In this document: positions 1-64,000 of the stretch, in pieces
Numbering within the stretch: the stretch's first letter is position 1
How the letters are laid out: the number at the start of each line of letters is the position of its first letter
Origin: an uncultured Candidatus Saccharibacteria bacterium
GTDB lineage: Bacteria > Patescibacteriota > UBA1384 > JAMDBS01 > DAOVQR01
Direction of reading: 5' to 3'
Assembly: GCA_964481135.1 (NCBI GenBank)
Contig: CAYZSW010000004.1
Span: forward strand, 20,110-84,109
Length of the DNA stretch: 64,000 nucleotides
Translations under genes and position numbers: made by a program
Notes under the pieces: generated by a model
The model's database searches: none
Told to the model about the DNA's origin: nothing
The model's input: the letters and a program-made list of their open reading frames with translations, nothing else

Positions 1-7934: not shown

Positions 7935-10343
7935 ATGAATAATCCGGAGGGAGAACAATTAGGGAGTAGTCCACCACAGATAGATCCAGAAAATAACAAT
8001 CAAAACTCAAATCAATCTGTGGATAAAAAGAAGCAATTAGGAGTATGGGCGCTAAAACGACTTTTACCAGTAACACTTGGTATTTTTTTAGTTTTAGGTA
8101 TCGCTATAGCCGCAGTACCTTCTTGGAGAAACTATTTTACCAATATTTTAAGTCAATTCGGCCCAAGAGCGGATTTTTTTAGTGATTCAACCCAAGATTA
8201 TTACAATCTCGAATGGTCTGGACTATTAAAAGAGTTAGGAATTGAAAATATAGGTTCTAGTGGAAAATGCTATTTAGATATAGAAAAAAATATTGTTTTA
8301 AGTAACCCACCTGTATTTAGACGTGACTTTTTGGTTTTTCGACATTCTAAATATACTTCGTTTTTAGGTAGAGAACTAATTCGTTCATTTTGGCAAGGAA
8401 TTTTTAATGCTAAATCATCTGGAGATAACCCAGATTTTCTTGGTACGGGACATATTGACTTGTCTAATCGCAGTTTTTATATAAAACCAGTCCAAATTAA
8501 ATCTAGTTGTCCTTTTGTTAATCATCTAAGACATACTAAATTAGAGAATGTTAGGGGAGATGGAATAGATCATGAAGCATATGATCAATGGATTGGAAAA
8601 GTCATGAAAAATATTTGGGCAGAACCAAGTATTACAACTCCCATTATTTTTAACAAAATTAATTCTAGTTTTGCAATTGATGTAAAGAAAACTAAATGTT
8701 TATTTGAAATAGAAGAGAATCGAAATCATATAGTAGAAGGTTATAGAAATAAAGGTTATGATTGCGATTTAGATTATTTATATGGAATTAATGGTAATCT
8801 GAGTTACCAATGTGTCAAAAAAGATACGGTATGTGATGAAAATGGGAATAATTGCGAACCGAGGATAATTGAATCTCAAGTTGGTTCTGTAAATGATGAT
8901 TGTGGGGCGAAGACCATAGGTAAAGGAGAAGAATTGAGGATAACTGCTAAACCCAGACCAGAATTAGTTGTAGCGCCAATTGTTGATTATAGAAATAGTG
9001 ATTATTACACATTTACTCAGCCAGTTGTTTGCCCAGAATTAAAATGGAATCCTCTACTGTATCGTAATTTAGGATGGCTTTCCTACTATCATCAAGTTTT
9101 TTCTGATGCCCCAAATAGAAACATAAAAACCTTTCAACAGCTTTCTCGTGGACAATTAAGTGTAGATGATTTATTTAAAAGAATGTATCCTGATAATCAG
9201 GATTATCGAGAATTGTTAATCAATAAAAGCGTTTATCCGATAAAACAAGCAACAGATTTTGATTATATGCCGATTTTTATCCATGCCAGAAAAATAACTG
9301 ATAATGACGCCATTAAGAGTGAATTTAAATCTTGTAATTTTAATGAATTTTTAAATCGCAATATTCATTCCGGAATAGACTCAGAAAGTTATAAAGATAA
9401 GGAAATAGATTTTGAAATAAAAGGGTCTGGCGCAGGTGGAAAGTTAGGTTACTTGCATCTTGATAAAGATAAAATCAATGATAATTTATTTGAATATACT
9501 TTTGAAGAAATAGAACAAGAAAATAATAAAGGTAAAATTAAGCTTAATAGTCGGGGGTTTGCAACGAAAGATAATGCAGTCCTAATATATAAGCCGGACG
9601 AAAATCAACCAGCGGGTAGAGTGGAAGTAGCTTTTACACTACACATGGATGAAAATGATGGATATTATGCAAAAAATGTTCAAAATCAAATAATAATAGA
9701 TGTAAATAACATTAACGCAGAAATCAAGTTAAAAGATGAAGAATCAGAAGATCAAGATAACAACAAAACATATGAAGGATTTTTTAAGATTAATCAGGGG
9801 TTTGTTAATGGCTCAACTAAAGAAGAGCCATTAAACAAAGCCACTATTGGCGAGAGTTTAAAAAGAGATTTTGAAATATGTGCGTATGAGCAGATAGATA
9901 AAGTAAATGATAAGGATTTTCCTATTTGTTTGCCAATTGTTGAAAACCAGGAAGATAAAAACAAAATTGGCGCAAAAATAATTATTTCTGATATTAATCA
10001 AAGATCTTCCAATGCTGGATCATATAAAGGAGTAACAATTATTGAAAATCTTAATTTAGATGAAGATGGTAATTTCTCATTTCAGCTAGACATTGATCGT
10101 TCAATAAGGCCTACTGTAAGAATTACAGATATAATTACTGGCAAGTATGTTGAAGTGGAGCAACCTGTAGAAGTTGATTTGTCATTAAAAGTTATTCAAG
10201 ACGATGAGAATAAAAAATCAGATTACAGTTCGTTTGAGCATTCTTTTTCAAAAATAATAGATGGTGTAAAATGGATGTATAAAACACTAATTATTAATAC
10301 AAAAGATCAAAAAGAATTAGAGGATAAGTGGTATAGTTTTTAA
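7935..10343 (+). CDS. large membrane-anchored Cys-rich extracellular hypothetical protein (802 aa)
   Basis: N-terminal TM (LPVTLGIFLVLGIAIAAVPSW), many paired Cys in the ectodomain (CDLDYLYG...CVKKDTVCDENGNNCEP...DDCGAK); no recognisable catalytic motif. Confidence 0.55.
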   Translation: MNNPEGEQLGSSPPQIDPENNNQNSNQSVDKKKQLGVWALKRLLPVTLGIFLVLGIAIAAVPSWRNYFTNILSQFGPRADFFSDSTQDYYNLEWSGLLKELGIENIGSSGKCYLDIEKNIVLSNPPVFRRDFLVFRHSKYTSFLGRELIRSFWQGIFNAKSSGDNPDFLGTGHIDLSNRSFYIKPVQIKSSCPFVNHLRHTKLENVRGDGIDHEAYDQWIGKVMKNIWAEPSITTPIIFNKINSSFAIDVKKTKCLFEIEENRNHIVEGYRNKGYDCDLDYLYGINGNLSYQCVKKDTVCDENGNNCEPRIIESQVGSVNDDCGAKTIGKGEELRITAKPRPELVVAPIVDYRNSDYYTFTQPVVCPELKWNPLLYRNLGWLSYYHQVFSDAPNRNIKTFQQLSRGQLSVDDLFKRMYPDNQDYRELLINKSVYPIKQATDFDYMPIFIHARKITDNDAIKSEFKSCNFNEFLNRNIHSGIDSESYKDKEIDFEIKGSGAGGKLGYLHLDKDKINDNLFEYTFEEIEQENNKGKIKLNSRGFATKDNAVLIYKPDENQPAGRVEVAFTLHMDENDGYYAKNVQNQIIIDVNNINAEIKLKDEESEDQDNNKTYEGFFKINQGFVNGSTKEEPLNKATIGESLKRDFEICAYEQIDKVNDKDFPICLPIVENQEDKNKIGAKIIISDINQRSSNAGSYKGVTIIENLNLDEDGNFSFQLDIDRSIRPTVRITDIITGKYVEVEQPVEVDLSLKVIQDDENKKSDYSSFEHSFSKIIDGVKWMYKTLIINTKDQKELEDKWYSF

Positions 10344-10347
10344 AATA

Positions 10348-11769
10348 TTGGAAAATATATTAATGCAACAAGACAATCAACAATTCAATAATCAAAATAA
10401 TTTAGAACAAATTAATTTTTCTAAAAATTTTTCAGATGGTCAAAGACAATATACTAATAAACCACCAAAAACCATAAATAAAAAAGTTCAATGGATTATT
10501 GTTGCAATATGCTTACTGGCGATTATTGGAATTTCTTTTTACATATATTATTCAAGATATGCTCTTGGGACATTGGTTATCAAATCTACAACACCAGAAG
10601 TTAATATTAAAGTTTTTGGACAAGAATACGAAAATATCAACGAATTAGAAATTAAGCTACCTCCGTTTCAACACAATGTCCAGATTTATAAAGAAGGATG
10701 CTTAACGCAAACCCAACTGGTAGATATTAAAGCTCTAAGAAAAAATGTGTTGGAGGTAGAGTTGTTAAAAGCAGAGCATGTTGGCAATAGTTCTAATGTT
10801 TTAAATTATTCGGGATTGGCAGCTGTTTCGGGAGATGATATTTATCTGCTAGATTATTCTCAAAATCGGGTAGTAAAAATTACTGAAGATGGCCTTACTA
10901 CTCTTGTAGAATTTGATTTTCTAGATGATATGTTCTTTACGGAAGACAATGTAAGAATTCCTAGGGGTTTTTATCGTTCAAATATTGATAGCTATTCTTG
11001 GGTTAAAAATAATCAAGCTCAAGTTGTTGGTCTAGTATTGTCTTATGAAAAAGATGAAAAAATAATCAATAAATATCTTAACCTTCAAAATGGTGAGATA
11101 CTTGATATTGGTAATAATTTAAACAGTGTTAGAATGAATGAAAATTTAACTTTTGCCTATTTTAGTGAAGATGAGGATTCTTTGGTTTTAGAAACTAAAG
11201 ATTTGAATAACAATGTTAGTAAGAATATTATTAAGACAGATGAATTAATACCTAAAATAGAATGGCTCGACAATAACCATATAATTTATATTTCTTTAGA
11301 GATTAGTGAAGATAATAAAATTTTTAATAAGATAAAAATAATTAATTTAAATACTAAGCAAATTCAAGAATTAGAATTTTCAGATGCAGAAATATCTAAT
11401 TTTGTTATTTCACCAGAGAAAGATAAAATACTAGTCATTTCATCATCAGACCAAGTCAAAAAAGCTACAGTTGTAAATCTCGCCTCAATGCAAAAGCAAG
11501 AAATAAATGATATAAAATTTCATCAGAACTTTGTTGATTTTTATGATAATAATAATTTAGCTTATATATCATCTACTACTCAAGAAAATAAAAATCAAGA
11601 TGATAAATTGGTTTTTAATATTAATAAATTTAATTTAGAAAATCACAATAATGAACAATTGTACCAAATAAAAGATTATTTTTTTGACTTTATAACAGAT
11701 TTTACAATTGGTAAAAATACTCTTTATCTAATCATGAATAACCAAATAATTAGGTTTAACAAGAAATGA
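10348..11769 (+). CDS. membrane-anchored hypothetical protein with PEGA-like beta-sandwich and possible beta-propeller repeats (473 aa)
   Basis: N/Q-rich N-terminus, single TM (WIIVAICLLAIIGISFYIYY), PEGA-like block LVIKSTTPEVNIKVFGQEY...HNVQIYKEGC, then repeated ...DIYLLDYSQNRVV.. strands. Confidence 0.5.
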   Translation: MENILMQQDNQQFNNQNNLEQINFSKNFSDGQRQYTNKPPKTINKKVQWIIVAICLLAIIGISFYIYYSRYALGTLVIKSTTPEVNIKVFGQEYENINELEIKLPPFQHNVQIYKEGCLTQTQLVDIKALRKNVLEVELLKAEHVGNSSNVLNYSGLAAVSGDDIYLLDYSQNRVVKITEDGLTTLVEFDFLDDMFFTEDNVRIPRGFYRSNIDSYSWVKNNQAQVVGLVLSYEKDEKIINKYLNLQNGEILDIGNNLNSVRMNENLTFAYFSEDEDSLVLETKDLNNNVSKNIIKTDELIPKIEWLDNNHIIYISLEISEDNKIFNKIKIINLNTKQIQELEFSDAEISNFVISPEKDKILVISSSDQVKKATVVNLASMQKQEINDIKFHQNFVDFYDNNNLAYISSTTQENKNQDDKLVFNINKFNLENHNNEQLYQIKDYFFDFITDFTIGKNTLYLIMNNQIIRFNKK

Positions 11770-13991
11770 AAAAAATACTAATTACAATATTAATGTTGTT
11801 ATCTGTCTTGACTCCTTTTGAGGTTTTAGCTTATACTCCGCCTCAATACATGTTTGATTTGGATAAAGATGACAATAAATTGCATACTCAAAAGGAATTG
11901 GAAGACGCTAGGGATCCATTTGCAAGAGAGTTTGACAAAAAAATAACTGATGCATTGGTTGTTTACCGAGATGAAAATGGGCGTCCGATCCCACTTGATC
12001 TATCATTGGAATTTATCGGAGAATTAGAAAAAAAAGGTTTTTTTCAGCAGTTTAATATTCCAAGAGCTCTGCATGTGTTAACTGGGATTAGCAATAGTAA
12101 TAAATTTTCAAATGAAATAATTACAGTTACTACGAATGCTACAGTAGAATTTTTTGATCATGCTGTAGTCCCTTCTATGCAGGTAGATAAATATAAAGAC
12201 GGAAAATATTTAAAAAAAATTGGTGAAGAGATATGGACAAGACAATTGAAAATGATTACTTATTTCCAAGATTTAGCAAATAAAAAATTAAATTGGAAAA
12301 GCAAAGGCAATTGGGATAAATTAAATTTTCTAGATGACTGGTATGAATGGCATCCAGAATTTAAAAAATATTATTGCGAAGACGAATGGACGAATTACGA
12401 ATACGATCTTTTAATGAGGTATTACAACAAGAGGCAAGAAATAAAAGCATTAAGAAGTGATTTAGTAACTAAAGCAGAGTATTTACCAGAATATTTAACT
12501 AGAACATTACTTGCGCAAGCAGCATTAAAACTAGGTACACCTCTTTTGGGTTTAGCTCGCTATTATGCGATAGATAAAGCTAGCACAGGAAATTCAGATT
12601 GGCTAACAAGTCCTATCATCGGAAAACTACAAAATCTAAAACCAGAACAAATGTTATTTAGTATAAGAAATGGATTTGATCCGTATGGCCGTCCATTAGA
12701 TCCAAATGACCTATATGTTTATAAAATCATAGGTGGCAAACAAACACTAATTTATTATGGTCGATCAACCAGTACTTTACCTGTTGTTTCAATCGATGTT
12801 GGAGGGCGAAATCTCGGTCCAATTTCACTCCCAATTGACAACACAAAACCGTTTGTGAATCCGGAAAGTATGGCGTTAGTACATAAACCACAATCTAACC
12901 CTGTTGGATTAAACAATACATCTATGTCTCCTGATAAATTATCTCAAGCATTAACTCAACAGGCAGGTAATATTTCCAACGATAAGCTTTTAACAGCTTC
13001 TGCCCAAAGTGTTATTGATAGTCCTGCTATGGTTGTTCCAGTAGAACATTCAAAACCCTTTTTTCATAAAGTAGATTTAGGAGATAAAAGTTTTTTGCTG
13101 GATCATAAAAAAATGTTTAAAAATTCAAATTTACCATTTAATCAAAGTTTAGATACAGCTGAAGATATCATTAATACAACAAAATCGATGGATAACTTTT
13201 TCAAGAATTTTTTTAAAAACGATCCAGAAATGTATAAGAAAGTTAATGATTTGTTAGCAAATGGTTTAAACAAAACATTTGTGATAAAAATGAAGACAAC
13301 TGGTAGTTGCGGGGCATATGAAATATGTTTAAACGAAAAAATTTATTCAATAAAAGATAGATTTGGTGGGCTAGGTTTGGATGGTATAAAGATTACTTTT
13401 GTTGTCAGTAAAGACGGAAAAAAAATGGTTATACACCCTTTGGTACATGAATACATGCATCGTTTAACAGGTTACGGTGAAGGGGGTGAAGGGTATATAG
13501 GGCTCTTCGATTTACCTGAAGGTTCGAATATTAGAAAACTAGCAGAGGGTTTAGTGGAATATAATTCAATTACAGTAACTCAAAAAATAACAGGTACAAA
13601 TTTTATAACAGACCTAGATAGTGATTTTGGATATTACCCTTACGAGCAAGTTTTTTGGAAAAAGATAGATGAAGTTATTCAAATAAAAACACAGCCTATC
13701 TTACACAAAAAAGGATGGTCAGTTGCACAATCGCTGGTATTAAGTAAAAACATCAGCCGTAATATATTACTTGAGTATTATATAAGAGATCCAAAAAATG
13801 TGTTATATAATTTTTTTGGACCAGACTTTTACGAATTACTAGACAGAATAGATTCTGATATGTTGAGTAATGCTCACTTTAATCCAAATGTAAAAATTCC
13901 GGAAATAGATGAAGCGGTTAAGAAATGCAGTGAAATTTTTGATAATTGGCAAAAAAATAACCCCTATTATCCTGAATATTTTAATAAATAA
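11766..13991 (+). CDS. secreted putative zinc metallopeptidase (HEXXH zincin-like), 741 aa
   Basis: Signal peptide (LLSVLTPFEVLAYTPP); canonical HEXXH in LVHEYMHRLTGYGEGGEGY; 4-nt overlap with upstream gene (operon). Confidence 0.5.
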   Translation: MKKILITILMLLSVLTPFEVLAYTPPQYMFDLDKDDNKLHTQKELEDARDPFAREFDKKITDALVVYRDENGRPIPLDLSLEFIGELEKKGFFQQFNIPRALHVLTGISNSNKFSNEIITVTTNATVEFFDHAVVPSMQVDKYKDGKYLKKIGEEIWTRQLKMITYFQDLANKKLNWKSKGNWDKLNFLDDWYEWHPEFKKYYCEDEWTNYEYDLLMRYYNKRQEIKALRSDLVTKAEYLPEYLTRTLLAQAALKLGTPLLGLARYYAIDKASTGNSDWLTSPIIGKLQNLKPEQMLFSIRNGFDPYGRPLDPNDLYVYKIIGGKQTLIYYGRSTSTLPVVSIDVGGRNLGPISLPIDNTKPFVNPESMALVHKPQSNPVGLNNTSMSPDKLSQALTQQAGNISNDKLLTASAQSVIDSPAMVVPVEHSKPFFHKVDLGDKSFLLDHKKMFKNSNLPFNQSLDTAEDIINTTKSMDNFFKNFFKNDPEMYKKVNDLLANGLNKTFVIKMKTTGSCGAYEICLNEKIYSIKDRFGGLGLDGIKITFVVSKDGKKMVIHPLVHEYMHRLTGYGEGGEGYIGLFDLPEGSNIRKLAEGLVEYNSITVTQKITGTNFITDLDSDFGYYPYEQVFWKKIDEVIQIKTQPILHKKGWSVAQSLVLSKNISRNILLEYYIRDPKNVLYNFFGPDFYELLDRIDSDMLSNAHFNPNVKIPEIDEAVKKCSEIFDNWQKNNPYYPEYFNK

Positions 13992-13998
13992 ATTTACT

Positions 13999-16900
13999 AT
14001 GAAAAAAATTTTATCAATTACATTATTTATCTTAGTATTTATAACTTTAACAGCTTTAGTTAAAGCTGATACCCCTTATCCTAATGCTCCAAGGTTTTCT
14101 TTAGAGTATGAAATCGGTCAACTTATTGAAGGTAATGAGCTAACAGAAGTTACACTATTGTGGCATACTCCAGAGAACAACAATAGAGAGCTTCCTTATG
14201 TTTTTACATATGAGATTATCAAAAAAGGTCCAGGTGGTGATGATGTTAGTTTTGTAGTAAATCCCGGCAAGATTTTTGGTAGTCAGGATTTAAATATTGG
14301 ATCTTTTAATGATCCTATGGCAGTTGTTGGAGATACATATACTTACACTTTAATAATTAGAGATACATCCAGCAGATTAGTAGGTAAATATAGTGTTAAT
14401 GTGTCAATACCTATGCCAGAACCCCTAAGTTATGTTGAAGAGGAACCCGAATTTAATAGATTTTATCTTTCGCCTTATTTAGAAGAAGAGCAATTGATTG
14501 AATTTTACAATTCAATCAATAATAAAATTCAGAACGATTCAGAAGAAGAAAATCAAGATGCTATTAAGGCAGAATTTAGTATTGAGCTTGATGGTAAAGT
14601 GGTAAATATTTTGCTGGGGGGTTTTGAATCTGCGGTAAAGAAAAATTTTTCTGAATTTCAAAAATATTTTGAATCTGTATTAAAAAGATATGAATTAGAG
14701 AATAATTATACTATGTCGGGAAACTTGAAAAAATATACTAGTGTAATACCATCTTATAATTACGATTATGATAAAAAGTCAGATAATAACTATTCAATGG
14801 ATGTATTTGTGAAACCATTTTCTTTTCAATATGGTTCTGAGAACACAAGCAAGTATTTAAATATGAAAGCAAGCTATAAATTTAAAGATCAAGACGACAT
14901 TAAGAAAGATTTTAATTTGTATTCTAATCTACAATTTAGTATTGTGCCTGGAAGTAATATCAATGACTCAATAAGATATTTGAAAAGCTCATTATATCAA
15001 AATGAGTTATGTGAAAGGAATTATTCTCTGAAACAGATAGTAAATTCCGAACAAAAAGAAATAGAAAATCAACCATATTATCTTGAATCGCAAATAAAGG
15101 TATATTCTATAGATTCTGAAAGTGGTGAAGAAAAAAAAGAATTAGCTTATTTGCCGATTAATTTTACATTGTTTGAAAATATAGTTTTTGCCCCATTTGC
15201 TAAACATTATTTAGATGAAGTATCTAGGGGTAGAGGAGAAAAAAAATATACATATAATTCTGAACAGTATTATTCATACACTCAGCCTTATTCATATTTA
15301 TTTCCAGAAGACGAAGTTTCCTTTAAACTAAAAATTACTCCAGAAATGATTTTTAGAGCAAAAGATTATGACGGAGAAATTGGACAAGAAGATTTTACAA
15401 ACAGGGTTCAGGAGATCGGTAATATTGAAAATTATAAATTTATAGTTGAATATGATAAAAATAGATTTGATTTAATGCCTCATTCAGTAATAAACTCTAT
15501 GATTCAGGCAGGAGGAGTAGCTTATTTTTATGAAGACAATCCAGATATTGGTATAGTTGAGTTGACTTTTGACGAGGATTCCTTTAATAAGGATACATTA
15601 GAAAAACATATTGAGTTTGTAGGCACTATTAAGGCTGGTAGTGCAGATAATTTATTTACAAATCAAGAGAATATTTTAGAAAAATCAAGCTTAAGGTTTA
15701 ATGTAAAAATTTTGCATTCTGAGGATAATTCTGACAATAGTAATATTATATTTGAAGATGACACTAATTATCTATTATCAAATAGAATTTTCGTTCGTTT
15801 GGCAGGACATAGTATGGAAAATATATTTATTGGTATGATGCGAGGGAATAATAAAGTAAATAGCTGGATACTTAATACTTACGACGATGGACAAAAATAT
15901 TACACGAAGGATCACCAAATCTACAAAGAGATTATTTTAGCTCCACAAAACTTATCTAGTGAATATAGTATTGGCATTAATCCAATAGATGCATACAATT
16001 TAAGTCCAGTGGCTGTTAGAAATATCAAGCCAGCTGACTTGCGTTATTCTTCTGGTATCGGAGGTTATTTATACGATATTAATTTAACCACCGAAGAATA
16101 TAAAAATCTTTTTGCAAGTGTGGGGCGAATTGATTCTGATGAAAAAAACATTTATCCTTATAATATTTACTACTATGATTTTAAGGACCAAGAAAAATCT
16201 TCGCCAATTAAAATTAATACAACTTTTTATCATCTAAATGGTAATAAAAGTAATTTTGATTTTTCTGCTAACAACGGAGAAATTTTTAATGTTACAGGTA
16301 CTTTATTTGCAAACAATGAAACATATATTGAAATTAGTGCTGAAAAAAATGGGCAACCGTCTAAGCAAACTTATAAAATTAATTATGGACTTGGTCTTTC
16401 GCTTGCATCAATCAGGTTTAATATCAATGTGTTCGGTTATCTTTTTGACTATTTATCTAAATATGCAAGCATTGAAAATATGAATTTTACTTTTAATGAG
16501 CCGGGAGAAATCAAACATGAAGAAATATCCTTATCCCCAGAAATCGATGAACAAGAAGTACAAGAATCTTTTAATAAAGATGTGAATGATTATATTGATA
16601 TAGCATTTTACGAATCAAGCGAGGAATATTATAAAGGAATTTCTAAAGAAGCAGAATATGGGAATATAGATACCCCAACATTAGAGCTACAAAAACAATT
16701 AGATGAAGGATCTTACATACAAGAAGTAAAAACATATTTATCAGATATTTATTCAGAAGATTATTTAAATAATCAAGATGATTTTAATGACTTTATGTTT
16801 TTAAAAGATGATGAAGGAAATTTCTTGCTTAATAACGAGATGATGAATTCAAAAATTGAATCTGAACAAGATAAAATTTCATTGTTAGATAATTATTCTC

Positions 16901-19584
16901 AGCAATATTCCGACGATCAGTTTGCTAAGGCCAGTCACATAATCTACAATATCAATCAATTAAATTCTGATTGTGCTAATCAAATCATTGATGAAGATAA
17001 GAAATTTATTACTGAAAACAAAGATTATCTTTCCCAAATAAACGATTTTAACTTTTTGCAAGATACCAGTCAAATACCAGAAAACTGGCCTACTGATTTT
17101 TCAAGTAAACTCAAAAAACACGAAGATAAAATAAGTAGTATTGAATACAATTGCCAAGTAAAGAACATTGAGTATATTAAGCAAATCCAAGATATCCAGC
17201 AAGGAAATGATTCGGCATATTTTTCTTCCTTATATCAAACAATAGAAGACTTCTTTAAATCGCTTGTAAATAATCAGGAAGCTATAGATCAAAAAACTGC
17301 TATCTTTGAAGAATTGAAAGCTAATAATTTTATTCCTGGTTTCTTTGAACCTTTTAGTAAAATATCTCATCGTTATAGCTATATAGATGACGGTCAAATA
17401 ATAGAAGATGAGATAACAGATTATGAGTCACGGCCTGACGATAGTATTTCTTTACCAGAAGATATTTCCCAAATTACCTACCACAACCGTCCACTTACAG
17501 AACAAGAGCTAACAGACCTTATCACACTTGAAGATTTCTTCTATCATGCCCAGTATCCAGAACAATTTAGTCCACTAGATGCAGTTGTGTTTGATCATTT
17601 TGAAAACCTAAAAAGATTCTTTAGAGAAAGAAACCAAGAATTTAGAGCCATTTCTGATCCTCGTTTCCCACAACTATATAATATATTAGATGCTTGTGCC
17701 GACAACAACTATCGTCTTCCTCCAAAACCAGTTGATCATTTTGTCGGTCGCTTTCTAGATCAAGAAGAAAAAGACAAGTTTGCTTACGCAAGAGATCTAA
17801 TCATAGAAAGACAATTTAAATATCCAGACATTGAAAGATCAAACGAAATAGATAGTATCATAGAAGATATCCGTAATTACTTTAGGCCAAAAGAACAAGA
17901 ACTACGACAAATTAATGATCCTCACTTTTTCCATTTAGATATTTTAGATGCACTCTTTAACGGCAGACCTCTTAATATGCCTCCAGGGCAATTTGAAAAC
18001 TTTACACACGATAAAGATCAATTAGATAGTATTAGAGGAATGTTTAAAGATGCCAAACATCTTATCTACACAAAACAATCTCAATCACTTACTTTAGATC
18101 AGCAAGCCAATTATGACAAGATCAAAGAATATTTTACATTGGAAGAAGGAATGCTTAGATCTTTGCCTCACGATATTGTAGACCTTAATGTATTAGATGC
18201 CATGCTTTACAATTTACAACTACCTCCCCAGCCATTTTACGAACCAATTGTAGAGTTTTTTGATGGTGTCGGACATTTCTTTGAAGAAAATATATTTCAA
18301 CCAATAGTAGATCTGTTTTTTCCTCCGCATGATATTACCTACCACAACCGCCCACTCACAGAACAAGAACTAACAGACCTTATCACACTTGAAGATTTCT
18401 TCTATCATGCCCAGTATCCAGAACAATTTAGTCCACTAGATGCAGTTGTGTTTGATCATTTTGAAAACCTAAAAAGATTCTTTAGAGAAAGAAACCAAGA
18501 ATTTAGAGCCATTTCTGATCCTCGTTTCCCACAACTATATAATATATTAGATGCTTGTGCCGACAACAACTATCGTCTTCCTCCAAAACCAGTTGATCAT
18601 TTTGTCGGTCGCTTTCTAGATCAAGAAGAAAAAGACAAGTTTGCTTACGCAAGAGATCTAATCATAGAAAGACAATTTAAATATCCAGACATTGAAAGAT
18701 CAAACGAAATAGATAGTATCATAGAAGATATCCGTAATTACTTTAGGCCAAAAGAACAAGAACTACGACAAATTAATGATCCTCACTTTTTCCATTTAGA
18801 TATTTTAGATGCACTCTTTAACGGCAGACCTCTTAATATGCCTCCAGGGCAATTTGAAAACTTTACACACGATAAAGATCAATTAGATAGTATTAGAGGA
18901 ATGTTTAAAGATGCCAAACATCTTATCTACACAAAACAATCTCAATCACTTACTTTAGATCAGCAAGCCAATTATGACAAGATCAAAGAATATTTTACAT
19001 TGGAAGAAGGAATGCTTAGATCTTTGCCTCACGATATTGTAGACCTTAATGTATTAGATGCCATGCTTTACAATTTACAACTACCTCCCCAGCCATTTTA
19101 CGAACCAATTGTAGAGTTTTTTGAAAATTTAATTTCATTTGAAAATATACTTGGTAAGGCATACGCCCAAGACAATACCGAATCCCCAGAAATTTACTTT
19201 ACTCCGATAAATAGTGATACCAATCAGGAAAGTCAGATAGATAAAGCTTTGGTAGGACAAACAGTGGTTATTAATGCTAGAAACTTCAATCAATCTAAAA
19301 ACATCCAAATTTACTTAGATGATACTTTCTTAGAAGATGCCAAGATCTTAGGTGGGGGATTTGGCATAAAAGTAAAAATGCCACTAGATATTAAATCTGG
19401 AAATTACACCATGAAAGTCATTGGAGATGCCCAAGGTGAATATGTGTTTAAAGATATATATATTGAGCATCCTAGAAACTACAATTGGATTTACTATGTT
19501 TTGGCAGTGTTATTTGTACTTGCCCTTGGATTTGTAATCTACAAAACTAAAAACAAAAAACCACAACAAGATGTTGTGATTTAA
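13999..19584 (+). CDS. giant surface protein (1,862 aa): signal peptide, FN3/Ig-like N-terminal region, internal 287-aa tandem duplication, SPEIYFT-type domain and C-terminal TM anchor
   Basis: ATG at 13999 is in frame with the ORF-track start and 8 nt after the upstream stop; signal MKKILSITLFILVFITLTALVKA; C-terminal WIYYVLAVLFVLALGFVIY TM plus basic tail. Confidence 0.7.
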   Translation: MKKILSITLFILVFITLTALVKADTPYPNAPRFSLEYEIGQLIEGNELTEVTLLWHTPENNNRELPYVFTYEIIKKGPGGDDVSFVVNPGKIFGSQDLNIGSFNDPMAVVGDTYTYTLIIRDTSSRLVGKYSVNVSIPMPEPLSYVEEEPEFNRFYLSPYLEEEQLIEFYNSINNKIQNDSEEENQDAIKAEFSIELDGKVVNILLGGFESAVKKNFSEFQKYFESVLKRYELENNYTMSGNLKKYTSVIPSYNYDYDKKSDNNYSMDVFVKPFSFQYGSENTSKYLNMKASYKFKDQDDIKKDFNLYSNLQFSIVPGSNINDSIRYLKSSLYQNELCERNYSLKQIVNSEQKEIENQPYYLESQIKVYSIDSESGEEKKELAYLPINFTLFENIVFAPFAKHYLDEVSRGRGEKKYTYNSEQYYSYTQPYSYLFPEDEVSFKLKITPEMIFRAKDYDGEIGQEDFTNRVQEIGNIENYKFIVEYDKNRFDLMPHSVINSMIQAGGVAYFYEDNPDIGIVELTFDEDSFNKDTLEKHIEFVGTIKAGSADNLFTNQENILEKSSLRFNVKILHSEDNSDNSNIIFEDDTNYLLSNRIFVRLAGHSMENIFIGMMRGNNKVNSWILNTYDDGQKYYTKDHQIYKEIILAPQNLSSEYSIGINPIDAYNLSPVAVRNIKPADLRYSSGIGGYLYDINLTTEEYKNLFASVGRIDSDEKNIYPYNIYYYDFKDQEKSSPIKINTTFYHLNGNKSNFDFSANNGEIFNVTGTLFANNETYIEISAEKNGQPSKQTYKINYGLGLSLASIRFNINVFGYLFDYLSKYASIENMNFTFNEPGEIKHEEISLSPEIDEQEVQESFNKDVNDYIDIAFYESSEEYYKGISKEAEYGNIDTPTLELQKQLDEGSYIQEVKTYLSDIYSEDYLNNQDDFNDFMFLKDDEGNFLLNNEMMNSKIESEQDKISLLDNYSQQYSDDQFAKASHIIYNINQLNSDCANQIIDEDKKFITENKDYLSQINDFNFLQDTSQIPENWPTDFSSKLKKHEDKISSIEYNCQVKNIEYIKQIQDIQQGNDSAYFSSLYQTIEDFFKSLVNNQEAIDQKTAIFEELKANNFIPGFFEPFSKISHRYSYIDDGQIIEDEITDYESRPDDSISLPEDISQITYHNRPLTEQELTDLITLEDFFYHAQYPEQFSPLDAVVFDHFENLKRFFRERNQEFRAISDPRFPQLYNILDACADNNYRLPPKPVDHFVGRFLDQEEKDKFAYARDLIIERQFKYPDIERSNEIDSIIEDIRNYFRPKEQELRQINDPHFFHLDILDALFNGRPLNMPPGQFENFTHDKDQLDSIRGMFKDAKHLIYTKQSQSLTLDQQANYDKIKEYFTLEEGMLRSLPHDIVDLNVLDAMLYNLQLPPQPFYEPIVEFFDGVGHFFEENIFQPIVDLFFPPHDITYHNRPLTEQELTDLITLEDFFYHAQYPEQFSPLDAVVFDHFENLKRFFRERNQEFRAISDPRFPQLYNILDACADNNYRLPPKPVDHFVGRFLDQEEKDKFAYARDLIIERQFKYPDIERSNEIDSIIEDIRNYFRPKEQELRQINDPHFFHLDILDALFNGRPLNMPPGQFENFTHDKDQLDSIRGMFKDAKHLIYTKQSQSLTLDQQANYDKIKEYFTLEEGMLRSLPHDIVDLNVLDAMLYNLQLPPQPFYEPIVEFFENLISFENILGKAYAQDNTESPEIYFTPINSDTNQESQIDKALVGQTVVINARNFNQSKNIQIYLDDTFLEDAKILGGGFGIKVKMPLDIKSGNYTMKVIGDAQGEYVFKDIYIEHPRNYNWIYYVLAVLFVLALGFVIYKTKNKKPQQDVVI
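17473..19131 (+). repeat. near-perfect tandem direct duplication (period 861 bp, 2 copies) inside the giant gene
   Basis: Copy 2 (18334-19131) matches copy 1 (17473-18270) except for a few synonymous differences near the start (ccgtccactt/ccgcccactc, gagcta/gaacta); the protein repeat ITYHNRPLTEQELTDL...PIVEFF is identical. Confidence 0.9.
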
Positions 19585-19820
19585 TTCTATAATTGAATTA
19601 GGTAAAGCATAAATAAACTTATTTGTTGCAGGTTAGTTTAGATGGCTTTTTTTCGTAATGTTAGCTTATTTATCGATAATTAGGTTTAATGTGAACTAGT
19701 GGTGGACGACACAGGACTTGTCCATCCAATTGTCTTACTATACCTATTACATAGTGTTATTATAGTGTAGCAATTTGGAGGATCCGCCTTTGGCGGAAAC
19801 CTAAATATTTTAATTATTAC

Positions 19821-19897
19821 TGGTGCATCCAAGTGGATTTGAACCACTGACCTCCACAATGTCAATGTGACGCTCTAACCAGCTGAGCTATGGATGC
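19821..19897 (-). tRNA. tRNA-Val (GAC), CCA encoded
   Basis: Reverse complement GCATCCATAGCTCAGCTGGTTAGAGCGTCACATTGACATTGTGGAGGTCAGTGGTTCAAATCCACTTGGATGCACCA; anticodon loop TTGACAT. Confidence 0.85.
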
Positions 19898-20009
19898 ATA
19901 TACACTGGCGGGCAGGTAACCAATTGAGCTAGTCGTCCAAACATTATTTCATCATTAAAACAGATACTAATTTTATCACAATAATATTTGAGTATCAATA
20001 TTCATCTAG

Positions 20010-21002
20010 CTAATAACTTCCATACCCAGGTTCTAATCTTTCAACTTCTCCTACAGTTCCTATTGATCTATAGTAACCAGGGTCTTGCCCCTGCATACCG
20101 GTTTTAGAATAAGCGTTTGTTGAAACTTGATAGGTTTGTCCTGTTGAAGGCGAATGTACTGTTTCGTATCCTAGTATTGCTTCAGACCATTTTTCAGACA
20201 AATCTTTTTTGTCAGAAGAATCACTTACTGAGTTTGATGTTGAAGAAAATCCATCGTCTGGGCTTGGAGTAATTTGTGCTTGACATCTGATTGATATTGC
20301 TACGGCCGAAGGAATTGCTCCATTTTTTTCCCAGCTATCGACTGTTGTAAAACCAGTATAATAACTTAATATGTAACCATAGTCATCAACCGGGTATTTT
20401 TTGTATAATGCAATGCCTTTAATATTTTTCCCTTCTGTAGTAGATGAAAAATCACGCATTATAAAGCCACCGTCTACGGTCTTTGCGTCTTGGGAAAAAG
20501 TAAAATTTTCATTGCCTAATGCTTCCATCATTAGTTTAACAGCATTTTCTGGTTCTCCTCCCCAGCCATATAAAATAGGGGCTATAAACCATCCAGCGCC
20601 TTGGGTTTTTTCTGGGTTATATAAGTCAACTCCACGACCACTTTCATCTGATGTAATAATCCAATCTTTTGGAGTTAGTGCTTTACAGTATCCTGCTGAT
20701 TTTTGAATGAATTCAACTGGATTAAATTGATCTATTGTAGTTATTCTGGGTTTTGCAGTTTCTTCCGAAGGCTTGATTTCAAATTCAAAATTATCAACAT
20801 CATTTTCGCTAATATCGTCAAAATATTTGTATGTGTTTGAAAACCAATAAATTATACTTATTAGTGCTATTAATAAAACTAGAGGTGTTCCGATAATTAC
20901 TACTTTGCCAATTGGTTTGTTCCAAAATTCCACAAATTTATTATTTTGTTGAGGAATGTTATTTGTTTTAGTTTGATTTGGTGTTTCGTTATTATCAAAC
21001 AT
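20010..21002 (-). CDS. membrane-anchored hypothetical protein (330 aa)
   Basis: N/Q-rich N-terminus, single TM (VVIIGTPLVLLIALISIIYWF), extracytoplasmic globular domain with S-rich linker; no recognisable motif. Confidence 0.5.
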   Translation of the reverse strand: MFDNNETPNQTKTNNIPQQNNKFVEFWNKPIGKVVIIGTPLVLLIALISIIYWFSNTYKYFDDISENDVDNFEFEIKPSEETAKPRITTIDQFNPVEFIQKSAGYCKALTPKDWIITSDESGRGVDLYNPEKTQGAGWFIAPILYGWGGEPENAVKLMMEALGNENFTFSQDAKTVDGGFIMRDFSSTTEGKNIKGIALYKKYPVDDYGYILSYYTGFTTVDSWEKNGAIPSAVAISIRCQAQITPSPDDGFSSTSNSVSDSSDKKDLSEKWSEAILGYETVHSPSTGQTYQVSTNAYSKTGMQGQDPGYYRSIGTVGEVERLEPGYGSY

Positions 21003-21025
21003 TTAATGTCCTTAAATAGTTTAAT

Positions 21026-21673
21026 TTATTTATCGCTTAAAATTTCATCAACTTTATTTTTTAAATTTTCGTATGTTGGGTTGAAATCTATTAGTTCGTT
21101 ATTAAAGAAGAATGTTGGTGTTCCAGTTAAATTCACACTTTGTGCTTTTTGCATATGTCTTTGAATTTTTGATTTTATTTCGTCTGAATTCTTATCGTTT
21201 TCAAACTGATTCATATCAAGACCAATCTTTTCTGCCGATTGTTTAATGCTTTCTGTGTCTAATTTATCAACCAAATAAAGTTTATCGTACATTTCCCATG
21301 CTTTATTTTGTTTAGCAGCTGCCTCAAAAGAAAGTGCAGCCTCCATGGCATTGGGGTGATAAGAAAGCGGGTAATGTAAATAGATAAATTTTACTTTATC
21401 TTTATATTCGTCAGTAAATTTTTTAATTTCTTCAAAATAATTTATACAGGCTGGGCATTCAAAATCAGCAATTTCAATTAAAGCTATTTGTGCATCTTCA
21501 CTTCCTTTAAAGAATTCATCTTGTTCTAAATTTTTTATTAATTCGGAATTGATTGGCTGGTTTTTATTTGTACTATCTCCTTTTATTGAACCGTTACTTT
21601 CAGAGTAGCTTTCGCAACCTGTTAAAAATGTACTAATTAATAAAATTAAAACAATATATGTGTATTTTTTCAT
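21026..21673 (-). CDS. DsbA-like thiol:disulfide oxidoreductase lipoprotein (thioredoxin fold)
   Basis: Lipobox LTGC; CPAC active-site motif in ADFECPACINYF. Confidence 0.75.
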   Translation of the reverse strand: MKKYTYIVLILLISTFLTGCESYSESNGSIKGDSTNKNQPINSELIKNLEQDEFFKGSEDAQIALIEIADFECPACINYFEEIKKFTDEYKDKVKFIYLHYPLSYHPNAMEAALSFEAAAKQNKAWEMYDKLYLVDKLDTESIKQSAEKIGLDMNQFENDKNSDEIKSKIQRHMQKAQSVNLTGTPTFFFNNELIDFNPTYENLKNKVDEILSDK

Positions 21674-21710
21674 TTTTCTCCTTTTTTTATCGTTATATTA
21701 ATTATACTAT

Positions 21711-24386
21711 TTATTTGTAATTATTTCTAATTGCTTTATCAATTTCTACGACTATGAATATTGTTGATGCTACTAATATTGTCATTGTCCATTCTCTTAA
21801 AGAAAGAGGTTGGGTTCTAAAAAGTGTTTGTAAGAATTTTGTTTGGGTTGTAAGAATAGTAAGTACAACGGAAATAATTGTCATAGGGATAATATATTTA
21901 TTATTTAAAAACTTAAGTTTTAGTAGCGAACTTGACATAGACTGAGCATTAAATACATTAAATACTTGGAATAGTATCATAGTAATAAATGCAAATGTTC
22001 GCGCTTTATCTAATTCATATCCACTATTTAAAATAAATTTATATAATGCAAGTGTGCCAATAGTCATAGTTAAAGAAACTATTATCATTCTAACAAAAGA
22101 TATATTATCTATAAAACCAGCTTTTAATCTTTTGGGATTAAGTTCTTCGATTTTTTTGTGTTTGGGTTCTACTGCCAGGGCTATAGCACCGGTAATATCA
22201 GTAATTAAATTAATCCATAATATTTGAACAGCAATTAAAGGAATTGGTAAATTAATTATTAGACTTGTGACAAGTATACACACTTCACCAATATTTGTAG
22301 ATAAAAAATAAAAAATAATTCTTCTAATGTTTAAGAACATTGTTCTGCCTTCTTCTATTGCAGCAATAATAGTAGAAAAATTATTATCAAGTAAAATAAT
22401 ATCTGATGCTTCGCGAGCCACATCTGTTCCGCCAATACCCATAGCAATACCTACATCAGCTTTTTTTAAAACTGGTGCGTCATTTACTCCGTCTCCAGTA
22501 ACACCAACAATATTTCCTTGTTTTTGCAGAGCTTTAGCAATTTTATATTTTGTCTCGGGAGTAATACGAGCAAATACAGAAACATCTTTAACAACACTAA
22601 GTAGTTGGGCTTCGTTTAATTTTTCAATTTCTTGTCCTGTTAATATTTTGTCTCCTTTTTTGGCAATATGTGTTTTTATAGCAATAGCTAAAGCGGTTTC
22701 AGGATGATCACCGGTAATCATAATTGGTCTAATTCCAGATTTCAAACATTTTTGAATAGCAACAATCGCATCTTTTTTAGGAGGATCTTCAAGACAGGTA
22801 AATCCAAGATAAGTAAGGTTTGAAATATTGTTTTCTTGAATTCTTTTTTGTGAATAATTATCAAACTTAGCAAAACCAAGTATTCGATAGGCGTTTTTTG
22901 CTTCATAAATAAATTTTTGTTCTATTTCTTTTTTAATTTGACTGGTTAATTTTAATTTTTTTCCGTTTGATAAGTAAAAAGAACACATATTTAGAATTAT
23001 TTCAATTTTTCCTTTTACAGCCAGTAAATTCCCTTTTGAAGTTTTGTGCAAGGTTGCCATATAACCCTTATCAGAAGAAAACTGTATTTCATCGATTCTA
23101 GGATAATTTTTATTTAATTCATCTTTATTAATTTGAGCTTTTTGAGAAGTAACTAGTAGTGATCCTTCAGTGGGGTCGCCTTGGATTTGCCATTGATTTT
23201 CTTTTAAATAAACCGAGGCATCATTACATAGAGTAGATATTTTTAGCAGGGTAGCTAGATCAATATTTTTGTTAAAATCAATTTTTTTATTGTTAATATA
23301 AAAATTTCCTTTAGGTTCATATCCTTCACCATCAATATCAACAATATTTGTATTTGATAAATAAATTTTTTTTAAAGACATTTCATTTAGTGTAAGAGTT
23401 CCAGTTTTATCAGATGCAATTACATTAATACTGCCTAGTGTTTCAATTGCTTGCATTTTTCTAATTAAAGCTTTTCTTTTTACCATTCTGTTAACACCGA
23501 TTGCAAGTACTATAGTAATCATTGCTGGAAGCCCTTCTGGAATAGCAGAAACCCCAGCTGAAACAGTTGTAAAAAACATTTCTATTGCTGTTTGTTCTCG
23601 CCAAATACCAAGAGCAAAAATCATTAAACACACCAAACCAACAATATATAAAATAACTTTTCCCAAGGAATCCATTTTTTTGTTTAATGGGGAAACTTCT
23701 TCTTTAGTTGTTGCAACTTGCTTTGCAATTTTTCCAATTTCAGTGTTTTCGCCCGTGGTAACAACAATACCTAGTCCTTTTCCGGAACTAACAATGGTTG
23801 ATGAATATACCATATTTTTTCTATCCGCTAAAGTTGTTTCAGTAGGAAGTTTTTCAATATTTTTTCTTACTGTGGTTGATTCGCCTGTAAATATAGATTC
23901 ATCAACAGATAATTCATCAGATTTAATAAGTCGAATATCAGCAGGTATTTTTTGACCAGTATTAATAACTACAATATCTCCAATAACTAATTCTTTAGCA
24001 TCTATTTCGGTTTCTTTATTTTCGCGAATTACTAAACACTTGTAAGTAAAAAGTTTTTTTATTGCTTCTAGCGATTTTTCTGCTTTAAGTTCTTGTATGA
24101 ACCCAACTAGAGTATTAATAATTACTACTGCTCCTACAACTGCCGAATCAATGTATTTTTGTAAAAATAAAGTTACAATAACTACTACTAAAAGAATATA
24201 AATTAAAGGACTTTTAAATTGTTTAAGAAATATTTTCAGTGGCGTCACAGAGCTTTTTTGATTAATATCATTTGCACCATATTTTTTATATCTTAAAACT
24301 GCTTCTTTTTTACTAAGACCTTGTAAATTTACATTAAATTTTTTTTGTATTTCACCTATATCAAGATTATGCCAATTATTTTGCAT
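21711..24386 (-). CDS. P-type cation-transporting ATPase (type IIA Ca2+/Mg2+-like)
   Basis: DKTGTLT phosphorylation motif, TGES, GDGVNDAPVLKKADVGIAMG hinge motif, 10 TM architecture. Confidence 0.9.
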   Translation of the reverse strand: MQNNWHNLDIGEIQKKFNVNLQGLSKKEAVLRYKKYGANDINQKSSVTPLKIFLKQFKSPLIYILLVVVIVTLFLQKYIDSAVVGAVVIINTLVGFIQELKAEKSLEAIKKLFTYKCLVIRENKETEIDAKELVIGDIVVINTGQKIPADIRLIKSDELSVDESIFTGESTTVRKNIEKLPTETTLADRKNMVYSSTIVSSGKGLGIVVTTGENTEIGKIAKQVATTKEEVSPLNKKMDSLGKVILYIVGLVCLMIFALGIWREQTAIEMFFTTVSAGVSAIPEGLPAMITIVLAIGVNRMVKRKALIRKMQAIETLGSINVIASDKTGTLTLNEMSLKKIYLSNTNIVDIDGEGYEPKGNFYINNKKIDFNKNIDLATLLKISTLCNDASVYLKENQWQIQGDPTEGSLLVTSQKAQINKDELNKNYPRIDEIQFSSDKGYMATLHKTSKGNLLAVKGKIEIILNMCSFYLSNGKKLKLTSQIKKEIEQKFIYEAKNAYRILGFAKFDNYSQKRIQENNISNLTYLGFTCLEDPPKKDAIVAIQKCLKSGIRPIMITGDHPETALAIAIKTHIAKKGDKILTGQEIEKLNEAQLLSVVKDVSVFARITPETKYKIAKALQKQGNIVGVTGDGVNDAPVLKKADVGIAMGIGGTDVAREASDIILLDNNFSTIIAAIEEGRTMFLNIRRIIFYFLSTNIGEVCILVTSLIINLPIPLIAVQILWINLITDITGAIALAVEPKHKKIEELNPKRLKAGFIDNISFVRMIIVSLTMTIGTLALYKFILNSGYELDKARTFAFITMILFQVFNVFNAQSMSSSLLKLKFLNNKYIIPMTIISVVLTILTTQTKFLQTLFRTQPLSLREWTMTILVASTIFIVVEIDKAIRNNYK

Positions 24387-24408
24387 TTTACCTCTTTATT
24401 TTATGGTT

Positions 24409-25149
24409 TTAAATAAATTTAACCAGATACATTATTAGTATTCCTACAATAAAAAAGCTAAAACTTACAATTGATTTAACTAAAGATTTTTCTTTGCGAA
24501 TTTCTGGAATTAAATCTGAAGCTGCAATATAAATAAACCCTCCTGCAGCAATTGGTAAAAGATATAATTCAATATTTTCGGAATATTCTATTAAATAATA
24601 ACCAACTATACCGCCGGTTAATGCTGTTAGAGCTGTTAGAAAATTAAAAAAAAGTGCTTTAGTTTTTGTATATCCTGAGAATAATAGAACTCCAAAATCG
24701 CCAATTTCTTGAGGAATTTCATGTAATGCTATAGCAATTGTTGTACTAATTCCAAGCGCTGGGTTAACCATAAATCCTGTAGCAATTATTAGTCCATCAA
24801 TAAAATTGTGCACAGCGTCTCCAATTAAATTCATTGTTCCAAAAGTATGTACTTCGCATTTTTCTTTATGACAATGTCTCCAATGAAGAACTTTTTCAAT
24901 TATAAAAAATATTATAAATGCAATCAAAGTCCAAGTAAAAATATTTATATTACTTTCTTCTGCTTTTTCTTGTGCTTCTGGTAATAAATGCAAAAATGCA
25001 CCTCCCATAAGAGCGCCAGATGAAAGCCCAACTAAAACAATCAACATTTTTTGAACTAATTTATCTTTTAAAGATAGTGTAAAGATTCCTATTAGAGATA
25101 TTACGCTTATTGCAAGCGTTGCTAAAATAATCTGAAGAAGTATATTCAT
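24409..25149 (-). CDS. ZIP-family divalent metal (zinc) transporter, ZupT-like
   Basis: HNFIDGLIIA and HEIPQEIGDFGVL signature helices; multiple TM segments. Confidence 0.75.
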   Translation of the reverse strand: MNILLQIILATLAISVISLIGIFTLSLKDKLVQKMLIVLVGLSSGALMGGAFLHLLPEAQEKAEESNINIFTWTLIAFIIFFIIEKVLHWRHCHKEKCEVHTFGTMNLIGDAVHNFIDGLIIATGFMVNPALGISTTIAIALHEIPQEIGDFGVLLFSGYTKTKALFFNFLTALTALTGGIVGYYLIEYSENIELYLLPIAAGGFIYIAASDLIPEIRKEKSLVKSIVSFSFFIVGILIMYLVKFI

Positions 25150-25350
25150 AAATTTCCTTTCTTTTTCTATATCATATCAAAAATCTAGAAAAATAATAAA
25201 TTTTGATTTTATAGAGATGTTAGAATATTTTTAATAATGCGTTATTGATTGACTTTAGTACAAATATTGTGTATGATATTCTAGTTATTAATAAAATCGA
25301 CAATAACAAGGGAATACCCTTTTTTTATTTTATCACCCTTCGCCAAAAAA

Positions 25351-25487
25351 CCCTGTGGTCTTAAGTCACAGGAATGAATGGCGAAAGGATGATGCCCCGA
25401 AGCTTTAGCGAAGGGGAAGTTGATCGAAGGCTACGGGTGATGAATTTAAAATAATCCCTAGATACCCTGTGGTCTTAAGCCACAGGG
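25351..25487 (+). promoter_or_regulatory. structured GC-rich 5' leader of typA with two near-identical flanking hairpins
   Basis: ccctgtggtcttaagtcacagg ... ccctgtggtcttaagccacaggg bracket an approximately 90-nt GC-rich core immediately upstream of the typA start (25510). Confidence 0.5.
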
Positions 25488-25509
25488 AAATTCATTTTAA
25501 AGATTAAAT

Positions 25510-27327
25510 ATGATTAAAAATGTTGCAATTATTGCTCATGTTGACCATGGTAAAACCACACTTGTTGATGGTTTATTAAAGCAATCACAAACTTTTCGTG
25601 ATAACGAGGCAGAAATGAGTCAAGAACTAATTATGGATTCTTTTGACCAGGAGCGTGAAAGGGGAATAACGATTTTAGCTAAAAACACTGCGATAAATTA
25701 TAAAGGTATAAAAATAAACATTATTGACACACCAGGTCACGCGGATTTCGGCGGTGAAGTTGAAAGAACTTTAAATATGGCCGATGGGGCAATTCTAGTT
25801 GTTGATGCTCAGGAAGGTCCTATGCCTCAAACTAGATTTGTACTTAAAAAAGCGCTAGAAATGGGGTTAAAAATTATTGTTGTAATAAATAAGATAGATA
25901 AAAAAAACGCACAAATTGATACTGTTTTAAATGAGATATCAGATTTATTTTTAGATTTAGCACAAGATGAGTCGCAACTTGATTTTCCAGTTTTTTATGC
26001 AATTGGAAGAGAAGGTAAGTCATGGGTAGATATGCCAGAGGATATAACCCAGAAATCAGATTTAACACAAATATTTGAAGCTATTATTAAATATATTCCA
26101 GAATCTATTTCCAATAAAGATGCTAGTTTCCAAATGCTTGTATCTGCTCTAGATTGGGATGATTATAAGGGTAAATATGCAATTGGTAGAATTAAAAAAG
26201 GTTTAGCTAAGCCAGGAGCACAGGTTTGTTTAATGCAAAATAATGCAATCAAAGAATCAGGAAGAATTGATAAAGTTTTTATTAACACTGGACTTAAAAG
26301 AATTGAAGAAAAAGTTGCCGTTTCTGGCGATATAGTTGCTATTACAGGGCTAAAAAATGTATCAATCGGAGATACTATTTCTGATAAAAATAATCCTGAA
26401 TCATTAGAAGGAATAAAAATCGAAGAACCAACATTAAAAATTTCAATATCTGCAAATACTTCTCCGTTTGCCGGGCAAGAAGGTCAATTTGTAACTGGCA
26501 GACAAATATTAGACAGAATAAAAAAAGAATTAGAAACAAATGTTTCTATGAGATTAGAAATAAATAACGATGGTGAATATGTACTTTCTGGCAGAGGTGA
26601 ATTACATTTAACAGTATTTGTAGAAACTTTAAGACGCGAAGGATATGAATTGCAACTTGGTAAACCTCAAGTTGTAACAAAATTAATTGACGGAGTTATT
26701 TATGAACCGATCGAAGAATTAATAGTTGAATCAGAGAATGCTTATACAAATAATATAATAACTGAGATTACTCGTAGAAAAGGAATTTTACTTTTACAAA
26801 AAGATTTAAACAATGGAAATACTTTTTTAAAATTTGAAATATCTACTCGTGGTTTAATTGGTTTCAGAAATAAACTTCTTACTTTATCAAAAGGAACTGC
26901 AGTTGCTAATTCAATGTTTTTAAACTTTTCTCCAAAAACCAACAATTTATCTAAGATGAGAAATGGAGTTTTAGTTGCATCAGATTCTGGTAAAGCTGTT
27001 ACATATGGATTAAATAATGCTCAAAGTAGAGGAATTACATTTATCGAGCCACAAACACAAGTTTACGAAGGAATGATCGTTGGTTTAGGCTCTAGAAATA
27101 ATGATTTAGATATTAATGTAACAAAAGAAAAAAAATTAACAAATATTAGATCATCTAATTCTGATATATCTGTGATATTAACACCGGCTACACAATTGTC
27201 GCTAGAACAATCAATAGAATTTTTAGAAGATGACGAACTTTTAGAAGTTACTCCAAAAAACTTAAGATTAAGAAAAAAAATTCTAGATAAATCTCTTCGA
27301 GCTAAATCTAAAAATAAAGTTAACTAA
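25510..27327 (+). CDS. typA: translational GTPase TypA/BipA
   Basis: AHVDHGKTTL G1 motif, DTPGHADF, NKIDK, EF-G-like domain organisation, 605 aa. Confidence 0.92.
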   Translation: MIKNVAIIAHVDHGKTTLVDGLLKQSQTFRDNEAEMSQELIMDSFDQERERGITILAKNTAINYKGIKINIIDTPGHADFGGEVERTLNMADGAILVVDAQEGPMPQTRFVLKKALEMGLKIIVVINKIDKKNAQIDTVLNEISDLFLDLAQDESQLDFPVFYAIGREGKSWVDMPEDITQKSDLTQIFEAIIKYIPESISNKDASFQMLVSALDWDDYKGKYAIGRIKKGLAKPGAQVCLMQNNAIKESGRIDKVFINTGLKRIEEKVAVSGDIVAITGLKNVSIGDTISDKNNPESLEGIKIEEPTLKISISANTSPFAGQEGQFVTGRQILDRIKKELETNVSMRLEINNDGEYVLSGRGELHLTVFVETLRREGYELQLGKPQVVTKLIDGVIYEPIEELIVESENAYTNNIITEITRRKGILLLQKDLNNGNTFLKFEISTRGLIGFRNKLLTLSKGTAVANSMFLNFSPKTNNLSKMRNGVLVASDSGKAVTYGLNNAQSRGITFIEPQTQVYEGMIVGLGSRNNDLDINVTKEKKLTNIRSSNSDISVILTPATQLSLEQSIEFLEDDELLEVTPKNLRLRKKILDKSLRAKSKNKVN

Positions 27328-27394
27328 CTTTGATTTATATATTTTAATAAATGTATTTAAAAATTTGTTGAAGTAAAATTAATAAAATTTAATC

Positions 27395-27487
27395 TCCCTC
27401 CGCGGAACTCCTCGACCGCCAGCCTTGCCTGCCTTGTCGACCTTGTCGGCAGACAGGTCGGTTCACCTCGCGAAGCGGGCAGACATG
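27395..27487. repeat. GC-rich repeat element (cttgcctgccttgtcg...tcggcagacagg family)
   Basis: gccttgcctgccttgtcgaccttgtcggcagacaggtcgg is the inverse-orientation relative of 61437-61482 and shares the gtctgccgacagg core with 645-668 and 51659-51695. Confidence 0.6.
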
Positions 27488-27524
27488 TAAAGTCGTGGGA
27501 TCTTCAATAATATCTATAAAAAAA

Positions 27525-27552
27525 ATCAGCCTAATTAAAAGCTGATTTTGAA
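27525..27552 (-). terminator. rho-independent terminator (bidirectional-looking hairpin; T8 run on the minus strand)
   Basis: atcagc-ctaattaaaa-gctgat hairpin; the minus-strand reading is followed by tttttttt directly after the stop of the 27555-27836 gene. Confidence 0.6.
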
Positions 27553-27554
27553 AT

Positions 27555-27836
27555 TTATTTTGCTGAAATTTTTAAAAAATTTACATATTTTTGAATTTGT
27601 TTTTTTATTTGAAAGCCGTTCGCCGTTACAAGAAGAAAATATTTAGTTCCTTCGGTGTCCTCGGCGAGAAAAATTAATTCTTTGTCGCTTTTTGCTATTT
27701 CGTCTATAATCCAATCTGTTTCTGCGACTTTTGTGATTTGAATATTATCTTTCTCACATTTTTTCAGGAAAGGGACCAAAATTTCTTCTTCGTAGATCTT
27801 TTCGGCTTCCTCCCATGTCATACTCATTTTTTCCAC
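27555..27836 (-). CDS. small hypothetical protein (93 aa)
   Basis: Acidic ORF with good codon usage, downstream of the GNAT gene on the same strand. Confidence 0.45.
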   Translation of the reverse strand: MEKMSMTWEEAEKIYEEEILVPFLKKCEKDNIQITKVAETDWIIDEIAKSDKELIFLAEDTEGTKYFLLVTANGFQIKKQIQKYVNFLKISAK

Positions 27837-27934
27837 CTCCTTATAAATTTTTTTTCAATAATGAGATTGCGTTTTTTGGTATTATTAATAATCCCAATAT
27901 CCTTGTGCTTCTATGGTTGATTCCTTAAGTTTTT

Positions 27935-28516
27935 TTATGAAATTTTAATTTTTGCTTTTTCCAGGTTATTTGAGAAACGTCCCCGATAGGGATACATTAC
28001 TTTTTCCATAGGTTGAATTTTAATGCCGTGGTGTATTCTAATTCTGCTTGTTTTTTTATAACCTAGTTTTGTATAAAAACTAACTGCAAACAAAGAGGAT
28101 TTTATTTTTATTTTTCTAGATCCTATTTTTTTGGCTTCATTTTCAAATTTTTTTATCAAATTTCTGCCAAAACCTCTATTGTGGTATTCGCCTAATATAA
28201 ATAAATTTGTAAGTTTATTTTTATTCCCCCTAACTATTCCAATAACTTTTTCGTTATCTATGGCTACAAATAATATTGGACTTTCAGAAAAAATCTCTTC
28301 CAATTTTTTAATATTTTCTCTGTCTGTATTATAAAAATTGATATAATCATCAATTCCTTTTTTACTACTTTCTTTGATATTAAATTTTAAAAAAGTATTT
28401 CTAATTAAAGAAGCAACTTTTTTAGTATCAGAAACCTTAAATTTTCTTATTTTAGTCATTTTATCTATTTTCATATTTAATATGTTCATTAATATATATT
28501 TTACAATAAACCACAA
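27935..28516 (-). CDS. GNAT-family N-acetyltransferase
   Basis: Acetyl-CoA binding motif ...LFILGEYHNRGFGRNLIKKFE...; the true start may be an internal Met (MKIDKMTKIRKF). Confidence 0.7.
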   Translation of the reverse strand: MWFIVKYILMNILNMKIDKMTKIRKFKVSDTKKVASLIRNTFLKFNIKESSKKGIDDYINFYNTDRENIKKLEEIFSESPILFVAIDNEKVIGIVRGNKNKLTNLFILGEYHNRGFGRNLIKKFENEAKKIGSRKIKIKSSLFAVSFYTKLGYKKTSRIRIHHGIKIQPMEKVMYPYRGRFSNNLEKAKIKIS

Positions 28517-28917
28517 AGTGATAAATGTTTTTTATTAATAATGGATGTTGAACTTAGCTTACCAAAAATACTAAAGAAATCAATGTGGTTTCTTGACTGG
28601 GCACACCGATAATAAATTAATTTTAATAATTAATAAAAAACAGCTCTATCTCGCGACAAACTTTGCTGACCTCTTGGCCTGTTTCGATTCTCAACAGGTT
28701 CGAATTTCGAGTCTGTTGAGAAAGTTTATCGAGAAATGGAGTTGAGGGGAGATAAGCACTTTTCTAAAAACCACTCGGTTTTTAGTATTTTCCTCTACGG
28801 TAAAACAACTGTTTTCTCCGCCTAGTCTCGGCGAGACTGGCCGACCCCTTTCCTCGGTGCAACTCTCCTAAATTCCCACAAACAACAAATACCCAGCAAA
28901 ACTGAGTATTTCTTGTT

Positions 28918-29274
28918 TGGTGGAGCTGAGGGGAGTTGCACCCCTGTCCAAACATTCTAATATTTAATCCTTACCGAAAGATTTATCTGCCTTAGGCAGA
29001 AAATGTCTTAGTTTGTCTTTGAATCGGTTACCAAGACAATCTTACCGAATCGCAATCTGATTTATAGCGCCCAGTATTATCAGTCAGATTCCAATAAAGT
29101 GGACGGCCTTAGAATTTAAGCTAAAGCAAGAGAAGGAGTTAAAGACGCAAAAGCGTTTTTTACCTTCTGTACTAAGTTTGCACTTAGAAAGTGTTAATTT
29201 TTTAGCGAGAATTTAACAATCTCGTCTTTCAGATTAAATATTTTAAAAATGCCTGTCGAAGCTAATACAGCCCC
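28918..29274 (-). ncRNA. ssrA: tmRNA (transfer-messenger RNA, SsrA)
   Basis: Minus strand 5' end GGGGCTGTATTAGCTTCGACAGG (cf. E. coli GGGGCUGAUUCUGGAUUCGACGGG) and 3' end GGACAGGGGTGCAACTCCCCTCAGCTCCACCA (cf. GGACGCGGGUUCAACUCCCGCCAGCUCCACCA). Internal tag-like reading frame ...GCT TTT GCG TCT TTA ACT CCT TCT CTT GCT TTA GCT TAA (AFASLTPSLALA*). Confidence 0.85.
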
Positions 29275-29638
29275 GCCCGCGACGCCTCGCGTTACTCGTT
29301 GACGCGTGGCGGGCGTGGCCCATTAGTTTTGAAGAAGTTTTTGTTTCTTTCTTTTAGATATTTTCTTCCAAATCCAGTTTTAAAATATTTTTCTCTATGG
29401 TATGCATCGGTTTCGTTTAAACAAATTTCACAATATATTAGCTTAATTGGTAGCCTGTTTTTAGTTGCATTGATTTTTCCAAGTCTATGCTCAGACAGTC
29501 TTTTTTAATGTTATTGGTGCAACCAACATATAATTTATTGTCTTTTTGACTCAATAATATATATGTATAGAACATAAATACATTATAGCATTAATATCAT
29601 ATTTTACACATTTTGTCAATTTAGCTATAATTACAAAT

Positions 29639-30157
29639 ATGTTAATTATTTACATCATAATTTTAATTATTGGGTTTTGTGCGTTATTTTATGCAGTTTC
29701 ACAATTAATTTCGATTATTTTTGGTGCTCAATATGTAAAAACACCCCATGAAATAATTAAAAAAGCAATTGAATTGTCTAATATTAAAAGAGGGGAGAAT
29801 TTTTATGATATAGGTTGTGGATCTGGCAGGATTTTAAAATTTGTGGCAGATAATTACGATGTTAATGCAATTGGAGTGGAGATTTCCCCGCTCCAATATT
29901 TAAAGGCCAGAATTCTAACAATAGACAATAAAAATATAAAAATTATCCATAAAAATATTAATTTAGTGAGTTTAAAAAATGCAGATGTTGTTTTTTGTTA
30001 TCTTTTGCCACCTCTTATGAAAAAAATGGAAAAAAAGTTTGCTCAGGAATTAAAAAAAGGAAGTCGAGTTATTTCGCATAGTTTTCCACTTCCCAACAAA
30101 AAACCATCTAAAACAGAGCAAGTAATTAATCATACCTTGTATTTATATAAGTACTAA
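29639..30157 (+). CDS. class I SAM-dependent methyltransferase
   Basis: Motif I DIGCGSGRIL, N-terminal TM; the substrate cannot be assigned from the sequence. Confidence 0.7.
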   Translation: MLIIYIIILIIGFCALFYAVSQLISIIFGAQYVKTPHEIIKKAIELSNIKRGENFYDIGCGSGRILKFVADNYDVNAIGVEISPLQYLKARILTIDNKNIKIIHKNINLVSLKNADVVFCYLLPPLMKKMEKKFAQELKKGSRVISHSFPLPNKKPSKTEQVINHTLYLYKY

Positions 30158-30174
30158 TAAGTTATAATTATAAA

Positions 30175-30618
30175 TTAAAAACTTTTCAGGTTTCTTTTTA
30201 TCTCTCTATCTAAATCTTTTTTCTTAATTTGTTCTCTTTTATCATAAAGTTTTTTTCCTTGAGCAACAGCAATTTCAACTTTTGCTTTTCCTCGTTTTAA
30301 ATACAATTTTGTTGGAACTATTGTTAGTTTTTTCGCTTGAATTTTTCCTACAAGACGAATGATTTCTTTTTTGTGAATAAGTAATTTTCTGGTTCTCGAA
30401 TTATCGGAATTGTCATTAGTTGCAATATTAGCATTTATTAAAAAAAGCTCAGGATTTTTTTTATCTCCATATAAAATTTTTGCATGAGAACCCTTTAAAT
30501 TAATTTTACCAGCTCTAATTGCCTTAATTTCGGATCCAGTTAAAACAATTCCAGCTTCAAGTTTTTCGATTAAATTATAATCAAAATACGCTTTTTTATT
30601 TTTTGCAATTTCAGTCAT
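30175..30618 (-). CDS. smpB: SsrA-binding protein SmpB
   Basis: MTEIAKNKKAYFDYNLIEKLEAGIVLTGSEIKAIRAGKINLKGSHAKI... typical SmpB N-terminus and basic C-tail; about 900 bp from the tmRNA gene. Confidence 0.9.
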   Translation of the reverse strand: MTEIAKNKKAYFDYNLIEKLEAGIVLTGSEIKAIRAGKINLKGSHAKILYGDKKNPELFLINANIATNDNSDNSRTRKLLIHKKEIIRLVGKIQAKKLTIVPTKLYLKRGKAKVEIAVAQGKKLYDKREQIKKKDLDREIKRNLKSF

Positions 30619-30750
30619 AATTTTTCATTTTAATTCTACTAATATTTAATCTAATGCAACTAGTTATCTTTTATTAAGAACATTAGAATTATCATTCTTA
30701 TTATACCTGTTTTTGACATTACATTAAAGTAGTGATAACTTTAAATTAAG

Positions 30751-31419
30751 ATGAATAAAATTGCAAGAGGAAAACTAATAGTTATTGAAGGAGTTGATGG
30801 CTCTGGTAAAACAACACAGACTAATCTTTTGATAGCCCGTTTAAAAAATATTAATAAACAAGTACAAACAATTAAATACCCAAGACACGGTAAACCTTTT
30901 TTCGGGAATATGGTCGATGAATATTTGAATAATAAATTTGGGCCTGCAGATAAAATTAATCCTTATTTAGCGTCATTAATTTATGCTTGTGATAGATGGG
31001 AAACAAAGGCGCAACTTACAAGCTGGCTTTCAGTTGGGAATTGGGTTGTGCCAGATAGGTATATGACCTCAAATTTAGGACATCAGCTGGGTAAACTTAA
31101 AACAATGCAAGAAAAAGATCATTATATTAAATGGGAGGAAGAATTAGAATATAAAACATTTGGGATTCCAAGACCAGATTTAGTAATATATTTAGATATG
31201 CCAATTAAATTAATTAAAAAATTGCTTAAACAAAGAAACGAAAAAATGGATGCTCATGAATTAGACGAAACTCACTTAAAAAATGCACAAATTGCTTATA
31301 GATATTGCTTAAAGAAATTTTCTTATTGGAAAAAAGTAGATTGCACAGAGTACGATGAACTTTTATCACCTGAGGAAATTCATAAAAAAATTTGGGCAAA
31401 AATAAGGAGTACGCTATGA
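30751..31419 (+). CDS. tmk: thymidylate kinase
   Basis: P-loop IVIEGVDGSGKTTQ; DRY motif region (DRWETKAQ); 222 aa. Confidence 0.8.
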   Translation: MNKIARGKLIVIEGVDGSGKTTQTNLLIARLKNINKQVQTIKYPRHGKPFFGNMVDEYLNNKFGPADKINPYLASLIYACDRWETKAQLTSWLSVGNWVVPDRYMTSNLGHQLGKLKTMQEKDHYIKWEEELEYKTFGIPRPDLVIYLDMPIKLIKKLLKQRNEKMDAHELDETHLKNAQIAYRYCLKKFSYWKKVDCTEYDELLSPEEIHKKIWAKIRSTL

Positions 31420-31982
31420 TTTTAGGTTTAGTAAGTTTTATTGGAGCGGGTAAAGATACGGTTGCTAGTTATCTAGTAAAAAAAGGTTTTATTCACAGAT
31501 CTTTGTCTGATGAAATTAGAGACGAACTTAAAAAAAGAAAATTACCAGAAACCAGAGATAATCTTATTAATGTTGGAAACGAGTTAAGAAAAAAGTTTGG
31601 TAATGATGTTCTTGCAAAAAGAGCTTTTGAAAAAATCAAGAAGCTTAATAAACATGCAATAATAAGTAGTATTAGAAATGCAGGAGAAGTGAAATTTTTT
31701 AAAAAACAACCAGAATTTATACTAGTAGAAATTTACTGTCCTTTAGAGATTAGATATAAACGGTTAAAAAAAAGAAATCGGATAGGTGATATTAAATCAT
31801 TTAAAGAGTTTCTTTTATCAGAAAAAAGAGAACAGGCAAGTGATCCTAGTAAACAACAAATTCACAAAGTAATTAAGTTAGCTGATTTAAAAATTAATAA
31901 TTCAGGCACAATCAAACAATTACAAAATAATACTGATAATTTAATTAATAAAATAAATAAAGGGGGAAAAGGACAAAAATGA
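31416..31982 (+). CDS. P-loop nucleoside/nucleotide kinase (dNMP-kinase or dephospho-CoA-kinase-like)
   Basis: [15 protein letters not shown] Walker A at N-terminus; RBS aaggag at 31404; ATG overlaps the tmk stop (ATGA). Substrate unclear. Confidence 0.5.
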
Positions 31983-32479
31983 ATAAAAACAACAAGCCCT
32001 CAAATCAAAATAACAAAAAAGAAAAAAACATAAGGCCTAGCTGGGATGAGTATTTTATGAATATTGCCGAGCAGGTTGCAACTCGCGCCACATGTGACAG
32101 AAAACATGTTGGAGCAGTGATTGTGAGAGATAAAGTTATTTTATCTACAGGTTATAATGGTTCACCTCGTGGTATGGCTCATTGCGACGAAGTAGGGCAT
32201 GAAATAATAGAAGGTCATTGTGTTCGAACAGTTCACGCTGAAGCAAACGCAATTGCACAAGCTGCTAAAAATGGCGTTTCAATAGAAGGAGCTACAATAT
32301 ATACTACTTCTTCTCCTTGTTATGATTGTTTTAAATTATTAATTAATGCAGGAATAAAAAGAGTTGTTTATAAAGAATTTTATTCTAGCCGTTATGGCAT
32401 GTCGAAAATGGTTTTGACTTTAGCCAATAAAGCGCAGATTTGGATGACATATTTAGGAGATGAAATTATTAAAGATTAA
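31979..32479 (+). CDS. dCMP deaminase (CMP/dCMP deaminase zinc-binding family)
   Basis: HAEANAI ... PCYDCFKLL zinc-ligand motifs; start overlaps the upstream stop. Confidence 0.85.
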
Positions 32480-32888
32480 AAAATTAAATAAAGATGCTAA
32501 GGTGCCCAAATATGCACATTTTAATGATGCAGGTATAGATTTGTATTGTATCAAAAAAACAACCATAGCACCTCGTCAAAGAGTTTTAGTAGAAACTGGA
32601 ATTGCAATGCAAATACCGCTAGGATTCGCAGGTTTAATTTGGGATAAAAGTGGTTTATCAACTAAGTATGGGCTGCATGTTTTTGCAGGTGTAATTGATG
32701 CAACTTACAGAGGTGAAATTAAAATTTTATTATACAATAGTTCCAGTAAAGCATTTACTTTTGAAAAAGGCGATAAAATATCTCAAATGCTTATTCAGCC
32801 CGTTATGAATTTTAAAATCATTGAGAGTAATAAGCTTTCTGCTACAAAAAGAGATCTAGGTGGATTTGGTTCTACCGGTAAAAAATAA
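32460..32888 (+). CDS. dut: dUTP diphosphatase
   Basis: dUTPase motifs [37 protein letters not shown]. Confidence 0.9.
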
Positions 32889-32918
32889 TTTTTGTTAAGA
32901 TTTTTATCTGGAGGATTT

Positions 32919-33785
32919 ATGAAACAATATTTAGATATTGTAAAAAAAGTATTAAAAGATGGTAAAACAAAAAAAAATCGAACAGGCGTTGATACTATTT
33001 CGGTTGCAGGAACATTTTTTGAACATGATATGTCAAAAGGTTTTCCGATTATTACTACAAAAAGTGTACCTTTTAAATTAGTTGCTTCTGAGTTGGAATT
33101 TTTTATTAAGGGCATAACAGATAAAAAGTGGCTGCAACAAAAAAATAATCATATTTGGGATGAATGGTGTTCACCAAAGAAAGTTCCATATTCGCACAAT
33201 GAAAAAACAAAAAACAAAATGTTTTTAGAAAGAGATTTAGGTCCAATCTATGGATGGCAATGGAGAAATTTTGGCGCTCAATACATCAGTTATAACAAAA
33301 AACCAAAAACTAAAGGTGTGGACCAACTAAAAAATCTTGTAGAGAAACTAAAACACAATCCAAACGATAGAAGAATGATTGTATCCGCCTGGAACCCTGT
33401 TGATTTGTCGCAAATGGCACTTCCGCCTTGTCATTATTGTTTTCAAGTTACTGTTATTGGGGATAAATTGAATTTACTGTGGAGCCAGCGTTCTGTAGAT
33501 GTTGCCTTAGGGTTACCCTTTAATATTACAAGTTATGCACTTTTACTGCACTTACTAGCCAAAGAATCTGATTTAAAAGAAGGTAAACTGGTTGGTTTTT
33601 TAGCAGATACTCATATTTATAAAAATCATATCGCTGGCTTAAAAGAGCAAGTAAAAAGAAAACCATTTAAGCTTCCAAAAATTAAAACTAGTAATTTTAA
33701 ATCAATCTTTGATTGGCAGTATTTAGATAGTGAATTGTTGGGTTATAAGCATCATGAAAAAATTAAATTTGATATTGCAGTTTAG
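32919..33785 (+). CDS. thyA: thymidylate synthase (ThyA)
   Basis: RTGVDTISVAGTFFEHDM, PPCHYCFQV (catalytic Cys), DTHIYKNH; ATG at 32919 preceded by ggagga RBS (the track ORF starts at an upstream TTG). Confidence 0.9.
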   Translation: MKQYLDIVKKVLKDGKTKKNRTGVDTISVAGTFFEHDMSKGFPIITTKSVPFKLVASELEFFIKGITDKKWLQQKNNHIWDEWCSPKKVPYSHNEKTKNKMFLERDLGPIYGWQWRNFGAQYISYNKKPKTKGVDQLKNLVEKLKHNPNDRRMIVSAWNPVDLSQMALPPCHYCFQVTVIGDKLNLLWSQRSVDVALGLPFNITSYALLLHLLAKESDLKEGKLVGFLADTHIYKNHIAGLKEQVKRKPFKLPKIKTSNFKSIFDWQYLDSELLGYKHHEKIKFDIAV

Positions 33786-33794
33786 GAGGATAAA

Positions 33795-34307
33795 ATGAGC
33801 AAAATTATTGTTATTTCTGCAGTTGCAAAAAATAATATTATTGGTAAAAACAAAGGTATTCCTTGGCATATTAAAAAAGATTTCGAACATTTTAAAAAAA
33901 TAACAATTGGTCACCCGATAATTATGGGAAGTGTTACTTACGAATCATTGCCAATTAAACCTTTACCGGGCAGAGAAAATATTGTTTTAAATCCAAATAA
34001 GAGTTATAAGCCAGCAAATGTTACAGTTATGCATTCATTTGAAGATGCAATAAAATACGCAAAAAAATTTGACAAAGCATTCATTATAGGAGGAAATACT
34101 GTATATCAACTCGGCCTAGAAATAGCAGATGAGCTAGAACTTACAAAAATCGACAAAAACTATGAAGGCGATACTAAATTTCCAAATGTTAATTGGAAAG
34201 ATTGGAAGTTGATAAAAAAAGAAGATTATTCTGCTGATGACGGCTCCGGAGAAGTTGTCAAGTTTTCATTTTGCAAATACAAAAGAATAAATAATTTGAA
34301 AAAATAA
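33795..34307 (+). CDS. folA: dihydrofolate reductase
   Basis: IISAVAKNNIIGKNKGIPWHIKKDFEHFKKIT...IIMGSVTYESL classic DHFR N-terminus; immediately follows thyA. Confidence 0.88.
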   Translation: MSKIIVISAVAKNNIIGKNKGIPWHIKKDFEHFKKITIGHPIIMGSVTYESLPIKPLPGRENIVLNPNKSYKPANVTVMHSFEDAIKYAKKFDKAFIIGGNTVYQLGLEIADELELTKIDKNYEGDTKFPNVNWKDWKLIKKEDYSADDGSGEVVKFSFCKYKRINNLKK

Positions 34308-34324
34308 TATTATTTGATATAATA

Positions 34325-34500
34325 TAAATAAGTTATTAAAAGTGTTGACGCGGAGTCACTAACCGCTGAGCTTTTACGCATTAGTAATTGAGCGAGATCA
34401 ATTATAAAGAGATCCGTAATTGGATAATCTGGGTGGAACCGCTTCGATTAAGTATCGGAGTCCCGGAAAATCTAATATTTACGGATTGTTTTATTTTTTA
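34325..34500 (+). promoter_or_regulatory. probable T-box leader (tRNA-Thr-responsive) upstream of thrS
   Basis: aatctGGGTGGaACCGCt matches the T-box consensus AAUUAGGGUGGNACCGCG; GC-rich stem with an ACC-containing loop upstream; helix gatccgtaa/ttacggatt followed by gttttatttttt just before the thrS RBS. Confidence 0.55.
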
Positions 34501-34511
34501 GAAAGGAATAT

Positions 34512-36275
34512 ATGGCAAAAGAAAAACATTCAAAATTAGACACTATGCGACATAGTAGTTCGCATTTAATGGCAATGGCGGTTTTGCAACTGTTTCCTAA
34601 AGCAAAATTTGCAATAGGACCTTCTATAGAAGATGGTTTTTATTATGATTTTGAGTTAGATAGATCTCTTACAAACCAAGATTTAAAAAAAATTGAAAAG
34701 ATTATGACTAAGACTAAATCAAAAAATCACAAATTTGAACACGAAGAATGGACAATAACAAAAGCTGAAAAATATTTTAAAGATAGTAAACAAAAATATA
34801 AATTAGAACTAATTCGCGACTTATTAAAAGAAGATCCAAAGCTTAAAAAGGTTTCAATTTTTAAGACGGGTGAATTTGTAGATTTGTGTGCAGGACCTCA
34901 TGTAAAATCAACAAAAGAAATCGGACCATATAAATTACTTTCTGTAGCAGGAGCTTATTGGCGAGGAAGTGAAAAAAATAAAATGCTACAAAGGATTTAT
35001 GGAACCTGTTTTGAACAAGAAAAAGAACTCGTGGAATATTTAAACAAATTAGAAGAAGCTAAAAAACGCGATCATAGATTTTTAGGTAAACAACTTGAAC
35101 TGTTTATGATAGATGAAGAAGTTGGTCAGGGTCTTATCTTATGGCTCCCAAAGGGTGCACAGCTCCGCAAAATTATTCAAGATTTTGCAATTAATACATA
35201 TTTGAAAAATGGCTATAAACCTGTCTATACTCCTCATATTGCATCAACAGAATTGTTCAAACATTCGGGTCACTTAGATTTTTATAAAGAAAACCTTTAT
35301 TCTCCTTTTGAGGTAGAAAAACAAGCTTATATGGTTAAGCCGATGAATTGTCCATTTCATGTTCGTATGTATAATAACAGCATCCATTCTTATCGTGATT
35401 TACCAATCCGTTGGACAGAAATGGGAACAGTATATCGATATGAAAGAAGTGGTGTGTTACACGGACTTACTCGTGTTCGAGGATTTACTCAAGATGATGC
35501 TCATATTATTTGTACTAAAGAACAATTATCACAAGAACTTTTCGAAGCTTTAAAGCTGACAAAATATATGCTTAAAACTTTTGGATTTAATGATTTTGAA
35601 GTTAATATTTCAATTCGTGATCCAAAAAATAAAGATAAATTTATTGGTGATGATTCTTCATGGAAAGCTGCAGAAGAATCATTAATAGAAGCAGTAAAAA
35701 AAGCAGGATTTAAAAACTTTGTTTACGATATTGGTGGAGCAGTTTTTTATGGACCTAAAATTGATATTAAAATTGCTGATGCTCTAGGTAGAATGTGGCA
35801 ACTTTCAACAATTCAAGTAGATTTTAATCTTCCAAGTAGATTTAATATGAAGTATATTGATAAAGAGGGTAATGAAAAAGCTCCATTTATGATTCACAGA
35901 GCGCTTTTAGGATCTCTAGAGAGATTTATTGGAGTTTTAATTGAACACTATGCAGGTTCCTTTCCTTTATGGCTTTCTCCTCTGCAAGTAAAAGTTTTAG
36001 CAATATCTCAAAAGCATAATAAATATGCACAAAAAGTTTTAGATGAACTAACCAAAAATGATATTAGAGTAGAAGTTGATGATTCAGACGAAACACTGGG
36101 TAAAAAGATTCGTAATGCATTAAAAGAAAAAGTACCATATATGGTTATAGTAGGAGATAAAGAAAAAAAACTAGACAAAGTCGCGCCAAGAACTAGAACT
36201 GGTAAAGATTTAGGTGCAATGAAAATTAGTAAATTTATTGATAGAATAAAAGAAGAAATTAAGAAGAATAAATAA
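34512..36275 (+). CDS. thrS: threonyl-tRNA synthetase
   Basis: Class II aaRS motifs (FRDLPIRWTEMGTVYRYE, GFTQDDAHIIC), C-terminal anticodon-binding domain; 587 aa (N-terminal TGS region shortened). Confidence 0.92.
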   Translation: MAKEKHSKLDTMRHSSSHLMAMAVLQLFPKAKFAIGPSIEDGFYYDFELDRSLTNQDLKKIEKIMTKTKSKNHKFEHEEWTITKAEKYFKDSKQKYKLELIRDLLKEDPKLKKVSIFKTGEFVDLCAGPHVKSTKEIGPYKLLSVAGAYWRGSEKNKMLQRIYGTCFEQEKELVEYLNKLEEAKKRDHRFLGKQLELFMIDEEVGQGLILWLPKGAQLRKIIQDFAINTYLKNGYKPVYTPHIASTELFKHSGHLDFYKENLYSPFEVEKQAYMVKPMNCPFHVRMYNNSIHSYRDLPIRWTEMGTVYRYERSGVLHGLTRVRGFTQDDAHIICTKEQLSQELFEALKLTKYMLKTFGFNDFEVNISIRDPKNKDKFIGDDSSWKAAEESLIEAVKKAGFKNFVYDIGGAVFYGPKIDIKIADALGRMWQLSTIQVDFNLPSRFNMKYIDKEGNEKAPFMIHRALLGSLERFIGVLIEHYAGSFPLWLSPLQVKVLAISQKHNKYAQKVLDELTKNDIRVEVDDSDETLGKKIRNALKEKVPYMVIVGDKEKKLDKVAPRTRTGKDLGAMKISKFIDRIKEEIKKNK

Positions 36276-36282
36276 TAATATC

Positions 36283-36438
36283 AATGTTGTCCTCCTACGC
36301 TTTCGGTATTCCACTCGGATTATTCATCCGTGTTACAATCCGAGATGCTTCCCGCTTTGCATAAAACTTTGCGGGACAAGTCGGAGGACTTCCGGTTTTG
36401 CTTCCGTCGTGGAGTGCAAAACACGGAGCGGAGGGTAT
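36283..36438 (+). promoter_or_regulatory. structured GC-rich leader element upstream of deoC (unassigned riboswitch-like or sRNA-like element)
   Basis: Nested helices: gtcctcc...ggaggac, actcggatt...aatccgagat, cccgc-tttgcataaaacttt-gcggg, tccgt...acgga; ends at the gcggaggg SD of deoC. The antisense ORF 36295-36549 is judged spurious. Confidence 0.45.
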
Positions 36439-37128
36439 ATGAATAAAGATCAAATAAAAAAGTACATTGACCATACAAATGTAAAACCAGACGCAACAGA
36501 AAAAGAAATTAAAACACTTTGTAAAGAAGCAAAAGAGAATGGTTTCCATTCAGTATGCGTAAGTGCTTTTCGTGTCAAAGATGCTCGTAAATTTCTAGGT
36601 GATTCAAACAAAATCGCACTAATTTCTGTAATTGGTTTTCCATTTGGCTTTTCTACAACCGAAATTAAGGTTTTAGAAGCCAAGCGCGCAGTAAAAGATG
36701 GAGCTACAGAAATTGACATGGTAATTAATATTGGTAAAGTAAAAGAGCATGATTGGGGATTTACCAAAAAAGAAATATTACAAATCTCTAAAGCTATAGC
36801 CCCAATTGGACTTAAAGTTATTGTTGAAGTAGGGTATTTAAGTGAAGAAGAGCTTTTTAAAGTATCAAAAATTGTAAAAGAGGCAGGGGCTAAATTTGTT
36901 AAAACCTCAACTGGATATGGACCTCGACCCGCTCAATTAAAAGATATTAAAATTATGAAAAAAGCAGTAGGGGATTTTGATATTAAAGCATCGGGTGGAG
37001 TTCGTGATTATAAAACTGCAGAGGCAATGATTAAAGCCGGAGCAACAAGAATTGGAACTAGTTCAGGATTAAAAATAATTGGTAAAGATCAAAAAAAGAA
37101 AAAAGATTTATCAGGTAGTAATGAATAG
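36439..37128 (+). CDS. deoC: deoxyribose-phosphate aldolase
   Basis: FVKTSTGYGP (Schiff-base Lys), SGGVRDYKTAEAMIKAGATRIGTSSG; ATG at 36439 behind the ggaggg SD. Confidence 0.88.
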   Translation: MNKDQIKKYIDHTNVKPDATEKEIKTLCKEAKENGFHSVCVSAFRVKDARKFLGDSNKIALISVIGFPFGFSTTEIKVLEAKRAVKDGATEIDMVINIGKVKEHDWGFTKKEILQISKAIAPIGLKVIVEVGYLSEEELFKVSKIVKEAGAKFVKTSTGYGPRPAQLKDIKIMKKAVGDFDIKASGGVRDYKTAEAMIKAGATRIGTSSGLKIIGKDQKKKKDLSGSNE

Positions 37129-37259
37129 AAATTAATTAATAAATAATATTTGATAACTCATAATTATAACTAAAATTTGATAAATGTTGAGATATAAAGT
37201 TATTAGATATAGTTTTGAGATTTGAATTTTAAACTATAAGTTTAATTAAAAGGATTAAT

Positions 37260-37880
37260 ATGAAATATAAATTTTGTGTATCGGGTACTGCTGACGGAAC
37301 AATAGCAACAAATAAAGCAAAAGAAAAAATTGTTGAATTGGGCAGGGAGATTATTAAACAAAACGGAGTATTGGTTAATGGTGCAACAAGTGGTGCTCCT
37401 CATTGGGCGTTAGAGGGTGCAAAAAAAGAAAAAGGTTTTGCAATTGGAATTTCCCCTGCTAGTTCAGAATTAGAACATATTAAAAAATATCGTCTGCCTA
37501 TAGATGATTACGATATGATTATTTATACTGGTTTTGGTTATTCTGGTAGAAATTTACTTCTTACTAGATCGTCAGATGCAGTAATTATTGTTTCGGGCAG
37601 AATGGGAACTTTAAATGAATTTACAATTGCTTTTGAAGATGATAAGCCAATAGGTGTTTTGACCGAAACAGGGGGAACAGCTGACATTGTTGAAGGTATT
37701 GTTAAAAGTTCACGTCGCGGTCTTGGAAGAATTGTTTACGAATCAGATCCTAAAAAACTAGTTTCAAAACTCAAAAAATTAATTGCTAAAGATAAAGTAA
37801 CAGCAAAAGAACTAGAAGAATTCAGGGTTAATCCAAAACTTAATTGGACTAAGGAAAAATTAAAAGAAAATAGTAAATAA
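37260..37880 (+). CDS. LOG-family/TIGR00725-like Rossmann-fold nucleotide-binding protein
   Basis: GxxSGAPHWALEGA...IGISP... and SGRMGTLNEF (cf. the PGGxGTxEE LOG motif). Confidence 0.6.
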   Translation: MKYKFCVSGTADGTIATNKAKEKIVELGREIIKQNGVLVNGATSGAPHWALEGAKKEKGFAIGISPASSELEHIKKYRLPIDDYDMIIYTGFGYSGRNLLLTRSSDAVIIVSGRMGTLNEFTIAFEDDKPIGVLTETGGTADIVEGIVKSSRRGLGRIVYESDPKKLVSKLKKLIAKDKVTAKELEEFRVNPKLNWTKEKLKENSK

Positions 37881-39071
37881 TTATTTGTTAATTAAATTAT
37901 TGATAATATCCCAACGATGTTTTTTTTCTTCTCTAGCTATATTGTCTTTGTATTTTTTTTCTGCTAAGGTTCCGGGACGGGGAGAATACTGGGCTGCAAA
38001 TACTTTATAAAAACCAACTTTTTTGCAAATTTCGACTGTATTTTGAAATTGTTTTTTAGTTTCACCAGGAAACCCAACTATCACATCAGTTGATATTTTT
38101 AAATCTTTAATTTTTATTTTTAAATCTTTAATTAGGCTTAAGTAATCTTGTGTGCTATATTTTCGATTCATTTTTTTTAAAATTTCATCATCACCTGACT
38201 GTATTGGTAAATGTAGTTTTTTTTCCCATTTTTTTAATTTAGGTAAAGTATCTACTAAACTTTTGTGAAAATCATGTGGGTTAGAGCTGGTAAAATTAAA
38301 AGTAAAATTACCAGGTATTTTATCAATTTCTTCTAGTAATTTTGCAAAAGGTAAAATTAAATTTTCATCCCGAACTCTCGCCTTGGATTGACTTACAAGT
38401 TGAGATAAGTAATTTGAGATTTTTTTTGATTTTTGGGATTTTGAACTAAATTCAGAATGACTTATATTAGTTATTAAAAATTTATTTTTATTGTTTTTAT
38501 CTAAACCATAACTATTAACATTTTGACCTAAAAGCATAATATGTTTTTTGTTATTTTTGATTTGTTTTTTTATTTCATCTAAAATTTCATTTTCTTTTTT
38601 TGACCATTCACGACCACGAGTATATGGTACAGCGCAATACGAACAAAAATTATCACAACCAAACATTATCGGTATAAAGGCAGCATCTTTATTAATATCT
38701 AGCGGAATACACTCTGTTTGTGGTTTTAATTTAATATTAACTTTTCCTTTTAGTAAAAGAGGTAATTTTTTATCAATATCATTAATATCAATTATTAATG
38801 CATTTTGTTTTTTACTAGAAAATTTTGGTTTGTCTTTTTCTAATATACATCCGGTAATTATTACTTTAGGTTTTTGGGGAAGCTTATTCCAAACTTTAAT
38901 TTTTCCAAATATTCTATCGATTGGTTTTTGACGAACAGAGCAAGCAATAGCCACGATTACATTAGCATTTTTTTCATTGTCTAAAACATAACCCATCTTT
39001 TCGAGTAGATGGGCTATGTGTTTGGCATCGTAATAATTTTGATAACATCCTGTGATAAATAAGTAATAACT
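37881..39071 (-). CDS. radical SAM methylthiotransferase (MiaB/RimO/MtaB family)
   Basis: N-terminal MTTase domain (YYLFITGCQ...), CDNFCSYCAVPYTRGRE radical-SAM CxxxCxxC. The track ORF extends into rplY, so the start was trimmed to the Met at 39071 (MSYYLFITGC). Confidence 0.78.
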   Translation of the reverse strand, partial: SYYLFITGCYQNYYDAKHIAHLLEKMGYVLDNEKNANVIVAIACSVRQKPIDRIFGKIKVWNKLPQKPKVIITGCILEKDKPKFSSKKQNALIIDINDIDKKLPLLLKGKVNIKLKPQTECIPLDINKDAAFIPIMFGCDNFCSYCAVPYTRGREWSKKENEILDEIKKQIKNNKKHIMLLGQNVNSYGLDKNNKNKFLITNISHSEFSSKSQKSKKISNYLSQLVSQSKARVRDENLILPFAKLLEEIDKIPGNFTFNFTSSNPHDFHKSLVDTLPKLKKWEKKLHLPIQSGDDEILKKMNRKYSTQDYLSLIKDLKIKIKDLKISTDVIVGFPGETKKQFQNTVEICKKVGFYKVFAAQYSPRPGTLAEKKYKDNIAREEKKHRWDIINNLINK

Positions 39072-39090
39072 CATACTTTGAAGTAGAAAA

Positions 39091-39831
39091 TTATTTAGTT
39101 GTTTCTTTTTTGTCTTCAGCTGGTTTTTCTGCAGTTTTTTTGTTATCTTCTTCGCTTTCTTTTTCCTGTTCTTTTTTAGCTTTTTCAGCTTCTGCTTCGG
39201 ATTCCATTTTTTCAATTCCTGCTTGTTCTTCGTCTTTTGCTGATTCTTGTTCTAATTCTTCTAATTCTTCTTCGCTTCTTGGCGGATTAACAACAGCTAT
39301 TGTTTCTTCGGGATCATCTTGAATCTTAATAGTTTCGGGTACTTTTAGATCTTTTACTAAAATAATATCTTCAAATGTCTTTAATATTGAAATATCAACT
39401 TCAATGTTTGAAATAAGATTACCAGGTAAACATTTGACTTCAACCGAATCTTTGTTTTTAACCAAATTTCCTTCCAACTCTTTTACAGCAGGTGATAATC
39501 CGGTAAATTCTAAAGGAATTTCAGTTGTAATTTCTTCATCCATTTTAATTTTATAAAAATCTATATGAATAACTTTGTCGGTGATAGGATTTTTTTGTGG
39601 TTCTTGAATTAAAATCTTAATAGGTTTTTCGTCTTCAATTAATAAATCGACTAAAGTTGAACTGCCGGATTTTTGATATGTTTTTATAAATTCATTTTCA
39701 TTTACGGTTAAATTTGTTGATTTTTTCCCTTGACCATACAAAACAGAGGGCACTAGACCCTGATTTCTTAATTGGTTAACTTTTTTACCCACGATATTTC
39801 TTTTTTGGGCTTTTAAAATTATTTTTTCCAT
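39091..39831 (-). CDS. rplY: 50S ribosomal protein bL25 (Ctc form) with acidic/lysine-rich C-terminal extension
   Basis: MEKIILKAQKRNIVGKKVNQLRNQGLVPSVLYGQGKK typical L25 N-terminus; C-terminal E/K-rich tail. Confidence 0.85.
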   Translation of the reverse strand: MEKIILKAQKRNIVGKKVNQLRNQGLVPSVLYGQGKKSTNLTVNENEFIKTYQKSGSSTLVDLLIEDEKPIKILIQEPQKNPITDKVIHIDFYKIKMDEEITTEIPLEFTGLSPAVKELEGNLVKNKDSVEVKCLPGNLISNIEVDISILKTFEDIILVKDLKVPETIKIQDDPEETIAVVNPPRSEEELEELEQESAKDEEQAGIEKMESEAEAEKAKKEQEKESEEDNKKTAEKPAEDKKETTK

Positions 39832-40145
39832 AGTTTTTCAAAATCTCCATCGAAATTATTTATTTCTTTTGTTAATAGTTGGCTAAAAGTATGTTTATTA
39901 ATATTTGATGTGTAGTTTTTATTATAACTTTCAAATGCTTTAACGATATCCTGGTTTATTGGTTTGTTGCTTATTACCACAAAAATTGATACTGGTTTAT
40001 GATTATTAAAACAATTTGCTTGTAGAAAATAGATATTTTCAAACCAGCCTTTAAGCTTAATTTCTTCGATATTATATTTTCTTTTACAAATTGGACAAGA
40101 CAAAAGTTTTTGCGCCATTTTGATAATATGTTGAAATCTATCCAT
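39819..40145 (-). CDS. small hypothetical protein with CPICKRKY zinc-ribbon-like motif
   Basis: 108-aa ORF with CxxC near the N-terminus; overlaps the rplY start by 13 nt. Unsupported beyond ORF integrity. Confidence 0.35.
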   Translation of the reverse strand: MDRFQHIIKMAQKLLSCPICKRKYNIEEIKLKGWFENIYFLQANCFNNHKPVSIFVVISNKPINQDIVKAFESYNKNYTSNINKHTFSQLLTKEINNFDGDFEKLWKK

Positions 40146-40275
40146 ATTATAACCCCTCGATAATACATACTATCATACCTGTAAAAAATTTTCAAGTATA
40201 TGATTACATTATAATATTAATATGGTATAAATGATATGTTTTAATTGTTAAATTAATAATTAAGGAGGAAAAATA

Positions 40276-40389
40276 ATGAGCTTTTATCCGCCAATCCAAA
40301 TATGGCTAGGAATACAGGGAGATTATAATGAATTCCAAGAAAAAATTCCAACTGAGGTATTTATTGATTTAATGGATAAAATTCAATAA
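40276..40389 (+). CDS. candidate small protein (37 aa, MSFYPPIQIWLGIQGDYNEFQEKIPTEVFIDLMDKIQ)
   Basis: Strong SD taaggagga 6-7 nt upstream of the ATG; absent from the ORF track because of length. Could be non-coding. Confidence 0.3.
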   Translation: MSFYPPIQIWLGIQGDYNEFQEKIPTEVFIDLMDKIQ

Positions 40390-40695
40390 TCCGAATCGCG
40401 CCCGAGTTGGATCTTGAATTGTTTTTTAACCAGCAGCAAAAAATAATAGGGATAGGGATTGAAATACTATTTTTTGACTTAAACGATAGCATAACAAATA
40501 TCAAAAAAGAGGAAATTGATCCCAATAACCCCAAATATAATTTATTAAAAGAACAATTCCGAGCTTGGAGATTGAGCGATGACATAAAAATTTATGTCAG
40601 CTGTCCAGGATATTACTGAGATTTCTGCCAAGATTTAATCTTGGCATGGTCACCTGAAAGTAAGATATTTGGAACGCATATTCGCGTTCCTTTTT

Positions 40696-41403
40696 TTATT
40701 GATTCTTTCTCCAATTATTAATTTTTTCATGATTTCCACTTAGTAATACATCAGGAGTTTTAAGGTTAGTACATTCTGTTGAAAGCGGTTTATAGTTAGC
40801 AGGTTTGGTGTATTGTGGGAATTGTATATATCCTTTTTTACTATGAGTTTCATTTTTTAAAGATTCATTATTTATCACTCCTGGTATAAGTCGTGTTACA
40901 GCATCAATAATTGCCATTGCTGGGATTTCGCCTCCGGTTAAAACAAAATCTCCTAGAGATATTTCCATATCAACTAGTTGCCTTATTCTTTCATCAAAAC
41001 CACCATAATGACCACAAATGAGTATGATGTGGGAATAACAAGAAAAAGTTTTCGCTATCTTTTGAGTAAATTTTTTGCCCTTTGGAGTTAAGAGGATTAT
41101 TTTACATGTTGAAGTTGCTCTATCGCTTTGTTTGCCCGAGTTGCATTTAGAACAACTAGAGCAACTGGAACAATTAGAACATATATCAGCTATTGCATGA
41201 TCTACTACATCTACTTTTAATATCATTCCGGCGCCTCCACCATAAGGAGTATCATCAACCGTTCCATGTTTATCAGTAGCCCAATCTCTTAAATTGTAAG
41301 TATTTATTTCAGCTAGTTTTTTATTTTGTGCTCGCTTAATAATCGATTCTGCTAAGATCGGTTTAAACATTTTTGGAAATAATGTTAAAATATCAATTTT
41401 CAT
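40696..41403 (-). CDS. trmD: tRNA (guanine37-N1)-methyltransferase TrmD with an unusual Cys/Ser-rich insertion
   Basis: MKIDILTLFPKMF..., SPOUT knot region GGYEGIDER-like (HYGGFDERIRQ); inserted CSNCSSCSSCSKCNSGKQSDRATSTC between the conserved blocks. Confidence 0.85.
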   Translation of the reverse strand: MKIDILTLFPKMFKPILAESIIKRAQNKKLAEINTYNLRDWATDKHGTVDDTPYGGGAGMILKVDVVDHAIADICSNCSSCSSCSKCNSGKQSDRATSTCKIILLTPKGKKFTQKIAKTFSCYSHIILICGHYGGFDERIRQLVDMEISLGDFVLTGGEIPAMAIIDAVTRLIPGVINNESLKNETHSKKGYIQFPQYTKPANYKPLSTECTNLKTPDVLLSGNHEKINNWRKNQ

Positions 41404-41499
41404 AAAATTAATTTTAATTTAATTAATAATATTAATAAACAAAAGACCACCTGTAAAAGATTGTGGTGATCTTTTGTAAAATATATAAAATTTTATTTT

Positions 41500-41841
41500 T
41501 TATAATACTTCAGTTGCTTTTTCTTCTTTATCTTCTGGTTTTTCTTCTCTTTTAGGTTCTGGTCGTGAGCCACCTTCTGGTTCGGTAATTTTTAAATTTA
41601 TTCGTGAATTATTTTTTGCTCCAAGTACACGAAGTAATGTTCGTAAAGCTTTTGCAGTTCTTCCTTCTTTTCCAATAACTTTACCCATATCTTCAGGATT
41701 AATTGAAAGTTCAATTAAAACTCCCATTTCATCAACTTTTCTTTCTACTTTTACATCATCTGGGTTATCTACAAATGATTTAACAACATATTCAACAAAT
41801 TCTTGATCTTTTTCTGCCATTGTTAACTCCTTATCGCTCAT
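41500..41841 (-). CDS. KH-domain RNA-binding protein (YlqC/UPF0109 family)
   Basis: VIGKEGRTAKALRTLL KH GxxG motif; located between rpsP and trmD as in the Bacillus rpsP-ylqC-(rimM)-trmD cluster. Confidence 0.8.
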   Translation of the reverse strand: MSDKELTMAEKDQEFVEYVVKSFVDNPDDVKVERKVDEMGVLIELSINPEDMGKVIGKEGRTAKALRTLLRVLGAKNNSRINLKITEPEGGSRPEPKREEKPEDKEEKATEVL

Positions 41842-41891
41842 ATTTGAGCCTAATTAATCCGCTACAATAACGGACTTATTAATATCTGTTA

Positions 41892-42377
41892 TCATTTATT
41901 TTCATCTTTAGAATCTTTTTCTTCACTACCTGATCGACCGTCTGTAGTGTTAGATTCTTGTGATTTTTCCTCGTCACTCATTTTTTGTTTTTCTTGAGCT
42001 TCTTGTTCATTTTTTGCTTCAAGTTCTGCTTTAGATTTTTCTTTTTCGGCAACCTCTTTTGCTTTTTGAACTTCTTTTTCTTTCTTTTCTGCTTCTATTT
42101 GTTTTTTACTTTTTGATTTAAAAATTTTTATTACAATGGATTTATGTTTGATTCCTTCTTTCTTTAAAATTTTTGCAACAGTGTTGGAGGGTTTTGCTCC
42201 ATTGTTTAACCATTTTAAGGTTTCTTCTTTATTTAAAACAATTATTTTTTTTCTAGGGTCATAATTGCCTAGTAAATAAATATAACTACCTTTTACTGGA
42301 GCAGAATGTTCTGCTACAACAATTCGGTAGTATGGTTGATGTTTTTTTCCGCCTCTTTTTAATCTAATTCTTAACAT
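41892..42377 (-). CDS. rpsP: 30S ribosomal protein bS16 with K/E-rich C-terminal extension
   Basis: MLRIRLKRGGKKHQPYYRIVVAEHSAPVKG... canonical S16 N-terminus. Confidence 0.9.
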   Translation of the reverse strand: MLRIRLKRGGKKHQPYYRIVVAEHSAPVKGSYIYLLGNYDPRKKIIVLNKEETLKWLNNGAKPSNTVAKILKKEGIKHKSIVIKIFKSKSKKQIEAEKKEKEVQKAKEVAEKEKSKAELEAKNEQEAQEKQKMSDEEKSQESNTTDGRSGSEEKDSKDENK

Positions 42378-42443
42378 TATTACCTTTCTTTACATAACCG
42401 CCATTGTGCGGGTCTTTACTTTGATTTTCTAAAGATAATCTTA

Positions 42444-43427
42444 TCATAAAATATACAATTTGTCAATAATTTTTTGAGGTAAATTTTTTTTATAACCGTT
42501 TAAAAATTGAGTCCAAGTAATATTTTTTTTACCTTCTGGTGTAATTTTTTTTATTTGAATTTTGTTGTTAATTAATTGGGCTTTAGTAATTTTAAATATT
42601 TTATTGTCAATTTTTGTATATGCTCCAGGAGAGGGATTAAATGCATTAATTTTTTGCATTATTTTAATAGCGGGTTTGTTCCAATTTATTAAAGCATCTT
42701 GTTTTTTAATCATTTTGCAATAAGTTGATTTTCGATGATTTTGCGGTTTTGGATTAATTTTTCCTTTAAGATAAAGTTTTAATGATTTAATTAAAAAATC
42801 AGGTCCAATTTTTATTACTTTTTCGTATAAATTTTCCAAGTTATCATAATTAGAAATATTTATTTCAGTTTGATTAATAATGGGTCCGTGATCCATTTTT
42901 TCGTCTAATTTCATTATTGAAATTCCTGTTTTGTTATCACCTGCTAAAATTGCAGCGCGAAGGGGATCGGGTCCTCGATATTTAGGTAAAATTGATGGGT
43001 GAACATTAATAATACCTTCTGGAAATAAATCAATAATCTCTTTTGGAATAATTTTGCCATAAGCAACAAGTACTCCAACATCTGGTTGAAGTTTAGTTAT
43101 CAGCTTACAGCTATCAGCAGTCAGCTTATTAAATTTAAAAACAGGAATTTTATTGTTGTTTTGAAAATTTTGATCATTCTCTGAGTTAAATAGAATCTTA
43201 TTATTGTTCGTGCGAAGTCGAGAACTTTCTATAATCTTATCATTTTGATTTTGGATTTTGCATAAATATTCAGCAATTGGCGATTGTTTAAGCTGTTGTC
43301 CTCTTCCGCTTTTTTTATCTTCCCCAGTCACAACTCCAACAACCTCAAAATCAGCATCTTTTAAAAGTGTTTCTAAAAAAGGTACAGAAAATTCTGGTGT
43401 TCCAAAAAATACTACTTTATATTTCAT
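42444..43427 (-). CDS. fmt: methionyl-tRNA formyltransferase (with an N/Q-rich insertion)
   Basis: VVFFGTPEFSVPFLETLL, HPSILPKYRGPDPL formyltransferase motifs; an insertion of about 50 aa (QNQNDKII...NNNKIP). Confidence 0.85.
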   Translation of the reverse strand: MKYKVVFFGTPEFSVPFLETLLKDADFEVVGVVTGEDKKSGRGQQLKQSPIAEYLCKIQNQNDKIIESSRLRTNNNKILFNSENDQNFQNNNKIPVFKFNKLTADSCKLITKLQPDVGVLVAYGKIIPKEIIDLFPEGIINVHPSILPKYRGPDPLRAAILAGDNKTGISIMKLDEKMDHGPIINQTEINISNYDNLENLYEKVIKIGPDFLIKSLKLYLKGKINPKPQNHRKSTYCKMIKKQDALINWNKPAIKIMQKINAFNPSPGAYTKIDNKIFKITKAQLINNKIQIKKITPEGKKNITWTQFLNGYKKNLPQKIIDKLYIL

Positions 43428-43437
43428 ATAACAATTG

Positions 43438-43998
43438 TTATTTTATTATATTTTTAGATTTTTCATCGAGTATTTGTTTATTTTGTTTTTCACGAAGTCG
43501 TTTTAAAGTTTTTTTATCCGTTCTGTCATAAATTAATATTCCATCAAGATGATCTATTTCGTGTAAAAGTACTCGCGCAAGTAAACCCTTTGCTCTAATT
43601 TTTACTCTATGTCCATCTAAATCTGTTGCTAAAATATTTGCAGCTAAGGGTCTTTTAACTGGTAGCTCGACATCCGGACACGAAAGACACCCTTCTTTCA
43701 TAATACTAGTTTGGCGAGATTTTAATGTAACTTTAGGATTAACTAAAATGAGCGTTGGAATTTGTTCGTTGTCTTTTAGTTTTTCTTGTGTTTCTTGGTC
43801 TGCGTCTTTAGGTATTTCGTAACCAGTAACTAAAAGGCGAATTGGAATACCTAGTTGAATTGCAGATAATCCAACACCTTTATTTTCTTTCATAATTTTT
43901 ATCATATTTAAAGCTAGTTCGCGAATTTCTTTTGTAACTTTACGAACTTTTTTTGATTTTTGTTTCAGTTTTTTGTCTGGATAAGTTAATATTTTCAT
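43438..43998 (-). CDS. def: peptide deformylase
   Basis: GVGLSAIQLG, EGCLSCP, HEIDHLDG motifs. Confidence 0.9.
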   Translation of the reverse strand: MKILTYPDKKLKQKSKKVRKVTKEIRELALNMIKIMKENKGVGLSAIQLGIPIRLLVTGYEIPKDADQETQEKLKDNEQIPTLILVNPKVTLKSRQTSIMKEGCLSCPDVELPVKRPLAANILATDLDGHRVKIRAKGLLARVLLHEIDHLDGILIYDRTDKKTLKRLREKQNKQILDEKSKNIIK

Positions 43999-44090
43999 TT
44001 TTAATAAATTTTAAATGTTTCAAAGGTTTCAAAGGTGTATCAATAATTTTGTCTTATAACACTTTTGATACTTATGAGACCTATGATGCA

Positions 44091-45104
44091 TTATTTACTA
44101 AATCCCTTTGGATTTTCTTTATGCCATTTATATGCTGTTTTGATAATAGATTCGATAGTATCATATTTTGGTTTCCATTTCAATTCTTTTTTTGCATTTG
44201 AGGCATCTGCAATAAGTTTAGCCGGGTCTCCTGCTCGACGCGGCCCGTATTCAACATTAAAATCAACACCAGAAACCTTTTTAACCGCGTTTACAAGTTC
44301 TAAATTAGAAAATCCTTTCCCTAGTCCTAAATTAAAGACATAGCATCTATTTTTTTCTTTGATAAGTTTTAATGCTTTAACATGGGCTGATGCTAGGTCT
44401 TCTACATGAATATAATCTCTAACGCATGTTTTATCTTTTGTTTTGTAATCTTTACCAAATATTGTAAATTTTTTTCTTTTACCTATTGCAGTTTCGATTA
44501 TTAATGGGATTATATGTGTTTCCGGATCATGATTTTCTCCAATTAAACCATCAAAAGATGCGCCCGCTGCATTAAAATATCTAAGAACACAAAAATTAAT
44601 TCCATAAGCTATATAAAATCTAACCAAAACTTCTTCAAAAATTAATTTTGTTGTACCGTAAGTGTTTACAGGTGCCTTTGGATCAGTTTCTTTGATGGGA
44701 ATTTTTTTTGGTTCACCATAAACTCCAGCGCTCGAAGAAAAAACAATATGTTTGATATTATTTAATACCATTGCGTCAAGTAGTATTGTACCAGCACAAA
44801 CATTGTTGTAGAAATATTTACCAGGTGACTGAACTGATTCTCCAACCTGTATTGACCCGGCAAAATGAATAACTGCGTCAATTTTTTCATTTTTCATTAA
44901 ATTACTTAATTTATTAAATTCATTTATATTACCTTTTACAAATTTGATTTTTTTTGATTTTAATTTTGAGTTAATTTTTTCGATTGCTTGTTGATGTCCA
45001 CTCGAAAGATCATCATAAACAATTATATTGTTATAATGTTTTATTAATTCACGAACGGTATGAGATCCAATATATCCTGCCCCACCTGTTACTAAAATAT
45101 TCAT
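44091..45104 (-). CDS. galE: UDP-glucose 4-epimerase / NAD-dependent epimerase
   Basis: MNILVTGGAGYIGSH Rossmann motif, YGTTK catalytic YxxxK. Confidence 0.82.
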   Translation of the reverse strand: MNILVTGGAGYIGSHTVRELIKHYNNIIVYDDLSSGHQQAIEKINSKLKSKKIKFVKGNINEFNKLSNLMKNEKIDAVIHFAGSIQVGESVQSPGKYFYNNVCAGTILLDAMVLNNIKHIVFSSSAGVYGEPKKIPIKETDPKAPVNTYGTTKLIFEEVLVRFYIAYGINFCVLRYFNAAGASFDGLIGENHDPETHIIPLIIETAIGKRKKFTIFGKDYKTKDKTCVRDYIHVEDLASAHVKALKLIKEKNRCYVFNLGLGKGFSNLELVNAVKKVSGVDFNVEYGPRRAGDPAKLIADASNAKKELKWKPKYDTIESIIKTAYKWHKENPKGFSK

Positions 45105-45183
45105 TTATAACCTCCATTTAATTGCAACATTGCTATTAGTATATATTAATTTTGGCGTTGTTTTATGATTATGATGTTAAAAA

Positions 45184-46341
45184 TTATTTATTCTGATGTA
45201 TTTTAATTGTTTTTTCGTAAGCTTTAAGCATTGTACGGGAAGTTTCCAGTATCGAATATTGTTGAGCAGTTTTTTTCGCTGTAATTGATAATTTTTGATG
45301 TAATTTCTTGTTTTCTAAAACTTTTATAACTTTTTGTGCATAACCATTAATATTATCTTTAGAAACTAACCCCTCTTTATTATTTGTAACGATATCACCA
45401 GTTCCAGGTGCTTTAACAATTACTATAGGTAATCCGGCAGCTAAACCTTCTAAAATTGTTAGAGGGTGAACTTCTGACTTACTTGCTGTAACATAAATTG
45501 TTGCTAGATTTAAATAGTCAGGCATGTCTTCGTAAGGAATAAAATCAGTTATTATTGCTTTAGTTGAAAGATTTTTTTTATTAATTAATTGATTAAATTT
45601 ATCAATTTCAACTCCTCCACCAACTAGTAAAAGTTTTGTATTAGGTATTTTTTTGTTGATTTTTTCAAAAGAGTTTATTAAAAATGAAAGATTTTTTTCT
45701 TCCGCAATTCGTCCAGTAAAAACTAAAACTCGATCTGAAGATTTAATGTCATATTTTTTTCTTAAAGAATTTATTTTATTTAAATTACTTTTTTGTTCAA
45801 ATCTTTTAACTTCAATACCATTTGGAACTATAAATATTGGAGTTTTTATTCTGTAAGATTCTAATTTTCTTTGAATTCCTGGCGCAGGAGCAATAATTAA
45901 ATCCACCTTTTGAGTAAATTTTTTAATATATTCAATAAGTTGTTTTTTTACAAATTTTTTAGAAAAAGGAATATAGTGTAAATATTGATCGTATTGAGTA
46001 TGATTGGTAAAGGCAATTGGAATATTAAATTTTTTAGCAGTTTTAGAGGCAATGTCTCCCATAATAAAAGGATGTTGAACATGAATTATATCCATTGTTT
46101 TAGCTATATTAAGAACTTTTTTTTCCAAAGGAAAAATATAATGATAACCACTTTTACCTGGTAATTGCCATGATTTGCAGTATATTACTTTTTTATCATT
46201 GGGCTTAGTGTCAGTATAAGTAGGACAAAAAATATAAACATCATGCCCGAGTTTAGTAAGTCCTTCTTTAAAACCAATTACAGAATTTACAACCCCGTTT
46301 AATAAAGGTTTGTAACATTCAGTGAAAATTCCAATACGCAT
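45184..46341 (-). CDS. glycosyltransferase family 4 (GT-B fold)
   Basis: C-terminal EGLAAGLPIVIVKAPGTGDIV nucleotide-sugar binding motif. Confidence 0.75.
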   Translation of the reverse strand: MRIGIFTECYKPLLNGVVNSVIGFKEGLTKLGHDVYIFCPTYTDTKPNDKKVIYCKSWQLPGKSGYHYIFPLEKKVLNIAKTMDIIHVQHPFIMGDIASKTAKKFNIPIAFTNHTQYDQYLHYIPFSKKFVKKQLIEYIKKFTQKVDLIIAPAPGIQRKLESYRIKTPIFIVPNGIEVKRFEQKSNLNKINSLRKKYDIKSSDRVLVFTGRIAEEKNLSFLINSFEKINKKIPNTKLLLVGGGVEIDKFNQLINKKNLSTKAIITDFIPYEDMPDYLNLATIYVTASKSEVHPLTILEGLAAGLPIVIVKAPGTGDIVTNNKEGLVSKDNINGYAQKVIKVLENKKLHQKLSITAKKTAQQYSILETSRTMLKAYEKTIKIHQNK

Positions 46342-46445
46342 ATGCTCCTTTCACACAAATTTATACACATTAGAACATAAATTCACACATAACTTCGGTA
46401 GCGTGTATTTTCGTGTTCATGTTTGTGTATGTCTATGTATTTTCA

Positions 46446-48323
46446 TTATAACAAACTTATTGGGTCTACATCTACACTTACTCCTTGTGGAAGAGATTCA
46501 ATAATTTGTTTTAGTTGTTCTTGTTGCTTGTTGCTTGTAACTTGTTGCTTGATAATAATCTGATATCTGTATTTTCCACGACTTTTTTCAATAAAACATG
46601 GTACAGGTCTAATAATTTCTAAATTAGAAATTTCAAATTTCATATTTAAAATTTTATTGTAAATATTAAATATTGTTTTTTTACAAATTTCATTATCCTT
46701 ATCCTGATAAATTATTTTTATAAGTTGTGAATATGGAGGATAATTATATTTTTTTCTTAATAATAATTCATTTTTTAAAAAACCATTAAAGTTATTATTT
46801 ATTAAATATTGGTAAATTTCTTTATCGGGATTTTTTGTTTGAACTATTAACTGTTTTTTGCATTTTTGTATTAATCTAGTGAGCGTAAAATATATATTTT
46901 CCGTTGATTGATAATCTGGTAAATTTAAAATATTATCAATATTAATAATTCCAATTAAATCAGCATTAATGCTAGAATAACTAAATATTTTTTTTGTTGT
47001 AACAATAATATCTGCATCGTAAACATTTTGTGAATTTTTTTCAATTTTAGTAATTTGTGTTTCTGGGAAAAGTTTTTTTATTTCTGATATTACTTTATCA
47101 ATTCCAATACCAAAAGATATAAAACTTGTTCCTTTACAAACAGGACATGTAGATGGGATACTTGATTCTTGGTTGCAGCGATAGCAAATAAATTGAGAAA
47201 CATTTTTTTTCACTAGTGGTAAATCACAATTTAGACACTTAAATTCGTATTTACAGTTTTTACATAATATATTAGAAGACATACCTTTGCGATTTACATA
47301 CAAAATAATTTTTTGTTTATTTTTTAAATTATTTCTAATTTCATTTTCTAAAAACCAAGAGATTATTGTTTTTTCTTTAGATGAATCTATTAGGTTAATA
47401 TTAATATTTGAATTTGTAGTAGAAGAAGCTAGAGATTTTAAATTGATATATTTTTTCTCGTTTATATTAAATTTATCAGAAACGCTTGGACAAGAATCTC
47501 CTAATATTAAATTAATTTTTAATAAACAGGAAAGCCATTTTACAATTTTTAAGCAGTGGTAGTGAGGAGATCGTTCTTCTTTAAATGCAAAATGATGCGG
47601 AGAATCTATTATCATTAATCCTAATTTAGTAATTGGTAGAAATATTGCTGAACGGGTCCCAATTACAATTTGATATTTTCCTGATCTAATATCTAGCCAA
47701 TCTTGATATCTTTGAGTTTTTGTTTTATTTGTGTCATATACTATAACTTTGTCAAATTCAGATTTAATTTTATTTATCAATGGATCATTGCCTAATATTT
47801 CAGGAATTAATATTAAAACACAGTTATTTTTACGAACTACTTTGTTGATTAACTTTAAATATTGTTCTATTCTATTTTCTAGTCGGTCGTATATTGTATA
47901 TATTTTATTTTTGAATGGTTTTTTATCATTACTAATATAATTGTTTTTTTGATTTAAAACAAAATCACTATTTTTCATATTACTTAGAATTCTTTTTGCG
48001 GGCGGAGGAATCATGAAAAAAACAACTTCACCTAAAGATGCCAAATAATAATTGGAGATCATTTCTGCAATTTTTTTTTGGTGCTGATTTAAAACAGGCT
48101 TTTTATCAATAATTTTTGAAATTGATTTAAGTTTAAATTTTATATCACTTTTTTCATGTTTTTTAATATCCCAAATAACTCCAAATATTTTTTTTCTACC
48201 AAAAGGGATTTCAACCAATAATCCAGATTTAATAAATGGTAATTGTTCAGGTTTAATTAGATAGGTGAATTTTTGATTTATTTTTTTGGTTTTAGAATTT
48301 ACAACAATAGATGCATATTGCAT
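46446..48323 (-). CDS. priA: primosomal protein N' (PriA) homolog with degenerate helicase motifs I/II
   Basis: N-terminal 3'-DNA-binding domain (MQYASIVVNSKTKKINQKFTYLI...), paired zinc fingers CKNCKYEFKCLNCD...CYRC...CPVCKG; no GxGKT Walker A (DRLENR at the expected place) and DSPHH in place of DExH. Confidence 0.7.
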   Translation of the reverse strand: MQYASIVVNSKTKKINQKFTYLIKPEQLPFIKSGLLVEIPFGRKKIFGVIWDIKKHEKSDIKFKLKSISKIIDKKPVLNQHQKKIAEMISNYYLASLGEVVFFMIPPPAKRILSNMKNSDFVLNQKNNYISNDKKPFKNKIYTIYDRLENRIEQYLKLINKVVRKNNCVLILIPEILGNDPLINKIKSEFDKVIVYDTNKTKTQRYQDWLDIRSGKYQIVIGTRSAIFLPITKLGLMIIDSPHHFAFKEERSPHYHCLKIVKWLSCLLKINLILGDSCPSVSDKFNINEKKYINLKSLASSTTNSNININLIDSSKEKTIISWFLENEIRNNLKNKQKIILYVNRKGMSSNILCKNCKYEFKCLNCDLPLVKKNVSQFICYRCNQESSIPSTCPVCKGTSFISFGIGIDKVISEIKKLFPETQITKIEKNSQNVYDADIIVTTKKIFSYSSINADLIGIINIDNILNLPDYQSTENIYFTLTRLIQKCKKQLIVQTKNPDKEIYQYLINNNFNGFLKNELLLRKKYNYPPYSQLIKIIYQDKDNEICKKTIFNIYNKILNMKFEISNLEIIRPVPCFIEKSRGKYRYQIIIKQQVTSNKQQEQLKQIIESLPQGVSVDVDPISLL

Positions 48324-48366
48324 ATAATACTCTAATAAATGTTAATTTGATGCGAATTAATGCTAA

Positions 48367-48771
48367 TCAAATTTTATTAATTATTCTTTTTATTTTTACA
48401 TCATTCTTAGTAAATAAAATTAGCATTCCTAATCTTAATTTTTGGGCTTTTAAGTAAGCCCGAATCTGTTCATAATCTTTTTTATAAAAATATTGGCCTA
48501 CTTTTAATTCTAGAATAATTTTATTTTCAATTAAAAAGTCAAGTATGTATTTTCCAATTTTATGATTATCAAATTCTAAATCTATACCTATCTGCTGCGT
48601 ATAGTTTATATGATATTTGTTAAATCTTATTGCGAGAGCTTTTTGATAATATTTTTCTTGATATCCATACCCTAATTCATTATAGACATCATAAATAATC
48701 CCAACAATTTTATAACTTAGTTTAGGGTATACTAAATCGTCTTTAGCATTATCATTATTTAAAATTAGCAT
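48367..48771 (-). CDS. GxxExxY-family protein
   Basis: ELGYGYQEKYYQKALAIRF ... KIILELKV ... signature of the GxxExxY protein family. Confidence 0.75.
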   Translation of the reverse strand: MLILNNDNAKDDLVYPKLSYKIVGIIYDVYNELGYGYQEKYYQKALAIRFNKYHINYTQQIGIDLEFDNHKIGKYILDFLIENKIILELKVGQYFYKKDYEQIRAYLKAQKLRLGMLILFTKNDVKIKRIINKI

Positions 48772-48811
48772 ATATTTGCATTGAAATTAGTAATTATTAG
48801 TATGCAAGATA

Positions 48812-49354
48812 TTACTTATGTCTTGTTACTTCAAATCGATATAGATAAACTGGTTCTTCCGGAGAAATTCCAGCTTTTTGACGAGCAATTCCAACTTGTA
48901 GCTCAGCTGTATCGATATCTGGCAAATCAGGTAATAATAATCCTGTGCGGCCGTCTTTACTTTTAACAATTACTCCGTATTTCTTAGTATCTAAAGATGT
49001 AATTCCTTGAATCGGTTCGGGTTTACTTAAAACATCAACAGAAATTTCAAGGTTATTTAATTCCTCTTTTTCTATTGGCTGAAAACGAAAGTCAGATGAA
49101 CAAGCAGAAATTGCATTATCAATAATTTCTTGCGCAATATTTTTTTTAGTTGCTAAAAATGTTCCAATACATCCCCGCAGTTTTTTTTCTGTGTTATTTT
49201 GTGTATTTGTTTGTGTTGATTCGTGTATAGACACAAAAACACCAGATTTTTTTTCTAGCATTTCTTTTGGTAAATTTTTAGGAACATCAATTTTCTTACC
49301 TGTTTTTACATAATTCTCAATTGCAAATTTTGCAAGTTTTGTGTAATTGTCCAT
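48812..49354 (-). CDS. AMMECR1-domain protein
   Basis: LRGCIGTF motif and ...CSSDFRFQPI... typical of AMMECR1. Confidence 0.8.
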   Translation of the reverse strand: MDNYTKLAKFAIENYVKTGKKIDVPKNLPKEMLEKKSGVFVSIHESTQTNTQNNTEKKLRGCIGTFLATKKNIAQEIIDNAISACSSDFRFQPIEKEELNNLEISVDVLSKPEPIQGITSLDTKKYGVIVKSKDGRTGLLLPDLPDIDTAELQVGIARQKAGISPEEPVYLYRFEVTRHK

Positions 49355-49405
49355 AATTATTTTTTTTCTGTTAGTAGACAGTTCTTATCAATATTTTACT
49401 AATAA

Positions 49406-50200
49406 TTATTTATTAGTATTTTGAATTTTAAAGTTGGTTACTAGGTAGCCGACGCCAAATGGTCCTTCATAGCTTAGTATTTCAGTTTGATAATTTAATT
49501 TTTCCAAAACACCCAGTAATATTAAAATTGATTTATATCCACATTCACCAGCATCTTTAATGATATCTTCATCTATATTTAATATTGCTTCAGTATCCTT
49601 TGATTTTAAATCGTTAATTATTTGTTTATCAAAATTTGTTCCAATATTATTTTCGAACAACCGGTGTGACATATCGCCACTTGCAATTATTCCAATATTT
49701 TTTTCTTCTAGATTACATACATCAAAAATAACCTGTCCGAAGGCGTAGTGATGCAAGCGGTCTAGCATAGAATAATTAATTGGAATAATTTTAATATCTT
49801 CATCTAAATGTTTAGATAAATAATACATTGGTACTAATATTCCATGATCTAGGATAAAATTTTCAGTATTAGCATTGCAGTTAATATTATTTTCTTGAGC
49901 TTGATTTATAATTTTTTGTGCTAAGCTGTCATTTGATGAAAAGTCAAATTTTATTTGTGGTGCTTTAAATTGTGTAAAATTTCCAGAAAATTCGCCGCCG
50001 AACCAAACATTCATTCTATCTGGATAAATTACACCATGAGGAGAAATTACAATTAAAGTATCAATATCTTGTTCTGAAATATGCTCTGCTAATTTCTCCA
50101 TAGCTAAAATAGTTTTTTTAGCTAATTTTAAATCATTTGTTTTACCTACACCGGGAATAATTATTGGAGGATGTGGTGAAATTGCGCAAAATTTGATCAT
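49406..50200 (-). CDS. Memo-like protein (AmmeMemoRadiSam system protein B)
   Basis: MIKFCAISPHPPIIIPGVG...LIVISPHG (MEMO1-family His motifs); adjacent to the AMMECR1 gene. Confidence 0.75.
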   Translation of the reverse strand: MIKFCAISPHPPIIIPGVGKTNDLKLAKKTILAMEKLAEHISEQDIDTLIVISPHGVIYPDRMNVWFGGEFSGNFTQFKAPQIKFDFSSNDSLAQKIINQAQENNINCNANTENFILDHGILVPMYYLSKHLDEDIKIIPINYSMLDRLHHYAFGQVIFDVCNLEEKNIGIIASGDMSHRLFENNIGTNFDKQIINDLKSKDTEAILNIDEDIIKDAGECGYKSILILLGVLEKLNYQTEILSYEGPFGVGYLVTNFKIQNTNK

Positions 50201-50333
50201 ATATTTCCAAATTTATAATATTTAATATAATAATTACAATGTTTTACAAAATAATAATTTCTTTGAGTTGATTATATCAAAATTATTAATAAAAGTTGAA
50301 TTTATGGCATAAAATAGATAAAATATTGATGAG

Positions 50334-50936
50334 GTGATTATGTTTTATGATCGAATTGAATCCGGGGAAAAACTAGCTAAAAAAATTACTCAGTATAAAG
50401 ACAAAAAAAATACTGTAATTTTAGCTTTATCCAAGGGGGGATTGGTAGTAGGTAAAGCTATTTCGTCAAAGTTAAATTTATCACTTGGACTTTTATCAGT
50501 TAAAAAAATTTATTCACCAATTAATTCCAATTTAATTATTGGGGCATTTGCTGAAACTGGAGAGCCAATAATTAATGATCAACTAATTGGCACAGATGGT
50601 ATTAGTCCTGATTATTTAGACCGAGAAATCTCAAGCTTGAAAGAAAAAATTAAAAACTCTAATATTAATCAAAAGTTAATAAAAAAAAATGATGTTTCCA
50701 GTCAAAGCATTATTATAGTTGACGATGGAATAAATTCAATTTATCCAGTTATGGCGACAATTTCATACTTAAAAACACAAAAAGTTCAAGAAATAGTTAT
50801 TGCAACACCAGTTATCAATTCGGAAATTATTTTTAAACTTAAAAATAAAGTAAATCATATATATTATATTTACTCATCAACTGAACCTTTTACTGTAGAC
50901 CAGTTTTACGAAGAATCATTTTTGGAAACTAATTGA
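50334..50936 (+). CDS. type I phosphoribosyltransferase-domain protein
   Basis: PRPP-binding loop IIIVDDGINSIYPVMAT; 200 aa. Confidence 0.6.
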   Translation: MIMFYDRIESGEKLAKKITQYKDKKNTVILALSKGGLVVGKAISSKLNLSLGLLSVKKIYSPINSNLIIGAFAETGEPIINDQLIGTDGISPDYLDREISSLKEKIKNSNINQKLIKKNDVSSQSIIIVDDGINSIYPVMATISYLKTQKVQEIVIATPVINSEIIFKLKNKVNHIYYIYSSTEPFTVDQFYEESFLETN

Positions 50937-50939
50937 TTG

Positions 50940-51491
50940 CTAATTTGTACTTGGGACAAATACTTTTCCAATAGTATTAAATGGGTATAGTGTTAGCCAT
51001 GCGCGACCGACAATTTCATTGATTTTAATAGCTCCAATTATCCTTGAATCATGGGAATGTTCTCGATTATCTCCCATAACAAAATATTCCTCAGGACCGA
51101 GTTTTATTTCAAGTGTTGTATCTGGATTATTTGCAACATAAGTTTGAAAATTTGATGGTATATAATCTTCTTCTAACAATTTATTATCAATCAATATTTT
51201 ATTGTTAGTAATTTTTATCGACTCTCCTGGTAAGCCAATAATTCGTTTAATGTAATCTGATCCTGATGCGTCAGGTGCTGCAAATACAACGACCTCACCT
51301 CTTTTAGGATTTTTTAAGCGATAGCTTAACTTATCAACAATTAAATATTGATTAGTGTGCATGTTTGGTTCCATACTATTTCCATCAACTACAAAAGGTT
51401 GGAATAAAAAAGTTCTTATTAAAAATGCAGTAATAAGAACAAAAAATATTGTCTTTAGTATTTCAAATACTGCCATTAGAGATTCTTTCAT
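50940..51491 (-). CDS. lepB: signal peptidase I
   Basis: GNSMEPNM (catalytic Ser), YIKRIIGLPGE, GDNREHSHDSR boxes. Confidence 0.9.
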   Translation of the reverse strand: MKESLMAVFEILKTIFFVLITAFLIRTFLFQPFVVDGNSMEPNMHTNQYLIVDKLSYRLKNPKRGEVVVFAAPDASGSDYIKRIIGLPGESIKITNNKILIDNKLLEEDYIPSNFQTYVANNPDTTLEIKLGPEEYFVMGDNREHSHDSRIIGAIKINEIVGRAWLTLYPFNTIGKVFVPSTN

Positions 51492-51630
51492 AAAATATGC
51501 CTATATGTATAAATTAATTTGAGATGTTTAAGTTAAAAGTATTAAATAAAATAGATTTATTTAAAACTAAAATTTCTTCAATAAATAATATATCAAAACT
51601 TGAAACTTTTGACAATTGCAATATACTAAT

Positions 51631-51658
51631 TAGTAGCTAGTAGCTAGTAGCTAGTAGC
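51631..51658. repeat. tandem heptamer repeat (TAGTAGC)x4
   Basis: tagtagctagtagctagtagctagtagc in the divergent lepB/lgt intergenic region, immediately 5' of a GC-rich palindromic repeat copy. Confidence 0.9.
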
Positions 51659-51695
51659 TTGTCTGTCTGCCGACAAGTCAGGTGGCTTGCGATGC
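51659..51695. repeat. GC-rich palindromic repeat element copy
   Basis: ttgtctgtctgccgacaagtcaggtggcttgcgatgc shares the gtctgccgaca(a)g core with 645-668, 27395-27487 and 61437-61482. Confidence 0.6.
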
Positions 51696-51727
51696 TTATA
51701 TCAGATATTTTTATTTAAGGTTAGATT

Positions 51728-52453
51728 ATGTATCCAATATTATTTTCAATTGGAAAAATTAATTTTTATAGTTATGGTTTGTTTGCAGCTATTTCGGTTA
51801 TTGCAGTATATTTTGTAATGAAACAACTAGCTTTTAAAAAACAGTTAAACGATAATAATTTATTTGATAAAGTATTGTTAGTTTTTGTTTGCGCTTTGAT
51901 TTTTTCAAGAATAAGTTATTTTGTGTTGTATAATAATCAGTTTGATGCTTGGTACGAAATTTTTTATGTTTGGAATGGAGGACTTATTTCATTCGGAGGA
52001 ATTATCGGAGGATTCATTGCTTTTCTAATAGTTTTTAAAAAAGACTTAATAAAATGGCTCGATGTAATAGGAGTTAGTTTTTTACTAGGTGCTAGTATTT
52101 GGAGAATTGGAGGTTTTTTGTCTGGTGGAAATCCTGGAATGATTTCGAATAGTTTTATTGCAATTAACAATCGTATACCTACTGTATTAATTGAATCACT
52201 GATTTTATTTTTTATATTTTTATATTTTTATAATAATTTTACCAAGATGAAATTCCCTAACGGAGTAATTTTTTGGATATGTCTAGGTGCGTATGGTTTT
52301 ATTAGAATAGGGATTGATTTTTTGCGCGATTACAGTGGACAGTCAGTTAAGGTTTTAAATACTGGGCAAATAGCGGGTTTGCTGATGTTTGTAATTTCAG
52401 GATTTGCAATATTATACCTTGTTTTGTATGATAGATATAGAAAAAGGAAATAA
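51728..52453 (+). CDS. lgt: prolipoprotein diacylglyceryl transferase
   Basis: MYPILFSIGKINFYSYGLFAAISV N-terminus, multiple TM, conserved G..GGR-like region (WRIGGFLSGGNPG). Confidence 0.85.
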   Translation: MYPILFSIGKINFYSYGLFAAISVIAVYFVMKQLAFKKQLNDNNLFDKVLLVFVCALIFSRISYFVLYNNQFDAWYEIFYVWNGGLISFGGIIGGFIAFLIVFKKDLIKWLDVIGVSFLLGASIWRIGGFLSGGNPGMISNSFIAINNRIPTVLIESLILFFIFLYFYNNFTKMKFPNGVIFWICLGAYGFIRIGIDFLRDYSGQSVKVLNTGQIAGLLMFVISGFAILYLVLYDRYRKRK

Positions 52454-52454
52454 T

Positions 52455-52799
52455 ATGAAAAAGCAATTATTTGATGAAAATTTTTTAAAACGCCAAAAAA
52501 GTTTTTTATTATCGGAAAAACAAAGATTGATTAATGAATTGGCGTCGGACAGTAAGTTTCCCGAGTATGGTGATACAGAAGAAGATAATGCTTCAGAGGT
52601 AACTGATTTTACTGAAAAAAAAGGCATTGAAAAAAAATTAAAAGGTGAATTAGTTGATGTAAAAATTGCTTTAGACAAAATTGATAATAATCTATATGGC
52701 ATGTGTGAGGAATGTAAAAAGCAAATAGAAAAAGCACGATTAGAGGCAATGCCATCGGCAAAAACTTGCATAACTCATAGTAATAAACGGATTAAATAA
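52455..52799 (+). CDS. DksA/TraR-family C4-type zinc-finger protein (atypical CxxC...CxxH)
   Basis: Coiled-coil N-terminus plus C-terminal [26 protein letters not shown]; ATG at 52455 directly after the lgt stop. Confidence 0.5.
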
Positions 52800-53221
52800 T
52801 GAGCTTAAATAGAAGATTTTTTAACATTGCAATATTTGTAATGTTTTTTGTTTTTATGGACCAGCTTATAAAATATGTTTTACAAACATATTTTTCATTT
52901 ATTATTTCGGAAAACTACGGAATAATATTCGGAACTGTCGAAAATAATTTTTTAAAAATTTTAATAATTTTAATTGGAATTATTTTACTTATATATTTAA
53001 TTTTTAATACTGATTTTTCAAAATTTTCAAACATGCTTGCAATCTCTTTAATTATTGCAGGAGCAATTTCTAATATTTTGGACAGGTTTATTTATGGATA
53101 TGTAGTAGATTATATAAATTTACCTTCATTTTTATCTTTTTGGCCAACTTTTAATTTAGCAGATATTTTCATTGTAATCGGCTTAGTTGTATATTTATAT
53201 AATTTTTTTAAAAGTAAATGA
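52799..53221 (+). CDS. lspA: lipoprotein signal peptidase (signal peptidase II)
   Basis: NYGIIFG and [11 protein letters not shown] motifs, 4 TM. Confidence 0.85.
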
Positions 53222-53290
53222 TTTATGTTTTATTTTAGTGAAGTATGATTTATAGATCTAACTATAATACTTTTTATAAAAGTTTGTTTT

Positions 53291-53412
53291 AATCCAGCCT
53301 TCGCGAAATCCCAGGGCTTTAGCCCGGGGATGAAGCAAGGTAAGATTTCGCTACGGCGGATTTCAGCTCCGCCTAAGTGGAATCCGCGGGTTTTAACCCG
53401 CGGAGCTTCAAT
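53291..53412. other. GC-rich multi-hairpin element (possible ncRNA or 3'UTR structure), strand undetermined
   Basis: gcgaaatc...gatttcgc enclosing cccagggc-ttta-gcccgggg; ggcgga-tttcagc-tccgcc; gctccgc[...ccgcgggttttaacccgcgg]agc. About 60% GC in a 30% GC genome. Confidence 0.4.
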
Positions 53413-53435
53413 AGGTAATAAATTCTAAATAAAAA

Positions 53436-53466
53436 AATCATTTTTATTAAATGATTTTTTTTTAAA
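53436..53466. terminator. bidirectional rho-independent terminator between lspA (+) and rplT (-)
   Basis: aatcattt-ttattaa-aaatgatt hairpin flanked by A7 on the 5' side and T9 on the 3' side. Confidence 0.65.
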
Positions 53467-53493
53467 AATAAACTATATTTTAAATATTTTTTA

Positions 53494-53838
53494 TTATTTA
53501 ATTCGATCAATGATTTTTTTAAATTCTTCTGGATGATTCATGGCCAGGTCTGCTAATACTTTTCTATCAAGCTCAATTTTTTTATCGCTAAGTTTTTTGA
53601 TAAAAGTTGAATAATTAATATCATGTTCTTTACAGGCAGCATTTATTCTAATTATCCAAAGCTGTCTCATTTCTCTTTTTTTTGTTTTTCGGTGTCGATA
53701 AGAGTGTTCACCAGCTTGAGAAATTGCTTCCTTGGCTCTTTTTATTAAATTTTTTCTGCCATGTTTATATCCTTTTGTTTTTTTAAGGATATTTTTATGA
53801 GTTTTTTTAGATTGTATACCTCTTTTAACTCTTGTCAT
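53494..53838 (-). CDS. rplT: 50S ribosomal protein bL20
   Basis: MTRVKRGIQSKKTHKNILKKTKGYKHGR... canonical L20. Confidence 0.92.
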   Translation of the reverse strand: MTRVKRGIQSKKTHKNILKKTKGYKHGRKNLIKRAKEAISQAGEHSYRHRKTKKREMRQLWIIRINAACKEHDINYSTFIKKLSDKKIELDRKVLADLAMNHPEEFKKIIDRIK

Positions 53839-53895
53839 TGGGTTCCTTAATTGGTTATGCTAACATTATTTTAATTTATAAAAGATTACGAATAA

Positions 53896-54096
53896 TTACC
53901 TGTACGGCAATAATTTTTTAATTTTTTTTGCATCAGTATTACTTAAAACAGCGTTTCTAGTTGATTGAGTAAGTGTTCTTTTTGATTTTCCTTTAGTTCT
54001 GTGTTGTGCAGACATTTTTTTTCTAATTATTTTATTTTTTTTAGAAATTTTTACAATTCTTTTTTTTGCTGATTTCGAAGTTTTTAGTTTTGGCAT
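53896..54096 (-). CDS. rpmI: 50S ribosomal protein bL35
   Basis: MPKLKTSKSAKKR... canonical L35. Confidence 0.9.
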   Translation of the reverse strand: MPKLKTSKSAKKRIVKISKKNKIIRKKMSAQHRTKGKSKRTLTQSTRNAVLSNTDAKKIKKLLPYR

Positions 54097-54126
54097 TCTT
54101 TGACTCCTTTGATAGTATTTCGATGG

Positions 54127-54624
54127 TTACTTTTTTAATATTGCTGAAATACGATTGCCTTGTCTTTTGGTATTTTGTTCAAATTTTGCGTTTGATAAAA
54201 CTTTAAATTCATCAATAAGTTTTTGAGCTTTATCGGCGAAAATATTTTCTCTTCCTATAAGTTTAATAGAAATTATTACTCTATTGTTTTGATTCAAAAA
54301 TTCTTTGGCTCGCTTAATTTTACATTCTAAATCGTGTTTATCAATATTAACGCCTAGTTGAATTTCTTTAGTTTCGCCACCTTTTTGTTTTGATTTTTGT
54401 TTCTGAATTTGTTTTTCTTTTTCGTATAAATACTTACCGTAATCTAAGATTTTGCAAACAGGTGGATTAGCGTTGCCTCCAATTTCAACTAAATCTAAAC
54501 CTTTTTCATAAGCTAACAACATAGCTTGATCAATATTAATAACACCTAAATCTGACCCTTTTTCGTTAATTAAGCGTACTGATAAAGAGGAAATTTCTTG
54601 GTTGATAGATTGTTTTTTCTTAAT
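54127..54624 (-). CDS. infC: translation initiation factor IF-3 (non-canonical AUU start)
   Basis: The track ORF starts at an internal Met. Extending in frame gives I-K-K-K-Q-S-I-N-Q-E-I-S-S-L-S-V-R-L-I-N-E-K-G-S-D-L-G-V-I... (classic IF3 N-domain) from an ATT codon preceded by a gagg SD. AUU is the conserved infC start. Confidence 0.8.
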   Translation of the reverse strand: MKKKQSINQEISSLSVRLINEKGSDLGVINIDQAMLLAYEKGLDLVEIGGNANPPVCKILDYGKYLYEKEKQIQKQKSKQKGGETKEIQLGVNIDKHDLECKIKRAKEFLNQNNRVIISIKLIGRENIFADKAQKLIDEFKVLSNAKFEQNTKRQGNRISAILKK

Positions 54625-54640
54625 AAATAAACCTCATGAA

Positions 54641-55411
54641 TTATTTTTTATCAGTATTTATTTTAACACGAGCACAAATAATTTTCAATACCTTAGGCCT
54701 AACTTTAATTTCTATTGGTGTTTTAGCAATAATTTTGTTGTCTAAAATAACTGGCATAGGTTCAGGGGTGTCTATCACTAAGTGTCTCATTCGTAGATAA
54801 GTATTAAAATTATTAATTTGTTTTTTTCCAACTAACCAACTAAATGTTTTATTCAAAAAATTATTTTTTTCTTTATCATTTTCAATATTTAAATAAATTT
54901 TAGGTTCATCGTGGTTAACTAAAGAAGGAGAATAAATTGCGATATTAGTAAATCTGATGTTAGTTTGACATTTATCAAAATAAATTGTCCCAATGGTTGA
55001 CTTGTCATGTACGATGTTTGCTTTGGTAAGAAAAAAATTATCAGGTAAAATATAGGCAAGATTTATGGTTTTAATCTTTCTTTCTTTTAGGGCAATACAG
55101 GCATCTTTAATATCACCGAGCCCAATTAATTTCTGTATATATGAACTAGCATTAATTGGAATTATACCCAGTGCGCATTCAGTATTTTGTAAGTGTTTTG
55201 CAACACTGTTAATTAGATAATCAGAACCAACAGCTACAATTGTATTATATTGTTTTGCAAGAGCAATTTGAGTTAATTCTTCTATACTTCTTGCGGGTGA
55301 TACACGACAAATTTCTCCTGTTATTCCGTAAAAAGCCAGTAAACTTTGAATTTTTTTCTGGATAGAAGCAATAGACCCATTTTTAGGTTGTTCTAAAATA
55401 TAATAGTACAT
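54641..55411 (-). CDS. DAGK_cat-family lipid kinase-like protein (YegS/BmrU-like; degenerate GGDGT loop)
   Basis: NTIVAVGSDYLINSVAKHL corresponds to the GGDGT region of diacylglycerol/NAD-kinase-fold enzymes; 256 aa. Confidence 0.5.
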   Translation of the reverse strand: MYYYILEQPKNGSIASIQKKIQSLLAFYGITGEICRVSPARSIEELTQIALAKQYNTIVAVGSDYLINSVAKHLQNTECALGIIPINASSYIQKLIGLGDIKDACIALKERKIKTINLAYILPDNFFLTKANIVHDKSTIGTIYFDKCQTNIRFTNIAIYSPSLVNHDEPKIYLNIENDKEKNNFLNKTFSWLVGKKQINNFNTYLRMRHLVIDTPEPMPVILDNKIIAKTPIEIKVRPKVLKIICARVKINTDKK

Positions 55412-55506
55412 ACCACTGATCTTGTTTCACAGATTTCACTGATATTAATCCGTGTTATCAGTGAATCCCACTTTTTGAGAAGGGCGGGATAAATAAAAAT
55501 CTGTGG

Positions 55507-56061
55507 TTATTTTTCTAATTCGTATTTTGGTTTTTCGTCATCTGATTTATGTTTAAACCAAAAACCACCTTCTTTTTTTTCTTCTTTTTCGTTATTTTTA
55601 GTATCTTTTTCATCTTCTATTTTTTTATCATTTTTTTCATCTTTGCTTTTGTCTTCTTTTTGTGTTTCGTTTTCTTTGTCAATATTTGTCACATCTTCTT
55701 CATTTTTTTGATTCTCATCGTGTCCAATCATTTTACATTTTCCAACAAATATGGCACCAGATCTTATTACTAAATCCTTTGTTTCTATACTGCCGTAAAC
55801 TTTACCAGTTGGCGTAAGTTCTAATTTTTTATGTGCTAAAACTGTACCACTAGCTTTACCAGAAATAATTATCTCTTGAGCCGTAATGGGACCTTTTACT
55901 TTTGCGGTTTCAGTGATCTGGACATTTTTATCCGAAATAACTTCACCATCCACAGTGCCATGGATTGTAATGTCGTTGGCGTCCTTTAAAACACCATTTA
56001 ATTTTACATTAGAACCCACTACTGTGCCTGGGCCACCAATTTCTTGATCTTTATCAAACAT
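55507..56061 (-). CDS. bactofilin-family cytoskeletal protein with acidic C-terminal tail
   Basis: Repetitive beta-helix sequence ...GTVVGSNVKLNGVLKDANDITIHGTVDGEVISDKNVQITETAKVKGPI... typical of bactofilin/DUF583. Confidence 0.82.
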   Translation of the reverse strand: MFDKDQEIGGPGTVVGSNVKLNGVLKDANDITIHGTVDGEVISDKNVQITETAKVKGPITAQEIIISGKASGTVLAHKKLELTPTGKVYGSIETKDLVIRSGAIFVGKCKMIGHDENQKNEEDVTNIDKENETQKEDKSKDEKNDKKIEDEKDTKNNEKEEKKEGGFWFKHKSDDEKPKYELEK

Positions 56062-56279
56062 TAATGCCTCCTAACTACTCTTTGAGAGTATGAGCTTGCC
56101 CCTCTTTAATAAATTATTATTTATATTTAATATACCAAATTTAAATAATTTAATAAAAAAATAATTGTAAAAAAAATTATATTTAATATTTATTTTTTAA
56201 TAAAATTAATATTGGTATTGAAAACACTATGTATATTTGTTATAATACCAAAAGCCAAAATTATCAAGGGTATAAAAAT

Positions 56280-58742
56280 ATGAAAAATAAAAACATTGTT
56301 GTCAAAGGTGTTAGAGTAAATAATTTAAAAAATATTGATGTAACAATTCCTAGAGGGAAGCTGGTTGTTATTACCGGAATTTCTGGTAGTGGAAAATCAT
56401 CTTTGGCATTTGATACCATTTATGCTGAAGGGCAAAGAAGATATGTTGAATCCCTTTCAAGCTACACAAGACAATTTTTATCACCAATAAAAAAACCAGA
56501 TATCGATTATATCGAGGGACTATCTCCTGCAATTTCAATTGATCAAAAAAGCGTGGGCCAATCTCCGCGCTCTACGGTTGGCACAATATCTGATATTTAT
56601 GATTATCTAAGACTTTTATTTGCTAAAATTGGGAAAGTGTATTGTCCAATTTGTGGAGTCGGTTTGAGTAAAATTTCTGTAAAAAATAACGGAAAAAATA
56701 GTTTTAAAAAAATATATCGATGCGAAAAATGCAAAATTGAATTACCGGAATTCACAATGAGTTCTTTTTCGTTTAATAGTCCCCATGGGGCATGTACTAC
56801 TTGTAAAGGTCTTGGTAAAAAAAAGCAAATAGATCCTCTTTTAGTGTTACCAAATAAAAGACTAACTTTATCTGAGGGAGCAATTCGTCCTTGGAGTAGA
56901 ATTACTTCACATCGAAATGCTTATCATAAAATTCTTTTAGATTTATCTAAAAAGTATAATTTTAGTTTAGATGCCCCGGTTTCGAATTTACCCAAAAGCA
57001 TTATAAATTTATTATTATTTGGAACAAAGGATAATTTTTTTCTTGGAATTATTGATAATTTAGAAAAAAAATATCAAGAAACAAGTTCGGACTATATTAA
57101 AAATGAAATACAAAAATATATGACAGAAATAATTTGTCCAGATTGTTTAGGAAAACGACTTAAAAAAGAAGTTTTAAGTATAAGAGTTGCAGGTAAAAAT
57201 ATTATTGATTTGAATCAAATGACCATAGATGACCTTTTAAATTATTTTTCAACAATTAAAAATAAAATATCAAAAGAAGATTGTAAAATTAGTTTACAAA
57301 TAATTAAAGATGTAATTGAGAGATTAGATTTTATTCAAAAAGTTAGTTTAGGATATTTATCATTAAATCGTCAAGCAGATACTTTAGCAGGGGGCGAGGC
57401 GCAAAGAATTAAATTAGCAACACAACTAGGATCACACTTAACTGGCATTTTGTATATACTAGACGAGCCCTCTATAGGATTACATTCTAAAGATCATGAA
57501 AAACTAATTCAAACATTATTTCAACTAAGAAATTCAGGTAACACAGTAATAGTCGTTGAACATGACAGGGAAACAATATTGGCAGCTGATCATGTTATTG
57601 ATATTGGTCCGGGTGCCGGAGAGCTTGGGGGAAAAATTATTGCTCAAGGATCTCCAGTTGAAATAAAAAAATCATCTAAATCCTTAACCGGTAAATATTT
57701 AACCTTAAAAAACAACATTTCTAAACCAAAAAATAGGAGGGTTAACAAAAATAAATCACTTATTATTAAAGGTGCGAATGAGTTTAACTTAAAAAACATT
57801 GATGTAAAAATTCCACTTAATACTCTTACTTGTGTAACTGGCGTTTCTGGTTCTGGAAAATCGACTTTAATGATTGACATTTTAGCAAAAGCACTAGCAC
57901 AAAAATTTCATAGAGCTAAAAATGGGCCAGGAGAACATAAATCTATTTTAGGAACTCAAAACATTGATAAAGTAATTAATATTGATCAATCTCCTATTGG
58001 AAGAACTCCTCGTTCTAATCCTGCAACATATACTCAAATTTTTTCTACTATCAGGGAGATATTTGCCAATACAGAAAAAGCTCAAAAACATCATTTAACC
58101 ACAAGTCATTTTTCATTCAATATGGTAGGCGGTAGATGTGAGAATTGTAAGGGAGACGGGGTTATTAAATATGAAATGCATTTTTTGCCCGATGTGTATA
58201 TTACTTGTGATATTTGTGATGGTAATAGATATAATAAAGAAATCTTAAAAATTAGATACAATGAAAAGAATATTGCCGAGGTTTTAGAGATGACTGTAGA
58301 CGAAGCGTACGCTTTCTTTAAAGATGTACCAATATTAAAAACAAAATTAGGTGTATTGTCTGCTGTAGGTTTAGGATATATTAAATTAGGACAATCAGCT
58401 ACAACTTTGTCGGGAGGTGAAGCACAAAGAATAAAACTTGCTACTGAATTAGCTAGACAAGATACCGGTAAGACATTATACATTTTAGATGAGCCAACGA
58501 CAGGTCTTCATTTTGAAGATATTAAAAATCTTTTAAATGTCTTACAAGCTCTTGTCGATAAAGGCAACACAGTTTTAGTAATTGAGCATAACCTAGATAT
58601 TATTAAATGCGCAGATCATGTTATTGATATGGGTCCAGAAGGAGGGAAGTATGGTGGGAGGGTTATTGCTCAAGGCACCCCAGAAGAAATTACTAAAGTG
58701 AAAAAATCATACACTGGAAAATATTTAAAAAAAATTTTATAA
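56280..58742 (+). CDS. uvrA: UvrA-family ABC ATPase lacking the UvrB-binding domain (class II / UvrA2-like architecture)
   Basis: Two ABC modules ([10 protein letters not shown] / [10 protein letters not shown] Walker A; [12 protein letters not shown] signatures), zinc-finger Cys pairs; about 820 aa, with the segment between the first Walker A and the first signature much shorter than in canonical UvrA. Confidence 0.8.
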
Positions 58743-58861
58743 CTTAAAATTAAAATAAAATATTTCAATATGGTACTCGCATAAACATAAAAAATATTAT
58801 TTATTTATTTCAAGGCGAGTTCAAGAATTTAGTGCACCACGCGTTCATAAAGTACAAGCTG

Positions 58862-58890
58862 TTGACAAAAATTATTTATTATGTTAATGT
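58862..58890 (+). promoter_or_regulatory. sigma70-like promoter (TTGACA-17-TAATGT)
   Basis: ttgacaaaaattatttattatgttaatgt; no ORF follows for about 500 nt. Confidence 0.45.
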
Positions 58891-59089
58891 AAACTATTAA
58901 ATTGAAATTTCAATTTAAAATTTTTTAAATGAGAGGTGGTAAACATTTGTTTAAAAAATTTAACCTCTCAAGACACGGGAAATAAATTTTTTTTTCCAAA
59001 TTTTTTTCCTCGCCGGCTAAGCCGGCATTTAAAAAAGGGGAAATAAATTTTTTATAAAAATTTTTCACCCCCTGATTACAATAATAGTA

Positions 59090-59119
59090 GACCCTGATTT
59101 TATCAGGGTCATTTTTTTA
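59090..59119 (+). terminator. rho-independent terminator
   Basis: gaccctgat-ttt-atcagggtc followed by atttttttatt. Confidence 0.75.
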
Positions 59120-59434
59120 TTAATACTATGAATTTGACATATTTTTCGTTCGAGTTATAATTAATTTCTACTGAAATTGATGTTAGAAAATTGATGGCTA
59201 GCTGATAGGTTTTAAAATATATGACTTATCTAACTGCTATCGATTATATTCTTTACGGTCGGAAAAAAAATAATAAAATATTAAAAAATGTTTTCGTGGA
59301 TGGGATTTAATCCTATCGACACAATTGCGAAAGCAAATTTTGATATTGTGAAACTTTTAATATTAGTTTTTATTGGATACCTTATAAACTAAATTTATAA
59401 AGTATCAGGTCGATTATTAATTATTGGAAACACG

Positions 59435-61384
59435 ATGATAAATAAAATGATAAAATTGTTAAATAGTGTACTAGTTGTTTTAGTGTCTGTAGTGTTTGTA
59501 ATTCTGTTTGGCTTGTTTTCAAAAGCTTTTGCTACGGTAAATGATCCTATTTCGATTACAATATCTCCAAAAAGCTCTATTGTGGATTCTGGCGAGAGTC
59601 AATCTTATACTGTGAGTGCAGCAGATGAGCAAGGAAATATTTGGGATGTTACTAGTTTATCAGAATATTCAATTTCTGCAGGTGCTGGTGGATCATGGTC
59701 CGAAAATACATACACTTCTTTCAGTTCAGGTTTTTGGACAGTAACTGCAACATACTTAGGCTTGACTGATGAAGCTCAAATAAAAGTAAATCCTGCTGTT
59801 GTTGGCTGGGAATTAACATCAAATTTAAGCGATAAAGTAGCAGGATCTAGTTTTGATATTACTGTTGCGCCTAAAGATGTTTTAAATAACACAATTACCG
59901 ATTATGATTGGAGTAATCCAAATAATTTTCCAACATTTTCAGGGTTGGGAAATATTGGACCATTGTTTCCACAATATGAATTTATTAGTTCTAATTTAGG
60001 AGTTGCAACTTTTAAAGTTACAGTATTTAAGGTTGAAACTCTTGTCGCAATAAAAGCCCAATTAGGTTCATCTGTTGGATATACAAATCAGTTTAATATT
60101 GATTATGCTAAGTCCGTATCGATCGAAATAGATCCTAAAGAGTCAACAATTTCTTTGGATTCATTTCAACAATATTCTGTCACAGCTCGTGACTTATATG
60201 GTAATTCAAGAACGGTAGATACTCACGACGGTTTAACTTTATCAGTTTTGGAATCTGGACATGGTGGAATATTTGTTGATAATACATATTTTCCTGGTAA
60301 TGTTGGCACATGGACAATAAGAGGATTTTTTGACGACGTTACAGATGAAGCAAAAATAGTTGTTAAGGAAAAAATTATTGAATCTTTAAGTATTGATCCA
60401 ACAAATTTGAATTTAGCAAATGCAGATCAAAATCAGTCATATACAGTTACTGCATACGACTTAAAAGGAAATAACTGGGATGTAACCTCTGAAGCTAAAT
60501 TTTATACCAATGATCCAAAAGGCCATTTTCAAGACAACATATATTATGCTGGTAAGGTTGGCACCTGGGAGATAAAAGCACAAATTGACGGAGTCGAAGT
60601 ATCTACAAATATTACCGTCCATTATCCAGGTAGTCCAAAATCAATGGAAATCATTAAACCATCGGAAGAGATATTTGAAAGTGAATTATATCAATTTGAA
60701 ATTAAAGTATTGGATAAAAATGGTAATCGAGTTAGTGACTTACTAGCTTATTGGGAAGTAATATTTCATTCAGGATCTGGCGTTATTGATCAAAACGGGA
60801 AATTTATTGGATTAAAACCAGGTAAGGTTAGTATTAAAGTAATAGTGATTGACAATAATTTCAATTATCTAGAAACGATTATTACCTTCACAATTAAAGA
60901 AAAACTAGTAGAAGAAAAAGAACAGACAATAACAGGCGATTTAGCTGATTCAGATAAATCTAGTTTAAGTAAAATTATAAGAAGTATTGTTCCAAAGGTA
61001 GAAGCAGCTGAAATTATAGAAGATACTGAAGAGCCAGAGAAAGAACCAAGCGACGATGAAGGGCAAATTATGGGTACTGAAATTGCTACAATAGGGCCGG
61101 ACAACGAACCAGTTAGCAAAGAAAATCCCAGATTGTCTTGGATAATTTCGATGGTATTAGCAACAATTATTTTAGGATTTGCGTATTATGGTTATAATTA
61201 TTTTTCAGAACCAAAGATGGCAGAAGTAGATATTCCTGTTAAGAAAGATATTTCAAAATCGCAAAATGAGATAAAAAAAGCTGTACAAGAAGAAATAAGT
61301 ATTAATCAAAAAAATAATTCAGAGGAAATCATTAAAGACATCCCAAAGCAAGATGAGGACAACAATGATAAATTAAGATGGTAA
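59435..61384 (+). CDS. surface protein with four Big_2-like Ig-fold repeats, N-terminal signal/TM and C-terminal TM anchor
   Basis: Repeated ...I.P..S.I..G.SQ.YTV.A.D..GN.WDVTS... modules (x4); C-terminal LSWIISMVLATIILGFAYYGY TM with acidic tail. Confidence 0.7.
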   Translation: MINKMIKLLNSVLVVLVSVVFVILFGLFSKAFATVNDPISITISPKSSIVDSGESQSYTVSAADEQGNIWDVTSLSEYSISAGAGGSWSENTYTSFSSGFWTVTATYLGLTDEAQIKVNPAVVGWELTSNLSDKVAGSSFDITVAPKDVLNNTITDYDWSNPNNFPTFSGLGNIGPLFPQYEFISSNLGVATFKVTVFKVETLVAIKAQLGSSVGYTNQFNIDYAKSVSIEIDPKESTISLDSFQQYSVTARDLYGNSRTVDTHDGLTLSVLESGHGGIFVDNTYFPGNVGTWTIRGFFDDVTDEAKIVVKEKIIESLSIDPTNLNLANADQNQSYTVTAYDLKGNNWDVTSEAKFYTNDPKGHFQDNIYYAGKVGTWEIKAQIDGVEVSTNITVHYPGSPKSMEIIKPSEEIFESELYQFEIKVLDKNGNRVSDLLAYWEVIFHSGSGVIDQNGKFIGLKPGKVSIKVIVIDNNFNYLETIITFTIKEKLVEEKEQTITGDLADSDKSSLSKIIRSIVPKVEAAEIIEDTEEPEKEPSDDEGQIMGTEIATIGPDNEPVSKENPRLSWIISMVLATIILGFAYYGYNYFSEPKMAEVDIPVKKDISKSQNEIKKAVQEEISINQKNNSEEIIKDIPKQDEDNNDKLRW

Positions 61385-61436
61385 TTTTTTAAATTTATCA
61401 TTTTCACAACAAAAGAAATTAACCCCCATGATCTTA

Positions 61437-61482
61437 CCTGTCTGCCGACAAGGCAGGCAAGGCAGGCAAGACATGTGGTCGG
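61437..61482. repeat. GC-rich palindromic repeat element copy
   Basis: cctgtctgccgacaaggcaggcaaggcaggcaagacatgtggtcgg; its reverse complement matches the 27395-27487 copy. Confidence 0.6.
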
Positions 61483-61696
61483 GAAATTTCGCAAAGTTGA
61501 ATTAAAAAATGCATCATTTAAAGAAATAATGATAGAGGTAAGCAGAAATCACCGCAGATTTGTAAACTATACTGGGGTGATTTTTGTAATATAATTATTT
61601 TTGTTATAATTAAAATAGCATAACTAATTTTAATATCTTAAATTTCGATAAATAAATTCTTATTAATAAAAGAAAATAATAACAAAGGAGTAATAT

Positions 61697-62281
61697 ATGG
61701 AAGACCAAACAGATATTTCAAAACATATTTTGATTGTTTTATTAATTTTAGCTTTAGGTGGCTGTGGATATCTTTATTATTTAAAAACACAAGATGATAA
61801 TAAAATTTCAGATCTAGAAAGTCAGTATTCGCAACTTAAAGATAAATATAATAATGTTATTTCGCAACAGACCTCTTCTCCATCTCCAAGTCCAACGCAA
61901 GATTGGAAAACTTTTACTAATGAGAAATATGGTTTTTCTTTAACACTGAATGATAATTGGCAAGGGTATAAATACGAGCAAGACACAAAGAATTTTCAAG
62001 ATAATGGAGTACATTATAGATTTTATCTTCCAACTAAGGATAAAGATTATAAAACTGATAAGACGGGATATGCTTCTCCTTTTGTAATTTCAATATACAA
62101 AATTTCTGATTGGGAAAATCTAGGAAATAAAAACGATTTTACAAAAATCGATCAAAACGATAAATATGTATATGCATATAGTATTTGGGATACTGTACCA
62201 AGCGATTTAGAGGAAACTATTACCGATGCTGAAATTAAAAAAGTAATAAATACATTTAAATTTACAAATACTACAAATTAG
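61697..62281 (+). CDS. membrane-anchored hypothetical protein (194 aa)
   Basis: RBS aaaggag, N-terminal TM (ILIVLLILALGGCGYLYYL), S/P linker, globular W/Y-rich ectodomain. Confidence 0.5.
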   Translation: MEDQTDISKHILIVLLILALGGCGYLYYLKTQDDNKISDLESQYSQLKDKYNNVISQQTSSPSPSPTQDWKTFTNEKYGFSLTLNDNWQGYKYEQDTKNFQDNGVHYRFYLPTKDKDYKTDKTGYASPFVISIYKISDWENLGNKNDFTKIDQNDKYVYAYSIWDTVPSDLEETITDAEIKKVINTFKFTNTTN

Positions 62282-62315
62282 GATTGACTTTTGAGTATTT
62301 TTATGTTATCTTTTA

Positions 62316-62684
62316 TTGGCTTTAAGTAATTTAAATCACTGCTCCTTGCGGAGAGGAAAGTCCAGGCACTAAAGAGTAATACACCGAGTGTAAACTCGGC
62401 CGTCGCAAGACGAGGGTATAGGGCAACAGAAAATAAACCGCCTTAAAATTTTTGAAGGTAAGGGTGAAAAGATAGAGTAAGATCCTATCCGTTTGATTGG
62501 TAACAATCATCTGTGTAACCCCTGTATAGTGCAAGTTGAGTGGATCAAGTCATTATATTAATATAAATTTAGTTCACTAAATTATATTAAAAAAGATGCT
62601 TCTCGTATCAATAATTACTGATCTCAACGCATAAGATAGATAGTGATTTAAACAGAACCTGGCTTATTAATTACTTAGAGTATT
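62316..62684 (+). ncRNA. rnpB: RNase P RNA (bacterial type)
   Basis: GAGGAAAGTCCAGGCAC (P4 5' strand), GCAACAGAAAATAAACCGCC, GGTAAGGGTGAAA, ACAGAACCTGGCTTAT (P4 3' strand); P1 pairing ctttaagtaatt/aattacttagag. The antisense ORF 62331-62534 is spurious. Confidence 0.85.
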
Positions 62685-62723
62685 AGTATCAAAAAATGAG
62701 CGATTAAAACGCTCATTTTTTGT

Positions 62724-62797
62724 TGGCTCCGGGACTTGGATTCGAACCAAGATTGACGGCTTCAAAGGCCGCTGTCCTACCATTAGACGATCCCGGA
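62724..62797 (-). tRNA. tRNA-Gln (TTG), CCA encoded
   Basis: Reverse complement TCCGGGATCGTCTAATGGTAGGACAGCGGCCTTTGAAGCCGTCAATCTTGGTTCGAATCCAAGTCCCGGAGCCA; anticodon loop CTTTGAA. Confidence 0.8.
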
Positions 62798-62879
62798 ACA
62801 TATTAAAATATTACCAAATATTTTTAATATAATCAATTATCTACTATCATGCTTCGCAGTATCGTAGTATAATATAATC

Positions 62880-63164
62880 ATGGGAAATACCGAAAAAATA
62901 AAATTTAATAAAGAAGCATTGGATTTTTTGAATAATACATTACCGAAGATAAAAAATAAAAAAGAAGCAGAAATGTTTTTAAAAGATTTAATGAGTTCAA
63001 CAGAGATTAAAGCAGTTGCTAGGAGACTTTTATCAGTTAAAAAATTATATAATGGTAAAACATATGCTCAAATAAATTTTGAAAGCTCGCTGAGTATGGG
63101 TGTAATTAATAAAATGCATTTTAAAACCAAGGGTAGCAAAGTTTTAAAAAAATTATTATCATAA
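62880..63164 (+). CDS. YerC/YecD-family (TrpR-like) DNA-binding protein
   Basis: LKDLMSSTEIKAVARRLLSVKKLYNGKTYAQINFESSLSMGVINKM resembles the TrpR-like helix-turn-helix of the YerC/YecD family. Confidence 0.55.
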   Translation: MGNTEKIKFNKEALDFLNNTLPKIKNKKEAEMFLKDLMSSTEIKAVARRLLSVKKLYNGKTYAQINFESSLSMGVINKMHFKTKGSKVLKKLLS

Positions 63165-63209
63165 TTATTTACTATTATACTTCGAAGTGTCGAAGCAAGG
63201 GAATAAGAA

Positions 63210-63863
63210 ATGAAAAATATTTATGCGATTTATAAGCCAAAAGGTCCGACAAGCCATGATATTATTAATCAATTGCGTCGAATTACTGGCGTAAAAAGAA
63301 TCGGCCACGCTGGTACACTTGATCCGCTAGCAAGCGGAGTTCTTTTGGTTGGAATTACTCGTGAAGGCACGCGGGAATTATCAAAATATATTGGATGTGA
63401 TAAAGAATATATTGCTACTATTAGGTTTGGAGAAACATCAGAAACAGATGATGCAGAAGGAAAAAAACAATTAACAGATAACAATAGACAAATAACAAAA
63501 ATACAGATTAAAAATATTTTAAAACAATTTATTGGTAAGATTAAACAGGTGCCACCAGTTTACTCGTCAGTTAAAGTGCAAGGTAAGCCAGCACATAGGC
63601 GCGTAAGGGCTGGACAAAAAATAATTCTTGGTGCACGGGATGTGGAAATTTACTCTATTAAAATATTAAGTTACAAATACCCATATTTAAAAATTAAAGT
63701 TGTTTGTTCGTCTGGAACATATATTCGATCACTTGCTCGTGATATTGGTCAAAAGCTTAAGGTTGGAGCTTATCTATCTGATTTAGAAAGAACAAGAGTA
63801 GGGGATTTCAAAATTGAAAATTGTTGCGATGTAGATGATTTTCAAAAAATTATTTTCGATTAA
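63210..63863 (+). CDS. truB: tRNA pseudouridine(55) synthase
   Basis: YKPKGPTSHDIINQLRRITGVKRIGHAGTLDPLASGVLLVGI (catalytic Asp in GTLDP). Confidence 0.9.
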   Translation: MKNIYAIYKPKGPTSHDIINQLRRITGVKRIGHAGTLDPLASGVLLVGITREGTRELSKYIGCDKEYIATIRFGETSETDDAEGKKQLTDNNRQITKIQIKNILKQFIGKIKQVPPVYSSVKVQGKPAHRRVRAGQKIILGARDVEIYSIKILSYKYPYLKIKVVCSSGTYIRSLARDIGQKLKVGAYLSDLERTRVGDFKIENCCDVDDFQKIIFD

Positions 63864-64000
63864 TTTTTTTCTAAATTTTTGTATAATTAAACAAAACAAA
63901 TTTTAACACACCGATGATGTGTTTTTTGTGAAAATGGTTGACTACTCGTAAAATTGATGGTATATTACTAAAATGATTTTTTTGTAAATTGATTTTTACA

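Follow-up and report, generated by a model that had tools for sequence, protein, structure and literature searches.

The giant surface-protein gene and its product

The window, that is, the entire stretch of 64,000 nucleotides analyzed here, carries a giant surface-protein gene on the forward strand (13999..19584), which encodes 1861 amino acids from the called start M31 at 13999; the mechanical open reading frame enclosing the repeat starts at 13909 (13909-19584). The 1861-aa form is on record at NCBI as P0002. The gene closes a series of orphan genes on the same strand, whose products, secreted or membrane-bound, have 802, 468, 741, and 1861 aa.

According to the hydropathy scan, the protein has just two hydrophobic segments, one at each terminus. 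The first is a signal-peptide-like segment, MKKILSITLFILVFITLTALVKA followed by D (13999..14070, forward strand), which is presumably cleaved between MKKILSITLFILVFITLTALVKA and D. The second is the C-terminal transmembrane anchor NWIYYVLAVLFVLALGFVIY (19483..19548, forward strand), followed by the basic tail KTKNKK...; the LPXTG motif is absent from the protein, and the anchor is a single transmembrane helix. The suggestion of the earlier note that the repeat lies in an exposed region of a surface protein is supported.

The repeat modules are located between a large orphan ectodomain and the C-terminal membrane-proximal domain (19183..19473, forward strand; HMMER, tblastn, blastn) with the adjacent anchor. 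This domain, which is probably beta-rich judging by its sequence, is the best-conserved part of the protein family (HMMER, tblastn), and the region spanning it (window 19163-19497) shows 96.7% DNA identity to part of L088, a locus that is unrelated elsewhere (blastn). No Pfam family matches the giant protein at E <= 0.01, and its N-terminal 1150 aa contain no domain recognizable by Pfam. Among the six scanned neighbors, the only Pfam matches are a thioredoxin/DsbA-like protein and a P-type ATPase. No homolog of the giant protein or of its three upstream neighbors occurs in the regions flanking 80 BipA loci of relatives. The best BipA matches, with 65-69% identity, come mainly from CPR MAGs (Patescibacteria, CPR2, Berkelbacteria, Saccharibacteria), and a few are labeled Chloroflexota or simply "bacterium." The taxonomic placement obtained from BipA is coarse. 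The gene product is predicted to be a giant surface protein with a signal peptide and a C-terminal membrane anchor, encoded by a Patescibacteria/CPR bacterium found in metagenomes of anaerobic digesters.

Organization of the repeat

The bounds of the repeat were set by self-comparison of the window at an 861-bp offset. At this offset, near-perfect identity spans 791 bp rather than 861 bp: the copies R1 (17473..18263) and R2 (18334..19124), each of 791 bp (263 codons plus 2 nt), flank a unique 70-bp linker S (18264..18333), which encodes (D)GVGHFFEENIFQPIVDLFFPPHD; all three lie on the forward strand and in frame within the open reading frame. There is no counterpart of S 3' of R2, which is followed by ENLISFENILGK..., and hence the layout is R-S-R-T with a period of 287 codons; no second copy of S was found within the window by blastn. 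Chance cannot explain a match this long (791 bp) with just three mismatches. Tandem Repeats Finder missed this repeat because its longest period is 500. The earlier note had described two identical 287-codon units ending at 19131; the repeat is indeed real and in frame, whereas the identical parts are the 791-bp copies on the two sides of S, and the second of them ends at 19124.

R1 and R2 are 99.6% identical, with mismatches only at 17490, 17496, and 17508. All three mismatches are synonymous changes in the third codon position, confined to the first 36 bp; over the remaining 755 bp, the copies do not differ. Since all mismatches are synonymous, the 263 complete codons of both copies yield the same peptide. 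The "handful" of synonymous differences at the 5' end reported earlier thus amounts to three sites, in units shorter than the 287 codons then assumed.

Five sites in R1 (17490..17698, forward strand; repeat positions 18, 24, 36, 135, and 226) are discriminating. Positions 17490, 17496, and 17508 tell R1 from R2 within the window. At the other two, 17607 (C/T) and 17698 (G/T, Ala to Ser), the window differs from contigs L001, L005, and L006 of the same population (see below), the window R1 bases matching the R2 state. Under the model of evenly spread mutations, the clustering of the three mismatches has p = (36/791)^3 = 9e-5, and p = (226/791)^5 = 0.002 once the two sites from other contigs are added.

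The earlier note took the near-identity of the copies for a sign of a very recent tandem duplication, in which an L-R-T ancestor would have doubled an 861-bp segment, and the differences would be new mutations. Near-zero synonymous divergence across 755 bp is what one would see in this case. However, such a duplication should produce 861 bp of identity, whereas the match covers 791 bp and leaves 70 bp of unique sequence, and no difference lies outside the 5' edge (p of about 1e-4 to 2e-3).

Other sources of the repeat were considered and rejected. It is not the product of a diversity-generating retroelement: the repeat is 791 bp rather than ~100-150 bp long, and the differences (T/C, T/C, G/A, C/T, G/T) do not follow the template-adenine pattern; no reverse transcriptase is present among the Pfam matches of the six scanned neighbors. 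Similarly, a mobile-element insertion or an RNA element within the repeat was discarded, as the repeat contains no open reading frame of at least 50 aa on either strand besides the gene itself, and the sole Rfam match near the repeat is a tRNA-Val.

Helical sub-domains and the conserved linker

Each copy of the repeat comprises three diverged helical sub-repeats on the forward strand, with boundaries set by HMM domain hits: ~17488-17745, ~17749-18006, and ~18022-18261 in R1, and ~18349-18606, ~18610-18867, and ~18883-19122 in R2. The sub-repeats remained undetected in the BLASTP comparison of the giant protein with itself and were found by Smith-Waterman alignment with shuffles (z = 10, 4.2, and 6.9 in R1) and by the HMM. 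A sub-repeat is ~86 aa long and has invariant LDA and Arg positions; the AF2 model of a single one shows a small helical domain (pLDDT 88, pTM 0.73). The sub-repeats are small three-helix sub-domains joined by proline-rich connectors, and their array adjoins the membrane-proximal C-terminal domain. AF2 modeled several domains together with low confidence (pLDDT 60, pTM 0.31), so that a rod-like stalk cannot be read from this model. The sequence search against PDB yielded nothing below E = 0.2, and Foldseek searches of PDB with the two models gave nothing with E < 1.

The number of modules could matter through valency rather than length, if each helical module binds a ligand, e.g., a host-cell or cell-wall component, so that two units would double avidity. 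This agrees with the sub-repeat being, in the model, a compact, conserved, folded domain with the invariant LDA and Arg positions, and certain stalk repeats are known also to bind ligands (PMC8201768). On the other hand, neither Foldseek nor Pfam provides a fold match or a family annotation to this end, and several relatives lacking the sub-repeats retain the remaining architecture, as expected of an optional spacer. We consider ligand binding by each module quite unlikely to be what the copy number serves.

Across the family, the HMM detects from zero to six sub-repeats per protein. Relatives sharing just 24-34% identity with the repeat region keep the S peptide at the same position, and the S motif in P0004, P0005, and P0007 scores z = 5.5, 8.7, and 7.4, respectively, a score reached by none of 300 shuffles. 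A two-unit repeat is found in P0004 as well, with a period of 196 codons and 83% DNA identity, its units being joined by an S-type linker. By these sequence comparisons, the protein family conserves S as a connector between repeats, and the R-S-R two-unit layout is probably old, because relatives share the same design. This again speaks against a very recent duplication: the 70 bp separating the copies are a motif kept in distant relatives, not filler.

Copy number in other assemblies

The earlier note had proposed to compare the copy number among samples, and this comparison revealed both one-copy and two-copy assemblies within the same population. All copy-number data are contigs assembled from 150-bp-class short reads. 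The contigs were reached via neighboring genes; look-ups of exact proteins (the 1891-, 1861-, and 1574-aa forms and the predicted 162-aa Logan fragment) gave none. The search of genome and metagenome contig collections with the C-terminal 894 aa and a 35-nt pattern of the R end yielded no match, these collections being without this population.

The two-copy state is seen in an independent MEGAHIT contig, L002 (ENA ERZ27252296), which matches window positions 18143-31002 with 100% identity and thus contains T, R2, S, and the last 121 bp of R1, including both S junctions. Its left end, which lies 121 bp inside R1, departs from the simple expectation for k = 141 (~141 bp).

The one-copy state is seen in contig L001/L090 (ENA ERZ27252304, 32,089 bp), which reads L-R-T exactly, with one copy and no break. 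The respective product of 1574 aa, that is, 1861 - 287, is present in the protein database as P0001 (JGI and ENA; the longest contig is 33,845 bp). Only the one-copy and two-copy states were observed, with no copy-number series.

Four more contigs end inside the repeat. Coming from the left, L092 (Logan) ends at 17538 = 17508+30, L006 (JGI) at 17825 = 17698+127, and L005 (MEGAHIT k141) at 17839 = 17698+141, i.e., exactly one k-mer beyond a copy-specific SNP in each case, which is the behavior of a de Bruijn graph where two R paths merge. L004 (JGI) ends 99 bp within the R2 end.

Apart from R1 and one 23-bp SNP cluster (7556-7578), the contigs show no difference from the window across more than 15 kb, so that, this cluster aside, the sole local strain differences are the sites where R1 carries the R2 state. 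The one-copy contigs have a consistent haplotype, combining the SNP cluster 7556-7578 with T17607 and T17698. The paralog L087 was considered as a source of the SNP cluster in L005 and rejected, since the cluster is not copied from it.

These observations bear on the second possibility raised in the earlier note, namely, assembly expansion, in which a single true copy would have been doubled by a spurious assembler loop or by joining of strain variants. Long near-perfect repeats are where misassembly typically occurs, and one-copy contigs do exist. Nevertheless, the unique S demands real reads across both of its junctions, with the R end on one side and the R start on the other, and the same junctions appear at 100% identity in the independent assembly of another sample, ERZ27252296. 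Moreover, the 5' SNPs differ between the copies, S is in frame and fits the family motif, and contig breaks fall where two R paths merge. All this makes expansion by the assembler very unlikely.

The opposite explanation is that the gene has two copies throughout with no real variation, and the 1574-aa contigs result from short-read assemblers skipping the 861-bp loop. The region is indeed hard to assemble, as four assemblies break within R; the breaks of L005 and L006 one k-mer past T17698 point to another path through R in samples where the haplotype of the one-copy contigs prevails; and with the data coming exclusively from short reads of this class, one has to bear in mind that repeat genes need long reads (PMC8201768). 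At the same time, L001/L090 passes straight through the region with one copy, the same 1574-aa product has been deposited from both JGI and ENA, and the one-copy contigs agree in their haplotype. In addition, the S branch would be expected at about half of the local coverage and normally would not be pruned. We thus regard a fixed two-copy gene as a possible, if rather unlikely, account.

As for the recent duplication, it is compatible with the presence of a one-copy allele in the same population, but at 17607 and 17698 that allele matches neither copy of the two-copy form, which would require parallel changes in the two copies. It also fits worse in that strains differ exactly where one copy carries the state of the other. 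Combined with the conserved linker and the clustering at the 5' edge, this renders the very recent origin of the repeat decidedly improbable.

Discussion

The explanation that we favor, with moderate confidence, is an old two-unit layout homogenized by gene conversion, in which crossover between the copies gave rise to the one-copy allele, altering the stalk length or valency. In this genome, R1 and R2, 263-aa units of three sub-domains each, are joined by the family-typical S. Gene conversion would have made R1 and R2 near-identical in this lineage, with just the first 36-226 bp still differing. The resulting 0.8-kb direct repeat would serve as a substrate for homologous recombination, of which two products may be seen. 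The first is the one-copy 1574-aa allele, as crossover within the identical 3' 565 bp would remove exactly 861 bp (R+S); the second is a conversion tract from R2 to R1, which would account for the R2 bases at window positions 17607 and 17698. The outcome would be a switch between three and six helical sub-domains, likely altering the distance of the N-terminal ectodomain from the membrane or the number of modules displayed.

The abrupt 3' boundary of the identity is compatible with conversion, short of proof, and the window R1 bases at 17607 and 17698 could instead be a consensus or bubble-popping artifact. The sequences directly show the R-S-R anatomy, its junctions in a second assembly, the conserved linker, the clustered differences, and the occurrence of assemblies with one copy and with two. 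We infer the direction of events, the biological rather than collapsed nature of the one-copy allele, and the effect on function.

The proposed switch would resemble that of Periscope Proteins, bacterial surface proteins of variable length such as SasG/Aap, Rib/alpha C, and Sgo_0707 SHIRT, whose repeats vary in number, and whose stalks vary in length, owing to the high DNA identity of the repeats, and among which three-helix-bundle repeats also occur (Whelan et al., 2021, PMC8201768). Similarly, the giant protein has a C-terminal anchor and membrane-proximal repeats near-identical in DNA, their number may differ between closely related genomes (one or two in short-read assemblies of the same population), recombination between repeats is the presumed mechanism, and the repeats are predicted three-helix bundles. 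Unlike Periscope Proteins, it has one or two copies rather than long arrays, the 263-aa unit is very long and itself consists of three diverged sub-domains, the copies are split by a unique linker instead of abutting, and the anchor is a transmembrane helix rather than LPXTG; the organism is a CPR bacterium, and the protein has no Pfam domain.

Concerted evolution of intragenic repeats by gene conversion is a general phenomenon. The case considered here shares with it a perfectly identical tract flanked by a short stretch of older differences, strain differences at which one copy adopts the state of the other, and a deletion allele lacking exactly one period; it differs from general cases in that the events are deduced from assembled contigs only. 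Another parallel is provided by Mycoplasma Vsa/Vlp, size-variable repeat surface proteins of wall-less bacteria, which contain many short repeats of tens of residues and are often under the control of phase-variation switches. The parallel lies in membrane-anchored proteins of small-genome host-associated bacteria that change length, or in the present case may do so, via gain or loss of repeats, although the giant protein has no sequence relationship to Vsa/Vlp, and its repeat unit is long.

Because other assemblies of the same population show one copy, this is probably a real case of a recombination-prone, length-variable surface protein, and a fairly ordinary one, representing an expected kind of feature and no new principle. 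A broader proposal is that this CPR lineage runs a general recombination-based system of surface variation, combining identical intragenic modules (the stalk of three or six domains) with cassette exchange in surface-protein clusters. The 5' and 3' ends of such clusters show 94-97% DNA identity between otherwise unrelated loci, and these conserved ends would serve as recombination handles for swapping the middle. We hold this proposal to be speculative and doubtful; if true, the system would be a candidate means by which an episymbiotic bacterium alters its attachment to the host or evades being recognized by host or phage.

CPR/Patescibacteria are considered to live attached to host cells, and no part of their genomes is less well understood than the large orphan surface proteins. 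This study defines a small new helical repeat domain and its linker motif. Furthermore, short-read MAGs assign different lengths to the same gene (1574 vs. 1861 aa), which matters for clustering and annotation of such proteins. A concrete, checkable module that is probably length-polymorphic and homogenized by recombination may give a handle on how CPR bacteria vary their surface.

Organization of the repeat

Comparison of the window with itself at an 861-bp offset reveals a 791-bp match with three mismatches between 17473–18263 (copy R1) and 18334–19124 (copy R2) of the giant surface-protein gene; elsewhere at this offset, identity is at the background level of about 30%. All three mismatches (17490, 17496, 17508) are synonymous third-position differences, and the last 755 bp of R1 and R2 are identical. 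The 70 bp separating the copies (18264–18333, linker S) occur once in the window and are absent after R2: R1 runs into (D)GVGHFFEENIFQPIVDLFFPPHD, and R2 into ENLISFENILGKAYAQD. The layout is L–R1–S–R2–T (L and T denoting the left and right flanks) with a period of 287 codons. Thus, the in-frame, near-identical doubling described in the earlier note holds, but its two identical 287-codon units do not, as 791 bp match and 70 bp are unique, and the repeat ends at 19124, not at 19131. The entire region is in frame within the ORF 13909–19584; the repeat itself contains no other ORFs of at least 50 aa and overlaps no RNA families.

Each R is built from three sub-repeats, each about 86 aa long and diverged from the others (HMM domains at aa 1164–1249, 1251–1336, 1342–1421), with pairwise Smith–Waterman z of 10, 4.2, and 6.9 and no shuffles at the observed score. 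The AlphaFold2 model of a single sub-repeat, built on a ten-sequence alignment (A2) of sub-repeats from the window protein and its relatives, is a compact helical domain (mean pLDDT 88, pTM 0.73) made of one short and two long helices plus a proline-rich tail, and no solved structure matches it (Foldseek E > 3). Modelled together, R1, S, and the beginning of R2 come out as helices throughout, but at low reliability (pLDDT 60, pTM 0.31). The helical repeat and linker S are previously undescribed.

The giant protein and its neighborhood

The recorded 1861-aa protein begins at M31 (13999) and shows only two hydrophobic segments, an N-terminal signal-like one and a C-terminal transmembrane helix followed by a basic tail; the topology predicted from sequence is a large exported ectodomain with a C-terminal tether. 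It has no Pfam domains and no PDB relative by sequence. Its gene is the last of four same-strand genes in a row for orphan proteins (802, 468, 741, and 1861 aa) that are secreted or membrane-bound. The first three (window 7935–13991) have one N-terminal hydrophobic segment each, no Pfam match, and no homologues beside BipA in 80 related genomes. An upstream 160-aa ORF (6938–7420), with a signal-like N-terminus and a C-terminal transmembrane segment, bears a diverged copy of the giant protein's C-terminal domain (27–33% amino acid identity, tblastn).

Surface-protein loci of the same digester study that are otherwise unrelated have short blocks in common at 94–97% DNA identity (window 7422–8174 and 19163–19497; contig L088, 3958–4203 and 8648–8982; contig L087, 926–1467). 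The block at the start of the window cluster takes in a 125-aa ORF and runs ~80 codons into the 802-aa gene, and the one at the end takes in the C-terminal domain encoded by the giant gene; between the blocks and in the flanking genes the loci differ. The blocks resemble conserved "handles" through which paralogous clusters would exchange cassettes or undergo gene conversion. Within the 125-aa ORF, three contigs (L090, L091, L093) differ from the window by five SNPs within 23 bp (7556–7578) in sequence that otherwise agrees with it over many kb. The SNP cluster differs from the L087 paralogue and may represent a short conversion tract. Position 7811 is the exact starting point of three Logan contigs obtained from separate runs (L092, L094, L095), which suggests a graph branch (repeat or variant) in the conserved 5′ block ahead of the 802-aa gene.

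The window has a G+C content of about 30% and bacterial tRNAs and tmRNA. For BipA, identity to the species representatives reaches 69% at most; the best matches are chiefly MAGs of Patescibacteria, CPR2, Berkelbacteria, and Saccharibacteria, and a few others carry the label Chloroflexota or just "bacterium." The same-population contigs originate from IMG metagenomes 3300033170 and 3300033177, listed as anaerobic-digester samples from Wageningen (PMC10159854).

Conservation of the linker in the protein family

An exhaustive HMMER search with R2+T yielded 15 proteins. Across the family, the sub-repeat count runs from zero to six. Four of them (P0004, P0005, P0006, P0007; 2199–2427 aa) have the C-terminal ~900-aa architecture in common with the window protein, and the stand-alone proteins P0013 and P0015 (140–160 aa) match the query in the region of its C-terminal domain. 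In sub-repeat-bearing relatives linker S (PQPFYEPIVEFFDGVGHFFEENIFQPIVDLFFPP in the window protein) is kept at the equivalent position following a sub-repeat, namely, PQPFFEPVVEFFHDHVFEPIIHFFDP in P0004 (z = 5.5), IQENIIQPIVDFFSPP in P0005 (z = 8.7), and VGGFFEEHILNPIQDIF in P0007 (z = 7.4), scores reached by 0/300 shuffles; the motif is absent from relatives without sub-repeats. Because of this conservation, S is a selected part of the protein and not junction filler.

P0004, encoded by the co-resident relative L087, has its own two-unit repeat (8491–8944 and 9079–9532) with a 196-codon period, 83% DNA identity over 455 bp with 100% patches, and a linker of the same kind. A second P0004 pair (L087, 7091–7232 and 7403–7538) has 72% DNA identity, and an FxEP(I/V)..FF linker motif connects the units of either pair. 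The two pairs show recurrent duplication or homogenisation within the family, whose norm is arrays of units connected by an S-type linker; on the evidence of these relatives, both the linker and the two-unit design are old.

Four relatives (P0003, P0004, P0006, P0007) carry an HExxH region (HELVH, HEFSH, HEYSH, HEFSH, respectively) in a conserved mid-protein segment, which may be metalloprotease-like; the window giant protein (13999–19584) has no HExxH. The N-termini of P0005 and P0006 resemble the separate 802-aa protein, and hence the four-gene window cluster may correspond to one fused giant protein elsewhere.

Independent assemblies

Same-population contigs from three assembly pipelines, reached via neighboring genes, were aligned to the window. 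Contig L002 (MEGAHIT, ERZ27252296), 100% identical to window 18143–31002, passes through T, R2, S, and the last 121 bp of R1, reproducing both S junctions. The earlier note had allowed for an assembly artefact; over-expansion of the repeat by the assembler is very unlikely, as linker S is unique, each copy carries SNPs of its own, L002 reproduces the junctions, and the linker motif is conserved.

Copy number, compared between assemblies as the earlier note had proposed, takes two states only: two copies in the window and L002, and one copy in L001/L090 (MEGAHIT, ERZ27252304, 32 kb), which reads L–R–T with exactly 861 bp absent, and in the 1574-aa product P0001 (JGI and ENA, longest contig 33.8 kb), whose state is taken from the protein record. 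The comparison covers assemblies, in which a one-copy contig may have arisen through collapse of a loop; that the population is polymorphic, with one-copy and two-copy alleles, is likely but unproven.

Other contigs stop within the repeat. Entering from the left, L092 (Logan) stops at 17538 (17508+30), L006 (JGI) at 17825 (17698+127), and L005 (MEGAHIT k141) at 17839 (17698+141); L004 (JGI), entering from the right, stops 99 bp into R2. Stops exactly one k-mer beyond a copy-specific SNP are the expected de Bruijn graph behaviour at the point where two R paths join; L002, which ends 121 bp into R1, does not fit a simple k = 141 rule.

Origin of the two-unit module

At 17607 and 17698 (repeat sites 135 and 226), L001/L090, L005/L091, and L006 have T and T, whereas the window R1 shows the R2 bases, C and G; these two bases could be a consensus artefact. 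Outside these sites and the SNP cluster at 7556–7578, the contigs agree fully with the window over more than 15 kb. The very recent tandem duplication proposed in the earlier note is disfavoured: the match spans 791 bp instead of 861 bp, the linker itself is ancient, the one-copy allele is unlike both copies of the two-copy allele at 17607 and 17698, and the R1/R2 differences are limited to the 5′ edge. Under evenly spread mutations, such clustering has a probability of (36/791)^3 = 9e-5 for the three window sites and (226/791)^5 = 0.002 for all five sites.

The most economical history would start from an ancestor R1(a,T,T)–S–R2(b,C,G), where a and b denote the states at the 5′ sites, followed by the bases at 135 and 226, with the 3′ 565 bp homogenised beforehand. 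A crossover inside these identical 565 bp would yield the one-copy allele L–R(a,T,T)–T, and an R2-to-R1 conversion tract in the window lineage would overwrite sites 135 and 226, both events being ordinary homologous recombination between direct repeats. The nearly identical in-frame two-unit module in this CPR surface protein is real, and recombination probably both maintains it and makes it vary.

Functional implications

The window protein probably falls within an established class, surface proteins that carry repeats and vary in length. In the concept of Periscope proteins, high DNA identity of stalk repeats drives length variation (PMC8201768), and we infer that the three/six sub-domain switch proposed here corresponds to it. 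The protein would present three or six helical sub-domains adjoining the membrane-proximal domain, which, if true, would alter the module valency or how far the N-terminal ectodomain extends.
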